A stretch of 64,000 bases of DNA from Elusimicrobiota bacterium (GTDB lineage: Bacteria; Elusimicrobiota; Elusimicrobia; UBA1565; JACRDR01). The stretch covers positions 1 to 64,000 of the forward strand of contig JBGFSC010000047.1 of NCBI GenBank assembly GCA_041694815.1. The letters are read 5' to 3'. Position numbers and translations under genes: made by a program. Under the pieces are notes generated by a model. That model was not told the DNA's origin. It did no database searches and worked only from the letters and a program-made list of their open reading frames with translations. Below, piece by piece: positions 1 through 64,000 of this stretch; positions within the stretch are counted from its first letter, which is position 1, and each line of letters begins with the position of its first letter.

Positions 1-1
1 A

Positions 2-322
2 AAGAAACCTTGCTTGAGCGAGCCTCGCTTTTCGATCTGCTCCACCTCAACCCCAAAAGGCTCGACCGCCTCAGGCGTCAAGACCTCCAGCTATGCCTCC
101 AACTTTAACCGGACAGGAGTGCCAGACATCGACAATTTGGATCCCGATAACCGCGTCCCGATCGATTACGACGCGCTCCGCGGGATGCTGGCGTCCTGGC
201 GGCAGACGAGCGCGAAAAACGCCGCGGGAATCCTGATGAAAGACCCCGGGCATGCGCGGGTGAAATTGTTCGTGCTGTGGAAAGGCTTGCTGGCGCGCCG
301 CCCGGCTGTCAATAGGCCTTAG
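2..322 (+). CDS. Possible 3' end of a gene entering from the window edge (hypothetical)
   Basis: Frame is open from position 2 to TAG at 320-322; no recognisable motif. Confidence 0.3.
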   Translation, partial: KKPCLSEPRFSICSTSTPKGSTASGVKTSSYASNFNRTGVPDIDNLDPDNRVPIDYDALRGMLASWRQTSAKNAAGILMKDPGHARVKLFVLWKGLLARRPAVNRP

Positions 323-382
323 GACTACCGGGCAGTGGGTCTAACGACTCAGGCAATTCTTTAGCACCGCCTTATAATTGAG

Positions 383-1168
383 GTGGTGAGAAAATTTCTC
401 CTCGCGGTATTTTTAGCGGGGCTCAACGCCGCCGCCTTCCTTTTGGCGCCAGCCCCTTGGGTCCATGCCCAGGACTTCATCCCTAAATTCGCCTATATTC
501 CGCCTGGAGAGTTCGATATGGGCAGTCCTGATTCGAACGAGAAACTGCACCGCGTGTGCATAAGCCAGGGCTTCGAGATGCAGACCACCGCGGTGACGCA
601 GCTTCAGTATTACCTGATCACCGGCAGCAACCCTTCGCAGTTTAAGGACTGCGAAAAGTACGGTCCCGCGCGGGAGCCGATCTGCCCCAATCATCCGGTG
701 GAGCAGGTTTCCTGGGACGACGCGCAGGCGTTTATCCAACGCTTAAACGAATTGCAGGATAAATGCGTCTATCGGCTTCCCACCGAGGCGGAGTGGGAGT
801 ATGCGGCACGGGGAGGGACGTCGACGAGCTATTCGTTCGGCTCGAGCACATCCAGCCTCATTGCCCATGCCTGGTATAACAAGAACTCAAACGGCCGCAG
901 CCAGGCGGTCGCTTCCAAAAAGCCAAACTCGTTCGGTCTTTATGATATGCACGGCAATGTCTGGGAGTGGGTGCAGGACTGGTATGGAGAATATCCGAAG
1001 CAGAGCGTGACGGACCCTAAAGGCCCAAATTCCGGCTCGTACCGCGTCGTCCGCGGCGGCTTCTGGGGCGACAACGCCAGGGACCTCTGCTCCGCGTGCC
1101 GTGGCTACAACGGCCCCGGCAATCGCCTCAGCGGTGTGGGGTTCCGCCTCATGAGGTCATGTCATTAG
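383..1168 (+). CDS. Secreted formylglycine-generating-enzyme (FGE-sulfatase/SUMF1) fold protein
   Basis: Signal peptide; motifs F.MGS, P.EQVSW.DA, RLPTEAEWEYAARG, N.FGLYDMHGNVWEW, RGG.W, GFRL. True start may be GTG 386. Confidence 0.9.
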   Translation: MVRKFLLAVFLAGLNAAAFLLAPAPWVHAQDFIPKFAYIPPGEFDMGSPDSNEKLHRVCISQGFEMQTTAVTQLQYYLITGSNPSQFKDCEKYGPAREPICPNHPVEQVSWDDAQAFIQRLNELQDKCVYRLPTEAEWEYAARGGTSTSYSFGSSTSSLIAHAWYNKNSNGRSQAVASKKPNSFGLYDMHGNVWEWVQDWYGEYPKQSVTDPKGPNSGSYRVVRGGFWGDNARDLCSACRGYNGPGNRLSGVGFRLMRSCH

Positions 1169-1194
1169 CGCTTGGAAAGTTTTGATTCACTAAG

Positions 1195-1923
1195 ATGAAT
1201 TCAGCGATCCTGTTCGCAACGACGCTATACGTTTTGTCATCCAAGGCCTTCGCCGGCGTCAACATAGGCGACGCCATCATCGTCCGAGGCGAAGCTTCGC
1301 CCATCAGTTGGAAGGCCGTGATCTCGAAAATCTACGGACCCTACATCGATGTCCAAATAGACCAGCGCACCTGGCCTCATCCGGTACGAACGCGTACCGT
1401 CCTTCTGGCGGAAACGGGCCGGACCGACGGCTGCGTCGAGCCTAACGGCGTCAAACTCTGCGTGGGCGACTCCGTTTTCACGGCTTTTGGGAAAAGCGCC
1501 GTCGTCGCCGGGATATTTCCCACCGGCGGAGTGGCGTTGGATATTCCCTCCGGCAATGATTACGGCCCCGGCGCTCAATACCAGAATATAGCGGCCTGGG
1601 CGGTGGCGCTGCCCAAAGGCTGCGTCGACGGTTTTTGCGTCGATGAGCTTGTCTATTTTAAGGACACGGTGGTTCCCTATTCAGCGACCATCAAAGGGGT
1701 CTTCCCCCATCACGCCGCCTTGGTCTGCGACAACGCCGGGTGCTGGGAATCCTCCACGGAAAAGCTGATGCATCCGATGGACCGGAAGGAATTTCGTTCG
1801 CTGTCGGAGCGGCTTTCCCAAAAAGCTTCCGCGATCGGCGAATCCGCCAAAAGCCTCGAAAGCGCCGAAGAGCGCTTTAAGCTCGGTTGGGGCCTTATTG
1901 CTCATCCGAGTCTTTTTCCCTGA
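1195..1923 (+). CDS. Secreted hypothetical protein with repeated GCV..CV(G/D)..V modules
   Basis: Signal peptide ending AFA; repeats GCVEPNGVKLCVGDSV and GCVDGFCVDELV; 29-bp convergent overlap with glgX. Confidence 0.65.
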   Translation: MNSAILFATTLYVLSSKAFAGVNIGDAIIVRGEASPISWKAVISKIYGPYIDVQIDQRTWPHPVRTRTVLLAETGRTDGCVEPNGVKLCVGDSVFTAFGKSAVVAGIFPTGGVALDIPSGNDYGPGAQYQNIAAWAVALPKGCVDGFCVDELVYFKDTVVPYSATIKGVFPHHAALVCDNAGCWESSTEKLMHPMDRKEFRSLSERLSQKASAIGESAKSLESAEERFKLGWGLIAHPSLFP

Positions 1924-4012
1924 ACACGGCCACCGAGCGCCCCTGCAGCGGGTAGCGCTCGCCGGTCCGCACGATCTTGGCCTTAAGGCCCGGGTCCGTC
2001 GTGTCGAAGACCCGCTCCCATTGGGAGACCGGGCCCCGGGGAACCGTGAAGGGCCTGGGCTCGGCGTCGGCGTTAAAGAACATGAGCACGGACTTGCCGA
2101 TCACGGGCTGGCCGCGGCCCCCGATGTCGACCGCTCCCCCCGCCAAGCATATCCCCAGGCAGCGCGCCGCCGGGTTGTTCCAGGCCGAGTCCATCATCTC
2201 GCGCCCGGAATCGTCGTACCACAGGATATCGCTCGCCCCGGAGCCGCGGATCGGCCGGCCGTGGAAGAACTTGCGCCGATGCAGCACCGGCTCCCGTAGG
2301 CGGAAATGGATAAGCTTGCGCGTGAATTCCAATAGCGCCGCACCCTCGGGCTCGAGCTCCCAATGGATCCAGCTGAGCTCGTTATCCTGGCAATAGGCGT
2401 TGTTGTTACCGGATTGGGTCCTGCCCATCTCGTCGCCGGCGCAGAGCATGGGCACCCCTTGCGACAAGAGAAGGGTAGCCGTGAAATTGCGGATCTGCCT
2501 CCAGCGGAGCTCGTTGACCGCGGCTTCGGCGCTTGGCCCCTCGGCCCCGCAATTCCAGCTCAAATTGTCGCCTAAGCCGTCGGCGTTGCCCTCCCCGTTG
2601 GCCTCGTTATGCTTGGCGTTATAGCTGACTAAGTCCCTCAGCGTGAACCCGTCGTGGCAGGCCACGAAATTGACGCTGGCGTAGGGCCTGCGGCCGCTTT
2701 GCTCGTAGAGGTCGCTTGAGCCGCACAGGCGCGTCGCCAGCTCCGACATCGTAGCGCCGTCGCCGCGCCAGAACCGGCGCACGGCGTCGCGGTACTTGCC
2801 GTTCCATTCCCCCCAGCCGACCGGGAAGTTCCCGACCTGGTAGCCGCCCTCGCCCAGGTCCCAAGGCTCGGCGATGAGCTTGACCTGGGAGACCACCGGG
2901 TCCTGGCGTATCGCCTCGAAGAAGGCGCTGAGCTGGTTGACGGCGTAGAGCTCGCGCGCCAGGGAGCTCGCCAGGTCGAAACGGAAGCCGTCGACGTGCA
3001 TCTCCGTGATCCAATACCTCAGGCTGTCCATGATGAGCTGCAGCGCGCGCGGGTGCTGCAGGTTGAGCGTATTGCCGCAGCCCGTGAAATCCTGGTAATA
3101 GCGGGGATTGTCGGGGAGCAGGCGGTAATACGAGACATTGTCGATCCCGCGGAAGGACAGGGTAGGGCCCAGTTGGTTGCCCTCGGCGGTGTGGTTGTAG
3201 ACGACGTCCAAGATCACCTCGATTCCCGCCGCGTGCAGGATGCGCACCATGCGCTTGAACTCGCGCACGGCGTCGGCCCCCGGCGCGAAGCGCGGGTCGG
3301 GCGCGAAATAGGAAAGGGTGTTGTACCCCCAATAATTCTTGAGGCCGCGCTCGACCAAGTGGCGGTCATCGAGATGGCAATGCACCGGCATCAGCTCGAT
3401 GGCGGTAATCCCCAGCCGGAGGAAATGGTCGAGGACCGGCTGCGACGCGAGGGCCGCGTAGCTTCCCCTCAGTGCTTCCGGGATCTCCGGATGCAGCTGG
3501 GTGAAACCCTTGACGTGGAGCTCGTAGATCACGGTCTTATGCCACGGGATCTGCAGCGGGCGGTCCGGGCCCCAGGTGAAGGCGCCATCGATAACGGCGG
3601 CCAAGGGAGCCGACGCGGCATCATCGCGCGCATCGAAGGAAAGGTCTGCCTGGGGATCGCCCACCCGGTATCCGAAGAGGGCGTCGCACCAGCCAGGGCG
3701 GCGGGCCACGGATTTGGCGTAAGGGTCGAGCAGCAGCTTATTGGGATTAAACCGCTGGCCCGCCGCGGGCTCGTAAGGCCCGTAGACGCGGTAGCCGTAG
3801 AGCTGGCCCGGGCGCAGCTCCGGCAGGTAGGCGTGCCAGACCATGTCGGTCTGCTCGGGCATGACGATGCGGCGGCTCTCGGAGCGCGCCTCGACGGAGT
3901 CGAAGAGGCAGAGCTCGACCTTGTCGGCGCCCTGCGAGAAGAGGGCGAAATTCACGCCGGCGCCGTCCCAGCTCGCGCCCAAGGGGTAAGGCTTGCCGGG
4001 CCAAACTCTCAC
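1895..4012 (-). CDS. glgX: Glycogen debranching enzyme GlgX (GH13 isoamylase type)
   Basis: G.PYPLGA N-terminus, NYWGY, DVVYNH, DGFRFDLA, IAEPWD, HDGFTL. Start reassigned to GTG 4012, which has a GAGGAG SD. Confidence 0.95.
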   Translation of the reverse strand: MRVWPGKPYPLGASWDGAGVNFALFSQGADKVELCLFDSVEARSESRRIVMPEQTDMVWHAYLPELRPGQLYGYRVYGPYEPAAGQRFNPNKLLLDPYAKSVARRPGWCDALFGYRVGDPQADLSFDARDDAASAPLAAVIDGAFTWGPDRPLQIPWHKTVIYELHVKGFTQLHPEIPEALRGSYAALASQPVLDHFLRLGITAIELMPVHCHLDDRHLVERGLKNYWGYNTLSYFAPDPRFAPGADAVREFKRMVRILHAAGIEVILDVVYNHTAEGNQLGPTLSFRGIDNVSYYRLLPDNPRYYQDFTGCGNTLNLQHPRALQLIMDSLRYWITEMHVDGFRFDLASSLARELYAVNQLSAFFEAIRQDPVVSQVKLIAEPWDLGEGGYQVGNFPVGWGEWNGKYRDAVRRFWRGDGATMSELATRLCGSSDLYEQSGRRPYASVNFVACHDGFTLRDLVSYNAKHNEANGEGNADGLGDNLSWNCGAEGPSAEAAVNELRWRQIRNFTATLLLSQGVPMLCAGDEMGRTQSGNNNAYCQDNELSWIHWELEPEGAALLEFTRKLIHFRLREPVLHRRKFFHGRPIRGSGASDILWYDDSGREMMDSAWNNPAARCLGICLAGGAVDIGGRGQPVIGKSVLMFFNADAEPRPFTVPRGPVSQWERVFDTTDPGLKAKIVRTGERYPLQGRSVAVFREKDSDEQ

Positions 4013-4044
4013 GGCTTCTCCTCGTTTAGGGCTTTCGACGGCCC

Positions 4045-4308
4045 TTACCTTTCCGTTCGTTTCCGTGACACGGCATAGAGGCGGTAATAGGCGAGGCGCT
4101 CCAGGGACGGCGGGTCTTTCTCCTTGCGCGAGGCGAGGAAATAGCCGCCGGCCAATGCCAGCAGGCCCCAGAGCGGCGCTCGACGCTCGGGAGGCCAGCG
4201 GATGGCCTCGCGCGCCGCCGGGCGCTCGGCGTCCCCATGAACGATGCCCTCGTAGGCGAAGGCGGAAAAACCGGCGATCATCAAGACGAGGCCGAGCTCC
4301 CGCTTCAC
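4045..4308 (-). CDS. Small two-helix membrane protein
   Basis: GGAGG SD before GTG; two hydrophobic segments; lies upstream of and co-oriented with glgX. Confidence 0.55.
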   Translation of the reverse strand: MKRELGLVLMIAGFSAFAYEGIVHGDAERPAAREAIRWPPERRAPLWGLLALAGGYFLASRKEKDPPSLERLAYYRLYAVSRKRTER

Positions 4309-4312
4309 TCAT

Positions 4313-4338
4313 CCTCCATGAGCATGGAGGGCACTATA
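4313..4338 (-). promoter_or_regulatory. -10-like TATAGT followed by an 8-2-8 palindrome covering the SD
   Basis: CCTCCATG-AG-CATGGAGG at 4313-4330; ACTATA at 4333-4338. Confidence 0.5.
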
Positions 4339-4383
4339 ACCTCTCCGGCGCGGCCTAGGCCATGCGGCGGATGTAAATTTTCG

Positions 4384-5076
4384 TTAGGGCCGCTTAGACG
4401 GCCAGGTGGCCTTGGCGTCGTCCATGATGCGGCGGGCGGCGCCCTCGGCGGCGGAGCCGATCGATTCGGCTTCCTCGGTGTAGGAGCCGATCCATAAGAT
4501 CTCGCCGGTCGACGCGTCGACCATGCGGACGGCGATGCCCACCTCGGCGGGGTTCATGTAGGATTGCGGGACCTGACGCACCGTGCGCACGTTGCGGTAG
4601 CCGGTGACCTGCTCCTCCTCGACGTCGACCCATTCCTCGCCCACTTTCTTCCTCCGGACGACCCGGGCCGTGACCGGTTCCTGACGGTTCTCCTCCAGGT
4701 TGGCCATCACCATGCGGCGCACCGGCTCCGAAAAGGAGCTGATGCCGCCCAGGACCAACGCGTCGGCCCCGAGCATCTTGCCTAAAGCCTTCGCCGTGCG
4801 GGGATCGACGGCGCCCGAGACGCCGAAGGCCTGCTCCTTGAGCAGCTTGCCCGCCTGGCGCCGCTCGATGACATCGTAGCCGGCCTCCAACAAGCGCTTC
4901 TCGAACAGGCTGCCGACGACGGCGCCCGATCCCGGGCGCCTGGGAAAGTCATCAAAGCCGAGCACCGCCACGCGGCGCAGACGCGTGAAATCGTAGCCCC
5001 GCTTGATCGATACCGAAGGCCGGTGGGCGCAACCCGCCAGTAACGCGCAAAGGAGCAGGGCCGCCAGCGCTTTCAC
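4384..5076 (-). CDS. CsgG/HfaB-like lipoprotein
   Basis: Lipobox LLAGC; RVAVL.F, VIERRQ...LLKEQ, LGADALVLG, RMVD..TGEILW. Confidence 0.8.
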   Translation of the reverse strand: MKALAALLLCALLAGCAHRPSVSIKRGYDFTRLRRVAVLGFDDFPRRPGSGAVVGSLFEKRLLEAGYDVIERRQAGKLLKEQAFGVSGAVDPRTAKALGKMLGADALVLGGISSFSEPVRRMVMANLEENRQEPVTARVVRRKKVGEEWVDVEEEQVTGYRNVRTVRQVPQSYMNPAEVGIAVRMVDASTGEILWIGSYTEEAESIGSAAEGAARRIMDDAKATWPSKRP

Positions 5077-5082
5077 GGACGC

Positions 5083-5112
5083 AGAATATCAAATTATCAT
5101 TATTGATATAAT
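5083..5112. promoter_or_regulatory. Back-to-back extended -10 promoters, both apparently leaderless
   Basis: TGaTATAAT (5104-5112) lies 6 nt before GTG 5119; TGaTATTCT (minus strand, 5091-5083) lies 6 nt before GTG 5076. Confidence 0.65.
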
Positions 5113-5118
5113 CGACGC

Positions 5119-6942
5119 GTGGCCCGACGGGACTGGCTGCTCGTCAAGCTCCCTCTTTTGGTCTTGCTAGTCCTTTTCAGCCGCCTGCTGACGCACCCCT
5201 CCCTGATTCCCGGCGACGCCGATATCTACGCCTACCATTATCCCTTGCGGCATTTGGTCGCCTCGACCCTTCAAGAGGGGCGCCTGCCTTTCTGGAACCC
5301 GTATTTGTTCGCGGGCATGCCCTTGTCGGCCAATTCCCAGGCGCTGCTCTTCTATCCCGCCGCCTTGCTGCACTATTTTTTCCCGCTCTCCTGGGCCCTG
5401 TCGGCCGACGCGTTCCTCCACCTCGCGCTCGCCTTGCTCGGCGGCTACCTGCTCTGCCGGAAGACGGGCGTCGAGTCCGCTGGCGCCCTGCTGCTGTCGA
5501 CCGCCTACGCGTTTTCCCCCTTTCTCGTCTACCGGCTCGCCCAAGGAGTGCCGACGCATCTGAGCGCGCTCGCGTGGATCCCCTGGGTCTGGCTGGCGGC
5601 CGGCTCGGGCCGGCCACTCCTTCTAGCCCTCGCCTTGGCGCTGCAGGGGCTCTCCGGACATCCCCAATTCGCGCTCATCAACGCCTTGGCCCTTGTCCTT
5701 TGGGCGCTGGCCCGCCGGCCACGGGCCCTGGCCGTACTGGCCTCCGGCGGCCTTCTTGCGCTGGCCTTGGCCGGCCTGCAGGCCCTGCCCACCTGGAGCT
5801 TCCTGAGCCGCTCCGTGCGCGCCCATTGGGACCCGTCCTTCACCCTAGCCTATTCGTTCTCGGTGAAATACCTGCGCATCTTGCTCGATCCCGGAGCCTT
5901 CGGCACTCCGCGCGACCCCGCATTTGCCTTCTATCCATCGGAGTTCTTCGAGATGCTTTCACTGCATATGGGCCTGATCATGCTGCCGCTGGCCTTGGCC
6001 GGCCTCTTCCGCAAGGACCGGGCGGCCGCGCTCTGGCTGCTTATAGCCGCCGGATTCTTCCTGGCGCTGGGGCAAAATAATCCGGCCTACGCCTGGATGC
6101 AGAAGGCGTTTAGGCTCGATTTCCTGAGGGTTCCGGCCCGTTTTTCCCTTCTCATCCTATGGTCGCTGTGGCTGAGCGCGGCGGGGGCTTGGCGCGATTG
6201 GCTGCAATCCAAACCCGCCTGGCTCCGCCTGGCGCTGGGCCTGCTCCTTCTCGCGGAACTCGCCGTATGGGACTCGCGCTGGGTATACGCGCTCGAGGCC
6301 CCCTTTCTCGAGGCCCAGCCCGCCATCGCCGAACGGCTCCGGCAAGCGCCGCGCATCGCGACGGCCCCGGACGTCTCGCCCAACAAGACCCAGCTCTACC
6401 GCGTCCGCAACGCGACGGGCTACGAAGCGTTCTATCCGGCGCCAATCGCCTTCTACACCGCGCGCAGCGAAAAGGCCGCGGCCGCCGACGGCAGCAGGAC
6501 CTATATCCGGAGATGGCTCACTCCGGAGATGTCGGCGCTCTCGGTCGGCTGCTACGTTTCGCCGCGCCCTCTGCCCGGCCGTGAGCCGGCGGCCGTTTTC
6601 GGCTCCACCCACCTCTACTACAACCCGAACGCCCTCGCGCTGGTCCGAGGCGCCGAAGCTTGGGAGGAATTGGACCCGGAGCATTGGGTGCTGCGGGCGT
6701 CGCCAGGCTCCACCCCCGTGCTCTCCCACGCCGCCGATCCTGGCTGGACCGCCTGGCGCTCCGGCAAGCGGCTTTCCGTGCTGCTGGAAGACGGCTTCTT
6801 CCCAAGGATCGAGGCTCCGCCCGAAGGCCCCTCCGCCATCCATTGGAAATTCGTTCCCACGGGATGGCGGACGGGGTTACTGTTATCCCTAATAAGTTGG
6901 CTCTGGCTCGCCTCTCGCGGCTTTCTCGCATGCAGATTCTGA
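5119..6942 (+). CDS. YfhO-like polytopic membrane protein (putative GT-C glycosyltransferase)
   Basis: GD...Y.YP, G.LP.WNPY...GMP, SGHPQ, LR.PARF, C-terminal PGWTA motif; many TM helices. Confidence 0.8.
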   Translation: MARRDWLLVKLPLLVLLVLFSRLLTHPSLIPGDADIYAYHYPLRHLVASTLQEGRLPFWNPYLFAGMPLSANSQALLFYPAALLHYFFPLSWALSADAFLHLALALLGGYLLCRKTGVESAGALLLSTAYAFSPFLVYRLAQGVPTHLSALAWIPWVWLAAGSGRPLLLALALALQGLSGHPQFALINALALVLWALARRPRALAVLASGGLLALALAGLQALPTWSFLSRSVRAHWDPSFTLAYSFSVKYLRILLDPGAFGTPRDPAFAFYPSEFFEMLSLHMGLIMLPLALAGLFRKDRAAALWLLIAAGFFLALGQNNPAYAWMQKAFRLDFLRVPARFSLLILWSLWLSAAGAWRDWLQSKPAWLRLALGLLLLAELAVWDSRWVYALEAPFLEAQPAIAERLRQAPRIATAPDVSPNKTQLYRVRNATGYEAFYPAPIAFYTARSEKAAAADGSRTYIRRWLTPEMSALSVGCYVSPRPLPGREPAAVFGSTHLYYNPNALALVRGAEAWEELDPEHWVLRASPGSTPVLSHAADPGWTAWRSGKRLSVLLEDGFFPRIEAPPEGPSAIHWKFVPTGWRTGLLLSLISWLWLASRGFLACRF

Positions 6943-7955
6943 TCGTCAAATCCGCCGCATTGGGAGACGTACTGAGGACCACCTCCCTGCTGCGTCCCCT
7001 GCGAAGAAGGTATCCTGGATGCTCGATTAGCTGGATGACCTCCCGCGAGGCGAGGCCGCTGCTTGAGAACAACCCATACGTGGACGCGATCTTCGAGATA
7101 CCCGAAGATCGACGGCTCCCTGCAAAGAACGCTTTCGACCTGGTGTTAAGCATGGAAGAGAACGTAGCGGCGGCGCGCTGGGCCGGGCGGCTTTGCCGCG
7201 GAACGCTGATCGGCGTGATGGAAAATCGGGGATATCTGGAATACACCGAATCGAGCGCTCCCTATTACGGCATGAGCCTGCTGCGCCCGAAGGCCGAGGG
7301 GGGGTTGCGCGCGGCCAATAAGCTCAAGGCCGCCAATCGCTCGAGCTACTCCGACCTATGGCTTAAAATACTCGGCCTCACCGGTCGCAATGGGCGCCGC
7401 GAGCCTCCGGTGCTCCGGTTAAGCCGCGCGGAGCGCGAATGGGGCAAAAAGGCGATCCGACGTCTCGCCGGCCGCCGGCCCATCGCCCTCAATACCGGCG
7501 CGGGCGGGCGCTGGCCGGCCAAGCAGCTTTCGATCAATAGGACGGCCGAGCTGGCGGACTGTCTTTCCCGTCTGGGCCGCCCGCTGCTGCTTTTGGGCGG
7601 CCGGCAGGAGGCCGCAAGGAACCGCCGTATTCTCGATGCCGCGCGGGCCCCACTGCTCGACGCGGGCACCGGGCACGGCCTGCGGCGTTTCGCCTCCTTG
7701 ATCGGCGCCTGCGCCGCCCTGGTGACCGCCGACACGCTCGCCTACCATATCGCCTCGGCGCTGCGCGTGCCCGCCGTCGTCTTCACGGGCCCCACCTCGG
7801 CCCCCGAGCTCGGGACCTTCGAGAACGTCGCCAAGCTGGCCCCGCGCCCGCCCTGCGCCTGCTTCTACCGGCCGCACTGTCGCTTTAAGCGCAGCTGCCT
7901 GGACCGCATCCCCCTCGGGCGCTTCTCGGCCGCCCTCCGCCGATGCCTCCATTGA
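6930..7955 (+). CDS. GT9 (ADP-heptose:LPS heptosyltransferase-like) glycosyltransferase
   Basis: ILIVK..ALGDVLRT, L..NPYVD, W.AK, VTADT...HIA.AL..P...FTGPT. Confidence 0.9.
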   Translation: MQILIVKSAALGDVLRTTSLLRPLRRRYPGCSISWMTSREARPLLENNPYVDAIFEIPEDRRLPAKNAFDLVLSMEENVAAARWAGRLCRGTLIGVMENRGYLEYTESSAPYYGMSLLRPKAEGGLRAANKLKAANRSSYSDLWLKILGLTGRNGRREPPVLRLSRAEREWGKKAIRRLAGRRPIALNTGAGGRWPAKQLSINRTAELADCLSRLGRPLLLLGGRQEAARNRRILDAARAPLLDAGTGHGLRRFASLIGACAALVTADTLAYHIASALRVPAVVFTGPTSAPELGTFENVAKLAPRPPCACFYRPHCRFKRSCLDRIPLGRFSAALRRCLH

Positions 7956-8722
7956 GCCCCCCGCGGGTGCTGGTGCTCGTTCCGACCTACAACGAGATCG
8001 AGAACATCGCCGCGCTGGTGGATGCGGTTTTCGGGCTCGGCATCGACGGACTCGAGATGCTCGTCGTCGACGACCGAAGCCCCGACGGCACGGCCGCGCG
8101 GGTCCGGCTGCTTGAGGCACGTTACCCGGGCCTGCGCCTTCTGGAGCGCTCGGGCCCCGCGGGACGCGGCAGGGCCGGACGCGACGCCTTCTGCTACGGC
8201 CTAGAGTGCGGCGCCTCGTACCTCATCGAGATGGACGCCGATTTTTCGCATCAGCCCCGGCACATCCCCCAGCTCCTGGCCGCGATGGAGCATTGCGACG
8301 TCGCGGTGGGCTCGCGCCGCGTGCCCGGCGGCAGCGACTCGGACAGGCCCTGGCCCCGGCGCCTGCTCACGCGCCTGGCCAACGCCTACGCGCGGAGGCT
8401 GCTGGGACTTCCGGTGCTCGACGTCAATTCGGGCTTCCGCTGCTTCAGCCGCCTCGCGGTCGAAAGGATCCGACCCTCGGAGCTGCGCTCGACGGGGCCT
8501 TCGATATTGCACGAAATGCTGCACAAGGCCCGGGGGGCGGGGCTGCGCATCACGGAGGTACCGATCGAGTTCGTGGAACGCAAGGCGGGCTCGTCGAAGC
8601 TCAACCTCGCCCTCTTGGCCAGCGGCTATTTCTGGGTCTTACGGTGCCAGGCATTGACTTTCTTGACTTTCGTAAGCGCGAAACTCAAGAAAGTCAATGC
8701 CAGGCACCGCACTACGGCTTAA
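7943..8722 (+). CDS. Polyprenol-phosphate glycosyl synthase (DPM1-like GT2)
   Basis: PTYNE.ENI, VDD.SPDGT, EMDADFSH.P, D.NSGFRC, EVPI.F.ER..G.SK. Confidence 0.9.
   Translation: MPPLSPPRVLVLVPTYNEIENIAALVDAVFGLGIDGLEMLVVDDRSPDGTAARVRLLEARYPGLRLLERSGPAGRGRAGRDAFCYGLECGASYLIEMDADFSHQPRHIPQLLAAMEHCDVAVGSRRVPGGSDSDRPWPRRLLTRLANAYARRLLGLPVLDVNSGFRCFSRLAVERIRPSELRSTGPSILHEMLHKARGAGLRITEVPIEFVERKAGSSKLNLALLASGYFWVLRCQALTFLTFVSAKLKKVNARHRTTA
8642..8709. repeat. 31-bp imperfect inverted repeat (REP/MITE-like hairpin) inside the 3' end of the GT2 ORF
   Basis: Arms 8642-8672 and 8679-8709 with 2 mismatches and a 6-nt loop. Confidence 0.9.
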
Positions 8723-9654
8723 AATCTAACGCCCATCGTGATGCGATGGGTGTCGCCCAAGTTCCCGAAGGGGAGGAAGGCGTAGTCGAAGGTGAAACGC
8801 TCGAGCTTGATTCCCATGCCGAAGCCGGCGCCTACCAAGCGGCTGCCCAATTGATCCTGGCCGCGGCCGAACTGGTAGCCGGCCCGCACGGCCACGGCGG
8901 GATGCACCCAGAATTCGGTGCCGAAATCCCAATAGGAACGCTGGTCGATGGCCAGCCAGTCGAAGTCGGTGGCCAGGGCCAGCCGACGGTTGAAAAGCCT
9001 ATAGGCCAAGCCGCCCTTGAAGGTCAGGGGCAAGGGGTCCGGGCCGATCTTGGTCCCTAGGTTGAGCATGGTGAAGCCGGCGTCGAGGTTCTCGATCGGC
9101 GTATGGTAGAGGGCTCCCGCGTCGACGGCCATCGCGTTGCCGCTGAAGGAATCGAGCGTCTCGCGGATGTACTTGAGGCTTCCGCCCACGGAGAGGGACT
9201 CCCGGATGGGCTTCGCATAGGAGAAGTTCAGGGCGAAGTTGTTGTTGTTGAACGTCGAGTCGGGCGTCGCCGTGTCTCCCGCGCGCTTTTCGATATTGGA
9301 GATCATCAGGTAGTTAAGACCCGCCGCCAAGGTGCCCATCCCTTCCTGCAGGGGATGCGCATAGGCGATGAATCCCTGGTTCTGGTCTTGGAACAGGGAA
9401 TTGTAGCTTAAGGTCGCGTTGCGCTCCTTGACCATGCCCAGGGCCCCGGGGTTCCAGTTGATGGCGTTGGCATCGTCGGCCAAGGCCGAGAAGGCGCTGC
9501 CCATCGCCAAGGGACGCGCCCCCACTCCAACCTTGAGGAATTGCGCGCCGGTCGTTCCCACGCCTGCGGCATGGGCCGCGCTCGCCGCGATGGCCGCGGC
9601 GGCCGCCAGGATGCAGCTCTTAAGAGATTTCGCGCTCATGAATTTATTCTCCAT
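8719..9654 (-). CDS. PorV/PorQ-family outer-membrane beta-barrel
   Basis: Signal peptide; AQFLK.GVGAR..AMG.AF.A.ADD..A..WNP.AL; DYAF.P.G.LG.THRI; terminal Phe. Confidence 0.85.
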   Translation of the reverse strand: MENKFMSAKSLKSCILAAAAAIAASAAHAAGVGTTGAQFLKVGVGARPLAMGSAFSALADDANAINWNPGALGMVKERNATLSYNSLFQDQNQGFIAYAHPLQEGMGTLAAGLNYLMISNIEKRAGDTATPDSTFNNNNFALNFSYAKPIRESLSVGGSLKYIRETLDSFSGNAMAVDAGALYHTPIENLDAGFTMLNLGTKIGPDPLPLTFKGGLAYRLFNRRLALATDFDWLAIDQRSYWDFGTEFWVHPAVAVRAGYQFGRGQDQLGSRLVGAGFGMGIKLERFTFDYAFLPFGNLGDTHRITMGVRF

Positions 9655-9668
9655 GGAAATGGCCCCCG

Positions 9669-12600
9669 CTATTTAATCACGGCCATCTTAAAGGTGCCGT
9701 CCTTGGCCTTGGTGCCCGGCACCGAGAGCACGCCGTAGTACACGCCGTTGGCCACGGTTTTGCCGGTACGGTTGGTTCCGTCCCAGGAGGTGTAGTAGGT
9801 CGCCCCGCCGGTCTGATCGCCCTGGTCGAGCTCCCTGACCAGTTCCCCGTTGATCGTATAGATCCGGATATAGACGCGCCCGCTGATTCCCGGAGGCAGC
9901 TGGTACTTGATCATGGTGCCGTTAATCGTCTGAACCGCCGGATTCGTCCCCGGATCGGCCAGGGTGACCGACTTCGAGTTCAAGTTGAACGGATTCGGGA
10001 AGTTGTAAACCTTGAGCGTCGTTCCCGTATAGCTGCCGCCCACCAGCGACACCCGCATGATCGCGAAGGCGCCCGAGTCGACGACGGCCATCGGGCGATA
10101 CGTCGCGTTCGGGCGGTAGCCTCCCTTGCCGGTATTCTGGGCCAGCATGGGATGGCCGTTCTTAAGGCCCAGCACGCTCGAGAGCGACTTGAGCTTCTTG
10201 ACCTTGATCGTCCCCTTGACGGGGTCGAGGGTTTGCAGCCCCGGCACCATCTCCCACTTGTTGGTGGCGGTGTTGTAATGGTGCAGGGCCACGTCGCCCG
10301 AGACGTACTTATCCTTGTCGTAGGCCAAGGTGAGGTCGATCCCCTTCTGCGTATAGTTCACGCTCGAGAAGGCGATCTGGAACACCCCGCTCAGGAAAGA
10401 GGCCTGGCCGTTGCCCGCGTTGACCATCGCGGTCGCCGTCGACGCGCCGAGATCGAGCTTGGTGAACTCCACGGCGGGAATCGCGGTATTGGAGCTCGCG
10501 ATCATCGAGCCCGCGGGCAGCACGATCGCCGACGGGTCACTACCTCCATTGTCGAGCAGGGCCTCGTTGCCCTTGCGACCTAGCGAGTCCGGCGTGTCGT
10601 CGCCGATGATCTTGTCATCGATGTCCTGGGTCACATGCGCCTTCTTGGACAGGTTAAAGACCAGATCCTTGACCGTATCCGCGACTCCCGTCGTATTGCC
10701 GCGCTTGATCGCCTCGATATGCAGCGTGCAGTCGCTGGCCGCGCAGGCCGTCAGGGACGCGAGCGGGTATTTCAACACCAGGCGGGAATTGCCGAACTCG
10801 TCGCCCGGCATTTCCTGGAAAGCATCGCTGACCTCCGTCGATTGGTTCACGACGAAGGGGGAGGGACCGATCCATACCCGCCCATCCTTGTAGGCCGTCG
10901 AGGAGTAGATGATCGTGAACTCGTAGTTGAGCCCGTCCAGCGAGGCGTTGCCGAAGGACTGCAGCTGCAGCGGCTTCGACTTGATGTCGAAGTCGATGCC
11001 GGAGACGATTCCGGCGACGGTCAAGGTGGACTTGCTCTCGATCCACTTGCCCGGGGCCTTCACGAATATCTTGTAGGTGACCCCGGTCTCGAGCCCCTCG
11101 AGGGCGTAGGTTCCGCTCGAGCTGGTGACCGTCCGGACGATGTCGAGCACGGAGTTGGCGTCATTGGCGTTCTGCGTGTCGTTGTAGGCGAACACGTGCA
11201 CGCCCGCGGGGGTCTTCGGCGGCCAGCGCTGCAGGTACACCGTGCCCCGGATCGAGGAGCCCGATCGCTTGAGCGAGAAGTTCTGCGTGAAGGTGCTCGT
11301 ACCGCTGATGTCGATCTCCTGCCTGGCCGTGACGTAGCCGGAGGCGGTCACCTTGATCTTGTAGGTGCCCGGGGGCAGGCCCTCGAACTTGTACGTTCCC
11401 GTGGCGTCCGTCGTCACGGGGTTCTTCTTGAAGCCGTCGACCGCAATCGAAACCTGCGCGTTGGGGATCGCGACGGGGGTCGCGTCCGTGCTGCGCACGA
11501 CTCCTGTCAAAGTCGCCCCGCTGCCCACGAGCTGGTCCAGGTTGAAGTCGAGCGTCGTGGTGGTGTTGGCTGCGCCTAACGTGACCGAGGTCGTGTACGG
11601 CGGGTAGTTGGGCGTCGCGATGACGGCCGTATACTTCTTGCCGGGGGTCAGGCCGCGGATCTCGTAGGCCCAGGCCGTGCCGGCGGAGGAGTCATAACAC
11701 GGACCTCCGGAACCGAACACCGAGTTGAACTTCGTCCAGTCGCCTGCGGCGATCGCCTGATCGAACACGTCCATGACCAACGTGCCCGGAGGGTAGTTCC
11801 CGCCGGCCGGTTGATTGAAACAGCTAGGAGTCGGCGTCACCAGACCCGCGGCGTTGAGCGTATCGCTGGAGTCGGATAAGGTCACGACGGGGATGAACTT
11901 GATGAAGTTCTGGAAGTTCCCGCCCAATCCTTGGAAGTCCACCTGGCGCAGTATGTTCTGGCCGAACACATTGCCCTTGAGCCTCGCGTGCGTGTCGTTG
12001 AACTGGCTGACCGGCGGGGTCATGTCCACATGCTGTACGGTGATGCTGGAGAATTGGGCCGGGTCGAAATAGGGAACGGCCGAGACCAACCCTTGGTCGA
12101 CTTTGAAGTTGAAGGTCGAATGCAGGATAACGAAGTACGGGCGCATCCCGCTGTTGCCGTGATCGTCGAACTTGCCCGCTCTCAAGAGACGGAAGTCGAA
12201 GGCGTTCGGAGAAGGCACCCGCTTGACGCAGAAGCCCGGCTGGGTCGTGTGGCAGGGGCCGTCGCTGCCGGGGTTGGGGATATACTCAAACTCAGCATCC
12301 TCCTCATCATGCACCAGCATGCTGGCGATTCGCTCCAAGCCGAAGACAGAGCCGGCAGGCAGGGGCTTGACCACCCAGCGCTCGGGCGGACAATTCCACC
12401 CGTTTTGCCCGGTGCAATCGTAGGTAGGCAACGGCGCGACCTTAGTCAAGTCCATGCTCATTTTCAGAGCTACGCCGTGAACGACATTGCTGTCCTGCAC
12501 GGTGTCCCTACCGGCATAGATCGTCGCCTTGGCAGGCGTGGTCGGATTGGCATAAGGGAAATTACCCCAGCCTTGAACTCGTATCTTATAGGTGCCCGGC

Positions 12601-14648
12601 AACAAACCGCCGATCGCGTAACTTCCGTCCTGATTGACCTGTCCCCATCCCCAACCGGCTCCCTCGCTGTTGAGATTGATGTTGGCCTGGGCTCCGCCCT
12701 GACTGAAGGTCGGCAGGAATAAGACGTTACCCGGCTTGTACAGTTTGCCTACCAGCCGCCCCGCAGGCGCGAAGGTGATGTCGCGATGTACGGTGCCGGT
12801 GCTATCGAGCTTCACCTGGTCGCTGCCTCCGCCGTGAGTCCTGACCTGTCCCCAATAATTGGAGGTGACGTTCATCCAATAATTTCGTCCCGTCGAAACA
12901 TTAATGGAATAAGGAATGGTCACCTTAGTGGAGTTGAACGTCCAACTGGGACTATTCGGCGCCGCGTCGATCACGGTGAAGCCGCCGCCCGTGCAAGGGC
13001 CCCCGCTACCCCCCGGGCCGCAATTGGGCTGCAGGGTAATATTGATTGGGTCGTTGCGCAAATCCGGCGCCGCCCCGTTGACGAGCGGAAAGGTTAGCGT
13101 GCCCTTCACCAGCCCGACCAAGCTCTGGGTGGAGACATTAACGATTATGGTGATAGACGAGAGATTGACCTGCAACGCCGTGCCGCTCCCGTTGAACACG
13201 GTCCACAGCCCGGTGGTCGTCGAGAGGGTGAGGCGATAATCGTCGGTGATGCAGGAGTCGCAGGGGTTGTTTACGTTCGATTGCTGCCAGCATTGCTTCC
13301 GGTCGGGGCCAGAGTTGAAGGAATCGCCCATTCCGTTTTGGGAAAACTGGGTCCAGGCCTGGATCTGGTAATTGCCCGATGGCAGATTGCTGATCAGGGC
13401 GTAGCCCGTGGTCGCCTGCACATTGGCCTGCGCGATGCCGGGGCTCGATACCCGCACGCTGCATTGGCCTCCCTGTCCCCACTGATTCCAGTCCGGCCAA
13501 AGCCCGACGCCGGCCTGCGGTATAGGAAAGCCGGTGTTGCTCTTGATGTACACCGCCAGCTTGCCGCTGCCTCCGGTCGAGGCCTTGAGCTTGATCTGCC
13601 GGCTTATCGGAGAGCCGGTATAGAGGAAGTCGTTTTCGCCGGGAGCGTTTCCGTAAACGGTGACCGTACTGGTAGCGCCCTCGTAGCAGGTGCTGGTGCG
13701 CCAGTCGCAGGCGCCGAATATCTTAGCGTAGTACGTCGTGCCAAGCTCTAACCCATAAAACTGGAACCGGCCGTTTTCGTCGGCGTGGCTCCAAAGGTTG
13801 CTATTGCAGCCCGTCTGGCAGTACTGGTCTTTGCGCTTGTACTCGAAGTTGACGCCGACATTGGCGATCGGCTTATTCGTAGCGTTGTCCAGAAGGATCC
13901 CATCGTAGCTCAAGGAGCCACCGGCGCCGGTGGTGGCATCCGCGCTGACCGACCGCTGAGGCGGCGGGGCACCGTTGAAATCAAAGGGTCCAGCATAGCT
14001 GATCACCGTCTGATAGGCCGCGAGGGTCTGGTCCACCATGGTCCCGACCCCGGCCCCGCCCTCCCCTTTGTTCGGATCAAATATCCCGATCGTGTAAGTA
14101 AAGGAGGACGCGAAAGGCACGTTGAAAATCCGTATGGTCCCGTTGCCACCAGAGGTGGTCCCGACGCCGAAGGCGACGCTTTGCGCGTCGCTTCCGTCCG
14201 TGAAGCGCACGTCGCCGAAAAGGAGGGATGACGCCGCGTTCGTGACCGTAAGGTTGACCTCGCCGACCTTAGGTGCCGTCGCGGAGCTTAGGACGATGTT
14301 GACCGGCGAGGGAGTGCCGGTGGCCTGGACGAATTTACGGGCCGGGCTGTCGAATTGCTCGCGGATCGAGGGCAGGAAACCGTTGCTCGAGACGAACACC
14401 TCATAACCCAGCCCCGAATTCAAAGTCGTGCCGCCCGTGAAGGTGGCCACGCCGCTGGCGTTGGTCGCCGCGATGAACTTGGAAGCGCTCGGGTCCGGAC
14501 CGAAGGTGGAGAAGTGAATGGCGCAGACTTGCACGCCCGCGAGCGGGACGCCGAACTCGTTTTTGACGTTGACCGTTAAATCGACCGCCTTAGCCCGCGT
14601 CACCCCGAAAAACAACAAAAGCCCGGCCAGCTTCAAGACACGTTTCAT
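9669..14648 (-). CDS. 1659-aa secreted surface protein with carboxypeptidase-regulatory-like beta-sandwich repeats and a T9SS type A/FlgD-Ig-like C-terminal domain
   Basis: Signal peptide; repeats such as TTDATGTYKFEGLPPGTYKIKV; C-terminus VYNFPNPF...IYTINGELVREL...WDG.N..G..VANGVY...KMAVIK; GGGAGG SD. Confidence 0.85.
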   Translation of the reverse strand: MKRVLKLAGLLLFFGVTRAKAVDLTVNVKNEFGVPLAGVQVCAIHFSTFGPDPSASKFIAATNASGVATFTGGTTLNSGLGYEVFVSSNGFLPSIREQFDSPARKFVQATGTPSPVNIVLSSATAPKVGEVNLTVTNAASSLLFGDVRFTDGSDAQSVAFGVGTTSGGNGTIRIFNVPFASSFTYTIGIFDPNKGEGGAGVGTMVDQTLAAYQTVISYAGPFDFNGAPPPQRSVSADATTGAGGSLSYDGILLDNATNKPIANVGVNFEYKRKDQYCQTGCNSNLWSHADENGRFQFYGLELGTTYYAKIFGACDWRTSTCYEGATSTVTVYGNAPGENDFLYTGSPISRQIKLKASTGGSGKLAVYIKSNTGFPIPQAGVGLWPDWNQWGQGGQCSVRVSSPGIAQANVQATTGYALISNLPSGNYQIQAWTQFSQNGMGDSFNSGPDRKQCWQQSNVNNPCDSCITDDYRLTLSTTTGLWTVFNGSGTALQVNLSSITIIVNVSTQSLVGLVKGTLTFPLVNGAAPDLRNDPINITLQPNCGPGGSGGPCTGGGFTVIDAAPNSPSWTFNSTKVTIPYSINVSTGRNYWMNVTSNYWGQVRTHGGGSDQVKLDSTGTVHRDITFAPAGRLVGKLYKPGNVLFLPTFSQGGAQANINLNSEGAGWGWGQVNQDGSYAIGGLLPGTYKIRVQGWGNFPYANPTTPAKATIYAGRDTVQDSNVVHGVALKMSMDLTKVAPLPTYDCTGQNGWNCPPERWVVKPLPAGSVFGLERIASMLVHDEEDAEFEYIPNPGSDGPCHTTQPGFCVKRVPSPNAFDFRLLRAGKFDDHGNSGMRPYFVILHSTFNFKVDQGLVSAVPYFDPAQFSSITVQHVDMTPPVSQFNDTHARLKGNVFGQNILRQVDFQGLGGNFQNFIKFIPVVTLSDSSDTLNAAGLVTPTPSCFNQPAGGNYPPGTLVMDVFDQAIAAGDWTKFNSVFGSGGPCYDSSAGTAWAYEIRGLTPGKKYTAVIATPNYPPYTTSVTLGAANTTTTLDFNLDQLVGSGATLTGVVRSTDATPVAIPNAQVSIAVDGFKKNPVTTDATGTYKFEGLPPGTYKIKVTASGYVTARQEIDISGTSTFTQNFSLKRSGSSIRGTVYLQRWPPKTPAGVHVFAYNDTQNANDANSVLDIVRTVTSSSGTYALEGLETGVTYKIFVKAPGKWIESKSTLTVAGIVSGIDFDIKSKPLQLQSFGNASLDGLNYEFTIIYSSTAYKDGRVWIGPSPFVVNQSTEVSDAFQEMPGDEFGNSRLVLKYPLASLTACAASDCTLHIEAIKRGNTTGVADTVKDLVFNLSKKAHVTQDIDDKIIGDDTPDSLGRKGNEALLDNGGSDPSAIVLPAGSMIASSNTAIPAVEFTKLDLGASTATAMVNAGNGQASFLSGVFQIAFSSVNYTQKGIDLTLAYDKDKYVSGDVALHHYNTATNKWEMVPGLQTLDPVKGTIKVKKLKSLSSVLGLKNGHPMLAQNTGKGGYRPNATYRPMAVVDSGAFAIMRVSLVGGSYTGTTLKVYNFPNPFNLNSKSVTLADPGTNPAVQTINGTMIKYQLPPGISGRVYIRIYTINGELVRELDQGDQTGGATYYTSWDGTNRTGKTVANGVYYGVLSVPGTKAKDGTFKMAVIK

Positions 14649-14710
14649 TTTCTTCCTCCCGGAGTGTTCGGCTCGCGAAATCCGTGTAACGAAATTGTTG
14701 AGACCCGGCG

Positions 14711-14739
14711 TTTATATCATAGGTCCTTTGGCCTGTCAA
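14711..14739 (-). promoter_or_regulatory. Near-consensus sigma70 promoter for the large surface protein gene
   Basis: TTGACA-17 nt-TATAAA on the minus strand, with TG at the extended -10 position. Confidence 0.75.
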
Positions 14740-14844
14740 GAGGTAAATCGAAAGTCCCATTTTCTCGACGGAGAACCGGCGCCCCGCGCGACGCCGCCGC
14801 GCGCGATTTTCCGCGCGCGAGTTTTCGCGGGCCGCGCGCCAATC

Positions 14845-14853
14845 TGCTATCAT
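14845..14853 (+). promoter_or_regulatory. Extended -10 element for tRNA-Ser
   Basis: TGcTATCAT ending 7 nt before the tRNA 5' end. Confidence 0.55.
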
Positions 14854-14860
14854 GACTGTC

Positions 14861-14950
14861 GGAGGGGTGCCAGAGCGGTCGAATGGAGCCCGCTTGAAAC
14901 GGGTCAGGCGCGTGATCCGCGCCTCGGGGGTTCGAATCCCTCCCCCTCCG
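14861..14950 (+). tRNA. tRNA-Ser, anticodon UGA; CCA not encoded
   Basis: Acceptor GGAGGGG/CCCCTCC with discriminator G; anticodon arm GCCCG-CTTGAAA-CGGGT; long variable arm AGGCGCG/CGCGCCT; T arm GGGGG-TTCGAAT-CCCTC. Confidence 0.95.
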
Positions 14951-14956
14951 CCGGTC

Positions 14957-16522
14957 ATGCCGAACAGCCAAGAACATTTCGAGCTGCTGCTGGAGGTGAG
15001 CCGACTGCTCTCCTCCAAGCTCGATTTCCAGGAGCTGCTCGAAACCATCATCAAGCTCTCGGCGCGCGTCGTCAACGCCGAGACGGCGAGCCTGCTGCTC
15101 GTCGACCCGAAGACCGAGGAGCTCTACTTCGACGTGGCGCTCGGCCTGGGCGCCGAGTCCACGCAGCTGAGGCTCAAGATGGGCCAGGGCATCGCGGGGG
15201 GCTGCGCGAAGGATGGGCGCTCGCTTATCATCAATGACGTGCGCCAGGACCCGCGCTGGAGCCCCGCGATAGACCAGTCCTCGGGATTTACGACCCGCTC
15301 GATACTCGCCGCCCCCATGAAGATCAAGGGCAAGGTGATCGGGGTCGTCGAGGCGATCAATCGCGTCGATGGGAATTTCGACGAGGATTCCCTTCGGCTC
15401 TTCGAGGCCTTCGCCTCCCAGGCCGCCGTCGCCATCGAGAACGCCCGCCTGTTCTTCGCGCTCAACGAGGAGAAGGCGCGCCTGGGCACCGTCTTTAGCG
15501 AAATGACCGACGGCGCGGTGCTGGCAGACGACGCGGGACGTATCGTCCTCTCCAACTCGGCGGCCGCCAAGAGCTTCGGCGTCGGCGGCTCGGCCCCCGA
15601 GACTCTCGAGCAGGCCTTCGCGGGCTTCTCGGCCATAAAGCCCCCGCTCGAGGAATTGCTCCGCTCCAGCGAGAGCCTGGTCCAATTTGAGGCGCTGCGG
15701 CCAGCGCCCAAGCAGCTTATCGTGGCTGGAACCGCTTCCACGGTCGCGCTGGAGCGGCGCGGGGTCAAGGGCTCCGGCTCGGGCCGGCTGCTTATCTTCA
15801 GGGACGTGACGGCGCAAAGGCAGGAGGAGGCCTTAAAAAGGAGCTTCCTTTCCTTAATAAGCCATAAACTGAAGACCCCCCTTGCCTCCATCACCGGATA
15901 CTCCCACTTGATCCTCAAGGATTTCAGCGCCAGGGTGCCGGAAATGGTGCTCAAGTCGGTGCAGACCATCGCCTCGCAAGGCGGCCGCCTGGCGACGCAT
16001 ATCGACAAATTGCTGGCCTTCACCGTCCTGGAGGAATTGGACTCAAGCCCCATGCAGTTCGAGCCCGTCGACTGCGACGAGCTCATCCGCCAGGCCGTGG
16101 ATTCGCTGCAGCCCTGGCTCGAGGAGCGCCAGGGCAGGGTGGTGGCGGAGGGCAATTCCGGCCTCACCGCGCGCGGCGACCGCGTCCTGCTGCTCGACGT
16201 GGTCAAGAACCTCATCGAGAACGGGATTAAGTTCTCCAACGAGGGCGACAAGAAGGTGGCCGTTTGGGCCGAGACCCAGGACGGCTTAGTCGCGATCCAC
16301 GTCAAGGACCGGGGGCCGGGCATCCCGCCGGAGGAGCAGGACAAGATCTTCGACAAGTTCTACCAGATCGAGACCCATTTCACCGGGCAGGTGGAGGGAT
16401 GGGGCCTGGGGCTGCCGTTCGTCAAGAAGGTCGTCGAGCGTCACGGCGGCAGCCTCCGGCTGCACTCGAAGCTCGGCGCGGGGACCACGGTCACCGTCAA
16501 GCTCCCGCGGGACGGCTCGTGA
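14957..16522 (+). CDS. Cytoplasmic GAF-PAS-like sensor histidine kinase
   Basis: GAF (GIAG..., SILAAPM, VEAINR, AIENARL); H box SHKLKTPL; N box NLIENGIKF; D.GPGI; G.GLGL. The ORF track start at 14852 lies upstream of the tRNA and is rejected. Confidence 0.9.
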   Translation: MPNSQEHFELLLEVSRLLSSKLDFQELLETIIKLSARVVNAETASLLLVDPKTEELYFDVALGLGAESTQLRLKMGQGIAGGCAKDGRSLIINDVRQDPRWSPAIDQSSGFTTRSILAAPMKIKGKVIGVVEAINRVDGNFDEDSLRLFEAFASQAAVAIENARLFFALNEEKARLGTVFSEMTDGAVLADDAGRIVLSNSAAAKSFGVGGSAPETLEQAFAGFSAIKPPLEELLRSSESLVQFEALRPAPKQLIVAGTASTVALERRGVKGSGSGRLLIFRDVTAQRQEEALKRSFLSLISHKLKTPLASITGYSHLILKDFSARVPEMVLKSVQTIASQGGRLATHIDKLLAFTVLEELDSSPMQFEPVDCDELIRQAVDSLQPWLEERQGRVVAEGNSGLTARGDRVLLLDVVKNLIENGIKFSNEGDKKVAVWAETQDGLVAIHVKDRGPGIPPEEQDKIFDKFYQIETHFTGQVEGWGLGLPFVKKVVERHGGSLRLHSKLGAGTTVTVKLPRDGS

Positions 16523-17916
16523 GCGGCCTGGAGTCGATCCGTCCCGAAGAGTGGCTGCCCCTGCTGACGGGCGCCGAATACGGCGAGGCGTACTTCGAGG
16601 AATCCTCGAGCGCAAGCTTCCATTTCGAGGACGGCCGGCTTCAGGAGCTGGGCTCGGGCTCGGATTCCGGGTGCGGGCTAAGATTCTTGCGGCGAGTTGC
16701 CGACGCCAACGCCTACGAAACCCTGCACGGGAGCATGAACGGCTTGGGCACGCCGGCGGCGCAAGCGCTGGCCCGGCGCCTGCTCGGCTCCCGCGGCCGC
16801 CCGGGGCCCCCGGCCGCTGCGAGCCCGCTGGCGCAGGCGAGGCATCCGGTGTATCGCCCGGCCGATCAGGTGGCGATGGAGTGGAAGGTCGGCCTTCTTG
16901 CGGAGGTCGACTCGGCCGTGCGCTCGGAGTTTCCCCACATCCGCCAAGTCAGCGTAAGCTTGGTGGAGCGCCGCAAAGCCTTCCTCGTGATTAATTCGGA
17001 GGGGGAGTGCCGCAAGGAGGAGCGCTGCGCGACTCTCTTCATCGTGGACGTCACGGCCGAGAAGGATGGCACGCTCCAGTCGGGGCACGAGGTGGCCGGC
17101 GCGATCAAAGGCTACGAGCTCTTCTCCGACGTCCACCCATTGCGCCTGGCCCGCGCGGCGGCCGCGCGGGCCTTGGCCAAGCTCGATTGCCCGCCGGCCA
17201 AGGCCGGCGAGATGCCGGTGGTGCTGTCTAGCTCGGCGGGAGGCACCTTCGTGCACGAGGCCATCGGCCATTCCCTCGAGGCCGACCATGTGCAGGAAGG
17301 CAGCTCGCCGGCCTATAAGGGCATGATCGGTAAGCCCGTGGCCCCGGAATTCCTGCATATCGTCGACGACCCGACGCTGCCCTTCCAACGGGGCTCCTAC
17401 GCTTTCGACGACGAGGGGGTCGCCTCGCGGCCGACCGCCGTCGTCCGAGACGGCGTGCTGCAGGATTACCTCTATGACCGACTCACCGCGCTCAAGGACG
17501 CCAAGGCCTCCAACGGGCATGGGCGGCGCGAGTCCTACCGGCATCGGCCGATCCCGCGCATGTCGAATCTCTACATCCAGCCGGGCTCCGACGATCCCCG
17601 GAAGATCGTCCAGGAGCTCGACCGCGGGCTTCTGGTAACCAAGATGGGCGGCGGACAGGTCAACACGGCCACGGGCGAGTTCGTCTTCGAGGTGGACGAG
17701 GGCTTTTGGGTGGAGAAGGGCAAGATCCGCCACCGCGTGCGCGACGCCAACCTGCTCGGGGTCGGTCCCCAAGCCCTCAAATCCATAGACCGCCTGGGAT
17801 GGGACATAGGTTGGGGCATCGGCACCTGCGGCAAGGAGGGGCAAGGCGTCCCTGTCTCGGACGGGCAGCCGACCCTGCGCATTCCCAAGCTGCTCGTCGG
17901 GGGACGGCATGATTAG
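16519..17916 (+). CDS. tldD: TldD metalloprotease
   Basis: HEAIGH.LEAD, DDPT...GSY.FDDEG, GHGRRESY...P.PRM.N, GTCGK.GQ.VPV..G.PTL; GTGA overlap with the kinase stop. Confidence 0.92.
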   Translation: MSGLESIRPEEWLPLLTGAEYGEAYFEESSSASFHFEDGRLQELGSGSDSGCGLRFLRRVADANAYETLHGSMNGLGTPAAQALARRLLGSRGRPGPPAAASPLAQARHPVYRPADQVAMEWKVGLLAEVDSAVRSEFPHIRQVSVSLVERRKAFLVINSEGECRKEERCATLFIVDVTAEKDGTLQSGHEVAGAIKGYELFSDVHPLRLARAAAARALAKLDCPPAKAGEMPVVLSSSAGGTFVHEAIGHSLEADHVQEGSSPAYKGMIGKPVAPEFLHIVDDPTLPFQRGSYAFDDEGVASRPTAVVRDGVLQDYLYDRLTALKDAKASNGHGRRESYRHRPIPRMSNLYIQPGSDDPRKIVQELDRGLLVTKMGGGQVNTATGEFVFEVDEGFWVEKGKIRHRVRDANLLGVGPQALKSIDRLGWDIGWGIGTCGKEGQGVPVSDGQPTLRIPKLLVGGRHD

Positions 17917-18328
17917 GGCGGCCTGCCTCGCGGCGATTCTATGCGCGCCCTTGCTGGGCATGGGACGGACCCCCAAGGAGAAGGCCATGGAATGGCGTGG
18001 CAGCAATTGCGGAGAAAGCGGCGCGAAGGCCGAGCTGGCGACGACGCGCGCGCAGTGGGACGATCTCTGGCGGCGCATCGGCCAGCCGCCGCCTAAGGCC
18101 GACCTTCGCCGCCACGTGGCGCTGGCCGTTTTTCTCGGCACTCGGCCGACCGGCGGCTGGAGCGTCGAGTTCCTGGACCCGGCGCCGGACGGAGCTCACA
18201 TCGTGCTGCGCTATCGGGCCAAGGGGCCCGGCCCCGGGGATTTCGTGACCCAGGCGCTGACTCAGCCCTGGGCCGTCAGGCTGTACCCGAAATCCGCCTC
18301 GCCGATGCGCGCGGAGGAGGCGCGGTGA
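17909..18328 (+). CDS. PrcB C-terminal-domain-like exported protein
   Basis: VFLG.RPTGG.SV and VTQALT.PW motifs; hydrophobic N-terminus. Confidence 0.75.
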   Translation: MIRAACLAAILCAPLLGMGRTPKEKAMEWRGSNCGESGAKAELATTRAQWDDLWRRIGQPPPKADLRRHVALAVFLGTRPTGGWSVEFLDPAPDGAHIVLRYRAKGPGPGDFVTQALTQPWAVRLYPKSASPMRAEEAR

Positions 18329-18996
18329 CGCTTTTCACGCTCGCCCTGTCGACCGCGATCGCCGTCTCCTCGGAAACCGCGCCGGCGGCCGGATGGGTGC
18401 TTAAACCCGCCTCGCTTCTGCTCTTCGACTCCTCGGGAACCCTGGTCACCGAGATCGGCCTGGGCCAATGGAAAGACGAGAGCTCGCGCTCCGTCCACGC
18501 GGCGCGGGCGGGGGTCTCCAAGGATAGCCGCTTCGCCTGGGCCTGGGAGAAATCCGACTCCCAGGGCTGGGGCGCCCCCGCGCATAGCCGCCTGCTGCGC
18601 TATTTCGGCACCGACGGCGGGGAGCTCTGGCGCAGCGAGAGCGCAGACGAGCCCAAGGGCCTGGCCCCGGCCCTTCTCAACGAAAGCGGGGACAGGCTGC
18701 TCGTCGCCGAACGCAGCCCGGACGGCTGGTCGCTGTCGGCCTACGATTGGACCGGCACGCGCCTCGTCGGCGCGCGCGCCCCGGGACAGCTGGAGCTGAT
18801 GCTGCTCTCGCCGCTCGGCCGCTTCGCCGTCGGGCGCTGGAAATCCATCGATCTGCCGCCCGTCTACCGCTTCTTCGACCTGGACAAAAGGCGGGTCTCC
18901 GACGGCCCCGTGGATAAGCGTCCCAACGGCCCCCTGCGCGTCGACGACGCGGGGCAGGTATGGGCCGGCGAGCAGCCCTTCTTCCGTTTCCCTTGA
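18325..18996 (+). CDS. Exported hypothetical protein (beta-rich)
   Basis: GTGA coupling to the previous gene; signal-like N-terminus. Confidence 0.65.
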   Translation: MTLFTLALSTAIAVSSETAPAAGWVLKPASLLLFDSSGTLVTEIGLGQWKDESSRSVHAARAGVSKDSRFAWAWEKSDSQGWGAPAHSRLLRYFGTDGGELWRSESADEPKGLAPALLNESGDRLLVAERSPDGWSLSAYDWTGTRLVGARAPGQLELMLLSPLGRFAVGRWKSIDLPPVYRFFDLDKRRVSDGPVDKRPNGPLRVDDAGQVWAGEQPFFRFP

Positions 18997-20486
18997 TTTT
19001 CCTTCTGATCCTCTGCCTCCTGGCCCCGCGGGCGCCGCAGGCACAGGAACCAGCCGCCCCCGAGGCCGCGGCCGTCGCCGGCGAAAACGCGGGACTGATT
19101 CGTCGAATCTCCGACCGCCTGGCGGAAGAGGAATCGGCCCGCTCCAGCCTGGCGCAACGCATCGCCCGTTCCTCACTTTCGGACGGGGCTCCGGCAGACC
19201 TTGGAGATATTTCGCGCTGGATCGAAAAGAATCCGGAGGAGGCCGCTCGGCTGGCGGCCGGCTTCGAGCAGGACGATCGGCGCGGGGATATGGCATTCGA
19301 GCGCAGCCTCCGAGTGAGGGTGCGGCGCTACCTCGCCTTAAATCCCGACCGCGACAAGGGAATGCTCGGCGTGCTGAAGGCGGCCGGTTCGGAATCGAAG
19401 GCCATACTCCGCTTGGATAAAACCCTCGATGAGGAGGAGCAACGCGAACTCGTCAAGAGGCTTTTCGAGGGGCAGGGGGCCGAAAGCGATGGCAAGCTCC
19501 AGAGAAGCCCCGCCGCTGACGCCACGGCGCACGGCGCCATCGCGTCGGATACGGGTTTCTACGACCGACTAAGCCACGCCAACTTGGCTGGATTCTCGCC
19601 CGAAGTCCTGACCCTACAAAGCTGGCTCAATCGGCAGCGTCCGCCCGGCGCGCCCGCGCTCAAGGAAACGGGGCGCCTGGACCGAGATACGCTGCTCTTT
19701 CCGTATTACGGTTTGAGCCATGACTTAAGCCGCCTACGAAAATACATCGCGGACAACAAGCAGGCGAGTCCCGGCGCTGCGGGCGCGCCGGGACACCTGG
19801 CCGCGGCCGAGGCTCCGGAAGGCGCGGCATCAGCCCCTGAAGCCTGGCTTGCGCGAGCCGAAGCGGCGCTCAAGGCCCTGCGGACCGAGGCGGAAAACGC
19901 TAAAAATCCCCAACGGATCACCCTCAAGACGCTTCAGTCGCTGGGAGCGCAGCAAAAGGAGGCGGCGCGTTGGATCAGCGCCGCTTCTCTTAAGGCCGAC
20001 CAGAAGCGCTTGGCTGGATTGACAAATTTCTGGACGGCTGAACTCGATAGCCTCGTCCGAACCGCGCCGGCTGCCCCGGCTGTTCGCGACGGCTACCTTT
20101 CGCAGGTAGCGCGGCTCCAAGGCCGTCTGGCGAAAGTAGCGGCCTGTGACCGCGACGTTTTAGCGATGCTCACCAGCGCAGATTTCCAGACCGGCTGGTC
20201 GACGGCGCAACGGCGGCTCAAGGATTGCGCGCCGCAGCGCCGCGGCCTCGAGAAACAAATTACGCTGGTCTGCGAAATCCCCCCAGCGCTCCATGCCGCC
20301 TGGAGCGTCGTCCCGCGTTGGCGCGCGTATCTGGAGCGCCTGGCTCTGTGGCTGCTGCCTCGCAGCACTTTTTCTCAGAAAATCGCTTTACGCAAACGCC
20401 GAGGGGTCTTGCTGCGAGATGCTTTCGACGCCGTGGCCTCGGCGGATTTCACTCGAGCCGAAAATCATTTCTTCGCAGCTCGATAG
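18993..20486 (+). CDS. Exported, mainly helical hypothetical protein
   Basis: Long ORF; TTGA coupling at 18993 yields a signal peptide (LIFLLILCLLAPRAPQA). Confidence 0.65.
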   Translation: MIFLLILCLLAPRAPQAQEPAAPEAAAVAGENAGLIRRISDRLAEEESARSSLAQRIARSSLSDGAPADLGDISRWIEKNPEEAARLAAGFEQDDRRGDMAFERSLRVRVRRYLALNPDRDKGMLGVLKAAGSESKAILRLDKTLDEEEQRELVKRLFEGQGAESDGKLQRSPAADATAHGAIASDTGFYDRLSHANLAGFSPEVLTLQSWLNRQRPPGAPALKETGRLDRDTLLFPYYGLSHDLSRLRKYIADNKQASPGAAGAPGHLAAAEAPEGAASAPEAWLARAEAALKALRTEAENAKNPQRITLKTLQSLGAQQKEAARWISAASLKADQKRLAGLTNFWTAELDSLVRTAPAAPAVRDGYLSQVARLQGRLAKVAACDRDVLAMLTSADFQTGWSTAQRRLKDCAPQRRGLEKQITLVCEIPPALHAAWSVVPRWRAYLERLALWLLPRSTFSQKIALRKRRGVLLRDAFDAVASADFTRAENHFFAAR

Positions 20487-20502
20487 CGAACGCGGCCTTA
20501 AG

Positions 20503-20540
20503 TTGTCCACAAACTTCTCGCGAAAGAAGTTTGTGCATAA
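20503..20540. repeat. Hairpin between convergent genes (possible terminator)
   Basis: CACAAACTTCT-cgcgaa-AGAAGTTTGTG at 20508-20535. Confidence 0.6.
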
Positions 20541-20623
20541 GGGTCACCGTTCCCAATGCCCAATGCGACGGATGCATTTCAGGCTGGACCTTGGTCGCGC
20601 ACTGCAGCGAAACGAAAAACCCC

Positions 20624-20787
20624 TAGAAGCCATCCAAAAACCCGGTTGGATCGCGAAAATGCGGATTTCGAGCCTACCGCTAGGCGCGAGGACCCCGGCG
20701 TACTGGAGGTACGCAGGGGTCCGAGCAACGACGCGGAAGGCCGAAAGCCGCGTTTGCAGGCGCAACCGGGTTTTTGGATGGCTTCTA
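20624..20787. mobile_element. MITE-like element: 23-bp perfect TIRs flanked by TA
   Basis: TAGAAGCCATCCAAAAACCCGGTTG (20624-20648) and its exact reverse complement (20763-20787); no transposase. Confidence 0.8.
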
Positions 20788-22845
20788 ATACCCTTTCCAC
20801 GACGGCTTGCGGGTCGGCATCTTGCAGTAGTCGGCGAAGAAGGGCAGGGTCGCCTTGATCTTGCCCACCGCCTCCTCGGCGGCGCGCTCCCCCATGCCGA
20901 TGAGCTCCGTGGCGCGGTGCATCTCGGTCCATGAGAAGCCGCTCAAGTCGGGATGGATCACCACGTGGGCGAGCTCGACGCGCGACTGGGCGATCTCGTA
21001 CTCCATCGTGTAGATCATTTGGAACAGGATCTGGGACATGCTCGGCGCCTTGAGGGCCTCGGGCAGGGCCATCTCCTTAAGCGCGCGCAGGTCCGCGATG
21101 CGGCCCAGCGGCGTGGCCCGCCGGGCTCGGTCGGCCCTGCGCTTGCCCGCGGGCATGGTGAGGTTGATCGAGATGAGTATGTCGGCGCCCAGCTGCGAGA
21201 CCACCTTGGTTGGCACGGGATCCACGAGGCCGCCATCGACTAAGAAGCGTCCCTCATGGTGTAAGGGCGCAAACAGCAGCGGGATGCCGCAGGAGGCGCG
21301 GATCGACTCCGCCACGCGGCCCTCGCGGAGCACTACCTCCTCGCCCGTCTCGATGTCGGTAGCCACGCAGGCGTAGGGGAGCTCGAGCTCGTGGAACTCC
21401 TTGTTCCCGAAATACGAGCGGATGAAGCGAAGCAGGGTCGTCCCGCCGAAGAGCCCCGAGCGGGGAACGGTCAGGTCCCAAAAGAGATTCTCGTAGACCC
21501 AGGCCTTGTCGACGCCGATGGCGATGCGCTCGATCTCCTCGGGCTCCATGCCCAGGGCGTAAAAGCCGGCGATGAGCGATCCGATCGAGGTGCCGGCCAC
21601 CATGTCGACCGGTATGCCGGCGGCCTTAAGGCCCTTGAGTATCCCGATCAGGGAATACCCTAGCGCCGCCCCCGTGCCCATGGCCAGGCCGACGCTCAGC
21701 CCCGCCAAGCGCCGGGCGAGGCGCTCGATCCCCCGCCGCGTTTTCGGGAAGCGCTCGAGCAATTCGTAGGCGGAGCGGCCCCGCGCGAACTCGGCGGCCG
21801 CCGACTCGCTCCAAGGGACGACCACCGCCGACTGCCGGTGCAGGGCCGACGCGCCGGTGGCGTCGAGGGGCCCGATCCAGGCGCGCACGAGCTTTTTCGA
21901 ATCGTTGGCCAGGCGCTGCAGGGACAGCTCGAGGGCTCGGTAGGCCCCCGCGTGGGAAGACGTGCCCACGGCCACCCACTGGTCCGCCTCCTCCAGCACC
22001 GATTTCTCGACGTCGCCCAACTCCGAATTCATGAACACCAGCACGAAGTCATGGCTGTCGCGCAGCAGGTTGAGCAGCAAGAAGATGCCGCGGTAGAGCC
22101 TCCCCCCCAGCACCGAGGCGGGCAGGCTCATGATCTCCAGGCCCGACGGGTGCACCTCGACGAGGTTGCGCAGCACGCGCGGATCGCGCAGGTCCTGCTC
22201 GCGCAGCATCGCCTCGCTAGTGAGCACGGGCTTAAGCCCCAATGCACGGGCGATGGAGCCGGGCTCTGGACCCATGTCGACGCACAGCACGCGCTGGCGA
22301 GTCTGCTCCACCAGGGCCAGGGCCAGCTGCGTCGAGACCAGATTGCGCACGGGGGCGTCGAGCTCGGCCATCACCGCCATGAGCTGCTGGCGCTGGCCGC
22401 CCGAATGCGAGGCTTCCTGGTAGCTACTGAGCATCCTCTGGGCGATGATCCGAGAAAGATGGACCATGATCGAGGGGTTCTCGCGCACGACCTCCTCGAA
22501 GTCCTTCTTGGAAAGGAGCAGGAACTCGCAGCTGGTGTCGAGCTTGACGGTCACGGACCTCGGCTCGCCAGTGAGCAGGGAGATCTCGCCCAAGGCGTCG
22601 CCGCGGCTTAGGAACGCGGTGACCACCTCCCGACCGCCGCGCTCCGAGAGCAGGCGGACCTGCCCGGAGGTGATTAGGTAGAAGGCGTCGCCGGCGTCGC
22701 CGCGCGAGTACAGGGTCGCCCCCTTGGGGAGCGAGAGCGGCCGCAGTCGGGCGGCGAGCTTACCCAAGTCCTGCGGCACCAGGTCGCGGAAGAGCACGCT
22801 GCGCTTGAGGAACGGCACCCACTGCGGGAGTTCGGATCGCTTCAA
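20785..22845 (-). CDS. cNMP-binding plus patatin phospholipase (NTE-like) with a central degenerate MinD/ParA-like domain
   Basis: cNMP domain GD....YLI.SG.V, GE.SLL.GEPRS.TV; patatin GTGAALG, GTSIG, DGG. Confidence 0.88.
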   Translation of the reverse strand: MKRSELPQWVPFLKRSVLFRDLVPQDLGKLAARLRPLSLPKGATLYSRGDAGDAFYLITSGQVRLLSERGGREVVTAFLSRGDALGEISLLTGEPRSVTVKLDTSCEFLLLSKKDFEEVVRENPSIMVHLSRIIAQRMLSSYQEASHSGGQRQQLMAVMAELDAPVRNLVSTQLALALVEQTRQRVLCVDMGPEPGSIARALGLKPVLTSEAMLREQDLRDPRVLRNLVEVHPSGLEIMSLPASVLGGRLYRGIFLLLNLLRDSHDFVLVFMNSELGDVEKSVLEEADQWVAVGTSSHAGAYRALELSLQRLANDSKKLVRAWIGPLDATGASALHRQSAVVVPWSESAAAEFARGRSAYELLERFPKTRRGIERLARRLAGLSVGLAMGTGAALGYSLIGILKGLKAAGIPVDMVAGTSIGSLIAGFYALGMEPEEIERIAIGVDKAWVYENLFWDLTVPRSGLFGGTTLLRFIRSYFGNKEFHELELPYACVATDIETGEEVVLREGRVAESIRASCGIPLLFAPLHHEGRFLVDGGLVDPVPTKVVSQLGADILISINLTMPAGKRRADRARRATPLGRIADLRALKEMALPEALKAPSMSQILFQMIYTMEYEIAQSRVELAHVVIHPDLSGFSWTEMHRATELIGMGERAAEEAVGKIKATLPFFADYCKMPTRKPSWKGY

Positions 22846-22855
22846 TGTGATATAA

Positions 22856-23398
22856 TCATCTCGTCGGCTTCACCTTAGAGGCCAGCAGCGCGATCACCGT
22901 CTTGGAATCCCGTATCTTGCCGGAAAAAACCCACCGCAGGGCCGTTTCCAGCGGCACCGCCTCCGCCTCGATGAATTCGTCGTCGTCCGGGCGCGCGGGG
23001 CCGGGCTTCAGATCCCGCGCGACGTAAAGATGCAGCACCTCGTTGCTGAACCCGGGGACGGGCCAATACGAGAGCATCGGCCGTATGTCGCGCGCCGAAA
23101 ATCCCGTCTCCTCGCGCAGCTCCCGACGGAGGCAGGCGAGCCGGTCCTCGCCGCGCGCCAGTTTCCCGGCTGGGATCTCGTAGGTGACCCGGCCGACCGG
23201 ATAGCGGTACTGGCGCACCAAGACGACGGTGCGGGGATCCAGGAAGGGAAGCACGGCGACGGCGCCGGGATGGTCGAGGAACTCGCGGCTCGCGGGCCGG
23301 CCATTGGGAAGCCGCACGAGGTCGACGCGGAAATTGACCGACTTGCCGTGGTAAATCTCGCGCCGCCGGACGCGCCTTTCTACCAGGCCACGCTTCAC
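22856..23398 (-). CDS. NUDIX hydrolase (ADP-ribose pyrophosphatase-like)
   Basis: HPGAVAV, RQYRYP, Nudix box EIPAGK...E.....RRELREETG, I.D.KT. Confidence 0.92.
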   Translation of the reverse strand: MKRGLVERRVRRREIYHGKSVNFRVDLVRLPNGRPASREFLDHPGAVAVLPFLDPRTVVLVRQYRYPVGRVTYEIPAGKLARGEDRLACLRRELREETGFSARDIRPMLSYWPVPGFSNEVLHLYVARDLKPGPARPDDDEFIEAEAVPLETALRWVFSGKIRDSKTVIALLASKVKPTR

Positions 23399-23436
23399 TC
23401 TCCGATTATACTAATTGTGCCACGAGCCCTAAACGC

Positions 23437-26400
23437 ATGAGCGGCAAGCCCGAATTCGTCCACCTGCACAACCATTCGGAGTATTCGCTGCTCGACGGGA
23501 TCACCCGCTTCACGGACCATGACGGCGGCCCCTCCGAGCTGCTCAAATCCCTCGCGCACGAGGGCGCGCGCGGCCTGGCCTTGACCGACCATGGCAACCT
23601 CTACGGGGCCGTCGAGTTCTACACGCAGTGCAACAAGGTAGGGCTCAACCCCATCATCGGCTGCGAGATGTACATGGCCAAGGGCTCCCGGCTCGACCGC
23701 GGCGGCTCGCAGAAGGAGAACTGTCACCTCACGGTGCTCGCGCGTAACCTCGAGGGATACGAGAACCTCATGCTGCTGAGCTCCAAGGGCTTCCTCGAGG
23801 GCTTCTACTACGACGCGCGCATCGACCGGGAGCTGCTGGCCAAGCATTCCAAGGGTCTCATCGTGCTCTCGGGCTGCCTCAAGAGCGAAATCTGCCAGGC
23901 CATCGCCTCGGGCGACCTGCAGGGGGCCTTGAAGCTGGTCGGGCAGTACCAGGAGATCCTCGAGCCCGGCTCTTTCTACTTGGAGATCATGGACCATGGT
24001 TTAGAAAAGCAGCGCCAAGCTCTCAAGGCCCTGCTCGAGATCCACGAACGCACCAAGATCCCGCTGGTGGCGACTAACGACTGCCATTACGCCAAGAAGT
24101 CCGACTTCGACGCCCAGGACGCGCGGGTCTGCATCGCGACGGGACGCAAGCTCGCCGACCTCAACCGGCTCAAGTTCGAAAGCCACGAATTCTACTTCAA
24201 GACCCCCGCCGAGATGGCCAAGATCTTCGACTTCGCGCCGCAGGCCCTCTCGAACACGCTCAAGATCGCCGAGATGTGCCATCTGAGGATACCGATGGAC
24301 CAGCTCCTGCTACCGCATTACGCGGTGCCCGAGGGCCAAACCCAGGACAGCTACTTGGAGAAGCTCTGCCACGAGGGCCTGGCTCGGCTCGGGAAATCCG
24401 GCAAGCGGGAATACGAATCGCGCCTGCAATTCGAGTTGGGCACGATTAAAAAGATGGGCTTTTCGGGCTACTTCCTCATCGTCTGGGACTTCATCCGCTA
24501 CGCCAAGATCCACGGGGTCCCCGTCGGCCCGGGACGCGGGTCGGGGGCGGGATCGCTGGTTTCCTACGCGCTCGACATCACCACGGTCGATCCCATCGAG
24601 CACGCCCTGCTCTTCGAGCGCTTCCTCAACCCGGACCGCCGTTCCATGCCTGACCTCGACATCGACTTCTCCGACGAGGGCCGCGAGACCGTTATCGAAT
24701 ACGTCCGCCGGAAGTACGGCGACGAGAACGTGGCCCGCATCATCACCTTCTCCTCCATGGCCGCGCGCGCGGCCATCCGCGACGTGGGCCGCGTGCTCGG
24801 TACGCCGCTGGCCGAGGTCGACGCGCTGGCCAAGCTGATCCCCTTCGGGCAGACCATCCACAAGACCCTCGAGACCTCGCCGGAGCTGGGCGAGGCCGCC
24901 AAGCGCCCCGATATCCGGCAGCTGCTGGAGCTAGCACAGAAGCTTGAGGGTCTCAAGCGCAACACGAGCGTGCACGCCGCCGGCATCGTGATCACCAAGG
25001 AAGCCGTCGTCAAGTATACGCCGCTGTCGCAGGCCAACAACGGCGTGGTGACCACCCAATACGACGGGGACATGCTGCCCAAGCTCGGGCTGCTCAAGAT
25101 GGATTTCCTCGGCCTGCGCACGCTCTCGATCATCGAGCACACCGTCGAGAACATCCGCTCGCGCTCGCGAGGGGAGTTCGACATCACGCGCGTGCCGATG
25201 GACGACGCCAAGACCTTCGAGCTGCTTAAGTCCGGCAAGACGCTCGGGGTGTTCCAGCTCGACTCCGAGGGGATCCGCGACCTCGTCCGGAAGCTCAAGC
25301 CGACCGAGTTCTCGGACGTCGTGGCCTTGGTCGCCCTCTACCGGCCCGGCCCCATGAAAAGCGGCATGGTGGACGACTTCGTGGCGCGCAAGCACGGCGC
25401 TAAAAAGATCGTCTACGAGCACCCGCGCCTGGAGCCCATTCTCAAGGACACCTACGGCTGCATCGTCTATCAGGAGCAGGTGATGGAGATCTCCAAGTCC
25501 CTGGCCGGGTTCACGCCGGGACAGGCCGACGGCCTGCGCAAGGCCATGGGCAAGAAGATCCCCGCCGAGCTCGAGAAGCTGCGCGGCGATTTCCTGGCGG
25601 GCTGCAAGAACAATAAGATCGCCGACAGGCTGGCCAACAAGATCTACGACCAGATGGCGGAGTTCGGGGGCTACGGCTTCAACAAGAGCCACTCCTGCGC
25701 CTACGGGCTCATCGCCTACCAAACGGCCTACCTCAAGGCGAATTACCCCTTGGAATTCATGACCGCCCTGCTCACCTCCGAAATCGGGCATAGCGCCATG
25801 GTCGAAGGCAAGGAAAACAAGCTCGTCACCTACCTCGACGACGCCAAGTCGATGGGCCTGGAGGTGCTGCCTCCCGACGTAGGCCGCTCGGAGCTGCTCT
25901 TCTCCATGGAGGGGCCTGCGATCCGCTTCGGACTCGTCGCTATCAAGAACGTGGGCTCCGGAGCCGCCGAGTCCATCCTGGCGGCCCGCAAGCTCGGCCC
26001 CTTCGCCTCCTTGGACGATTTCTGCAGGCGGGTGGACCTGCACGCGGTCAACCGGAAGGTGCTCGAGTCCTTAGTCAAGGCCGGCGCGATGGATTCGATG
26101 AATCCGGAGCGGCCGGTCGCCCAGGCGCGCGCCGATCTCTTGGCGGCGCTGGAATCCTCCATGGACCGCCAAGCCAAGGTCAAGGAGGATTTGAGCCGAG
26201 GACAGGGGCTGCTCTTCGGTGCCGAGAACAGCGCGCCGGCGGCCCCCGAGGCCGCCGCGGAGCCGCTCAAGGAGCACGATCTCCTCAAGGCGGAAAAGGA
26301 AGTGCTCGGCTTCTACCTGTCAGGGCATCCCCTGCTGCGCTACCGCGACCGCCTCCATTGCGTGCGCACGCACGCCATCGACGCCTTAAAGCCCGAGGCG

Positions 26401-26925
26401 GCCGGGCCGGCGCGCCTGGCCGGGCTGATCAGCCAGATCAAGCGGCTGGTCACCAAGGAGAAGGGCGAGCAATACGCCCGGGCCGTGCTCGAGGACATGA
26501 CGGGCGAAATTCCCCTCCTCGTCTTCCCCCGGGCCTACGCCTCGGGCCTCGGCAAGCAGCTCGCGCTCAACGCGATCGTCACGGTGTCCGGCCGGATCAA
26601 TTTCCGCGGCGAGAGCGACCCGCCCATGCCGGAGATGATCGTCGAGGAGATACTCCCCATCGACATGGCCCTCTCCCGCTGGGCCCGCGGGCTGACCATC
26701 CCCTTTTCCACGGCGGCCCTCGAGAAGCCCTTGCTCGAGCAGCTGCGCGGCGTGCTCGAACGCCACCCCGGCCGCTGCCCGGTCACGCTGCAGCTCGAGT
26801 CGCCCGCGCATGGGAGCTCGGTCATCGAGACCGACACCTCGGTCCGGCTAGAGGAATCCCTGTTCGAGGACTTAGAGAAGGTGCTGGGCGAACGGGCTTG
26901 GCGGATTGAAAGCGCCGTAAAATAA
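23437..26925 (+). CDS. dnaE: DNA polymerase III alpha subunit
   Basis: FVHLHNHSEYSLLDG, TDHGN, GPGRGSGAGS, PDLDIDF, HAAG, K.DFLGL, YGFNKSH; no intein. Confidence 0.98.
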   Translation: MSGKPEFVHLHNHSEYSLLDGITRFTDHDGGPSELLKSLAHEGARGLALTDHGNLYGAVEFYTQCNKVGLNPIIGCEMYMAKGSRLDRGGSQKENCHLTVLARNLEGYENLMLLSSKGFLEGFYYDARIDRELLAKHSKGLIVLSGCLKSEICQAIASGDLQGALKLVGQYQEILEPGSFYLEIMDHGLEKQRQALKALLEIHERTKIPLVATNDCHYAKKSDFDAQDARVCIATGRKLADLNRLKFESHEFYFKTPAEMAKIFDFAPQALSNTLKIAEMCHLRIPMDQLLLPHYAVPEGQTQDSYLEKLCHEGLARLGKSGKREYESRLQFELGTIKKMGFSGYFLIVWDFIRYAKIHGVPVGPGRGSGAGSLVSYALDITTVDPIEHALLFERFLNPDRRSMPDLDIDFSDEGRETVIEYVRRKYGDENVARIITFSSMAARAAIRDVGRVLGTPLAEVDALAKLIPFGQTIHKTLETSPELGEAAKRPDIRQLLELAQKLEGLKRNTSVHAAGIVITKEAVVKYTPLSQANNGVVTTQYDGDMLPKLGLLKMDFLGLRTLSIIEHTVENIRSRSRGEFDITRVPMDDAKTFELLKSGKTLGVFQLDSEGIRDLVRKLKPTEFSDVVALVALYRPGPMKSGMVDDFVARKHGAKKIVYEHPRLEPILKDTYGCIVYQEQVMEISKSLAGFTPGQADGLRKAMGKKIPAELEKLRGDFLAGCKNNKIADRLANKIYDQMAEFGGYGFNKSHSCAYGLIAYQTAYLKANYPLEFMTALLTSEIGHSAMVEGKENKLVTYLDDAKSMGLEVLPPDVGRSELLFSMEGPAIRFGLVAIKNVGSGAAESILAARKLGPFASLDDFCRRVDLHAVNRKVLESLVKAGAMDSMNPERPVAQARADLLAALESSMDRQAKVKEDLSRGQGLLFGAENSAPAAPEAAAEPLKEHDLLKAEKEVLGFYLSGHPLLRYRDRLHCVRTHAIDALKPEAAGPARLAGLISQIKRLVTKEKGEQYARAVLEDMTGEIPLLVFPRAYASGLGKQLALNAIVTVSGRINFRGESDPPMPEMIVEEILPIDMALSRWARGLTIPFSTAALEKPLLEQLRGVLERHPGRCPVTLQLESPAHGSSVIETDTSVRLEESLFEDLEKVLGERAWRIESAVK

Positions 26926-26944
26926 AAGCTAAAATCGCCTTCTC

Positions 26945-27988
26945 ATGAGACATTTTTTATTACTTGCTTGCTGCCTTACACTCGCTCAGGCGGCTCTTTG
27001 CGCGGATCGGCCATCCAAGACGCATCCCAAGGACGCCCAGAAGGCCGAGGAGCTCTATGACGGCAACTTCGCCCTGATCGCCTCGACCAGCGAAGTCTTA
27101 AAGCCGATGTCCCCGGTCGATTCCGCCATCTCCCGCCTGTCTCATAAGGACCCCATGGTGCGCCGCCACGCCATCGACGAACTGGGACGCATCCGGGACA
27201 TGAAGGCCGTGGAAGCCATCTTGCCGGCGCTCTCCGATGACAACCCCTTCGTGCGGGCCGCCGCGGCCGACGTGCTGGGGCTCTTGCGCGCCCCGCAATC
27301 GGCGCCCAAGATCGCGAAGCTCCTCGTCAAGGACCCGGACGCGCAGGTGCGCCAGAGCGCGGCGATCGCGCTCAATTACCTGGCGGATCCCTCCACCGAC
27401 GAGGCCCTAATCGCGGCCCTCAAGGATTCCTCAGACGGGGTGCGTTTCGCGGCCGCGCGCACGCTCGGCGCGCTGCGCTCGCCTAAGGGCGCAGCCCCAC
27501 TGGCCGCGGCCCTCAAGGATCCCAATCCCAACATGCGGCGCGCCGCCGCCACGGCCCTCGGCCTGCTCGGCTCCGCCAGCGCGGCAGCCGCGCTCAAGGA
27601 GGCGGCCCAGGATCCGGACGCCGGTGTGCGCCAAGAAGCGGTCAAAAGCCTGGGCGCCACGAGCGACCCATCCATCGTCGAATTCCTCAAGGCGCGCTTG
27701 AGCGACCCGGACGCGCAGGTCAAGGTCCAGGCGGCCCTCGCCCTCGGGCGGATGAACGACGACTCGGGGCTCGGCCTGGGGCTCGAGCTGCTGGCCAGCC
27801 CAGAAGCGGCCCTCCGGCGGCAGGGTGCCAGCATCGTGGCCCTGGCGGGAGACAAGGAGAAGGCCCTGCCCGCCCTGGAGAAGGCTCTTGCGGCCGAGAA
27901 GGACCCGCCCACCCGGCATATCCTTGGCTACTGCCTCGCCCAACTCAAGGGTCGATTGGGAATCCGGGAAAAGAAAGGCAAACCTTAA
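26945..27988 (+). CDS. Exported HEAT-repeat protein
   Basis: Signal peptide; repeated L.D.D..VR..AA.ALG. Confidence 0.9.
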   Translation: MRHFLLLACCLTLAQAALCADRPSKTHPKDAQKAEELYDGNFALIASTSEVLKPMSPVDSAISRLSHKDPMVRRHAIDELGRIRDMKAVEAILPALSDDNPFVRAAAADVLGLLRAPQSAPKIAKLLVKDPDAQVRQSAAIALNYLADPSTDEALIAALKDSSDGVRFAAARTLGALRSPKGAAPLAAALKDPNPNMRRAAATALGLLGSASAAAALKEAAQDPDAGVRQEAVKSLGATSDPSIVEFLKARLSDPDAQVKVQAALALGRMNDDSGLGLGLELLASPEAALRRQGASIVALAGDKEKALPALEKALAAEKDPPTRHILGYCLAQLKGRLGIREKKGKP

Positions 27989-28776
27989 TGCAACGCGCCG
28001 GCGCCGTCCTGCTGCTCGCGCTTTACGCGCTGCCCGCCACGGCGAAGGAGCGCAAGCCCTTCTTCAGCTTCAAGCCGAAGGCGGAGGCCCAGGCGCGCAA
28101 AGGGGGCCATGACGCCCTCACGCAGCCGGACACCGAGCTCATCGACACCCCGACGGCGGCCGTGCTCGACTACGGGGGCTACTCCAGCCGGACTCGCTTC
28201 TTCTCCCAGGGCGGCCTGCTCGAATGGCTGAGCTTCGGCGTCTTCCAGCGGCTCAATATCGGCGCCTCGCTCAACGTGGACCGGCTCATCGGCACCGGCA
28301 GCCCCACGCAACTGACCCGCCCCGACCTGCAGATCAAATACCGCTTTTTCGACGGCGACCCGATCATCCCGGCGCTAGCCGTCGGCTTCGATGGGCAGGG
28401 CTACCTCTACAATCGCGTCGAGCAGCGATGGAACCATCGCCAGCGCGGCTTCTACCTCGTCGGCTCGCAGGAGATCGGACTGCCCGGCCTCCAGTTGCAC
28501 GGCGGCGCGAACATATCGGATTTCAACAGCAACGCCATCTTCGGCACGGTATCCGCCAGCTACGGCGTCTCCGACAAGGCCCTGCTCATGGCGGAGTGGG
28601 ACAACATCAACAAGATCCTCAACAGCCGCTGCAATCTTGGCTTGCGAATATATATCACGCCGGCTTTCCACTTGGATTTTGCCGTCCGCAGCGTCGGCCA
28701 GGGAGGCGCCTTCACCAACGGCGTCCTCCGCGGCCCGGAGCGCGTCGTCAATCTCAAGTACACCGGCAATTTCTAG
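27988..28776 (+). CDS. Outer-membrane beta-barrel (YjbH-like)
   Basis: Signal peptide; LIDTPTA.VL; P.LAVG; alternating beta-strand pattern; terminal Phe; TAATG coupling. Confidence 0.7.
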   Translation: MQRAGAVLLLALYALPATAKERKPFFSFKPKAEAQARKGGHDALTQPDTELIDTPTAAVLDYGGYSSRTRFFSQGGLLEWLSFGVFQRLNIGASLNVDRLIGTGSPTQLTRPDLQIKYRFFDGDPIIPALAVGFDGQGYLYNRVEQRWNHRQRGFYLVGSQEIGLPGLQLHGGANISDFNSNAIFGTVSASYGVSDKALLMAEWDNINKILNSRCNLGLRIYITPAFHLDFAVRSVGQGGAFTNGVLRGPERVVNLKYTGNF

Positions 28777-28786
28777 GAGGAGAATT

Positions 28787-29860
28787 ATGGCGCATATGAA
28801 AGCAAAGGATCATTTCGTCCGTTTGACCCCCGGCAAGTTGATGGGGCTTCGTCAGATCACCGACTCCAACAACCGCTTCAAGGTCCTCGCCCTGGACCAG
28901 TCGAATTCGTTCAAGAAGGCCCTGCGCGCCATGCATGAGAAGGCCGGCAAGCCAGCGGAGCCCTCCTACGAGGAGATCCGCGACGTGAAGGTCGAGATGG
29001 TCCGCGTTCTCGGCGAATACGCCAGCGCCACCCTGCTCGACGTCAATTTTGGGGCCCGCCAGGCCCTCAACTCCCTGGCCCTGCCCAAATCGGTGGGCCT
29101 GATCGTGCGCTCGGAGGCCTCTAAGGACGCGGGCCTACCCTCCGAATATGAGCCGGGCTGGAGCGTGGAGAAGATTAAGCGCATGGGGGCCGCGGCCGTG
29201 AAGCTGCTCGTTTACCTCGACACCGAGGACGCGGCCAACGTCAAGGCACAGATCGCCTTTGTCGAGAAGGTATCGAAGGCCTGCGCCGAGCAGGATATCC
29301 TGCTCATGACCGAGGAGCTCTCCTTCCCCCGCAAGGGCGAGGAAAAGTCCAGCCCCGCTTACCAAGCGCGCAAGGTCAAGAATATCCTCGAGGCCACCCG
29401 CCTCATCGGCCCGCACACCGACATCCTCAAGCTGGAGTTTCCCGGCAATATCAAGGAGGACCCGGCCTCTAAACTGCAGGAGAACCTCGGCAAGCTCGAC
29501 GAGGCGGCGATCCGCCCATGGGTGCTGCTGTCGGCAGGCGAGAAATTCGACCTGTTCGTCAAGCAGGTGGAGCTGGCGATGAAGGCCGGCTGTTCGGGAT
29601 ACATGGCCGGGCGCGCCATCTTCAACGAATATTTCGAGCAACCGAACGCATCGGCGCGCGGCCAATTCCTCAACGGGACGGGGGTCGAGCGCATGCGCAC
29701 CCTCAACAAGATCATCGACGCCCACGCCCAAAGCTGGCTGGACCGCTACGGGATCAAGCCGGCCGAGCTCGCCGCCGCGGTAGCGTCCGACTGGTATCTC
29801 GATGGACGCTCGCCCGCAGCCTCCCGCCAGCCCGCCGCGGCCGTCCACGGGGATTATTGA
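28787..29860 (+). CDS. Class I aldolase of the LacD (tagatose-bisphosphate aldolase) family
   Basis: LALDQ..S, ASA.LLD, WSVEKIKRMGA.AVKLLVY, DILKLEFP, PWVLLSAG, G.SGY.AGRAI; AGGAGG SD. Confidence 0.88.
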   Translation: MAHMKAKDHFVRLTPGKLMGLRQITDSNNRFKVLALDQSNSFKKALRAMHEKAGKPAEPSYEEIRDVKVEMVRVLGEYASATLLDVNFGARQALNSLALPKSVGLIVRSEASKDAGLPSEYEPGWSVEKIKRMGAAAVKLLVYLDTEDAANVKAQIAFVEKVSKACAEQDILLMTEELSFPRKGEEKSSPAYQARKVKNILEATRLIGPHTDILKLEFPGNIKEDPASKLQENLGKLDEAAIRPWVLLSAGEKFDLFVKQVELAMKAGCSGYMAGRAIFNEYFEQPNASARGQFLNGTGVERMRTLNKIIDAHAQSWLDRYGIKPAELAAAVASDWYLDGRSPAASRQPAAAVHGDY

Positions 29861-29862
29861 CC

Positions 29863-30924
29863 GTGCCAAAGCCCAAGCGCATCGGCATCCTCACCGGCGG
29901 TGGTGATTGCCCGGGGCTCAATCCGGCCATCCGCGGCGTCGTGCTCCAGGCACGGCAATTGGGTTTCGAATGCGTCGGCCTGCTCGACGGCTGGAAAGGG
30001 ATGATTGAGGCGCGCTCGCGCCCCCTCTCGGCCCGCGACGTGGAGGAGATCGTCGGCAAGGGAGGGACGATACTGGGAACCTCCAGGACCAACCCCTACA
30101 AAAAGGACGGCGGCCCGGCCAAGTGCCTCGAGACGCTCCGCAATCTCGACCTCGCGGCCCTGGTGGCGATGGGTGGCGAGGATACCCTCGGGGTGGCGGC
30201 CAAGCTGCACAAGGAGCACCGCTTTCCGGTGATCGGGGTCCCCAAGACGATGGACAATGATCTCTCCGCCACCGATTACACCTTCGGCTTCGACACCTCC
30301 GTGACCATCGCCGTCGACGCGGCTGAGCGCCTGCGCGATACCGGGCGCAGCCACAAGCGCATCATGGTACTCGAGGTCATGGGACGCCACGCCGGGTGGG
30401 TGGCGCTGTTTACCGGCATCGCCGCGGGCGCCGACTACGTATGCCTGCCCGAGCGGCCCGTTGACGTCGAGGACATGACGGCCAAGCTCAAGGCGGCGCA
30501 CGCCAGGAAGGGAGTGGCCCTGGTCGTCGCCAGCGAGGCGATCGAGCTGCCCGGTGACAAGAAGGAGGAAAAGCTCGACGAGTTCGGGCATATGATCCTC
30601 AAGGAGCGCGGCGTGGCGGAGCGCCTGACCTCCCTCATCGGCGAGAAGACGGGCATCGAGACGCGCTCGGCCGTCATCGGCCACATCCAGCGCGGCGGCC
30701 CCCCCACCCTCTTCGACCGCATCCTGGGCACCCGGGTGGGCGTGAAGGCGGCGGAGCTCGTTTCCGCCGGAGATTTCGGCAAGATGGTGGCCCTCCAAGG
30801 CGACTCCGTCGTCGCCGTGCCGCTCGAGAAGGCCACCGGCGAGCTTAAGACCGTGCCTCCCCGGTGGCTGGCCCTGCTCGACGGCCTCACCGCCGCCGAG
30901 GCGCCCATGGGGGCCGGGGTCTAG
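29863..30924 (+). CDS. pfkA: 6-phosphofructokinase, group III (PPi-type signature)
   Basis: GGGDCPGLN, GGTILGTSR, GGEDT, PKTMDND, EVMGR.AGW, GHIQRGG. Confidence 0.93.
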   Translation: MPKPKRIGILTGGGDCPGLNPAIRGVVLQARQLGFECVGLLDGWKGMIEARSRPLSARDVEEIVGKGGTILGTSRTNPYKKDGGPAKCLETLRNLDLAALVAMGGEDTLGVAAKLHKEHRFPVIGVPKTMDNDLSATDYTFGFDTSVTIAVDAAERLRDTGRSHKRIMVLEVMGRHAGWVALFTGIAAGADYVCLPERPVDVEDMTAKLKAAHARKGVALVVASEAIELPGDKKEEKLDEFGHMILKERGVAERLTSLIGEKTGIETRSAVIGHIQRGGPPTLFDRILGTRVGVKAAELVSAGDFGKMVALQGDSVVAVPLEKATGELKTVPPRWLALLDGLTAAEAPMGAGV

Positions 30925-30930
30925 CCGAAC

Positions 30931-31506
30931 GTGGCCGAGAACCAAAAATTCCAGCGCCGCACCATCCTGGTCAAGAAGTCGCTGCAGCTTAAGTACATCG
31001 CGGTGATCTTCGCCAGCGTGGTGGTCGCGGCACTGCTCATCGGAGGGGACATCTACTACACCATGACGCGGCTGCTGCTCTCCGAAAACCCCGCGCTCAA
31101 CTCGATGATCGCGGAGGTCAACCGCGTGATCTTGCTCAAGCTCGCCTTGTACCTGGGCATCATCTTCCTCGTTTCCCTGTTCGTCTCGCACCGCTTCGCC
31201 GGGCCGATCTACCGGTTCGAGAAGTCGGCCCAGTCGGTCGCCGCGGGAGACCTCACGCACCGCGTCAGCCTGCGCACGGGCGACGAACTCCTCGAGCTGC
31301 AGGAGGAGTTCAACGCGATGGTCGCCGGGCTCCAGGGCCAGATACAGAAGGACCGCACCCTCATCGCCCACCTAGGCTCGCGGATCGAGGAGGCGATCAA
31401 GAAGTTGCCCGACGGGGACGCCCTGCCCGCCGCCGTCTTCCTGCGCGAGGAGCTGCGCTCGCTCAAGACGGAGCTGCAACACATCACCAGCAGCTTCAAG
31501 GTTTAA
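30931..31506 (+). CDS. Two-TM HAMP-domain protein
   Basis: Two hydrophobic helices; SHRFAGP.YR..., GDL..RV.LR.GDEL; coiled-coil tail. Confidence 0.8.
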   Translation: MAENQKFQRRTILVKKSLQLKYIAVIFASVVVAALLIGGDIYYTMTRLLLSENPALNSMIAEVNRVILLKLALYLGIIFLVSLFVSHRFAGPIYRFEKSAQSVAAGDLTHRVSLRTGDELLELQEEFNAMVAGLQGQIQKDRTLIAHLGSRIEEAIKKLPDGDALPAAVFLREELRSLKTELQHITSSFKV

Positions 31507-31584
31507 GGGCTTGTGACACAATGCTCCTTGGCTCGCTCCAAAATCGCCTCGGCCAGATCGTCCATATTATTGTGTCACAAGCCC
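31507..31584. mobile_element. 78-bp MITE with 16-bp TIRs and a TAA target-site duplication
   Basis: GGGCTTGTGACACAAT...ATTGTGTCACAAGCCC flanked by TAA at 31504-31506 and 31585-31587. Confidence 0.8.
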
Positions 31585-31586
31585 TA

Positions 31587-32840
31587 ATGGCCGCGGCATT
31601 CGCCCTTTTCTGGATCGCCGCGGCGGCGGCCCAGGGCCCCTCCCCACTGGAGCGCGGCTACACCCTTGAGGAAGCGCAGCGCTTAGCGCAGCTCAACAAC
31701 GCGGCCCTGCTCTCCTCGGAGCAGGACATCGTGGTAGCCCAGCAGCGCGTCCAGGAGGCTCGCTTCCAGTTCCTTCCCGAGCTGGGCCTGCAGGCCAGCG
31801 GCACCCGGTACAATGCCCGCTACCCGTTCGCCCTCGCCCCGGAGTTCCGTTCCATCCTGCTATTCCCCTCGGACATAGATAATATCTATTCGGGCCGCAC
31901 CTACCTGCGCCAGTCGCTCTACGAAGGAGGGCGCGTGGTCAATCTCCTGCGCCTGGCCCAAACGGCTCTCAAGCAGGCCCAGACGCAATACGACACCGTC
32001 AAGCTCGACATCGCCTTCAACACAAAGACGGTCTTCTACCGCCTCGTGCTCGCGCAGGATATGCACGCCGCGTTGACCGAGCGCCTGCGCGACGCCGAGC
32101 GGCTGCTGCAGCAGCCGGGCTTCTCGGATTTCGAGCGCATCGAGGCCGAGGGGATGCTCGCCGAGCTCCGCGTGCGCGAGGCGGCGGCCGGCCGCGCCGT
32201 CGAGGCGGCGCGCCTCGACTTCCGCAGGGGCCTCAACCTCGAGCTCGACACGCCCGTGCGCGTGCTCGGCAGCCTCGAGACCAAGCCCGCCGCCGTGGAC
32301 TTAGACAAGGCCGTCGTCTGGGCCACCGAGCTTCGCCCCGAGCTCCAAGCGGAAACCTACAAGGCCCAGATGGACGCGATCGCCGTCAACCTGGCCATGG
32401 GGCGGCGCAACCCCACCCTGGTGCTGGCCGGGGACTACGAGGTGACGGGGCAGCGCTTCCCCCTGAGGCAGAACAATTGGGACCTGACCCTGGGGCTGCG
32501 CATCCCGTTCTCCTACGACTTCTGGACCCAATTGCGGCAGAAGAAGGCCGAGCAGCGCCAGGGCGAGGTCAAGCGCGCCGAGCTGCACGACCGCGTGCGC
32601 ATGGAGGTGCGCCAGGCCTACGACGATCTCCAATTCTGGCAGAACGAGTGGCCCCTGCGCGAACGCGAGTACAAGCGGATCGCGGGATTGTTTAAGGCCG
32701 CGCGCGGCAAGGGAGGGATGTCCCTGCTGCGGGCGCAGAACGCGGTGCTCGGCGTTCAAGAGCGCTATTTCATCGCCGTCGGCGAGCATCTGCTGGCCCG
32801 CGCCAGGCTCGAGCGCGCCATTGGCCGCCCCCTTCCCTAA
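31587..32840 (+). CDS. TolC-family outer-membrane efflux protein
   Basis: TLEEA...A..NN, LPEL.L.A, Q.LY.GG, RPEL, P.L.L.G.Y, V..EV.QAY; ATG 31587 gives a signal peptide. Confidence 0.85.
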   Translation: MAAAFALFWIAAAAAQGPSPLERGYTLEEAQRLAQLNNAALLSSEQDIVVAQQRVQEARFQFLPELGLQASGTRYNARYPFALAPEFRSILLFPSDIDNIYSGRTYLRQSLYEGGRVVNLLRLAQTALKQAQTQYDTVKLDIAFNTKTVFYRLVLAQDMHAALTERLRDAERLLQQPGFSDFERIEAEGMLAELRVREAAAGRAVEAARLDFRRGLNLELDTPVRVLGSLETKPAAVDLDKAVVWATELRPELQAETYKAQMDAIAVNLAMGRRNPTLVLAGDYEVTGQRFPLRQNNWDLTLGLRIPFSYDFWTQLRQKKAEQRQGEVKRAELHDRVRMEVRQAYDDLQFWQNEWPLREREYKRIAGLFKAARGKGGMSLLRAQNAVLGVQERYFIAVGEHLLARARLERAIGRPLP

Positions 32841-33796
32841 TGGCACCAGGCAGCATTCTTTTATTTTTATTTCTCGCGGGCAACGCGGGCGCCCTGCCCG
32901 AAACCTCGCCGGATGATCTGCTGCGCGAGCACCTTTGGAGCGAACTGACGGCCCTGCCGGCGGGAGAGCGCCCCGTCGTAGGGCTGGCCCTCTCGGCCGG
33001 AGCCTTGCGCGGGCTGGGCCACGTCGGAGTGCTGCGCGTGCTCGAGGACAACGGCTTCCCGATCGACGTCGTCGCGGGAACCTCGATGGGGGCGGTGATC
33101 GGCTCCTTCTACGCGGCTGGAGTGCCGGTCTCCAAGCTCTGGGAAATGCGCCACACCATGCGTTTGGATTTCGGCTCGAACTTCAATTGGGTGCGTCTGG
33201 TCTCGCTGATGCTGCGCGACCGTCTGCTCTCAACGAGGCCCCTGGAACGGCTACTCCGGGAAGAGCTGGGCGACCTCTACTTCCACCAGCTCCAGAAGCC
33301 CTTTGGATGCGTCGCCATGGACTTGAAGACCGGAGAGAAGATCGTCTTCCGACAAGGGCCCTTGGCGCCCGCCGTGCGGGCCAGCGCCAACCTCCCCGGG
33401 GTCTTCGCGCCGGTTGAATACCGCCACCGCTACCTGGTCGACGGGGGCGTGGTCGATTACGTGCCCGCCGACGTCGCGCGCCTGCTGGGAGCCGACTGGG
33501 TCATCGCCAGCGTCACCGAAGGGGACTTCACCTCGTTCGCGCCGACCAACGTGCTCGCGGCCCTCTCGCAGGTCATCGACATCCGGGGCTCGCTGCTCTC
33601 GCGGCAGCAGCGGCGCCTGGCCGACGCCCTGGTGGAACCGGCCGTCGGCGACATCGGCTTCTACGAGGTGGAGCGCGCGGCGGAGGCAATGGATAAGGGC
33701 GTCGTCGCAGCCCACAATAAAGTACGCCCGATACAACAGGATTATATCCTCCACTCGCTGCCGCGTCTTGTCCCGCGATGGAGAGGCAAGCTTTGA
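32840..33796 (+). CDS. Exported patatin-like phospholipase
   Basis: GLALSAGALRG.GHVGV, GTSMG, RAS..PGVF.P, DGG; signal-like N-terminus. Confidence 0.9.
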   Translation: MAPGSILLFLFLAGNAGALPETSPDDLLREHLWSELTALPAGERPVVGLALSAGALRGLGHVGVLRVLEDNGFPIDVVAGTSMGAVIGSFYAAGVPVSKLWEMRHTMRLDFGSNFNWVRLVSLMLRDRLLSTRPLERLLREELGDLYFHQLQKPFGCVAMDLKTGEKIVFRQGPLAPAVRASANLPGVFAPVEYRHRYLVDGGVVDYVPADVARLLGADWVIASVTEGDFTSFAPTNVLAALSQVIDIRGSLLSRQQRRLADALVEPAVGDIGFYEVERAAEAMDKGVVAAHNKVRPIQQDYILHSLPRLVPRWRGKL

Positions 33797-34728
33797 TGCG
33801 GCGCGGGTGGCTGGCGCTGCTGATGCTTCCATGCTGTTGCGGGGCCGCCGCGGCGGCCCCGCAACAAGGCCTGGCCGCGGCCCAGCAATCCTTCGCCGCG
33901 GGGCGCTACGCCGAGGTCGAGCGCCTCCTCGGGGGGCTCGAGCGGCACCGGCTCGGCTCCAAGGACCTGCGCGCGGCCTACGACCTGCTGGGCATGAGCC
34001 AGGAGCGCCTCAACGACCTAGACAAGGCGCTGGGCACCTATCAGCTGGGCGTCGCACTTTTCCCCAAGGACTTGAACCTCCTTACGCATCTGGCCGACCT
34101 CCTCCACCGCGTTGGCCTCGACGACCGGGCGCGCCCGTTTTACGAGCGCGTCTTGAATATCCATCCGAATAACGCGGCGGCCCACCAAGGATTGGCCGAA
34201 ATCGACCGGGCCAGCGGGTTGCTCGAGCCCGCGCAAGCGCACTACGAGAAGGCGCTGGAGGAGCGCGCCGAGAACCCCTCGCTATGGCGCGACCTCAGCG
34301 AGATCCGCGCGCGCCGCGGAGACAACCAAGGAGCCGTCGCGGCCGCCGAGAAATCCCTCGCGCTAGCCTTCAGCGTCGACACCTTGCTCGTCCTGGCCCG
34401 CACCCATTACGCCGCCGGGCGGCGGCCCGAGGCCTATGCCTCCCTCCTGCGCGCGCAAGGGGCGGCGCCGGAGAGGCTCGAGCTCGGGCTGCAGCACGCG
34501 CTCTGGCTGCTCGACTCCAACGACCTTGAGGGAGCCCGCAAGGTCGCCGAGGGCCTGCTCCGCGCCCAGCCCGAGCATCCCCTCGCGCTCTGGATCCGCG
34601 GGAGGGCGGCCTTAGGCGAGGGCGAACTCTCCAAGGCCATAGCCGACTTCGAGAAGGCCGCCGAACAGACGGAGCATCCCTTCGTCGCTGCGGTGGCGCG
34701 CTCGATGATCCGGACGCTCAGGCCGTGA
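33796..34728 (+). CDS. Exported TPR-repeat protein
   Basis: Signal peptide; TPR-like repeats; TGATG coupling. Confidence 0.85.
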   Translation: MRRGWLALLMLPCCCGAAAAAPQQGLAAAQQSFAAGRYAEVERLLGGLERHRLGSKDLRAAYDLLGMSQERLNDLDKALGTYQLGVALFPKDLNLLTHLADLLHRVGLDDRARPFYERVLNIHPNNAAAHQGLAEIDRASGLLEPAQAHYEKALEERAENPSLWRDLSEIRARRGDNQGAVAAAEKSLALAFSVDTLLVLARTHYAAGRRPEAYASLLRAQGAAPERLELGLQHALWLLDSNDLEGARKVAEGLLRAQPEHPLALWIRGRAALGEGELSKAIADFEKAAEQTEHPFVAAVARSMIRTLRP

Positions 34729-35516
34729 GGGCACGCCGCCTGCCTTTCGCGAAGATGTCGGGTGCCGGCAACGACTTTGTCCTGGTGGAGGAATCCAGCC
34801 TGCGCGGGCGCCCGCGCGCGCCCTTGGCGCGGCGGCTCTGCCTGCGCCGAGGCGGCGTGGGCGCCGACGGGCTATTGATCGTCGGCCGGAAGGATTCTTC
34901 CCCGACGGTGGACTACTACAACGCGGACGGCTCGCGGGCCTTCTGCGCCAACGGCGCGCGCTGCGCCGCGTGGTGGGCGCGCCGTCGCGGCTGGGTCGGT
35001 AAGCGCTTCACCCTGCGCTCCTCGCGCGGCGACATCGAGGCCGAGGTTCCCCGTCCCGGTCGCGCGCGCCTGCGCATGCCCGCGGCCCGTAGGGCCCGCT
35101 TCGGCCTGTCTCTGCGCGCCCTCGGCCGCCGCTGGAAGGCGCACTCAATCGATACGGGGGTCCCGCACGCCGTCGTGGAGGTCGAGGGTCTCGACCGCTT
35201 CCCGGTCGCGTCCGTGGGACGCGCCTTGCGCCGCCACCCCGCCTTCGGAAGGGCCGGGGCCAACGTGAATTTCATCTCGCGCCGGGGAAGGCTACTGCTC
35301 ATCCGCACCTACGAGCGCGGCGTCGAAGACGAGACCCTGGCCTGCGGGACGGGCGCGGTGGCCGCCGCCCTATGCGCGCACCGACTCTACGGCCTCTCCT
35401 CTCCCATCCGGGTCCAGGCAGCCGGAGGGGAGCTCGCGGTCCGCTTCGATTCCTTCGAGCGGATCTGGCTGGAAGGCCCCGCCGAGGTCCTATTCGAGGG
35501 GGAGGCGCCGCTATGA
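34725..35516 (+). CDS. dapF: Diaminopimelate epimerase
   Basis: F.KM.GAGNDF, GADG, NADGS...C.NG.RC, G.PH, NVNF, ERGVE.ETLACGTG. Confidence 0.95.
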   Translation: MRARRLPFAKMSGAGNDFVLVEESSLRGRPRAPLARRLCLRRGGVGADGLLIVGRKDSSPTVDYYNADGSRAFCANGARCAAWWARRRGWVGKRFTLRSSRGDIEAEVPRPGRARLRMPAARRARFGLSLRALGRRWKAHSIDTGVPHAVVEVEGLDRFPVASVGRALRRHPAFGRAGANVNFISRRGRLLLIRTYERGVEDETLACGTGAVAAALCAHRLYGLSSPIRVQAAGGELAVRFDSFERIWLEGPAEVLFEGEAPL

Positions 35517-36409
35517 GGCTTCAAGGATCCTTTCCGGCGCTGATCACGCCGTTTAAGAACGGAGCGCTCGACGACCGGGCCCTGCGCCGCCTGGCCCGGT
35601 GGCTGCTGACGCAAGGATCGGCGGGCCTGGTACCCTGCGGCTCCACCGGCGAGGCGGCCACCCTGAGCCCCGACGAGTACAAGCGCGTCGTCTCGCTCTG
35701 CGTCGAGGAGGCGCGGGCCCACGGGCGCCCCGTCATAGCCGGGGTGGGCACCAACGCCACCTCCAAGGCCGCGGAGACCGCCCAGGCGGCCGCGGGGCTG
35801 GGCGCCGACGCCTTGCTCGTGCTCTGCCCCTACTACAACAAGCCGACGCAGGAAGGCTTGTTCCTCCATTTCCGCGAGGTCGCCCGCTCCGTCAAGCTGC
35901 CCATCGTCGTCTACAACATTCCCGGCAGGACGGCCGTCAACCTGCTGCCTAAGACCCTGGCCAAGATCGCGCGGGAGTGCCGCAACGTCGTCGCCGTCAA
36001 GGAGGCCTCGGGCTCGCTCGATCAAGTCTCGGAAATCCTGAGCGTCTGCCCCGACGGCTTCACCGTGCTCTCGGGAGATGATTCCCTGACCCTGCCGATG
36101 ATCTCCATCGGCGCCAAGGGGGTCGTCAGCGTGATCGCCAATATATTGCCGCGCGAGACCTCAAGGCTCTGCGAGGCCGCGCTAGCCGGCCGGCGCGCCG
36201 AGGCCGAACGGCTGCACGCGCGCCTGTTCCCGCTGACCAAATCCCTCTTTATCGAGACGAACCCGATCCCCATCAAGGCCGCGGCCGCCCAGCTGGGGCT
36301 CTGCTTGAACGAATTGCGCCTGCCTCTGACTCCGATGACGCGGCGCAATAAGTCCCTGCTGCTTCGCGAGCTTCGCCGCATCGGCGTCCGGAGGCCCCGG
36401 ATCGCTTAG
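35513..36409 (+). CDS. dapA: 4-hydroxy-tetrahydrodipicolinate synthase
   Basis: ALITPF, GSTGE, PYYNKP.QEG, YNIPGRT, KEASG, SGDD, NPIPIK. Confidence 0.96.
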   Translation: MRLQGSFPALITPFKNGALDDRALRRLARWLLTQGSAGLVPCGSTGEAATLSPDEYKRVVSLCVEEARAHGRPVIAGVGTNATSKAAETAQAAAGLGADALLVLCPYYNKPTQEGLFLHFREVARSVKLPIVVYNIPGRTAVNLLPKTLAKIARECRNVVAVKEASGSLDQVSEILSVCPDGFTVLSGDDSLTLPMISIGAKGVVSVIANILPRETSRLCEAALAGRRAEAERLHARLFPLTKSLFIETNPIPIKAAAAQLGLCLNELRLPLTPMTRRNKSLLLRELRRIGVRRPRIA

Positions 36410-36413
36410 AGCC

Positions 36414-36695
36414 TCACCGATAAAAGCGCCTCTCGCGCCGCCGTTCGGCTTCTTCTAAAAGAAGGTCGGCGACCTCTTCGGAGAGCTCCATGACGTCTAG
36501 CTGCAACTCATAACCCAGGCCTTCGAAAAGTTTATCCCAGGTCGATAAACGACAATCGCACCCGCGCTCGGCACGGTTGACCACCGATGGGTTGACGTCC
36601 GCTTCGTCGGCGAGCTGAAATTGCGAAATTCCCCGTTCTTCACGCATCTGCTTGAGCAGCGCTGCCATGCGGGACACGGCGCTTTCGGAACCCAT
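36414..36695 (-). CDS. XRE-family helix-turn-helix protein
   Basis: LKQMREERGISQ.QLA..A.V..S.V.R.E.G. Confidence 0.8.
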   Translation of the reverse strand: MGSESAVSRMAALLKQMREERGISQFQLADEADVNPSVVNRAERGCDCRLSTWDKLFEGLGYELQLDVMELSEEVADLLLEEAERRRERRFYR

Positions 36696-36775
36696 GCCAT
36701 ATATACGATTAGCTCCAGAAAAAGTTCCGTAATTCGGGCTACTTTGACGCCGGGACGCGGATTAGTCCCATTCTT

Positions 36776-36859
36776 GTTCTTTGCTTTTGAGCAATCGGGA
36801 ACGGAATAGATGCCTTTATTCGCAGTTTTCTTGGCCCATTTTGCTCAAAAGCAAAGAAC
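36776..36859. repeat. 19-bp perfect inverted repeat with a 46-nt spacer
   Basis: GTTCTTTGCTTTTGAGCAA (36776-36794) and TTGCTCAAAAGCAAAGAAC (36841-36859). Confidence 0.85.
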
Positions 36860-36944
36860 GAATACATCAACAATCACCCACCCGTCTTTCCCAGCTACGT
36901 AAATGGTATACTTCGGGCCGCGCGAATTAAAGAATCAAAAGACA

Positions 36945-37034
36945 ATGACAGAAGCCCTGATAAATTTAGCCGTGGGAATAATCTTGATTTTGGGTCTTGC
37001 CAAGTTTTCCGCTAAATTCCGAAAAAACAGATAA
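36945..37034 (+). CDS. 29-aa single-TM peptide MTEALINLAVGIILILGLAKFSAKFRKNR (absent from the ORF track)
   Basis: Hand translation; upstream TGgTATACT at 36904-36912 and a downstream terminator; no clear SD. Confidence 0.55.
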   Translation: MTEALINLAVGIILILGLAKFSAKFRKNR

Positions 37035-37059
37035 TTGACGGAGGGACGTTAAGCTGCCC

Positions 37060-37090
37060 AGGTCCCGGGAAACGGGGCCTCTTATTTTTG
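37060..37090 (+). terminator. Rho-independent terminator-like hairpin
   Basis: AGGTCCCG-ggaaa-CGGGGCCT followed by CTTATTTTT. Confidence 0.65.
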
Positions 37091-37094
37091 GCTC

Positions 37095-38459
37095 CTATTT
37101 AAGCGGCTGAAGCTCTTTTGAGGAGCGCGCTTCGGGCTTGGAGGCACGACCCAGCAGCCGCTCGGCGCAGCGCTTGCCGTCCAAAATGGTCTCTTCCATG
37201 AAGGAATACTTCCAGGCGCCGTATCTGCCGATGGATTCTATCTCGCGCTTGTTCAAGAAATTAAAGATGGCGCGCACCGCCGGAGTGCGGTCGAAGTCGT
37301 AGACGACGTAGGCGCAGGGGATTGGGAGCCACAGAGCGGTCAGCAGCTTGTCGGAGGACTTGAGCAGCCCGCAGGATCGCAGCCCGGCCAATATCTGGTT
37401 CTCGAGGCGCTTGAGCTCGACCTTCTCGCCGGGCCTGCGCGAGACCTCGATGTACATCGAACTGCTGCCCCGCGGGGCCACTTTTGGGGAGAAATTGCTG
37501 CAGAACCCGGCCCGGTAGAACGGGAAACGGTTTTCCGGGAAGTAAATCCAATGCTTATCCGACATGCCGGGCCGGGCAACGCCGATATTCCAATTGTAAA
37601 CGGAAACGTAGCGCAGCCGGCCCCGTGCACGACGAACGGCTTCGGGCAAAGGCGAAGCAAGGTCCAAAAAATGTGCCAACGGCAGGGTGTTGACCAGGCG
37701 CTCGTAACGGACCTCGCCGATGCCATCGATCTCGGCGACCCGCTCGGCCAGATGCACCCGCCGGACGGCGCAGCCGACCCGGACATGGCCCAGGCCGGAG
37801 GCCAGGGCGTCGGCGAGCGACTGGCTGCCCCCGCGGATCGGGTAGCGGAAGGTGGCGTTATAGCCGAAGTATTTCTTTTGGTCGAACAACGCGCCGTAGA
37901 GCACCTCCTCGACCGACGGTTTGGGGACGAAGCGTCCCTGCCATTCCGTCGTCAGCCGGGATAAGGGCGCGCGCCAGAGCTTCTCGTTATAGGGGAACAT
38001 GAAATGCCGCGAGATCCCTTCCCCGAAGGTCCGTAAGCTCCATTCGCGGAAGGAAAGTCCGGGCACCGCGGGCTGCGGCCGGTGCACGGTTTTGAGAAAT
38101 CCGACCACGCAGTCCTCGACCGTCTTGGGAGGCAACCCGCAGGTGTTGGCCTGGAAGGGATAGCGCGTGAACACTCCTTTGGAATAGATCCAGGAATTGC
38201 GCCGGATCACCGAAAGGTTGCCGCGCAAGAGCCCGGTGATCAATTCTTTTCCGTAGGGGTCGTGCAGGTGCAGCAGGTGCCCCGTATGGTCGAAGGTGAA
38301 GCCGTCCTGCGTGACCGACCCGGCCAGACCGCCGACGCGGGCCTTCTTCTCCGCGATCAACCAGGAAGGCCGCCGCCCTCCTCCGAGCCGCTCAAGATGG
38401 TAGGCCGTCGAGAGGCCGGCCAGGCCGCCGCCCAGGATCAATACGTCCGTGGCGACCAT
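37095..38459 (-). CDS. FAD-dependent enzyme resembling eukaryote-type UDP-galactopyranose mutase
   Basis: GGGLAG; GF.FD..GH; YPFQ.N; FM.PYN.K.W; W.YFPE...PFYRA...SN.SP; GR.G.WKY. Confidence 0.8.
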   Translation of the reverse strand: MVATDVLILGGGLAGLSTAYHLERLGGGRRPSWLIAEKKARVGGLAGSVTQDGFTFDHTGHLLHLHDPYGKELITGLLRGNLSVIRRNSWIYSKGVFTRYPFQANTCGLPPKTVEDCVVGFLKTVHRPQPAVPGLSFREWSLRTFGEGISRHFMFPYNEKLWRAPLSRLTTEWQGRFVPKPSVEEVLYGALFDQKKYFGYNATFRYPIRGGSQSLADALASGLGHVRVGCAVRRVHLAERVAEIDGIGEVRYERLVNTLPLAHFLDLASPLPEAVRRARGRLRYVSVYNWNIGVARPGMSDKHWIYFPENRFPFYRAGFCSNFSPKVAPRGSSSMYIEVSRRPGEKVELKRLENQILAGLRSCGLLKSSDKLLTALWLPIPCAYVVYDFDRTPAVRAIFNFLNKREIESIGRYGAWKYSFMEETILDGKRCAERLLGRASKPEARSSKELQPLK

Positions 38460-38460
38460 G

Positions 38461-39501
38461 TCAGTGCATGCGCACGACGCCCATGCGCCGGCTCAGCAGC
38501 GCGATCTCGGCTATCAAGAAAGCGTAGATCCAAAGCGCCCACATGGAAGTGACGCGGGTGACGATGAAGCCGCAGACCGACAGCAGGGCGGCCGCCACGG
38601 CCGCCAAGACCACGATCTGCTGGCGAGTGAAGCCCATCGCTTCCAAGCGTAGGGCGAAATGGTCCCGGGATCCCATGAAGGGCGACTGACCCTTGAGCAT
38701 GCGCAGCACCATGACGAAGAACGTGTCGTACATCGGGACCATCAGTATGAAGAGCGGGGCGTACACGCCGAAGGGGTTGACCTTGGTGTAATCGGTGCCC
38801 AGCGAGATCGCGGCCAGGAGGAAGCCGAGCGGCATGCTGCCCGAATCGCCCATGAATATCTTGCGCTTTTCCGATAAGTTCCACGGGAGAAAGCCCAGGG
38901 CCGACCCGGCCACCGCCGCTGAGGCGAAATTGACGTAGATATGCTCGGAGGGCATGGCGATGAGCAAAAATCCCAAGGCGGCGATCGCCGCCTGGCTGGA
39001 GCAAAGCCCGTCCATGATATCGATGATATTGAAGGCGTTGGTGATGCCGACTACCCAGAGTACCGTCAAGGCGATCGCCAGGTAATCCGGTGTGATGAAG
39101 TGTATCCGGATCCCGTAGGACACGAGAACGATCGCGGCGAGCAATTGCCCCGCGAACTTGGTGCCCACGTGGAGACCCTCGGGCTTTTTCCAGTCGTCGA
39201 TGAGGCCGAGCAGGAAGACGATCGCCGAGCCGATGACGAGCGCGCGCAGGCTGTAGAGGGTGCCCGTGGGAAAGGCGGTATAACGCCGCAACAGAAGAAG
39301 GCTCAAGGCGAAGCCGAGCCAGATGGCGACGCCGCCCATCATGGGTGTGGCGATCTTGTGCGTCTTGACGGAGCTCGAGGGGGCGTCCAGCCAGCCGAAG
39401 CGCAGGGCCGCCTGGCGCATCACGGGCGTGGCCAGCATCGACAAAAGCCCCGAGGCGGCGATGGTCCCGATGTAGAGTTGAATCGTTCCCGTTTCTTTCA
39501 A
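38461..39501 (-). CDS. WecA/MraY-family undecaprenyl-phosphate HexNAc-1-phosphate transferase
   Basis: H...TP.MGG, GLIDD, NAFN.ID.MDG, FL.WN, IFMGDSGS, P.YDT. Confidence 0.92.
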   Translation of the reverse strand: MKETGTIQLYIGTIAASGLLSMLATPVMRQAALRFGWLDAPSSSVKTHKIATPMMGGVAIWLGFALSLLLLRRYTAFPTGTLYSLRALVIGSAIVFLLGLIDDWKKPEGLHVGTKFAGQLLAAIVLVSYGIRIHFITPDYLAIALTVLWVVGITNAFNIIDIMDGLCSSQAAIAALGFLLIAMPSEHIYVNFASAAVAGSALGFLPWNLSEKRKIFMGDSGSMPLGFLLAAISLGTDYTKVNPFGVYAPLFILMVPMYDTFFVMVLRMLKGQSPFMGSRDHFALRLEAMGFTRQQIVVLAAVAAALLSVCGFIVTRVTSMWALWIYAFLIAEIALLSRRMGVVRMH

Positions 39502-41498
39502 TCCTTGATCGCCATTAGGGCGCAGGAATCGGACGCGTAAACGGGCTCCAGGAGCCCGGCGCGCTCAAGGCCCTCCCAATTCCTGATCCCCGCCGGGGAA
39601 AACGAGAAGATGCCGTAGCCAGAGAGGCGCCTCCCCTCCCGCGGGACGAGCAGCAGGTGGGTGAATTTTCCCTCGCTTTTGAGCAGCCCCGCGAGCTCCA
39701 CGGGGCTCGATGAGCGGTCGGCCCATTCCACGAAGCGGTTGGGGGCCATGACGGTGGTGGCGACGTGATCCTGCTGGACGTAGTAACCCCGCTGCTCGCC
39801 CACGATGAGGATTCTATCATTTTTGCCCAAACGCTCCCTCGCCCGCAGCGCGCAAGGATAATAGTCCAGGCGTCGCGAGAGGTACTCGTTGCGGCTCTCG
39901 GCGCCGGAGAGCAGCCGCCAGCTCGAGAGCACGGTGTGCACGTAGAAGAAAAAGCCCAGGTTGCAGAGGATAAACAAGGCGAGGGCCGCCGCCAGGAGGG
40001 TCTTGCCTCCGCGCTCAAAGGAGCGCCAGAGCCGGTGGAAGCCAGCCGCCGCCGGCAGGCTCAGCAGCGGCACCAGCACGGTCAAGAAGCGCAGCACCAC
40101 GCCGGTCGAGAACCACACGGCGGCGTGGAAGGCGCAGTAGCCGAGCATGCGGCGCAGGCTGCGGTTGGCGAAGGCGGCCCATGCCGCCAGCGGCGTCAGC
40201 GCGAGGAGCAGCCCCCAGCCGAGATTGCCCAGCACATCGGCTCCACCGCCGAAACGCAGGTTTCCGGTGAAGGCCAGGAAGGGGAACGCGAGCAGGTCCG
40301 AGAAAAACTGGCCATGCCCGTGCCCGTAATCGGTCAGGGCCGAGAAATACCGCTTCGCGTTCTCGGGACCCCAACCGGTCCCACGATAAGGGAAATGCTG
40401 GTAGAGAAACGGAAAGAAGGGGTTGCCGAGGCTCAGCCAATTGCGGATGAGCCAGGGGCTGCCAACCACGGCGGCGCAAAGGCCGAAGCGCAGCGCCGGG
40501 CGCCAGGCGCGGCGGATCACAAGATATAGCCCAATGGCCGCTGGGCATATGCCGACGTAATACTTCGTCCCCACCCCGAGCCCGGCGAAAAGCGCCGAAA
40601 GCAGCAGCCAACCGTCGCGCGAACCCTCGATCTCCCTCCAGCGGCAAAAGCATAGGACGGAGGCCGTAACCCAGAGCATCGCCAGGGTCTCGACGTAGGT
40701 GATCGAAGACAGCAGCATTACCGCCGTGTGGGAGGCGGCGAGCACGCAGGCGAGCAAGGCGGCGTTGATCGGCATCTCGCGTTTGCCCATCTCGAACATC
40801 CACCATAAGGAAAGGGCGGTCGCCAGCCAGCTGAACATCTGCGCCAGGAGGTCGGAGCCGAGCATCAGGGCGAACATGAAGAGCATCTCGCCGTTCTGCG
40901 GGAAATGCCCGAAGAGCACCGGGGGTTGCGCCGTAAGCCCCCCATGGCGCAGGTAATAGGCCGGGAGCTCGAGATGGTAGACCAGCGAGTCGTACTGGTG
41001 CGGCGGCACCCAAGCCGTCCAAAAGGTCAGGCAGAGCAGGGCTGCCAAGAACGCCGTCCACCCCGAGCGCCCTCGCAGCAGGCTGCGGTTGGCGGCCAAG
41101 GACAGCACGACGTCGCGCATCTCGGTGAAGCTCAATACCCAGAGTACGGAGAATAGGAGCACGACGGCCACGGGCTTGAGCGCCCCGGTGGCGGCCAGCA
41201 GCAGCATGCCCTGGCTCAGTATGCCCAGGCCCAACGTGCAGCCGATGAGGGTCCTCTCGGACTCGCTCATATGCGTCGCGACGTACATCTTCAGCGCCAG
41301 GCGCCCCATGCCGGTGCAGGTGAGCACGGTCAGCGCGAGCAGGACGGCGGCCGTCAGCCCCGCGGCGAGAGGCTGGGCGAAATGGCTCCAGCAGAGGTAG
41401 AGGGCCAGCCCCAGCAGCCCCAGCAGGTACGCCCACGCGGCCAGCGAGGGGCTGCCCCCCTCGCGTTCGACGCGCGCGCCTTCGCGGTGCTCAGCCAC
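39498..41498 (-). CDS. Polytopic GT-C (PMT/ArnT-like) glycosyltransferase
   Basis: PP...D.L.YHL..P, G.G.GTKY, PWL.RNW...GNP.FPF, RF; many TM helices. Confidence 0.8.
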
Positions 41499-42234
41499 CG
41501 TTCTTGGGGATGAACAGGGGGCTACGGATGAGCCCCATGCGATGGAGCCGGTACTGCAGCATCACGCCCAGCGAGGAGAGCCCGTAGACCATGCTGCGCC
41601 GGAAATTGATCGAGGAGGCCTCGGGAAAATAGCGCGCGGCGACGGGGATGTCCCCGATGCGGAACTGCAGCGCCGCCGCCTGGTAGAGGAACTGCTGGTC
41701 GAAGACGAAATCGTCGGAATTTAGCTCCCAAGGGATGGTCTCGAGGACCTCGCGGGAATAGGCGCGCAAGCCGGAATGCCATTCTCCAAGGTTCTGCCCG
41801 GTCCAGGAATTCTCGAGCATCGTGAGCCCGCGGTTGGCCAGGTATTTCCACCACGGCATCCCGCCCATGAGCGCCTCGCGACGCGTGCGGATGCGGTTGC
41901 CCAGCACTACGTCGCAGACGTCGTTGGCGATGAGCCCCGTCATATGCGGTGTCAGGCGCGCGTCATATTGGTAGTCCGGATGGATCATCACGACAATGTC
42001 GGCGCCCCGGCGCAAGGCCTCCCGGTAGCAGGTCTTCTGGTTGCCGCCGTAGCCCTTGTTGCTCTCGTGCCGGATGGCCGTCAGCCCCAGGCGGCGCGCC
42101 AGCTCGAAAGTGCCATCCTTGGAGCAGTCGTCGACGAGGATGATCTCGGACACCGAGTCCTTGGGGATGTCGCGGACGGTCTTTTCGAGCGTCTGCTCCG
42201 CGTTGTAGGCGGGCATCACGACGATGGTGTTCAC
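41491..42234 (-). CDS. GT2 (DPM-like) glycosyltransferase
   Basis: [44 protein letters not shown] 42234 preferred because the upstream ORF part is MITE sequence. Confidence 0.9.
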
Positions 42235-42236
42235 GA

Positions 42237-42503
42237 GTGCTGCGACCGACATATAATGCCCGCTTTGGACGGGCGATTTTGAGGCGAGGCAAGGAGCGAG
42301 GAGCGCCACGTACCTGGAAGGTACGCAAGCGACGAGCGACGCAGCCGCAGCCCAAAAGCGACCGAATACCGGCCTGAGCCCATCTTTGGCCGGCCGCGTC
42401 GTTGCGCCTCGCTCACAGGCCTACAGGCCTGCTCGCTCGGCGCGCCTAGCGGCCGTCTCAAAGCTAGGCTCCCAAAGCGAGCATTATATGTCGGTCGCAG
42501 CAC
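42237..42503. mobile_element. 267-bp MITE-like element with 32-bp TIRs (1 mismatch)
   Basis: GTGCTGCGACCGACATATAATGCCCGCTTTGG (42237-42268) matches the reverse complement of 42472-42503. Confidence 0.8.
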
Positions 42504-42546
42504 AGTGCGAGTGTACATTATTTTATAGAATCAGGCGGCCCCCTCC

Positions 42547-43449
42547 ATGCCCCGAGACCTCGAATTCGTGCCCCCTGATAATTTGCTCGAGCATTTCCGC
42601 TCCTTCGGCAGGGGATTGGCCGTCACCCGCGGGGTCTACGAGCTGCGCAACCGGCACCAGGCCCAGGACCTGGCCTGGAACCACATGGACCAGATGCATC
42701 GCCCGCTGGTGCACAACACCTATCTGGAGGCCTCGCGCATCGCCCGCGGCAGGAATTTCGCCCTGTCATTGACGAAAATGACCCCCTTTTCTTTGCTCGT
42801 GCCGGTAATGGACGTGCAATTGGGCCCCGACTTATTCTACCAGTCCTTCACGCTGTTTAGCCTCGTGCACGTGCTCTGCCTCAACCGGATGGTTCCCGAG
42901 CCGGATGGGCGCTGCCTGCAGCGCACCGAGTGGTACATCACCTCGCATTGGCTGTTTAAGTTCCTGCACCCCCTCGTCCATCGCCGCTTCAGGAGGCTCG
43001 TCGAGTTCCAGAACGCCCAGGACATCCCGATCCGCGACCGGCGCCAGCAGCTGCGCGAGCGCGGCTATCGCTTCGGCAGCGACGACCCGGATTATCTGAG
43101 CTCCAACAGCCTGGAGCTGGCCGTGCGGCCGCCGCGGCTGGAGGGGACGCACCGCATCGACGTGAGCGCGGTCGGCGCGGCGCTGGAGCAGAAAATGGCG
43201 GGGCCGATCGAGCTCCTGATCCGGCGCTCGGGCGGGACCGTCGAGGTCTGGCCCGGGGTCTGCCCGCATGAGGGAGGGCCGCTGCTCTGCGGCAAGCTGG
43301 AGGCCGGCCGGATCGAATGCCCTTGGCATGGATTGAATTTTTCCGGGGTTTCGCTTACCCCCTCCAAGCCCGACGGCCGGCTCGGCGAGCTGGCACTGAC
43401 GCTCGAAGGCGAGTCGCTGCGCGTGCAGGCGGCATCATCAGCCGGGTGA
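42547..43449 (+). CDS. Rieske [2Fe-2S] oxygenase-like protein with a C-terminal Rieske domain
   Basis: C-terminal CPH-x16-CPWH; N-terminal NHMDQMHRPLVH. Confidence 0.8.
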   Translation: MPRDLEFVPPDNLLEHFRSFGRGLAVTRGVYELRNRHQAQDLAWNHMDQMHRPLVHNTYLEASRIARGRNFALSLTKMTPFSLLVPVMDVQLGPDLFYQSFTLFSLVHVLCLNRMVPEPDGRCLQRTEWYITSHWLFKFLHPLVHRRFRRLVEFQNAQDIPIRDRRQQLRERGYRFGSDDPDYLSSNSLELAVRPPRLEGTHRIDVSAVGAALEQKMAGPIELLIRRSGGTVEVWPGVCPHEGGPLLCGKLEAGRIECPWHGLNFSGVSLTPSKPDGRLGELALTLEGESLRVQAASSAG

Positions 43450-43482
43450 CGCCGGCCAAAGGCATTTGCTAACATTTTAGTA

Positions 43483-44373
43483 GTGAGCGCGCTGGAAATT
43501 AGCGCCATCGTCCCGGCCTACAATGAGCAGGGCGCTGTCGGCCCGGTCGTCTCCGGCCTCTCGGAGCTGTTGCGCAAGCATGCCGCGCGCTTCGAGATCA
43601 TCGCCGTCGACGACGGCTCCACCGACTCCACCGCCGAGGCCGCCGAGAAGGCCGGGGCCGTCGTCCTCCGCCATCCCGTCAACCGCGGCTACGGCCGATC
43701 GCTTCTGACCGGCATCGAAAAAGCCCGCTATGAGTGGATACTCATCATCGACGGGGACGGCAGCTACCCCCCCGAGGAGGCCGAGCGCCTGCTCCCCAAG
43801 GCCCCGGCCTGCGACCTTATCATCGGCAAGCGGGAAGGAAAGTTCTTTTGGGGGAACCCCCTTCAGGCCTTCATGCGCTGGTGCTACCTCGCGATGGCGG
43901 GCTTCGTCACGGGCGAGAGCATCCCGGACGCCAATTCGGGGATGCGGCTCTTTCGAAAAAGCTCCTTGGACCGTTCCATGCCCTTCGTCTGCCTCGGCTA
44001 CTCCTTTACCACCACCATGACGCTCTCCTTCATCGCCGCCGGACGCTTCGTCGCCTATGTTCCCATCCGCTTCGTCGAGCGCCGCGGCCACTCGAAGGTC
44101 AAGCCCCCGCGCGACATCCTACGCACGCTGCAGATCATGACGCAGATGCTGCTCTACTACAACCCACTGAAGCTGGCCGTCAGCCTGTCGGCCGGCTCGG
44201 CGGTGGCTGCGCTCGCCATCTTCCTCTTCCTCAGCCCGCGCTGGGGCATCCATTCCGCCTTCTTTGCCGCCTGCGTGCCGGCCTCCCTCGCCGTGCTGAT
44301 CTTTTTGGCCGGCTGCCTGATGGATGCCGTGCGCATGCATTTTCAGGCGCGCAACGGCGGCTACAAGATTTGA
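43483..44373 (+). CDS. GT2 glycosyltransferase with C-terminal TM helices (polyprenyl-P sugar synthase-like)
   Basis: PAYNE, VDDGSTD.T, N.GYG, IDGDG.Y, D.NSG.R; two C-terminal TM helices. Confidence 0.9.
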   Translation: MSALEISAIVPAYNEQGAVGPVVSGLSELLRKHAARFEIIAVDDGSTDSTAEAAEKAGAVVLRHPVNRGYGRSLLTGIEKARYEWILIIDGDGSYPPEEAERLLPKAPACDLIIGKREGKFFWGNPLQAFMRWCYLAMAGFVTGESIPDANSGMRLFRKSSLDRSMPFVCLGYSFTTTMTLSFIAAGRFVAYVPIRFVERRGHSKVKPPRDILRTLQIMTQMLLYYNPLKLAVSLSAGSAVAALAIFLFLSPRWGIHSAFFAACVPASLAVLIFLAGCLMDAVRMHFQARNGGYKI

Positions 44374-46145
44374 TGCACTGGCCGTTCTACTTACTTGCCT
44401 TGGCGATAGCGGCCTTCTCCCTTTTCCTTTCGCCGGAAACGCTGGCCCGACAGTTCAGCCAGGACTCAAGCCTCGCCGGCTATGTCGTCTTCCGGCTGGG
44501 TGTCGCCCGCGCGCTCGGGGGACTGCTCGCCGTCTTACTGGCCGCTTGGGGATCGCTCGACGCGCAGCGTCGGGTTCTCTGGCGGGCCCGCTGGGCGAGC
44601 TGGAGCCGGCACCCCGCGCTGGCCGCGCCGATACTCGCGGCCGCCGCGGCGCTGCTTTGGACCGAAAACCATATTTTCGAGTCGGAAAGCTGCGCGGAGG
44701 GATTTCTGACCGTCGGGGCGTGGCGCATGGCCGCCGGAGATTTTCCCTACCGCGACTTCTTCGTGTTCATCCCGCCGGCCGGGCTCGCCTATCTCGGGGC
44801 CGCCTTCAAGCTGTTCGGGCCGTCGCTGGAGGTGGGCCGCCTCTTCGTCAACCTGATCCCCAAGCTCCTGATCGTGATCGTGCTCTGGCGGCTGGCCAAG
44901 CCGTATTTCTCGCCCTTGACGGCCCTGCTCCTGGGCTGCTTCAGCCTGATGTACACCAGCGGCAACGGCGACAACGCCCAGATCTACAACGGAGCCCTCT
45001 CGATGCTCCCCGCCTTCGCGACGCTGCCCCTGCTCGACCGGTTCGCCCGAAGCGGGAACGCGGCGCTCCTGCGCTGGGCCGGCGCGGCGGCGGCGGCAGC
45101 CGCGCTCGTGCGACAGGATTTCGGGGCCTTGGCCCTCGGCGCGAACCTCTCCTTCCTGCTGTGGCTTCCCGACGGCCGCAAGATCCGGCCACTGGCGAAT
45201 TACCTGCTCCCGTGGGCCGGGGTCCTGGCCGCGGCCGGCCTGATCCTGCTCCTCACGGTTCCCTTCGACCGGCTCTACGAATGCTTCGTCCGCGCGCCGT
45301 ACGAGTACATGCATTACAGCGGGATCGGGCGCCCCGCCTCCTTCCACGGGATTTATCTCATCCCTTTCGCCGGCGTGGATCTCAAGGCCATCTCCTGGAA
45401 GGCGCTCGCCGCCAACGCCTGGATCTACCAGTCGAAGCTGCTGCTCTGCTACATCGCGATACTAGGCGGATCGTGGTTTTTGCTCCGCCGGAAGGACGAG
45501 GCGCGGCGGCCCTCGGTGGCCCTGCTGGCGCTTTGGTGCATCTTCTTCATGGGCATCGTCTATAAGCAGAGCTCCAATATCTACATCGGGGTGGCCCCCG
45601 CCGCCGTCATTCTGGCGGCGCTGCTCATCCGCCGCCCCTTGCCGGCCCTGCTTTTGGCCGCCCACGGCCTGACCCTTCTCTTCTTCCGGCCCTTCTCGGC
45701 GCCGGAGGGCTCGGTCTGGGCCGAGCTGGCCGTGGGTCGCTTCCGCTTCCCCGACCCGCTGGAGGGCCGAGAGATGATACGGCTCATCACACATGCCCAA
45801 TCCATCGTACAGCCCTCCGAGCCCGTCTACATCCACAACAAGGAGCGCATGTGCAGCGACACGCTGCTCTACTTCCTCGTTTCCCGCCGCCCGGCCACCC
45901 GCTACCACGAGTTCCTTAACGCCTACGCCCGCAAGCCCGAGATCCGCTCGCAGATCGAGGCCGAGCTCGAGAGCCGGCGTGCGCCGGCGGTCATCGAGCG
46001 GCTGCTCCCGCCGGACCTGTCGGAGACGCCGGGGGTAAGCATCGCGCAGGCGAAACAGCGCGACTCCTTGGACCAATACATCCTAGACCATTACCGCAGC
46101 GTCGGACGCTATGGCTCCTATATCCTATGGCAAAGACGGCGCTGA
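44373..46145 (+). CDS. Polytopic GT-C-like membrane protein
   Basis: EG......R...G..PYRDFF...PP, RQD.G, LYFL..R.P..RY; TGATG coupling. Confidence 0.75.
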   Translation: MHWPFYLLALAIAAFSLFLSPETLARQFSQDSSLAGYVVFRLGVARALGGLLAVLLAAWGSLDAQRRVLWRARWASWSRHPALAAPILAAAAALLWTENHIFESESCAEGFLTVGAWRMAAGDFPYRDFFVFIPPAGLAYLGAAFKLFGPSLEVGRLFVNLIPKLLIVIVLWRLAKPYFSPLTALLLGCFSLMYTSGNGDNAQIYNGALSMLPAFATLPLLDRFARSGNAALLRWAGAAAAAAALVRQDFGALALGANLSFLLWLPDGRKIRPLANYLLPWAGVLAAAGLILLLTVPFDRLYECFVRAPYEYMHYSGIGRPASFHGIYLIPFAGVDLKAISWKALAANAWIYQSKLLLCYIAILGGSWFLLRRKDEARRPSVALLALWCIFFMGIVYKQSSNIYIGVAPAAVILAALLIRRPLPALLLAAHGLTLLFFRPFSAPEGSVWAELAVGRFRFPDPLEGREMIRLITHAQSIVQPSEPVYIHNKERMCSDTLLYFLVSRRPATRYHEFLNAYARKPEIRSQIEAELESRRAPAVIERLLPPDLSETPGVSIAQAKQRDSLDQYILDHYRSVGRYGSYILWQRRR

Positions 46146-47149
46146 AGCTCCGCTCGTATTTCTCCGGAAAACGCACGCTCGTTACCGGCGGCACCGGCAT
46201 GATCGGCCGCGCCCTCGTGGCACGGCTCGTCGATGCCGGCGCCAAGGTGCGCATCGCCTCGCTCGACGATCCCTCGCGGGCGCATCCCAAGGCCGAATTC
46301 CTCAAGGCGGACCTGACCCGCTTCGAGGAGTGCCGCCGGGCCTGCAAAGGTATCGAGCTGGTCTTCCATCTGGCCGGCGTCAAAGGCTCGCCCTTAATGA
46401 CCTCTAAGAAACCGGCGAGCTTCTTCGTGCCCACCATCTCCTTCAACACGAACATGATGGAGGCAGCGCGGCAATGCGGCGCCGCTAAATACCTCTACAC
46501 GAGCTCGATCGGGGTCTACGCGCCCGCGCCCGTCTTTCGGGAAGACGACGTCTGGAAGACCTTTCCCTCCGACAACGACAAGTTCGCCGGCTGGGCCAAG
46601 CGCATGGGCGAGCTTCAGGCTGATGCCTACCGGATCGAATATGGCTGGCAGGGGGTCGAGATCGTCCGGCCCGCCAATGTCTACGGCCCCTACGACAATT
46701 TCGACCCGGACAACGCGATGGTGATTCCGTCCTTGATCCGCCGCGCGCTCGATGGCGAGGATCCCCTAACGGTCTGGGGGGACGGCTCGACGGTGCGCGA
46801 CTTCATCCATGCCGAGGACGTCGCCCGCGGCATGATGCTGGTGATGGAGAAAGGGCTAGGCAAACCCGTCAATCTCGGCAGCGGCGAGGGCGTGAGCATC
46901 CGGCGCCTGGTGGAGATCATCGTCTCGCGGCTCAAGCGGAAGCCGCGCGTGGTCTGGGACAGCTCCCGGCCCGCCGGCGACCGCACGCGGCTCATGGACA
47001 TCTCGCGCGCCAAGGCCCTGGGGTTTGAGCCGCGCGTGCCCATAGAGGAGGGCGTCGCGCAGGTCATGGACTGGTACGCCGGCAACCGCAAGGCGGCGCT
47101 CAAGCGCTATAACGTCTTCACGGAGAAGTCGCCCATCCCCGAACATTGA
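46127..47149 (+). CDS. NAD-dependent epimerase/reductase (GDP-sugar epimerase-like extended SDR)
   Basis: VTGGTGMIG, HLA, SS.GVY, RP.NVYGP.DNF, VWGDG...RDFIH. Confidence 0.9.
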   Translation: MAKTALKLRSYFSGKRTLVTGGTGMIGRALVARLVDAGAKVRIASLDDPSRAHPKAEFLKADLTRFEECRRACKGIELVFHLAGVKGSPLMTSKKPASFFVPTISFNTNMMEAARQCGAAKYLYTSSIGVYAPAPVFREDDVWKTFPSDNDKFAGWAKRMGELQADAYRIEYGWQGVEIVRPANVYGPYDNFDPDNAMVIPSLIRRALDGEDPLTVWGDGSTVRDFIHAEDVARGMMLVMEKGLGKPVNLGSGEGVSIRRLVEIIVSRLKRKPRVVWDSSRPAGDRTRLMDISRAKALGFEPRVPIEEGVAQVMDWYAGNRKAALKRYNVFTEKSPIPEH

Positions 47150-47907
47150 TGCGACTGCTCGTGACCGGCGCCGGCGGCGGGCTGGGCCGTTTTCTATTCG
47201 AGCGCCTGGGCGGCCTGGGGCTGACCCGGCAAAACGCCGCCTCCCTGCTGCCGCGGCTTAGGCGTTCGGGGGTCGGCACCATCCTCCACTGCGCGGCAAG
47301 CCCCGCGCGGCAGGCTCGGGCCAAGCCCTTGCGCGAGTTCTTGGATGACAACCTTTTCCTGACCCGGCGCCTGCTCGAGCTGCCTCATCGCAAATTCGTC
47401 TATATCTCGACGGTGGACGTCTACCCCAAGAGCGGCTCCAGGCACGCGGAGTCGGATCCGATACGCCCCGACAAGGTCGAGGGGCTCTATGCCATGACGA
47501 AATGGCTTTCGGAACGGCTGGTCCAAGACCGCGGCCGCGGCCCGCTCATCCTGCGCCCAAGCTCGCTGTTAGGCGAGCACGCGCGGCCGAACAGCCTTTC
47601 GCGCCTGCTCGATGGCGGGCTCGTCCGCCTAAGCGCCTCTGGCGATTCGCGCTTCAACTGCGTTCGACACGAGGACCTGCTCGAATTCCTGCGCATCGCG
47701 CTGCGCCGGGACCTCAGGGGGATATACAATCTGGCCTCCTCCTCGGATATTACGCTTCTCCGGACGGCTCGAAGCCTCGGCGCCAAGGCCATTTTCGGAC
47801 GCCATCGTTATCGGGTCCCCCGAGTCGACAACCGCAAGGCCGCCGCGCTATGGCCGGCCTTCCAACTCGGCTCGCTCGAGACCCTGCGCCGGAGCAAAAA
47901 AGTATAA
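47149..47907 (+). CDS. Short NAD-dependent epimerase/dehydratase
   Basis: VTGAGGGLG, ISTVDVY, YAMTK. Confidence 0.8.
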   Translation: MRLLVTGAGGGLGRFLFERLGGLGLTRQNAASLLPRLRRSGVGTILHCAASPARQARAKPLREFLDDNLFLTRRLLELPHRKFVYISTVDVYPKSGSRHAESDPIRPDKVEGLYAMTKWLSERLVQDRGRGPLILRPSSLLGEHARPNSLSRLLDGGLVRLSASGDSRFNCVRHEDLLEFLRIALRRDLRGIYNLASSSDITLLRTARSLGAKAIFGRHRYRVPRVDNRKAAALWPAFQLGSLETLRRSKKV

Positions 47908-47917
47908 TGAAAACGTC

Positions 47918-48583
47918 ATGAAAACGACATTGCTCATGCCGATTTTAAACGAGATCCACGGCATGAGGGCGGTGATGCCGCGCGTGCGCCGGGAATGGGT
48001 CGACGAGATGCTCGTCATCGACGGCGGCTCCACCGACGGCAGCCTCGAATACGCCCAAGAGCTCGGCTGCCGCGTGCTGCGCCAGAAGACCCCGGGCATC
48101 ACCTACGCCTACCAGGAGGGTGTGGCCGCGGCGTCGGGGGAGGTGATCGTGGCCTTCTCCCCGGACGGAAACTCGGTTCCCGAGCGTATCCCGGAGCTGC
48201 TCGCCAAGATGCGCGAGGGCTACGACATGGTGATCGTCTCGCGCTACTTGGACGGCGCCAAGAGCGAGGACGATGACTGTGTCACCGCCATTGGCAACCG
48301 GATATTCACGGCCGCCATCAATTGGACCTTCGGAGGCCGCTACACCGATTGCTTGGTGATGTTCCGCGCCTTCCGCAAGGACGCGGTGGGCGATTTCCCC
48401 TCCGGCATTCCCCGGGCGGGACTAGAGCCATTGCTGGCGATCCGCTGCGCTAAGGCCAAGAGGCGGGTCGCCGAAATACCAGGCGACGAACCCAAGCGCA
48501 TCGGCGGGCAGCGGAAGATGAGCCCCGTGCTCAACGGCATCGACATCATCCGCCTCATCGCGCGGGAGTATTTTTCGAGATGA
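47918..48583 (+). CDS. GT2 glycosyltransferase
   Basis: P.LNE, IDGGSTDGS, SPDG, V.VSRY, E..G.E..R.GG.RK. Confidence 0.88.
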   Translation: MKTTLLMPILNEIHGMRAVMPRVRREWVDEMLVIDGGSTDGSLEYAQELGCRVLRQKTPGITYAYQEGVAAASGEVIVAFSPDGNSVPERIPELLAKMREGYDMVIVSRYLDGAKSEDDDCVTAIGNRIFTAAINWTFGGRYTDCLVMFRAFRKDAVGDFPSGIPRAGLEPLLAIRCAKAKRRVAEIPGDEPKRIGGQRKMSPVLNGIDIIRLIAREYFSR

Positions 48584-49548
48584 GCTCTAAACCCTGGCTG
48601 CTCATCACGGGCGCCGCCGGCTTCATCGGCAGGAATCTCCTGGAGCGCTTCGCCAAGAACCCAGCCTACTCGGTCGCGGCCGTCTGGCATCAGTCGCCGC
48701 GGCCCCGGGAGCTCATCGGCGACCCCCGAATACGCTGGATACGCGCCGACCTGACGCAGCCGGCGCAGGTACGCGATGCCGTCTCGGGCGCGGACATCGT
48801 GCTGCACGCCGCCGCCACTACCTCGGGCTCCAAGGATATCGTCGAGCGGCCCAGCCGGCACGTCACCGACAACGCCGTGATGAACTCCCTGTTGTTTCGG
48901 GCTTGCCACGAGCAGAAGGTCAAGCACGCGGTGTTCTTTAGCTGCAGCGTCATGTACTCCCCGCAGGACAAGCCGGTACGCGAGAGCGATTTCCGCTACG
49001 AGATCACCGCGCCTTATTTCGGCGTCGGCTGGACGAAGGTGTACTCGGAGAAGATGTGCGAGTTCTATTCCAGGCTCGGCACGACGCGCTTTACGGCGAT
49101 CCGGCATTCGAATATCTACGGCCCTCACGATAAATACGACTTGGAGAAGTCCCATGTCTTCGGCGCCACGCTCGCCAAGGTGATGTCGGCCGAGCGCGAA
49201 ATCGTCGTGTGGGGAGAAGGGACGGAGGAGCGCGACCTGCTGCATGTCGACGACCTGGCCGACTTCGTTGAGAAACTCGTCACCCTCCAGAAGGAGCCCT
49301 TCGAGCTCATCAATGTGGGTTCGGGCCGCTCTGTCGCCGTTCGCGACCTAGCCGCCAAGATCATCGAGCTCTCGGGACGCAAGCTCGAGATGCGCTTCGA
49401 CCGCTCCAAGCCGAGCATTCCCTTCAAGCTGGCCTTGGATTCGGGGCGCGCCAAGAAGGTCTACGGCTGGTCACCGTCGGTGTCCCTAGAGGAGGGCATT
49501 CGCCGCAGCCTCCAGTGGTACCGGGAGCATGTGGGGGCCGCCGCATGA
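48580..49548 (+). CDS. GDP-fucose-synthase/ColC-like extended SDR
   Basis: ITGAAGFIG, SNIYGP.D.YD...SHV, VWG.G...RD.LHV.D. Confidence 0.88.
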   Translation: MSSKPWLLITGAAGFIGRNLLERFAKNPAYSVAAVWHQSPRPRELIGDPRIRWIRADLTQPAQVRDAVSGADIVLHAAATTSGSKDIVERPSRHVTDNAVMNSLLFRACHEQKVKHAVFFSCSVMYSPQDKPVRESDFRYEITAPYFGVGWTKVYSEKMCEFYSRLGTTRFTAIRHSNIYGPHDKYDLEKSHVFGATLAKVMSAEREIVVWGEGTEERDLLHVDDLADFVEKLVTLQKEPFELINVGSGRSVAVRDLAAKIIELSGRKLEMRFDRSKPSIPFKLALDSGRAKKVYGWSPSVSLEEGIRRSLQWYREHVGAAA

Positions 49549-50522
49549 GCGCCAAGGCCGACCGCGAGCTGCTCGGCAAGCTCTACCGGCTCATGCTCGG
49601 CATACGGCTCGCCGAGGAAAAGATCGTCGAGCTCTACCCCACCGACAAGATCCAGAGCCCGATACACCTGTCCATCGGCCAGGAGGCGGTCTCGGCAGGC
49701 CTCGCCTTGGCGATGGGCGAGGCGGACAGGCTCTACGGGACCTACCGGGGCCACGGCCCCTATATCGCGCTCGGGGGCGATCTCAAGAAGCTGTTCGCGG
49801 AGCTCTACGGCAAGGACACGGGCTGCGCCCGCGGCAAGGGAGGCTCCATGCACCTGGTAGCTCCCGAGGCTGGGCTCATGGGCTGCTCGGCCATCGTCGC
49901 GAGCACCATCCCCATCGCCACCGGCCACGCCCTGGCCTCCCAGATGCGCGGCCGGCGCTACGCGGTGCTCTCCCTCTTCGGCGACGGCGGCGTCGACGAA
50001 GGCGTATTCTTCGAGAGCGTCAACTTCGCCGTGCTCAAGAACCTCCCCATTGTCTACGTGCTCGAGAACAACCGCTACGCGATCCATTCGACGGTTCCGG
50101 ACCGGCACAAGCAGACCGAGCTTTTCCGCATCGCCGAGGGGCTGGGGCTTCGGGGAGAGCGCTTCGACGGCAACGACGCCTCGAATGTCTACGCCACGGC
50201 CAAGCGGGCGATCGACGCGGTGCGCGCGGGCTCGGTCCCGGCGCTGCTCGAGTACACGACCTACCGCTGGAGGGAGCATGTGGGCTCGCAGGAGGACTAT
50301 GCGGCCGCCTACCGCGCCCCCGGCGAACGCGAGGAGGCGCTGGCCCACGACCCGCTCCAGATAACCCGGAAGGCCTTGATCGAGGCGGGCGCCAGCCCGG
50401 TAGAGCTCGACGGGTGGCGCTCGCAGGTTCTCCAAGAAGTCGAGGAGGCCGTGCGCTTCGCCGAGCAAAGCCCCAGCCCCGCGCCCGGCCGACTTCTGGC
50501 CGACGTGTACGCCTCCCGATGA
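49545..50522 (+). CDS. TPP-dependent dehydrogenase E1 alpha-like subunit
   Basis: HLSIGQEA, TYRGH, GKGGSMH, TPP motif GDG-x-ENN, TYRW..H. Confidence 0.93.
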   Translation: MSAKADRELLGKLYRLMLGIRLAEEKIVELYPTDKIQSPIHLSIGQEAVSAGLALAMGEADRLYGTYRGHGPYIALGGDLKKLFAELYGKDTGCARGKGGSMHLVAPEAGLMGCSAIVASTIPIATGHALASQMRGRRYAVLSLFGDGGVDEGVFFESVNFAVLKNLPIVYVLENNRYAIHSTVPDRHKQTELFRIAEGLGLRGERFDGNDASNVYATAKRAIDAVRAGSVPALLEYTTYRWREHVGSQEDYAAAYRAPGEREEALAHDPLQITRKALIEAGASPVELDGWRSQVLQEVEEAVRFAEQSPSPAPGRLLADVYASR

Positions 50523-51550
50523 AAACCCTCAACTACGGCCAGGCCATCCACCGCGCGCTTGAGTTCGCCATGGAGAAGGACCCTTCCGTCTTCGTCATGG
50601 GCATCGGCGTCGACGATCACAAGGCCGTCTTCGGCACCACCAAGGGCCTGCTCGAGAAATTCGGCAGGGAACGCGTATTCGACACGCCGATCTCCGAGGG
50701 GGCCATGACCGGCGTCGCCGTCGGGGCGGCCCTAGGCGGCATGCGCCCGGTGCATATCCACATCCGCTCGGATTTCCTATACCTGGCCATGGACCAATTG
50801 CTCAATATGGCCGCCAAGTGGCGCTCGATGTTCGGAGGTGCCGCGAGCGTGCCGATCGTCGTGCGCGCCGTCATCGGGCGGAGCTGGGGCCAGGGGGCGC
50901 AGCACTCGCAGAGCCTGCAGTCGCTCATCGCGCATGTGCCAGGGATCAAGGTCGGCATGCCCACGACGCCGGCCGACGCACAACAGATGCTGCTGGCGGC
51001 CATCGCCGACCCCAACCCCGTCGTGCTCTTCGAGCATCGACTGCTCTACGACATCGTCGGCGAATTGCCCGAGCCGGATTGGGCGGTGGAATTTAAGCGC
51101 GCCGTCGTCCGCCGCCCGGGCAAGGACCTCACCATCGTCGCCAACTCCTACATGGCCGTGGAGGCTCTCAAGGCCGCGGAGTTCCTCCAGGAGCACGGCA
51201 TCGAGGCCGAAATCGTCGACCCGGTCACCGTGGTGCCGCTGGATGAGGCCGTTATCCTCGGCTCGATCCGCAAGACGGGGCGGCTCATCGTCATCGACAC
51301 TAGCTGGACCTTCTGTGGCGTGAGCGCGGAGATTGCCGCCCTAGCCGCCGAAAAAGCCTTCTCGAGCTTGAAGCAGCCGGTTTTAAGGCTCGGCATGCAG
51401 CCAACCCCTTGCCCGGTGAGCAAGCCGCTCGAGAACCTCTTCTACCCCAACGCCGGCACCATCGCCGACGCCGCCTTCAAGATGATGGAGCGCCGCTCGC
51501 CCGAGCTGCGCGCCCCGGTTCTGACCCACGCCTTCAAGGGGCCGTTCTGA
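50519..51550 (+). CDS. TPP-dependent dehydrogenase E1 beta-like subunit
   Basis: ERVFDTPISE, G.RPV, DQL.N.AAK, GAQHSQ, NPV..FEH, G.D.TIV. Confidence 0.93.
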   Translation: MKTLNYGQAIHRALEFAMEKDPSVFVMGIGVDDHKAVFGTTKGLLEKFGRERVFDTPISEGAMTGVAVGAALGGMRPVHIHIRSDFLYLAMDQLLNMAAKWRSMFGGAASVPIVVRAVIGRSWGQGAQHSQSLQSLIAHVPGIKVGMPTTPADAQQMLLAAIADPNPVVLFEHRLLYDIVGELPEPDWAVEFKRAVVRRPGKDLTIVANSYMAVEALKAAEFLQEHGIEAEIVDPVTVVPLDEAVILGSIRKTGRLIVIDTSWTFCGVSAEIAALAAEKAFSSLKQPVLRLGMQPTPCPVSKPLENLFYPNAGTIADAAFKMMERRSPELRAPVLTHAFKGPF

Positions 51551-52716
51551 TGATCCGCTATTACCTCGCCGAGGACACGATCGACCGCAAGGACGTCGAC
51601 CGACTCGTCGACTGGCTCAAGACATACCCGAGGCTCACCCAGGGGCCGCTGGTCCGGCAATTCGAGGAGAAATGGAGCCGCTGGCTTGGGGCCCCGCGCT
51701 CGGTGTTCTGCAACTCCGGGTCCTCGGCCAACCTGCTGATGTACTATGCCCTGCTGCTCTCGGGCAGGCTCAAGAACCGCGAGGTGGTCGTGCCCTCCGT
51801 CGGCTGGGGCACCTCCATCGCACCGGCGATACAGTTCGGTTTCGAGCCGCTGATCTGCGAGGCGGACAAGGACACCTTCGGCCTCGACTTGAACCATCTC
51901 GAGGCGCTGCTTAAAAAGCACAAGCCCTCCTCCGTCCTGCTGGTTCAGGTGTTGGGCGTCCCGCACAAGATGAAGGAGCTTATGGCCCTGAAGAAGAAAT
52001 ACAAGTTCTTCCTGATGGAGGACGCCTGTGCCGCGATCGGGGCCGCTTATCAAGGCCGCCATGTCGGCACCTTCGGCGACATGGCGAGCTTCTCATTCTA
52101 TTTCGGGCATCAGATGTCGACGATCGAAGGCGGCATGGTCTCGACCTCGGACAAGAAATTCGCCGACCTGCTGCGCTTGACTCGCGCCCACGGCTGGAGC
52201 AAGGACTTAGACGCCGAGGCTCATCAGGCCTTGGTCAAAAAGCATCGCATCGATGATTTCCATACCCCATTCGTCTTCTACGAGCCTGGCTTCAATCTCC
52301 GATCGACCGATCTTAATGCCTTCCTGGGCCTGGGCCAGGTCGACAAGCTCGCCTGGATCATCGAGACCAGGCAGCGCAACCATGCGATTTACTCCCGGTT
52401 GCTGGGCGCGCGCTTCTACACGCAGAAGCCGGAACCGGGGTCTACGGTGTGCAGCATTTCTTTCGGCATGCTGGCCGACGACGCCAAGCAGCGCCGAGCC
52501 ATTGTGAGCGCCCTGGTGGAAAATGGGGTGGAGACGCGAATATTTTCCGCGGGCAACCTGGGCCTGCACCCCTTCTGGGTCAAGCGATTCGGCAAGGCGA
52601 GTTTTCCCATGGCCGATCGCATCCATCACACGGGACTATTTTTGCCCAATAATCCGTCGCTTTCTACGGATACGGTCGAAAGCATCGCCAAGATTGTCCT
52701 GGAGGCGGCCCGATGA
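51550..52716 (+). CDS. ColD-type PLP-dependent NDP-4-keto-6-deoxysugar 3-dehydratase (DegT family)
   Basis: NSGSSANL, EDAC, SFYFGHQMSTIEGG with His at the Schiff-base Lys position, RAHGW, GFNLR.TD. Confidence 0.85.
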   Translation: MIRYYLAEDTIDRKDVDRLVDWLKTYPRLTQGPLVRQFEEKWSRWLGAPRSVFCNSGSSANLLMYYALLLSGRLKNREVVVPSVGWGTSIAPAIQFGFEPLICEADKDTFGLDLNHLEALLKKHKPSSVLLVQVLGVPHKMKELMALKKKYKFFLMEDACAAIGAAYQGRHVGTFGDMASFSFYFGHQMSTIEGGMVSTSDKKFADLLRLTRAHGWSKDLDAEAHQALVKKHRIDDFHTPFVFYEPGFNLRSTDLNAFLGLGQVDKLAWIIETRQRNHAIYSRLLGARFYTQKPEPGSTVCSISFGMLADDAKQRRAIVSALVENGVETRIFSAGNLGLHPFWVKRFGKASFPMADRIHHTGLFLPNNPSLSTDTVESIAKIVLEAAR

Positions 52717-53696
52717 CCCCCACGATCCGGCGGGTGTTGATCACGGGCATCACCGGCTCCGGCGGCAGTTACCTCGCCGATCACATACTCGAGGAGCATC
52801 CAAAGGTGGAGCTGCACGGCATTACGCGCTGGCATACCTCCTCGAGCCATCGCGATCTCTTCGGCGGCCGGGCGATACTGCATGAATGCGATCTTACCGA
52901 TCTGCTCTCCGTGCTCAACGCCGTGGAGAAATCCAAGCCGGACGCCATCTTCCATCTGGCGGCGCACGCCAACGTGCGCGCCTCCTTCGACACCCCGGGC
53001 GCGGTTCTCACGAACAACATACTCGGGACCAGCAATCTCTTCGAGGCCGTGCGCCGGTGCAAGCTGAACCCGCTGATCCAGCTCTGCAGCACCTCCGAGG
53101 TCTACGGGCAGGTGGATCCCACGGACCTGCCCATTAAAGAAGACGCGCCTCTGCGACCCATTAGCCCCTATGCGGTTTCGAAGACCGCCCAGGACCTTTT
53201 GGGCTGGGGCTATTTCAAGAGCTACGGCATGCGCATCATCCGCACGCGGATGTTCACCTATTTCAATCCCCGGCGCACCGATCTGTTCGCCACCGCCTTC
53301 GCGCGGCAGATCGCCTGGATCGAGCAGGGGCTAGCCAAGGAATTGCGCCACGGGAACCTGAACTCGGTGAGGACCTTCATCGACGTACGCGACGCGGTGC
53401 GCGCCTATTGGGAAGCGACCCTGCATTGCGTCCCCGGCGAGGCCTACAATATCGGCGGCCGCACGACGATGACGGTGGGCGACTGCCTCGAACGCCTCAA
53501 GGCCCTAGCCAAGGTGAAGATCCCGACTCGGCAGGACCCGGCGCTGATGCGCCCGGCCGACGTGACCCTGCAGATCCCCTGCGTGGACAAATTCGTCAAG
53601 GCCACCGGCTGGCAGCCCCGATACGATTTTGACGACAGCCTGCGGCATCTCTTGGAGCACTGGCGCGCCGAGGCGAGGAGGGAGAAAGCGGCATGA
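52713..53696 (+). CDS. GDP-mannose/GDP-heptose 4,6-dehydratase-like SDR
   Basis: LITGITG..GSYLA, HLAA...V..SF, STSEVYG, SPYAVSK, GNL.S.R.F.DVRD. Confidence 0.88.
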   Translation: MTPTIRRVLITGITGSGGSYLADHILEEHPKVELHGITRWHTSSSHRDLFGGRAILHECDLTDLLSVLNAVEKSKPDAIFHLAAHANVRASFDTPGAVLTNNILGTSNLFEAVRRCKLNPLIQLCSTSEVYGQVDPTDLPIKEDAPLRPISPYAVSKTAQDLLGWGYFKSYGMRIIRTRMFTYFNPRRTDLFATAFARQIAWIEQGLAKELRHGNLNSVRTFIDVRDAVRAYWEATLHCVPGEAYNIGGRTTMTVGDCLERLKALAKVKIPTRQDPALMRPADVTLQIPCVDKFVKATGWQPRYDFDDSLRHLLEHWRAEARREKAA

Positions 53697-54634
53697 TCCA
53701 ACGGGTGCTGGTCACGGGAGGCGCGGGCTATATCGGCTCGGTGCTGGTCCCGCTGCTTTTGGAGCGGGGCTTTAAGGTCACGGTGCTCGATAATTTCCTC
53801 TACGGGCAAAACAGCCTGCTCGACTGCTGCGGGCGCGAGGGATTCGAGATCGTGCGCGGCGATTGCCGCGACGAGCGCCTTCTCTCCGAGCAGCTCAGGA
53901 ACGCGGATATACTCATTCCCCTGGCCGCGCTGGTGGGCGTCCCGGCCTGCGACCGGGACCCCGTCGCCGCCGAGACCACCAACCTGGGGGCCGTGCGCTC
54001 ACTCTGCAAGCTCGCCTCCAAATCGCAGCGGATGCTGTTCCCGGTAACCAACAGCGGCTATGGGATCGGCGTGAAGGGCAAGGCCTGCACCGAAGAAAGC
54101 CCTCTCAAGCCGCTCTCGCTCTACGGCCGCACCAAGGTGCAGGCCGAGGAGGCGGTGCTCTCTCGCGGCAATTCCATCGCCTTCCGCCTGGCCACCGCCT
54201 TCGGCGCCTCGCCGCGCATGCGCATGGACCTGCTCGTCAACGATTTCGTCCACCGCGCCGTCAGCGACCGCGCCGTCGTGGTGTTCGAGGGGCATTTTCA
54301 GCGCAATTACATCCATGTCCGCGACATTGCCCGAGTCTTTTTGCACGGCATCGAGCGCTTCGACTCGATGCAGGGCAGGCCCTACAATGTCGGCCTCGAG
54401 GACGCCAATCTCTCCAAGCTCGAGCTCTGCGCCATGATCCAAAAAATCGTGCCGCAATTCGTGTTCGTCGAGGCCCCGGTGGGCGAGGACCCGGACAAGC
54501 GCGATTACATCGTCTCCAACGCGCGGCTTTTGTCGACGGGGTTTAAACCCGAGTGGAGCTTGGAGCGGGGGATACGGGAACTGGTTAAGGCGTATAAGAT
54601 ACTCAAGGGTTTTAATCCTTATGCCAACGCATAA
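53693..54634 (+). CDS. NAD-dependent epimerase/dehydratase
   Basis: VTGGAGYIGS, LAALVG.PAC, YGRTK, RLAT.FG.SPRMR.DLLVN. Confidence 0.9.
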   Translation: MIQRVLVTGGAGYIGSVLVPLLLERGFKVTVLDNFLYGQNSLLDCCGREGFEIVRGDCRDERLLSEQLRNADILIPLAALVGVPACDRDPVAAETTNLGAVRSLCKLASKSQRMLFPVTNSGYGIGVKGKACTEESPLKPLSLYGRTKVQAEEAVLSRGNSIAFRLATAFGASPRMRMDLLVNDFVHRAVSDRAVVVFEGHFQRNYIHVRDIARVFLHGIERFDSMQGRPYNVGLEDANLSKLELCAMIQKIVPQFVFVEAPVGEDPDKRDYIVSNARLLSTGFKPEWSLERGIRELVKAYKILKGFNPYANA

Positions 54635-54643
54635 ACGGCGGCC

Positions 54644-55654
54644 ATGATCATCAGCCGAACCCCCTTCCGCATGTCCTTCTTCGGCGGCGGGACCGATTAC
54701 CCCGCCTGGTTCCGCGAGAACGGCGGCTGCGTGCTGTCGACGACGATCAACAAGTACTGCTACATTACCTGTCGCTACCTGCCCCCCTTCTTCGACTACC
54801 GCAGCCGCATCCTCTACTCCAAGGTCGAGACGGTGCAGGACAACGGAGACATCGAGCACCCGGCGGTGCGCGCCATCCTCAAGCATTTAGACATTAGCCA
54901 GGGAGTCGAAATCCATCATGACGGAGATCTTCCCGCCCGCACGGGACTGGGCTCCTCCTCTTCCTTCGCGGTCGGCCTGCTGCACGCCCTGCGCGCCATG
55001 CGGCATCAGCCCCGCGATAAGATGCAATTGGCGCAGGAGGCCATACACATCGAGCAGGAGATCCTCCAGGAAAACGTCGGCTGCCAGGACCAGGTGATCG
55101 CCGCCGTAGGAGGCCTCAATCGCATCGATTTCCATCCCAACGGAAAGATCGATGTCGACCCCGTCACCATCAGCCCCGCGCGGCTCTGCGAACTACAGGA
55201 GCACCTCCTGCTCTATTTCACCGGCTTTTCCCGCATCGCCTCCCTGATCGTGAAGGAGCAGCTCAACCGCATACAGGACACGAAGGCCCAGCTCAAGCGC
55301 ATGCAGGCCATGGTGCGCGAGTCGATCGACATACTCAGCGGCGGCGACCTCGCGGATTTCGGCCGGCTGCTCGATGAGGGTTGGTCACTCAAGCGCACGC
55401 TGAGCTCGAAGGTCTCCTCGCCCTTCATTGACGAGATTTACGAGAACGCCAAGGCCTGCGGCGCCCTGGGCGGAAAGCTGCTTGGAGCCGGGGGAGGTGG
55501 CTTCATGCTGATCTTCGCCCGCCCTCAGGACCAGCCGAAGATCAAGGAGCGCCTCAAGAAGCTCATGCGCATCCCTTTCCAGATCGAAGACGACGGAAGC
55601 CGCATCATCCTCTACCAACCGGACGCGCAAGACGGCGCACTTCCTGAATCTTGA
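54644..55654 (+). CDS. hddA: GHMP sugar kinase, HddA-like (D-glycero-alpha-D-manno-heptose-7-phosphate kinase)
   Basis: RTP.R.SF.GGGTD, P...GLGSSS, G.QDQ..AA.GG, GGKLLGAGGGG. Confidence 0.85.
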   Translation: MIISRTPFRMSFFGGGTDYPAWFRENGGCVLSTTINKYCYITCRYLPPFFDYRSRILYSKVETVQDNGDIEHPAVRAILKHLDISQGVEIHHDGDLPARTGLGSSSSFAVGLLHALRAMRHQPRDKMQLAQEAIHIEQEILQENVGCQDQVIAAVGGLNRIDFHPNGKIDVDPVTISPARLCELQEHLLLYFTGFSRIASLIVKEQLNRIQDTKAQLKRMQAMVRESIDILSGGDLADFGRLLDEGWSLKRTLSSKVSSPFIDEIYENAKACGALGGKLLGAGGGGFMLIFARPQDQPKIKERLKKLMRIPFQIEDDGSRIILYQPDAQDGALPES

Positions 55655-56337
55655 TGGTGGATGCCGTTATCCTCTGCGGCGGGCTCGGCACGCGGCTGCG
55701 CGAGGCGGTGCCGGACCGGCCCAAGCCCATGGCCGACGTGGGCGGCAGGCCGTTTTTGGAGCTGTTGGTCGACTGGGTCGCCGGTCAGGGCTTTAATCGG
55801 ATCATACTCTGCGTGGGCCATCGAGCGGACATGGTGCGGGCGCATTTTCGCTCGGACTCGCGCCGCGAGATCCTATTCTCCGAGGAAAGGGAGCCTCTAG
55901 GGACCGGAGGGGCCCTGCGCCTGTGCCGTCCGCATGGCGCGAGCGATCCTTTCCTGGTACTCAACGGCGATTCTTTCTGCGACATAGACCTTCACGCGAT
56001 GCTTCAGTTCCACGCGGAGAAGAAGGCCGCTGCCACGGTGGCGGCGGTGCGCCCGGACGGGCGCGAGGATGGGGGCAATATCGCGGCGGGCACGGACATG
56101 CGGGTTTCGGCCTTCGCCGAGAAAAAGAAAACCGAAGGCGCCGCTTGGCTCAACGCCGGGGTCTACGCCTTGGGCTCCCGCGTATGGGACTTCATTCCTC
56201 CAGGGCGCAGCTCCTTAGAAACGGACGTGCTGCCCAAGATGCTCCTTGCCGGCGTCTACGTGTTCGCCACGAGCGCGACCCTCTTCGATATCGGCACTCC
56301 CGCGCGGCTGGAGGCCTTCCGCCGCTTGAGGTCATGA
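55654..56337 (+). CDS. hddC: Sugar-1-phosphate nucleotidyltransferase, HddC-like
   Basis: ILCGGLGTRL, PKPMA..GRPFL, E..PLGTGGA, LNGDS, NAGVY, DIGTP. Confidence 0.8.
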   Translation: MVDAVILCGGLGTRLREAVPDRPKPMADVGGRPFLELLVDWVAGQGFNRIILCVGHRADMVRAHFRSDSRREILFSEEREPLGTGGALRLCRPHGASDPFLVLNGDSFCDIDLHAMLQFHAEKKAAATVAAVRPDGREDGGNIAAGTDMRVSAFAEKKKTEGAAWLNAGVYALGSRVWDFIPPGRSSLETDVLPKMLLAGVYVFATSATLFDIGTPARLEAFRRLRS

Positions 56338-58247
56338 ACCTACTCTTCATCTGCCACGAGCTTCCACCCATCGGGGGAGGCTCTGGCAACGCGGCCCTGG
56401 CCTTGGCCCGCGAGCTTGCCGTGGAGCACTCCGTGGTGCTGCTCACTTCCGGCTATCGCGAGTTGCCGGCTCAAGAACGGCATGGACAACTCCGCGTGCT
56501 GCGCTTGCCATCACCCAGGCGTCGCGTCGACGGAGCCAGCCCCATTGAACTCGTCGCCTTCGCGGCCCTCGCCGTCCGGGAGGCCTCGCGCCTGCATCGC
56601 GAACGACCCTTCGACGCCGCCGTCGCGGTGCACGCCACCGCGGCCGCATGGGCGGCGTGGCTCTTGCGCAAGCGGCGCGGCATTCCCTACGTGCTCGCTT
56701 TGAGGGGTGCCGACGTGCCAGGCTTCTTCCCGGAAATGTACGGCTGGATGCACCGAGCATCCTCCTGGCTCACTCGGCGATGTTGGGGCAGCGCCGCGGC
56801 GCTGGTGGCCAACAGCGAGGGCTTAAAACGGCTGGCCGAACGCACCGCCGCGCCCTTGGGACGCGCCGTTAAGCTTATCGAAAACGGCGTCGACGCGGAT
56901 TTCTTCACGCCCGCGGCTTCCATGCCCCAGGGGCAGGGCCTGTTCGTCGGAAGGCTGAGCCGGCAGAAGGGCCTCGAGCCGTTCTTCGAAGCGCTGCGCC
57001 TCGGCGCGCCGAGGCTGCGCGGCCGGCTGCGCCTTGAGATCGTAGGCGTAGGGGAATTGGCAAGCACATTAAGTCGCCTGGCCGAGGACGGCTTGGCCGA
57101 CATCGTCTCTTTTTCCCCATGGATGGACAAGGAAGCGCTGCGTGAAAGATACCGGGCATCCTCCTTTTTCGTTTTTCCGTCGTTGGAGGAAGGCATGTCC
57201 AACGCCCTGCTCGAGGCGATGGCCTGCGGGCTCCCGGTACTGGCCGCCGACGTCTACGGCAACAAGGGCTTGGTCGAAAACGGGGTCAACGGCTTCCTCA
57301 TCCCGCCTGATGATCCGGCCGCCTGGGCCGAAGCCCTCTACCGCATGGCGGCCCTGGAACCCACCGCCCTTAAGTCCATGGGCCAAAAAAGCCGCCAGAA
57401 GGCGCTGGGCAAGAGTTGGGGAGAGGCGGCGCGCCGCTATGAATCACTGCTGCCCCATCCCGCCGCGTGGACCCCCGAGCGCGTCGCGCGTTTCTTCGAC
57501 CTGTATCAGGCCCAGGGCGGGCTAGAGGATAACTATTTCGGGAGGCAGAGGGGAGCTGCCCTGCTGCGTTTCGTGCTCCGCCGAAGCCTCCTGCCGCAGC
57601 CGGCGCTCGATGTCGGCTGCGGTCCCGGCTATTTTCTCGAGTATCTGGTCGCCGCGCGGATCCGCTGCGCCGGCGCCGACCTGTCGGCGGCCTCCGTCGA
57701 GCGGGCGAACCGGCGGCTGGGCGGAAATCCATATTTCCTGGGGGCGCACCGGATGGGCGATGGCTTTGCGCTCCCCTTCGAGGACGGGGCCTTCCAAAGC
57801 GCCTTCCTGATGGAGACGGCCGAGCATCTGCTGCCGGAGTCGATTGCGGCCGTGTTCGGCGAGCTCCGCCGGGTATTGGCGCCGGGTGGCCGCCTGGTGG
57901 TCACTACGCCTTACCGCGAGGACCTGCGGGATTCCTCTTTGCTATGCCCGCATTGCGGCGCCACCTTCCACCAGATCCAGCATGTCTCTTCCTTCGACGA
58001 ACGCAACCTGCCGGAGCTGCTCGAGAGCCACGGCTTTTCCTGCGAGCTGGCCGAGGCACCAGCGCTTCTTCCAGACTGGCGCATCTGGCTTCGGGCGCAG
58101 GGTGGACTCGGGGCATCGGCGGCGGCATGCCCCGAATGCGGGAAGGCCTTCGCGCCGCCCGCTCCGGGCCTCCTAAAACGGGCGCGGATGCTGCTTCGGG
58201 AGCTGCGCCATCTAGTCTGCGTGGCGCACCGGGCGCCTGGCAAGTAG
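56334..58247 (+). CDS. GT4 glycosyltransferase fused to a class I SAM methyltransferase
   Basis: N-terminal PP.GGG, NGVD, FVGRL..QKG, EGMSNALLEAMA.G; C-terminal LDVGCGPG, LPF.D..F, EH, LAPGG.L..TTP; two CxxC motifs. Confidence 0.88.
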   Translation: MNLLFICHELPPIGGGSGNAALALARELAVEHSVVLLTSGYRELPAQERHGQLRVLRLPSPRRRVDGASPIELVAFAALAVREASRLHRERPFDAAVAVHATAAAWAAWLLRKRRGIPYVLALRGADVPGFFPEMYGWMHRASSWLTRRCWGSAAALVANSEGLKRLAERTAAPLGRAVKLIENGVDADFFTPAASMPQGQGLFVGRLSRQKGLEPFFEALRLGAPRLRGRLRLEIVGVGELASTLSRLAEDGLADIVSFSPWMDKEALRERYRASSFFVFPSLEEGMSNALLEAMACGLPVLAADVYGNKGLVENGVNGFLIPPDDPAAWAEALYRMAALEPTALKSMGQKSRQKALGKSWGEAARRYESLLPHPAAWTPERVARFFDLYQAQGGLEDNYFGRQRGAALLRFVLRRSLLPQPALDVGCGPGYFLEYLVAARIRCAGADLSAASVERANRRLGGNPYFLGAHRMGDGFALPFEDGAFQSAFLMETAEHLLPESIAAVFGELRRVLAPGGRLVVTTPYREDLRDSSLLCPHCGATFHQIQHVSSFDERNLPELLESHGFSCELAEAPALLPDWRIWLRAQGGLGASAAACPECGKAFAPPAPGLLKRARMLLRELRHLVCVAHRAPGK

Positions 58248-59030
58248 GACCGCAGACGTAACTTTCAAAGACTCGTCCTTTGGGTTAAAGTCTGTGCTCA
58301 AATAGGGCCGAATCCGCTCGAAGGCCTCTTCGTCGCTGGCACGCTCAAGGACTTCCACCACGAATCCTTCAGACGACAGCAGGCGCAAGTGATCTGAAAG
58401 CCGCCAGCGAGGGAGATCGCCGGGATCGAGCCAACGACCCCAATGTTTCCGGGAGAACTGAAGAAAATGATAGGGATATTTGAAGAAGTGATCGCGATAG
58501 TCGACGATGTGAAGCATGAAGCCGTCTAACTTAAGCACCCGCCGAAGCTCGACGAAGAGGTCTCGAGGATCCCTCACGTGCTCGAGCACCGAATGAGAGA
58601 GCGCGACATCTATGCTTTCGCTGGCAATGGCGCGAATGGAGTCCAGCCGGCGCACTTTAGAACCCAACGCCGACTCCGTCAAGCCATGACGCTCACACGC
58701 TTTCGAAAGCAGGCTCCGGTCCAGGCGCGCGTCTAATTCGGCCGTGGGCTCTAGCCCCCATACGGCTAGAGCGTCGCGCGCTGCCAATTCGTAGGCGGTG
58801 CCATTGGCATGCCCCGCCCCGATTTCCAGCACGCTCAGGCCTCGGAACGACAATCCGGCAGCAGTCAGGTGCTTCTCGTAGAGCGAAACCACCTCTTCCG
58901 GGACGCTCTCACCGAGGCTGGGCTCATAATAAGGCAGAAACGAGGAGAGCCTGCGGACGGCATGCTCGCTCAAAAGAAACTTGCGAACCAGTCGGAGAGC
59001 GATATACTCGGCATTTTCCACGATTCTCAC
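58212..59030 (-). CDS. Class I SAM-dependent methyltransferase
   Basis: VLEIGAG, SID...S.SVLEHV, RVLK..G...H.VD..DH; GTGA coupling at 59030. Confidence 0.85.
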   Translation of the reverse strand: MRIVENAEYIALRLVRKFLLSEHAVRRLSSFLPYYEPSLGESVPEEVVSLYEKHLTAAGLSFRGLSVLEIGAGHANGTAYELAARDALAVWGLEPTAELDARLDRSLLSKACERHGLTESALGSKVRRLDSIRAIASESIDVALSHSVLEHVRDPRDLFVELRRVLKLDGFMLHIVDYRDHFFKYPYHFLQFSRKHWGRWLDPGDLPRWRLSDHLRLLSSEGFVVEVLERASDEEAFERIRPYLSTDFNPKDESLKVTSAVLLARRPVRHAD

Positions 59031-60250
59031 TTGGAGGCAGCCCAAGGAAGGGATTCGGTGGAACGCCGCTCCGACAACGCCCAGGCGCCCAGGATCCAGA
59101 AGAAAGGCAGAGCTGAAAGATGGTAGCGTGGGATCGCCCAGTCGTTGGTGATATGGAGCGACGCGTATAGAATGGGGCCCCCCAAGAGGAGTTGCTCACG
59201 CCAGCGACGTCGCAGCCGCCAGGCCCCCCATAGGCCGAAGGCCAGGGTCACCGACTGTAGGATGAGCAGGGCCCCTTTAAAGGCCAGCGGGAGCCAGCGG
59301 TGCGCGGTGAAATACTCTTGGTTAGTGAGATTGATGCGGAATATCCCGCAGTGGCTCGTAATCCAGAACTTGGCCAGGCGATAGGGCATCAACGACAGCA
59401 GCCTCGGCCAATTCGAGCTCCAATTACGGATCGCGAGCTCGCGGAAATGACGGTCGCCATCGGCGCTGTTGAAGTCCCCTTGTGGTCGAGCAGCGAGCGT
59501 CTCTTGGAAGTCGTAAGGGTAGTGCTCGAGAGAGCCGATCCACCAGGCATGGCCGGCGTCACCGCTTACGGAAGTCCAGCTATGAAAGCGCAGGCGGTTG
59601 CGGACGGCCCACGGGGCGAGCGTAGACAGAAAACATATGAAGAAAACCGCCCAGAGCGCTGCACGCCGCCGCCAGGCTCCCCCCAACGATAAGAGGGGCA
59701 ATAGACCCAGGGCGTAGAATTGATGCGCGGGCCGGCAGAGCACGGCGGCGCCAAGGAGCAGCCCCGCCATGGCGTAGAGCGACGCCTTCTCGCGCTTGGC
59801 GGCGCGGACGATGACAACGGTGAAGAGTAACCAAAGATTGAAGAATAAGGTCTCCGAGAGCAGATAGGCGCTCATACCCACAAAGAGGGGATGCAAGGCA
59901 TAGATAAGGCCGCAGGCCAAGGCCGGTCCCCAAGCCATGAAGGCGGCGGCGATCAGCGCGACCCAGATCGTGCTCAGGGAGTCGACGACCGCCTGAGCAC
60001 CCAGGACGGGCTCGATCCGGCCGCCGGCCAGGCGGAAAAAGCAGGAGACGAACAACGGGTAAAGCGGAGGGCGGCGCAGGGTAGGCGCCGTGCCGTCGAT
60101 CGTAAATCCCTGCCCTTGGGCCAGATGCACCCCTATGCGGACGTAGTCGTAGCTGTCGGGCATGAGCGGGTCGATCGCCCGCGAGCCGATGACGGCGACG
60201 CGCACGGAAAAAGCGACCAGAAAGAGAAGGGCGGCGCGTTTAAACGGCAC
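59027..60250 (-). CDS. GT-C (GT39/ArnT-like) glycosyltransferase
   Basis: DS..Y, R.PLYPLF, LSETL, L.RP, PW.VRN, PRY. Confidence 0.85.
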   Translation of the reverse strand: MPFKRAALLFLVAFSVRVAVIGSRAIDPLMPDSYDYVRIGVHLAQGQGFTIDGTAPTLRRPPLYPLFVSCFFRLAGGRIEPVLGAQAVVDSLSTIWVALIAAAFMAWGPALACGLIYALHPLFVGMSAYLLSETLFFNLWLLFTVVIVRAAKREKASLYAMAGLLLGAAVLCRPAHQFYALGLLPLLSLGGAWRRRAALWAVFFICFLSTLAPWAVRNRLRFHSWTSVSGDAGHAWWIGSLEHYPYDFQETLAARPQGDFNSADGDRHFRELAIRNWSSNWPRLLSLMPYRLAKFWITSHCGIFRINLTNQEYFTAHRWLPLAFKGALLILQSVTLAFGLWGAWRLRRRWREQLLLGGPILYASLHITNDWAIPRYHLSALPFFWILGAWALSERRSTESLPWAASK

Positions 60251-62006
60251 GGGAGACGCTCCTGGCGGGGCGGGGCTTGGGCTGCGCGGACGGATTGACG
60301 GCGATGAAATCGCCGAGGGCCAACACGTCGAGATGGCCCTGCGAGAAGGCGCGCAACGCGTCGGAGGGCGAGCATACGATGGGCTCCTCGTGCATGTTGA
60401 AGCTGGTGTTGATGAGCACGGACAGCCCGGAACGTTTCTTGTACTCTTGGAGCACCTTAGCCATCGACGGGTTGATCCGCTCCTCGACCACTTGGGGACG
60501 CGCCGTCCCGTCGATATGCACCGTCGCCGGCGCCTCCTTTCTGCAGCGCTCCGTCGTATCGTAGGTGATCGTCATGAACTCGGCGGGATAGGCCGTCTTC
60601 TCGCCGTAACCCTTGAGGTATTTGCCGGCATCCTCCCGCAGCAGTATCGGAGCAAAGGGCATGAACTCGGAGCGCTTGAGCCGGTCGTTGAGCCAGTCAT
60701 TGATGGAGGGATCTGTGCCGTGGCAAAGGATGGAACGGTTGGCCAGCGCCCGAGGACCGTACTCCATCCTTCCAGCCACCCGCGCCACCACCTTCCCGGA
60801 GGCGAGCTGCTCGGCGATCTCCCGCTCCACCTCTGGGGATTTGTGGAACGGAAATGGGTTGCGCCGCAGCTCTTCCTCGATCGCCTTGTCGGAATACTCC
60901 GAACCCAGGTAGACGTCCTTGAGCCGAAAGGGCCTGGCCTTCGCGCCCGCCTTGTTCATCAGCTCTGCGTTATGCCCCAGCGCGGCGCCCAACGGGATCC
61001 CACCGTCGCCCATGTTGGGGTGTATGAAAACGCTCTCTACCCCGTCTATTTCCGCGACCCGCTGGTTGAGCCGCACATTGGCGAAGACGCCTCCCGCCAG
61101 GACCAGATCGTGGATACCCGCGTCGGCGATCATCGTCTTGAGGTAGGCGGTGACCAATTCCTCGAGATGGGCCTGTATCCCCGCGGCGATATCCTCGCGG
61201 CTGAACCCCTTGAGCAGCTTTTTGAGCCTCTCGGTCTCGTGGCGGAAGAATCGACCTTGATTAAAAAACGAGCGCCGACTAGGGTCGTAGCGGATCTCCG
61301 CCTCGAAAATCTTCTTGGTGGCCGCAGGGTCGCCGGCGGCGGCCAAGCCCGTGATCTTGCCCTCGTGCCGGCCGGGGATGAAGCCGCAGAGATAGGTAAC
61401 GTACAGGTAGTAAAAGCCGATCGAATGGAACTCCGGGATCTGGAAGAACGGGGTCATGGCGCCATCCTGGCCCAGGAAGACGCGCGAACAGTAGCCGTCC
61501 CCGGCCCCGTCTACCGTCACGACGAGCGCGCGGTCCTTAGCCCCCGTGTAATAGGCCGAATAGGCGTGCGCCGTGTGATGGTCATGGAAGGAGATCGGCG
61601 CCGAGATGCCGAAGCCGCGACGGATGAGCTCCTCGAAGCCCTCCCAGCGCTTGTTGGGCGCGGCGCGGTAGAGCGCGTTGCATACCTCGATGCCCCACAC
61701 CGTGCCGAACATGTACTTGAGCAGCCCGAGCCGCTCGAAGAAATCGACCGCCTGAAAGCCCTTGGTCTTAAAATCGCCGAGGATGAAATCTTCCCAGGCC
61801 TGATTCTTGCCGGCGATGACCACGTGCTCGACCTCGGACGGCTTGATCCCGGTGTGGCGGAAGGCCTCGGCCAGGCACTTCTCTGGGAAGCCCGCGTAGC
61901 CCTTGACGCGGTTGTAGCGCTCCTCGTTGGCCGCGAAGAGTATGCCCATGCCGTCGACTAACGCGACCCCAGCCTCGTGGCCGAAATGCAGGCCGAGCGT
62001 GATCAT
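60240..62006 (-). CDS. O-carbamoyltransferase (NodU/CmcH/TobZ family)
   Basis: EERYNR.K, HH.AHA.SAY, DG.GD, EGK..GLA, GGVF.NV, GD.G..LGA, E.GPRAL.NRS, R..FMPFAP, H.DGTARPQ, NTSFN.H.EPIV. Confidence 0.93.
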   Translation of the reverse strand: MITLGLHFGHEAGVALVDGMGILFAANEERYNRVKGYAGFPEKCLAEAFRHTGIKPSEVEHVVIAGKNQAWEDFILGDFKTKGFQAVDFFERLGLLKYMFGTVWGIEVCNALYRAAPNKRWEGFEELIRRGFGISAPISFHDHHTAHAYSAYYTGAKDRALVVTVDGAGDGYCSRVFLGQDGAMTPFFQIPEFHSIGFYYLYVTYLCGFIPGRHEGKITGLAAAGDPAATKKIFEAEIRYDPSRRSFFNQGRFFRHETERLKKLLKGFSREDIAAGIQAHLEELVTAYLKTMIADAGIHDLVLAGGVFANVRLNQRVAEIDGVESVFIHPNMGDGGIPLGAALGHNAELMNKAGAKARPFRLKDVYLGSEYSDKAIEEELRRNPFPFHKSPEVEREIAEQLASGKVVARVAGRMEYGPRALANRSILCHGTDPSINDWLNDRLKRSEFMPFAPILLREDAGKYLKGYGEKTAYPAEFMTITYDTTERCRKEAPATVHIDGTARPQVVEERINPSMAKVLQEYKKRSGLSVLINTSFNMHEEPIVCSPSDALRAFSQGHLDVLALGDFIAVNPSAQPKPRPARSVSRAV

Positions 62007-63088
62007 TTGTAGTTGGGGCAGCCGACGCACTCCGGTGGCTGCTTGTCGTAGAAGTCCGCCCGGAAGCGTCGGAAGGCCTCCGAATTCCATATCTCCGAGA
62101 ACGGGGTCTCGAAGATGTTGCCCATATTGAGCACCGAGGGGTTGTAGATCGTGCAGCAGGGGGTCACGTAGCCCTCGGCGGTCACCAGAGGGCTGAACCA
62201 GGGAAGCTGGCATTGGCCGAGATCGTTGGAGGACTCGCCGAAGGCCTCGGTGATGATCTCGATGCGACGCCCGACCCTCCACCCGCGCAATTTATCGAGG
62301 AAGGCCTCGACCTCCGGCCGGCTTAGGCAGGACTCGCCGACCACGGCGTCTCCCAGCGTGTTGTTGAGCAGCTGGACGTAGAGCACGTCGACGCCGATCT
62401 GCTCAGAGCGAGCCACGAGATCCTCCATGGCCGGGGCCGTCTCCTTCATGAGTATCGCACGAAAGGAAAGCAGTGGCCTACGCGCGCCGGCCGCGCGGCG
62501 CAACTCCACGAAGCGCGCGACGTTCTCGGCGATCTTCTTGATCGAGGCACCGGCGCGGGTGTAGGCGAATATCTCCTCGTCGAAGCTATTGACCGAGACG
62601 GAGAGGTTCGTCAAGCCGGCCTCGATCATCTCCCGGGACTTGTTCTCGGTCAGGGCGGTGCCGTTGCTGTTGAAATAGGTCGATATGCCGCGCTCAGTGC
62701 AGTAACGGATGATGCGGGCTGTGTCCTTGTTGAGCAGCGGCTCGCCGATACCCTGCACGACCACGTAGACGAGGTTGGGAAATTGATCGAGGACATGCCT
62801 GGCCTGCTCGAAGCTCATGTCCGCCTTCTGGTAGCCGTTGTAGGCCAGGCTGGGGGTCCCGAGAGGGCAGGTATTGCAGGTGAGGTTGCAGCGGTTGGTG
62901 ACCTCCAGAAATAGGCATGGGGGCGAATACCCGACGCTGGGCGGGTGGCGCCGCCGCGCCACCTGCGCCGAAACGCGGGCCAGATTGAGCAGTCCCGACA
63001 CTCCCTGATGCGCGACGACGCGAGTCAGAAGACCCGGACCGACCTGCCGGTCGAGCTTCTCCTTGAGCCGCAGCAGATAGCCGATCAT
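62003..63088 (-). CDS. Radical SAM protein with SPASM/twitch domain
   Basis: CNLTCNTC, GEPLL, SNG; C-terminal C..PW......G.V.PCC, GN......EIWNS, C..C. Confidence 0.92.
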   Translation of the reverse strand: MIGYLLRLKEKLDRQVGPGLLTRVVAHQGVSGLLNLARVSAQVARRRHPPSVGYSPPCLFLEVTNRCNLTCNTCPLGTPSLAYNGYQKADMSFEQARHVLDQFPNLVYVVVQGIGEPLLNKDTARIIRYCTERGISTYFNSNGTALTENKSREMIEAGLTNLSVSVNSFDEEIFAYTRAGASIKKIAENVARFVELRRAAGARRPLLSFRAILMKETAPAMEDLVARSEQIGVDVLYVQLLNNTLGDAVVGESCLSRPEVEAFLDKLRGWRVGRRIEIITEAFGESSNDLGQCQLPWFSPLVTAEGYVTPCCTIYNPSVLNMGNIFETPFSEIWNSEAFRRFRADFYDKQPPECVGCPNYK

Positions 63089-63114
63089 CGACTAATCGGT
63101 ATAGTACCAAATCG

Positions 63115-64000
63115 CTAACGGCGGGGCAGGGCGTAGAGGCGTATCGCGGGGCCGGTGCGCCGCCCACGCTCCGGGAAGAACTCGGCCAGAAGCCGTCCCT
63201 GGCGCTCGAGCCCCCCGACGAAAGCGAAGAATTCCGATAGGCCCCAAGCCCCGAAGCCCGTAAGCGCCACGTACTCGACTCCAGCCTTTTTGGCCGCCGC
63301 GAGGCCGCCACGCACGTCGAGCACCGGCTGCGCCGCCGCCGAGAAGGCGGCGTGGCCGGGATAGGAACGCAGGTCCCGGTAATCACGCGCGACGCGGTAT
63401 ATGTCGTAACCCCCACCCGGATGCCCCGCCAGCATCATCTCGTAAAGCTTCTTCTTCGGATGGCCCGCGCGCGCGGTCTGCTCGAGCAGGCGCTCGAGCA
63501 TCGCACGGCTGAGGGGCAGGCGGGGCGAGGCGTGCTCCTGGTCGAGCAGTAGCACCGACGGCTGGGGGATATGCTCGAGCATCCAGGCGGCCGAGAGCGT
63601 TCTCGTGTCGGGGAGAAGCAACACCCGGTCGAAGGCCGCGCTGGCCCAAAACCCAGGCAGGGACGCGGCGAGCGCGACGGCTGCCGGCCACAGGCGATGC
63701 CGGGTCCAGGAAGGGCCGCGCGCCGCCCAGGACAGGACGGCGTCGACGCCCGCGGAGGCGGCGAAAGCGAGCCCGCCGAAGCAGGCGATGAGATACCGGA
63801 GCCAGGAACCGTCCGGCGAGCCAGAAAGCGCCAGCACGAAGGCGCCGATCGGCAGCAGCACGAGCAAGGCCCATTCGCGGCGCGCGCGCAGCATGGTCAG
63901 GACGCCGAGCAATAAAAGCGCTCCGCCCGTCGGCCAAGGCCCGGAAAAGAGCCATATATTGCGCAGCACCGTCTTGGCCCCCACCGGCTCTCCGACGCGG
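63115..64000 (-). CDS. C-terminal part of a GT-C/ArnT-like membrane protein (5' end outside the window)
   Basis: TM helices, RYL, DTR..SA.W...HIP, GP.I.LY. Confidence 0.65.
   Translation of the reverse strand, partial: RVGEPVGAKTVLRNIWLFSGPWPTGGALLLLGVLTMLRARREWALLVLLPIGAFVLALSGSPDGSWLRYLIACFGGLAFAASAGVDAVLSWAARGPSWTRHRLWPAAVALAASLPGFWASAAFDRVLLLPDTRTLSAAWMLEHIPQPSVLLLDQEHASPRLPLSRAMLERLLEQTARAGHPKKKLYEMMLAGHPGGGYDIYRVARDYRDLRSYPGHAAFSAAAQPVLDVRGGLAAAKKAGVEYVALTGFGAWGLSEFFAFVGGLERQGRLLAEFFPERGRRTGPAIRLYALPRR

Follow-up and report, generated by a model that had tools for sequence, protein, structure and literature searches.

A candidate operon for a C-branched deoxy-heptose of the cell envelope in an uncultured Elusimicrobiota bacterium

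The presence of paired genes for the alpha and beta subunits of a thiamine-dependent E1 enzyme amid genes of heptose activation and sugar deoxygenation raises the question of what such an enzyme contributes to a sugar pathway. We addressed this in the window, a stretch of 64,000 nucleotides on contig C40 of an uncultured Elusimicrobiota bacterium. The genes at 43483-58247 on the plus strand constitute a single translationally coupled operon (Table 1). The initial annotation had drawn a tightly coupled operon at 46127-56337; all the genes that it named were found on this strand and the coupling stood, with overlaps of 1-19 nt at 9 of 11 junctions and gaps of 9-10 nt at the remaining two, but the extent was too short. 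The flanks are coupled as well: upstream, the stop of GT2a overlaps the start of GT-C, whose probable start, the ATG at 44373, gives a 19-nt overlap with the start of SDR1, and downstream the ATG of the GT4-methyltransferase fusion overlaps the stop of the HddC-like gene. The cassette contains five SDR-fold genes, namely the Gmd-like gene and the four others counted earlier (SDR1, SDR2, SDR3 and SDR5), and a polyprenyl-phosphate-type GT2 (GT2b) absent from the earlier account. Every NCBIfam equivalog match in the cassette scores under its cut-off. We estimate at about 55% the probability that a C-branched deoxy-heptose destined for the cell envelope is produced and exported by this operon. In this reading, every pathway step is deduced from protein family and genomic neighbourhood, and the proposed branching is well supported by comparative genomics.

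Table 1. Genes of the operon, with the profile matches and motifs on which their assignment is based
Feature	Position	Strand	Matches and motifs
GT2a, GtrB/ArnC-like, hydrophobic C-terminal tail	43483-44373	+	PF00535 94.5 bits
GT-C membrane glycosyltransferase, PMT_2/ArnT-like	44373-46145	+	PF13231 32.3 bits
SDR1, Fcl-like extended SDR	46127-47149	+	PF01370 169.7 bits; motifs FAGWAK, GPYDNF
SDR2, 253 aa, SDR-fold	47146-47907	+	PF01370 53.9 bits; motifs GAGGGLG, YAMTK
GT2b, AglJ/dolichyl-phosphate-hexose-transferase-like, 221 aa	47918-48583	+	PF00535 64.4 bits
SDR3, Fcl-like extended SDR	48580-49548	+	PF01370 158.3 bits; motifs YFGVGWTK, GPHDKY
E1 alpha, thiamine-diphosphate PP domain	49545-50522	+	PF00676 207 bits
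E1 beta, Pyr and C-terminal domains	50519-51550	+	PF02779, PF02780
ColD-like putative PMP-dependent sugar 3-dehydratase (DegT family)	51550-52716	+	PF01041 233 bits
Gmd-family SDR, DmhA/Rmd subgroup	52713-53696	+	TSE residues 127-129, YAVSK 153-157
SDR5, putative Cj1427-like GDP-heptose C4-dehydrogenase	53693-54634	+	6vo6/6vo8 match
HddA-like GHMP kinase (heptose-7-phosphate kinase family)	54644-55654	+	PF00288, PF08544
HddC-like sugar-1-phosphate nucleotidyl(guanylyl)transferase	55654-56337	+	PF00483 94 bits
GT4 glycosyltransferase-class I methyltransferase fusion	56334-58247	+	PF13692 112, PF00534 105, PF08241 66 bits

The E1 pair has intact catalytic residues, including the GDG-x26-NN motif at residues 146-176 of the alpha subunit (49980-50072; human PDH E1 alpha was also aligned) and Glu60 and His129 of the beta subunit, the His being conserved in the HS of the 1w85_B alignment. 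Its scores lie under the model cut-offs, with 295 bits for the alpha subunit against TIGR03182 (cut-off 394) and 306.5 bits for the beta subunit against NF006667 (cut-off 321), and identity to the housekeeping copy of the same genome (contig C21) is 32% for alpha and 36% for beta. As had been noted, the pair has no E2 or E3 partner in the window, and none was detected elsewhere on contig C40, the PF00198 hits being confined to contigs C36 and C44 and the single PF02852 hit to C44. The genome holds three E2 genes, and its own E1 sets lie beside E2/E3 genes on other contigs. Besides, the beta subunit bears a C-terminal extension of 20 residues ending in FKGPF, and the GPF tail was found in none of eight E2-linked relatives.

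A quick maximum-likelihood tree of 88 E1-beta rows, from which L141, L167 (internal stop) and L177 (too short) were dropped, placed the window copy in a group of 73 rows, of which 62 have sugar- or heptose-pathway neighbours, 11 have none and 0 have an E2. The other 15 rows contain all nine E2-linked copies, the genome's own among them, and a branch with 100% SH-aLRT support divides the two groups. The proposed phylogeny of the pair against PDH thus came out on the side of a separate lineage, since this branch separates the window copy from every E2-linked one. When the best 80 E1-beta relatives were taken, of which 77 were usable, heptose-pathway genes occurred within 7 kb in 52, an E2 in 8 and neither in 17. 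The pair was also found in sugar loci of Nanoarchaeota and Patescibacteria. In many phyla, members of the E1 clade keep company with heptose genes, and these data support a dedicated, non-PDH role for the pair.

The step preceding the thiamine enzyme is suggested by the DegT-family protein, whose best solved relative is ColD (2gms, E=9.5e-48). HMMER aligned its FGHQMST with YSHHIAT of wild-type ColD, so that His187 (CAT, 52108-52110) replaces the Schiff-base Lys; the claim of a His at this position was confirmed by its alignment to the His188 column of ColD, as the H188N and H188K mutant chains vary at exactly this column. A His was likewise present in 58 of 71 DegT segments from loci gathered by searching for homologues of E1 beta and of SDR5. 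The replacement of Lys by His supports a ColD-type 3-deoxygenation.

The origin of the substrate was then considered. The names HddA-, HddC- and Gmd-like hold at family level only, as the scores are far under the equivalog cut-offs: 146 bits for the kinase against NF049969 (cut-off 600), 114 bits for the nucleotidyltransferase against the HddC model NF049965 (cut-off 300), with 135 bits, also below cut-off, against NF052502, and 133 bits for the Gmd-like protein (cut-off 415). The genes called HddA- and HddC-like in the initial annotation are present in this restricted sense. The closest solved structures to the kinase are the heptose-7-phosphate kinases 3k85, 4usk and 4n3o. SDR5 matches 6vo6/6vo8 over residues 2-312 (E=6.6e-115), and a heptose substrate is suggested because it is about 63% identical to 6VO6, which we take to be the GDP-heptose C4-dehydrogenase Cj1427 of Campylobacter. 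Among the 80 nearest homologues of SDR5, 56 are flanked by an HddA-like gene, with HddC adjacent in most, and GmhA, GmhB or transaldolase genes are present in related loci. The genome search for gmhA and gmhB that had been suggested returned two gmhA genes (contig C24 and C40:73776-74735) and a gmhB in fusion with a second hddC (C40:75360-76640, 10 kb to the right), all outside 43483-58247. Together, the relatives of the kinase, SDR5 and these genes support a heptose origin.

The oxidation state at C6 is less straightforward. The Gmd-family SDR does have the TSE and YxxxK (YAVSK) motifs for which it had been called a dehydratase, but it is as near to the reductase Rmd (2pk3, 189 bits) as to GDP-heptose 4,6-dehydratase (7us5, 182 bits), with true Gmd at 113 bits or less; the gene product is putatively either a heptose 4,6-dehydratase or a C4-reductase. 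SDR5, in turn, lies near ColD in 24 of the 25 loci found with ColD, mostly adjacent. It is the putative Cj1427-like C4-dehydrogenase that constantly accompanies the dehydratase, and not a 4,6-dehydratase, so that the pathway may have a 3-deoxy-4-keto-heptose as its core product, with O6 (the 6-hydroxyl) retained. The earlier route, from GDP-heptose or GDP-hexose through a 4-keto-6-deoxy intermediate to a C4-branched sugar, hence retains its heptose, its 3-deoxygenation and its dedicated E1, while its 6-deoxy step is placed in doubt.

The association of the dehydratase with thiamine enzymes recurs among relatives, as the synteny search proposed earlier brought out. In the 25 ColD loci, the E1 pair was present in 9, a split transketolase in 11 and one or both in 18, often immediately upstream of ColD. 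Among 49 rows with window-type ColD (including four contigs fetched twice), scored over an 8-kb neighbourhood, 32 had a thiamine pair only, 5 a cupin epimerase only, 12 neither and none both. Thiamine pair and cupin epimerase exclude each other in these 49 rows, and this pattern, with the His in 58 of 71 DegT segments, supports the view that dehydratase and thiamine enzyme are functionally linked. The link is not obligatory because 12 rows lack both within 8 kb, several of these being short contigs or having the pair further away. B12 radical-SAM genes also occur in related loci.

From these elements we propose a pathway whose acceptor carbon, donor acid and step order are drawn by analogy only. 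D-glycero-D-manno-heptose-7-phosphate, supplied by a GmhA whose gene lies outside the operon in the same genome, would be phosphorylated by the HddA-like kinase and dephosphorylated by the GmhB fused to the second HddC. SDR5 would then oxidise C4, or alternatively the DmhA/Rmd-like enzyme would yield a 6-deoxy-4-keto form, and the His-type ColD-like PMP enzyme would strip the 3-hydroxyl to give GDP-3-deoxy- (or 3,6-dideoxy-) 4-keto-heptose. The stand-alone E1 pair would decarboxylate pyruvate or a related 2-oxo acid and place the thiamine-bound C2 unit onto the ketone at C4, so that a tertiary alcohol with a 4-C-acetyl group would arise by the logic of YerE or AviB1/AviB2. SDR1, SDR2, SDR3 and perhaps the Rmd-like enzyme may reduce or epimerise the product. 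A GT2 would charge polyprenyl phosphate with the sugar, from which the GT-C could pass it on, on the outer side of the membrane, to an acceptor of the envelope, and the GT4-methyltransferase may work on the same glycan.

The nearest characterised system is the capsular GDP-heptose modification of C. jejuni, with HddA/HddC, Cj1427, DmhA, the HS:5 C3-dehydratase, epimerases and C4-reductases; the window shares the HddA/HddC activation genes, a putative Cj1427-like enzyme, a DmhA/Rmd-like SDR and a His-type C3-dehydratase. It would be unlikely, in our estimate, that the product is an unbranched 3-deoxy- or 3,6-dideoxy-heptose of the kind seen in C. jejuni HS:5, with the E1 pair accessory and forming no C-C bond on the sugar, for example by supplying an acyl or aldehyde for another decoration. 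That route is proven, as Cj1427 or a 4,6-dehydratase followed by the HS:5 PLP C3-dehydratase is described to give GDP-3-deoxy-4-keto- or 3,6-dideoxy-4-keto-heptose in vitro (PMC10440746; PMC10680097); five related loci combine ColD, SDR5 and cupin epimerases without a close thiamine pair, and Fcl- and Rmd-like reductases are present in the operon. However, the window places the thiamine pair between SDRs and dehydratase, with overlaps of 4 nt with SDR3 and 1 nt with the ColD-like gene, and no cupin C3/C5 epimerase was found on its contig, the sole copy of the genome being on C20. The exclusion of cupin by thiamine pair in relatives and the binding of the E1 clade to heptose genes in many phyla argue in the same direction. 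The two systems also differ in host and in delivery, which would proceed by GT2/GT-C here and by a capsule polymerase in C. jejuni.

A C-C bond on the sugar other than a C4 acetyl branch is about equally doubtful. The chain might be lengthened at an aldehyde formed by oxidation at C6/C7, to a nonose that is linear or cyclises later, or a longer or hydroxylated acyl group might be transferred as by ErwE and MMAR_2332. Transketolase-type enzymes normally use aldehyde acceptors, and a split transketolase stands in for the E1 pair in the 11 ColD loci mentioned; a role has yet to be assigned to several of the SDRs, and relatives carry B12 radical-SAM genes. YerE relatives are reported in part of PMC9306805 to take C4-C8 hydroxy-2-oxo acids rather than pyruvate. 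On the other hand, the pairing with a His-type 3-dehydratase points to a 3-deoxy-4-ketone acceptor as in yersiniose, no aldolase for a longer donor was found within the window, and split transketolases are proposed to hydroxyacetylate keto-sugars, as excerpts of PMC12247030 state. Such hydroxyacetyl branching is proposed for miharamycin and amipurimycin, where the likeness lies in the split transketolase that replaces the E1 pair beside ColD in relatives; no transketolase pair is encoded in the window. All 13 split transketolases predicted to use ketones in that part of the review are from Streptomycetes (PMC12247030), and those of the cassette relatives come from Patescibacteria, Elusimicrobiota, KSB1 and others.

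A start from GDP-mannose towards a colitose-like 3,6-dideoxy-hexose (Gmd, ColD, ColC), branched or not, is highly improbable: it would accord with ColD as the best solved relative, with two Fcl/ColC-like SDRs beside a Gmd-family enzyme and with the higher score of the nucleotidyltransferase for the mannose-1-phosphate guanylyltransferase model than for HddC, but the kinase groups with heptose kinases, SDR5 resembles 6VO6, the Gmd-family enzyme scores higher with the heptose dehydratase and Rmd than with true Gmd, and heptose-supply genes occur in related loci. That the pair is a housekeeping 2-oxo-acid dehydrogenase component using a lipoyl E2 from elsewhere is scarcely credible, for despite its full catalytic motifs, best NCBIfam matches to PDH E1 models and the three E2 genes of the genome, it falls under the PDH cut-offs, is isolated from all E2-linked copies in the tree and by its tail, recurs in nanoarchaeal and patescibacterial sugar loci, and has E2/E3-linked E1 counterparts in the same genome.

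For the favoured C4-branched heptose, there is chemical precedent. E1-type and transketolase-type sugar branching is not new, being known from actinomycete antibiotics, and passages of the review PMC12247030 name alpha-KADH2 (E1-type) enzymes and split transketolases as the two families of heteromeric thiamine enzymes for which branching of keto-sugars is reported or proposed. AviB1/AviB2, Pau11/Pau12, the aldgamycin pair and KbDH-alpha/beta are, like the pair here, two-subunit E1-like enzymes without E2/E3 in nucleotide-sugar pathways leading to a keto-sugar; in vitro, KbDH-alpha/beta links pyruvate with sugar analogues that are ketones (PMC12247030), and a pyruvate-derived C2 addition that yields a tertiary alcohol is proposed or shown for such pairs (PMC4753412; PMC12247030, in part). 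Those serve specialised actinomycete antibiotics (PMC12247030), whereas the window pair, likened to them by gene context, would act on GDP-heptose for the envelope and occurs in many non-actinomycete phyla. Yersiniose, erwiniose and caryophyllose offer the same sequence of a 4-keto sugar, His-type PMP 3-deoxygenation, thiamine C4 addition and ketoreduction, likewise for a cell-surface glycan (parts of PMC9306805; PMC12247030); YerE differs in consisting of one chain, of the decarboxylase type (acetohydroxyacid-synthase-like), and in having a CDP-hexose as substrate, the window having an E1 alpha/beta heteromer (PF00676, PF02779, PF02780) and a proposed GDP-heptose. Literature searches found no characterisation of the branched sugar or the cassette, and the sugar proposed here appears to be undescribed.

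The initial annotation had given no lipid-carrier route, and this has to be amended by the GT2a, GT-C and GT2b genes. As in ArnC/ArnT and GtrB/GtrC delivery, a hydrophobic-tailed GT2 is coupled to a PMT_2 GT-C, with a second, AglJ/Dpm-like GT2 inside the cassette, but the matches in the window are all under the family cut-offs (for GT2b, 98 bits to TIGR04182 and 74 bits to NF041391). GT2b homologues at 46-67% identity occur in many related cassettes, and five or more PMT_2 paralogues are encoded within 45 kb of the contig. Among the SDRs, SDR1 and SDR3 score 154 and 144 bits against NF047922 (cut-off 500). In the alignment to 8du0, the catalytic positions of Fcl are occupied in SDR1 by Phe, Ile and Tyr, with Phe at what we take to be the catalytic-Tyr position and Tyr at the presumed His position.

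The genes which the initial annotation had named between 46127 and 56337 were found to be real and to lie inside a longer plus-strand operon (43483-58247). From the GT-C glycosyltransferase gene to the HddC-like gene, nine of the eleven junctions overlap by 1-19 nt, and only 9-10 nt separate the genes at the remaining two; neither the promoter nor the terminator scan rose above shuffled sequence (5 sites where 2.7 were expected, and 17 where 13.3 were). The window forms part of a 148.5-kb contig (C40) of a 2.77-Mb assembly with 63% G+C and 97.8% completeness, the DnaE of which is nearest to those of Elusimicrobiota MAGs (64, 63, 53, 52 and 51% identity). The surroundings of the operon are of diderm type, with OEP, PorV-like, CsgG and GT9 genes. 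Apart from these, at least five GT-C paralogues of the PMT_2 type and several GT2 genes were present within about 45 kb of the contig, making this stretch unusually rich in genes for lipid-carrier-dependent envelope glycosylation. Besides, four tandem genes for trypsin-like serine peptidases, followed by one for a T9SS-sorted protein with a Por_Secre_tail, lie to the right of the window.

Coordinates of the operon and of related features on contig C40 (window positions unless prefixed; L037 is the part of C40 to the right of the window)
Feature	Position	Strand
GT2a	43483-44373	+
GT-C (PMT_2)	44373-46145	+
SDR1	46127-47149	+
SDR2	47146-47907	+
GT2b	47918-48583	+
SDR3	48580-49548	+
E1 alpha	49545-50522	+
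E1 beta	50519-51550	+
E1 beta C-terminal extension	51488-51547	+
ColD-like	51550-52716	+
Gmd-family SDR	52713-53696	+
SDR5	53693-54634	+
HddA-like	54644-55654	+
HddC-like	55654-56337	+
GT4-methyltransferase	56334-58247	+
Other PMT_2-type GT-C paralogue	39498-41498	-
Other PMT_2-type GT-C paralogue	59027-60250	-
Other PMT_2-type GT-C paralogue	63115-63984	-
Other PMT_2-type GT-C paralogue	L037:17477-18934	-
Serine peptidases and Por_Secre_tail protein	L037:1982-5979 (C40:65982-69979)	-
Second heptose set	C40:73051-76640 (L037:9051-12640)	-
AglJ-like GT2, N-terminal extension	C40:73051-74289	-
GmhA-like SIS protein	C40:73776-74735	-
Second HddA-like kinase, ~42% identical to the operon's	C40:74392-75399	-
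HddC-GmhB fusion, 426 aa	C40:75360-76640	-

Several genes of the operon point to a heptose and not a hexose as the substrate. The best solved relatives of the HddA-like kinase are heptose kinases (3k85, 4usk/4usm and 4n3o), with fucokinase and galactokinase scoring far lower. SDR5, listed initially as one more SDR, matches PDB 6vo6/6vo8 over residues 2-312 with E=6.6e-115 and ~63% identity. The title of the 6vo6 entry goes no further than 'putative sugar-nucleotide epimerase/dehydratase'; we take it to be Cj1427, the GDP-heptose C4-dehydrogenase of Campylobacter jejuni. Independently of that identity, SDR5 is tied to heptose genes by its neighbours, since an HddA-like gene flanks 56 of its 80 nearest homologues, in most cases with an HddC-like gene directly downstream. 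Campylobacter was absent among the nearest SDR5 homologues listed in the scan of genome contigs, all of them at ≥65% identity. The Gmd-family SDR carries the TSE and YxxxK motifs initially read from it (the latter as YAVSK), which do not tell a 4,6-dehydratase from the reductase Rmd. It scored 189 bits with Rmd (2pk3), 182 bits with a GDP-heptose 4,6-dehydratase (7us5) and at most 113 bits with true GDP-mannose dehydratases, and could act as a dehydratase or else as a reductase.

The genome search for gmhA and gmhB that had been proposed recovered both genes, but outside the operon. One gmhA, on contig C24, lies beside an rfaE domain-II gene and belongs to an ADP-heptose route. The second heptose set, about 10 kb to the right of the window, suggests a self-contained module for a separate polyprenyl-phosphate-heptose branch, from which the operon may also draw its GmhA and GmhB. 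The names HddA, HddC, GmhA and GmhB are used at family level only, every NCBIfam equivalog score being below its cut-off. In a deltaproteobacterial MAG, genes for a GmhA-like SIS protein and a transaldolase/FSA-family protein head a related cassette (L006:1806-3082), as if for local supply of sedoheptulose-7-P.

The ColD-like protein, a DegT-family PMP enzyme, aligns over its full length to ColD (2gms; E=9.5e-48), with FGHQMST falling on YSHHIAT. Its His187 occupies the exact column in which the ColD H188N and H188K mutant chains differ, which agrees with the early reading that His replaces the Schiff-base Lys. Scanning with this protein gave 25 loci, whose matches span 31-75% identity and reach ≥61% in 24 cases. 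They belong to Elusimicrobiota, Patescibacteria, Nanoarchaeota, Deltaproteobacteria, KSB1 and further groups; in the high-GC loci L001, L002 and L022 genes were placed by tblastn segments. In the elusimicrobial locus L002 the genes from GT2b to the HddA-like one follow the order of the window, at 64-76% identity. An SDR5 homologue was found near the dehydratase in 24 of the 25 loci, mostly adjacent, the exception being a contig that ends 163 bp past the match. An E1 pair was present in nine loci; 11 had a split transketolase, in many cases immediately upstream of the dehydratase, and 18 carried one or both. RmlC-like cupin epimerases adjoin the dehydratase in five loci that lack a close thiamine pair; these relatives, and not the window, have the C. 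jejuni layout. One of them (L021) has a divergent E1-like pair as well. Another (L005, a Minisyncoccia MAG, 13228-15604) has a malic-enzyme gene adjoining a short E1_dh-like ORF (203 aa) and an unassigned 178-aa ORF; the short ORF may represent a pared-down or degenerate thiamine enzyme, supplied with pyruvate locally.

Among all fetched loci, dehydratases of the window type (≥50% identity) made up 49 rows, four of which are contigs fetched twice; within 8 kb, 32 rows had a thiamine pair and no cupin, five a cupin and no thiamine pair, 12 neither, and none both. At the ColD column, 58 of the 71 DegT-like segments in the E1-beta and SDR5 locus sets had His, 12 had Lys and one was gapped, most of the Lys forms coming from loci whose E1 belongs to the basal subgroup without the tail. 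For the window itself, no RmlC-like gene was found within 8 kb of the dehydratase or anywhere on C40, the only PF00908 match of the genome being on contig C20.

An E1 alpha/beta pair is a textbook complex, and one alternative is that the window pair serves a housekeeping pyruvate or 2-oxo-acid dehydrogenase. E1 alpha has GDG-x26-NN, which we take to be the ThDP motif, at residues 146-176, while E60 and H129 of E1 beta, which align to 1w85_B, are invariant in 10 cassette sequences; the Glu is presumably the cofactor-activating residue, and His129 is likewise assigned its active-site role. The two active-site His of E1 are conserved in the window pair and therefore do not discriminate a carboligase from a dehydrogenase. 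As noted at the outset for the window, an E2/E3 partner was lacking, and the profile search extended this to the whole of C40, which has no PF00198 or PF02852 match; elsewhere in the genome, PF00198 has three matches, on C36 and C44, and PF02852 has one, on C44 adjoining an E2, while further E1 genes are on C21 and C44.

We also typed by tblastn the neighbours of the 80 nearest E1-beta relatives, taking one genome per species. Of these, 77 were usable (L141 and L167, internal stop, and L177, too short, were left out): 52 had heptose-pathway genes within 7 kb, eight had E2, and 17 had neither, many of the last sitting on short contigs. To the 77 relatives were added nine copies from the cassettes, that of the window and that on C21, and a quick maximum-likelihood tree of these 88 rows, arbitrarily rooted, was built. 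One branch, supported at 100% SH-aLRT, separates 73 rows (62 sugar-linked, 11 without context and no E2-linked one) from 15 rows that include all nine E2-linked ones. The pyruvate dehydrogenase part of the E1 phylogeny proposed in the initial annotation came out in favour of its reading, the window E1 beta being split from every E2-linked row. The housekeeping role is strongly disfavoured by this branch, by scores below cut-off with the pyruvate dehydrogenase E1 models (295 bits against 394 for TIGR03182 and 306.5 against 321 for NF006667) and by the low identity to the genome's own C21 pair (beta 36%, alpha 32%). Judged by its sequence and gene context, the window pair is a dedicated enzyme.

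E1 beta further bears a C-terminal extension of about 20 residues that ends in F-x-G-P-F before the stop. This ending was present in the window and in all nine cassettes of the first set and, in a comparison covering the window and the loci L001-L023 and L119-L198, in 46 of 52 sugar-linked relatives, 10 of 17 without context and none of eight E2-linked ones. It could be used as an annotation marker for the sugar-linked clade. The C-terminus of the Geobacillus E1 beta reportedly touches the E2 binding domain, and an extension at this end would fit a loss of E2 docking. An E1 pair on the Streptomyces griseofuscus plasmid pSGRIFU1 (L280, record 137096-139142) is ~50% identical to the window beta, in a match that leaves out the GPF tail region, and adjoins condensation-domain, ACP, PPTase and ketosynthase genes. 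This pair seems to put a stand-alone E1 to use outside sugar chemistry, for C2 loading onto a carrier protein. It was considered as an actinomycete sugar-branching E1 for the tree and rejected on account of its non-sugar neighbours, and was therefore left out.

Among the characterized systems, the upstream half of the operon resembles a member of the C. jejuni GDP-heptose pathway but departs from it at the epimerase. The two share HddA- and HddC-like genes (here in the operon, with one GmhA and a GmhB-HddC fusion encoded 10 kb further right on C40 and another GmhA on C24), a putative Cj1427-type SDR5 and/or DmhA-type Gmd-family SDR, and a C3-dehydratase with His for the Schiff-base Lys, whereas the window operon is without the cupin C3/C5 epimerase. 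Like the sugar-branching E1 enzymes of the alpha-KADH2 family, the window pair is heteromeric with ThDP motif and beta Glu intact, has no E2/E3 on its contig and sits inside a keto-sugar nucleotide pathway; compared by description and not by sequence, its thiamine step would work like AviB1/AviB2, Pau11/Pau12 or KbDH. The colitose pathway (ManC, Gmd, ColD, ColC) was rejected, as the kinase is of the heptose family and the Gmd-family SDR is nearer to DmhA/Rmd than to Gmd. A ColC-type epimerase/reductase was also rejected for SDR1, which in an HMMER alignment to 8du0 has Phe153, Ile and Tyr189 at the Tyr, Cys and His columns of GDP-fucose synthase (Fcl), presumably its catalytic residues. SDR3 keeps GPHD and has an odd YFGVGWTK in the place of YxxxK. 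A yersiniose-type pathway does not fit an E1_dh plus Transket_pyr/Transketolase_C heteromer, which is unlike the single-chain YerE type, and for a CDP-glucose pathway the NCBIfam search of the window gave nothing above weak SDR cross-matches.

The E1 pair was read as a carboligase on the following grounds. The C. jejuni studies established the conversion by Cj1427 and the C3-dehydratase to GDP-3-deoxy-4-keto-heptose, and by the 4,6-dehydratase and the C3-dehydratase to GDP-3,6-dideoxy-4-keto-heptose (PMC10440746, PMC10680097). The acceptor of YerE in yersiniose synthesis is just such a 3-deoxy-4-keto sugar (PMC9306805). A review names three ketone-using thiamine superfamilies, namely YerE-type decarboxylases, alpha-KADH2 (E1 alpha/beta) and split transketolases, the latter two being 'mainly involved in specialized natural products', and reports that KbDH-alpha/beta joins pyruvate to ketone sugar analogues in vitro (PMC12247030). 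The alpha-KADH2 and split-transketolase families are mirrored in the related cassettes, where E1 pairs alternate with split transketolases next to this dehydratase. By analogy, the E1 pair would add a pyruvate-derived C2 unit onto C4 of GDP-3-deoxy-4-keto-heptose, the other SDRs would act on the branched product as reductases or epimerases, and the two GT2 enzymes and the GT-C would deliver the sugar via a polyprenyl-phosphate carrier. The pathway to a thiamine-branched GDP-sugar first proposed is upheld in part and sharpened, sequence and gene context pointing to a heptose entry, a His-type 3-dehydratase and a dedicated E1. At a probability of roughly 0.45, slightly short of even, we consider the operon part of a very widespread uncharacterised pathway, in which branching by a distinct E1 alpha/beta clade or by split transketolases yields a new envelope-sugar family handled via polyprenyl-phosphate and GT-C enzymes, the FxGPF tail being the change that replaced E2 docking with nucleotide-sugar handling.

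The carriers span Elusimicrobiota, Patescibacteria, Nanoarchaeota, Nitrospirota, Planctomycetota, Verrucomicrobiota and Alphaproteobacteria including the culturable Azospirillum, where plasmid AZO_p6 of A. lipoferum 4B encodes the SDR5-like, E1 alpha, E1 beta and DegT core genes. According to the review, thiamine-dependent C-branching of sugars is documented for the YerE type in a few lipopolysaccharides and for the E1 and transketolase types in actinomycete antibiotics, and the survey of Krug et al. 2024 counts ~120 alpha-KADH2 and 13 transketolase clusters (PMC12247030). Our literature searches gave no paper in which GDP-heptose and a thiamine enzyme are joined; that survey may already list such clusters. 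The window system is one of known kinds of chemistry in a new form, widespread and testable, for instance in A. lipoferum 4B. If the reading is true, a separate E1 clade branches GDP-heptose for cell-surface glycans in a large share of uncultured microbes, among them ultra-small bacteria and archaea without pyruvate dehydrogenase complexes. It would also add a new class of sugars, supply new carboligases that accept ketones and could make chiral tertiary alcohols, and offer a marker with which to re-annotate hundreds of genes wrongly labelled 'PDH E1'. Every upstream substrate is said to have been made enzymatically by the Raushel laboratory. Besides, genes for B12-binding radical-SAM proteins, up to four per locus, recur in related cassettes (L001, L003, L004, L006, L007, L009, L010, L013, L020, L024 and many of L119-L278), as do NUDIX, DJ-1/PfpI, PhyH and UPF0047 genes; none of these is in the window's operon, and their presence suggests that other lineages C-methylate or tailor this sugar further.
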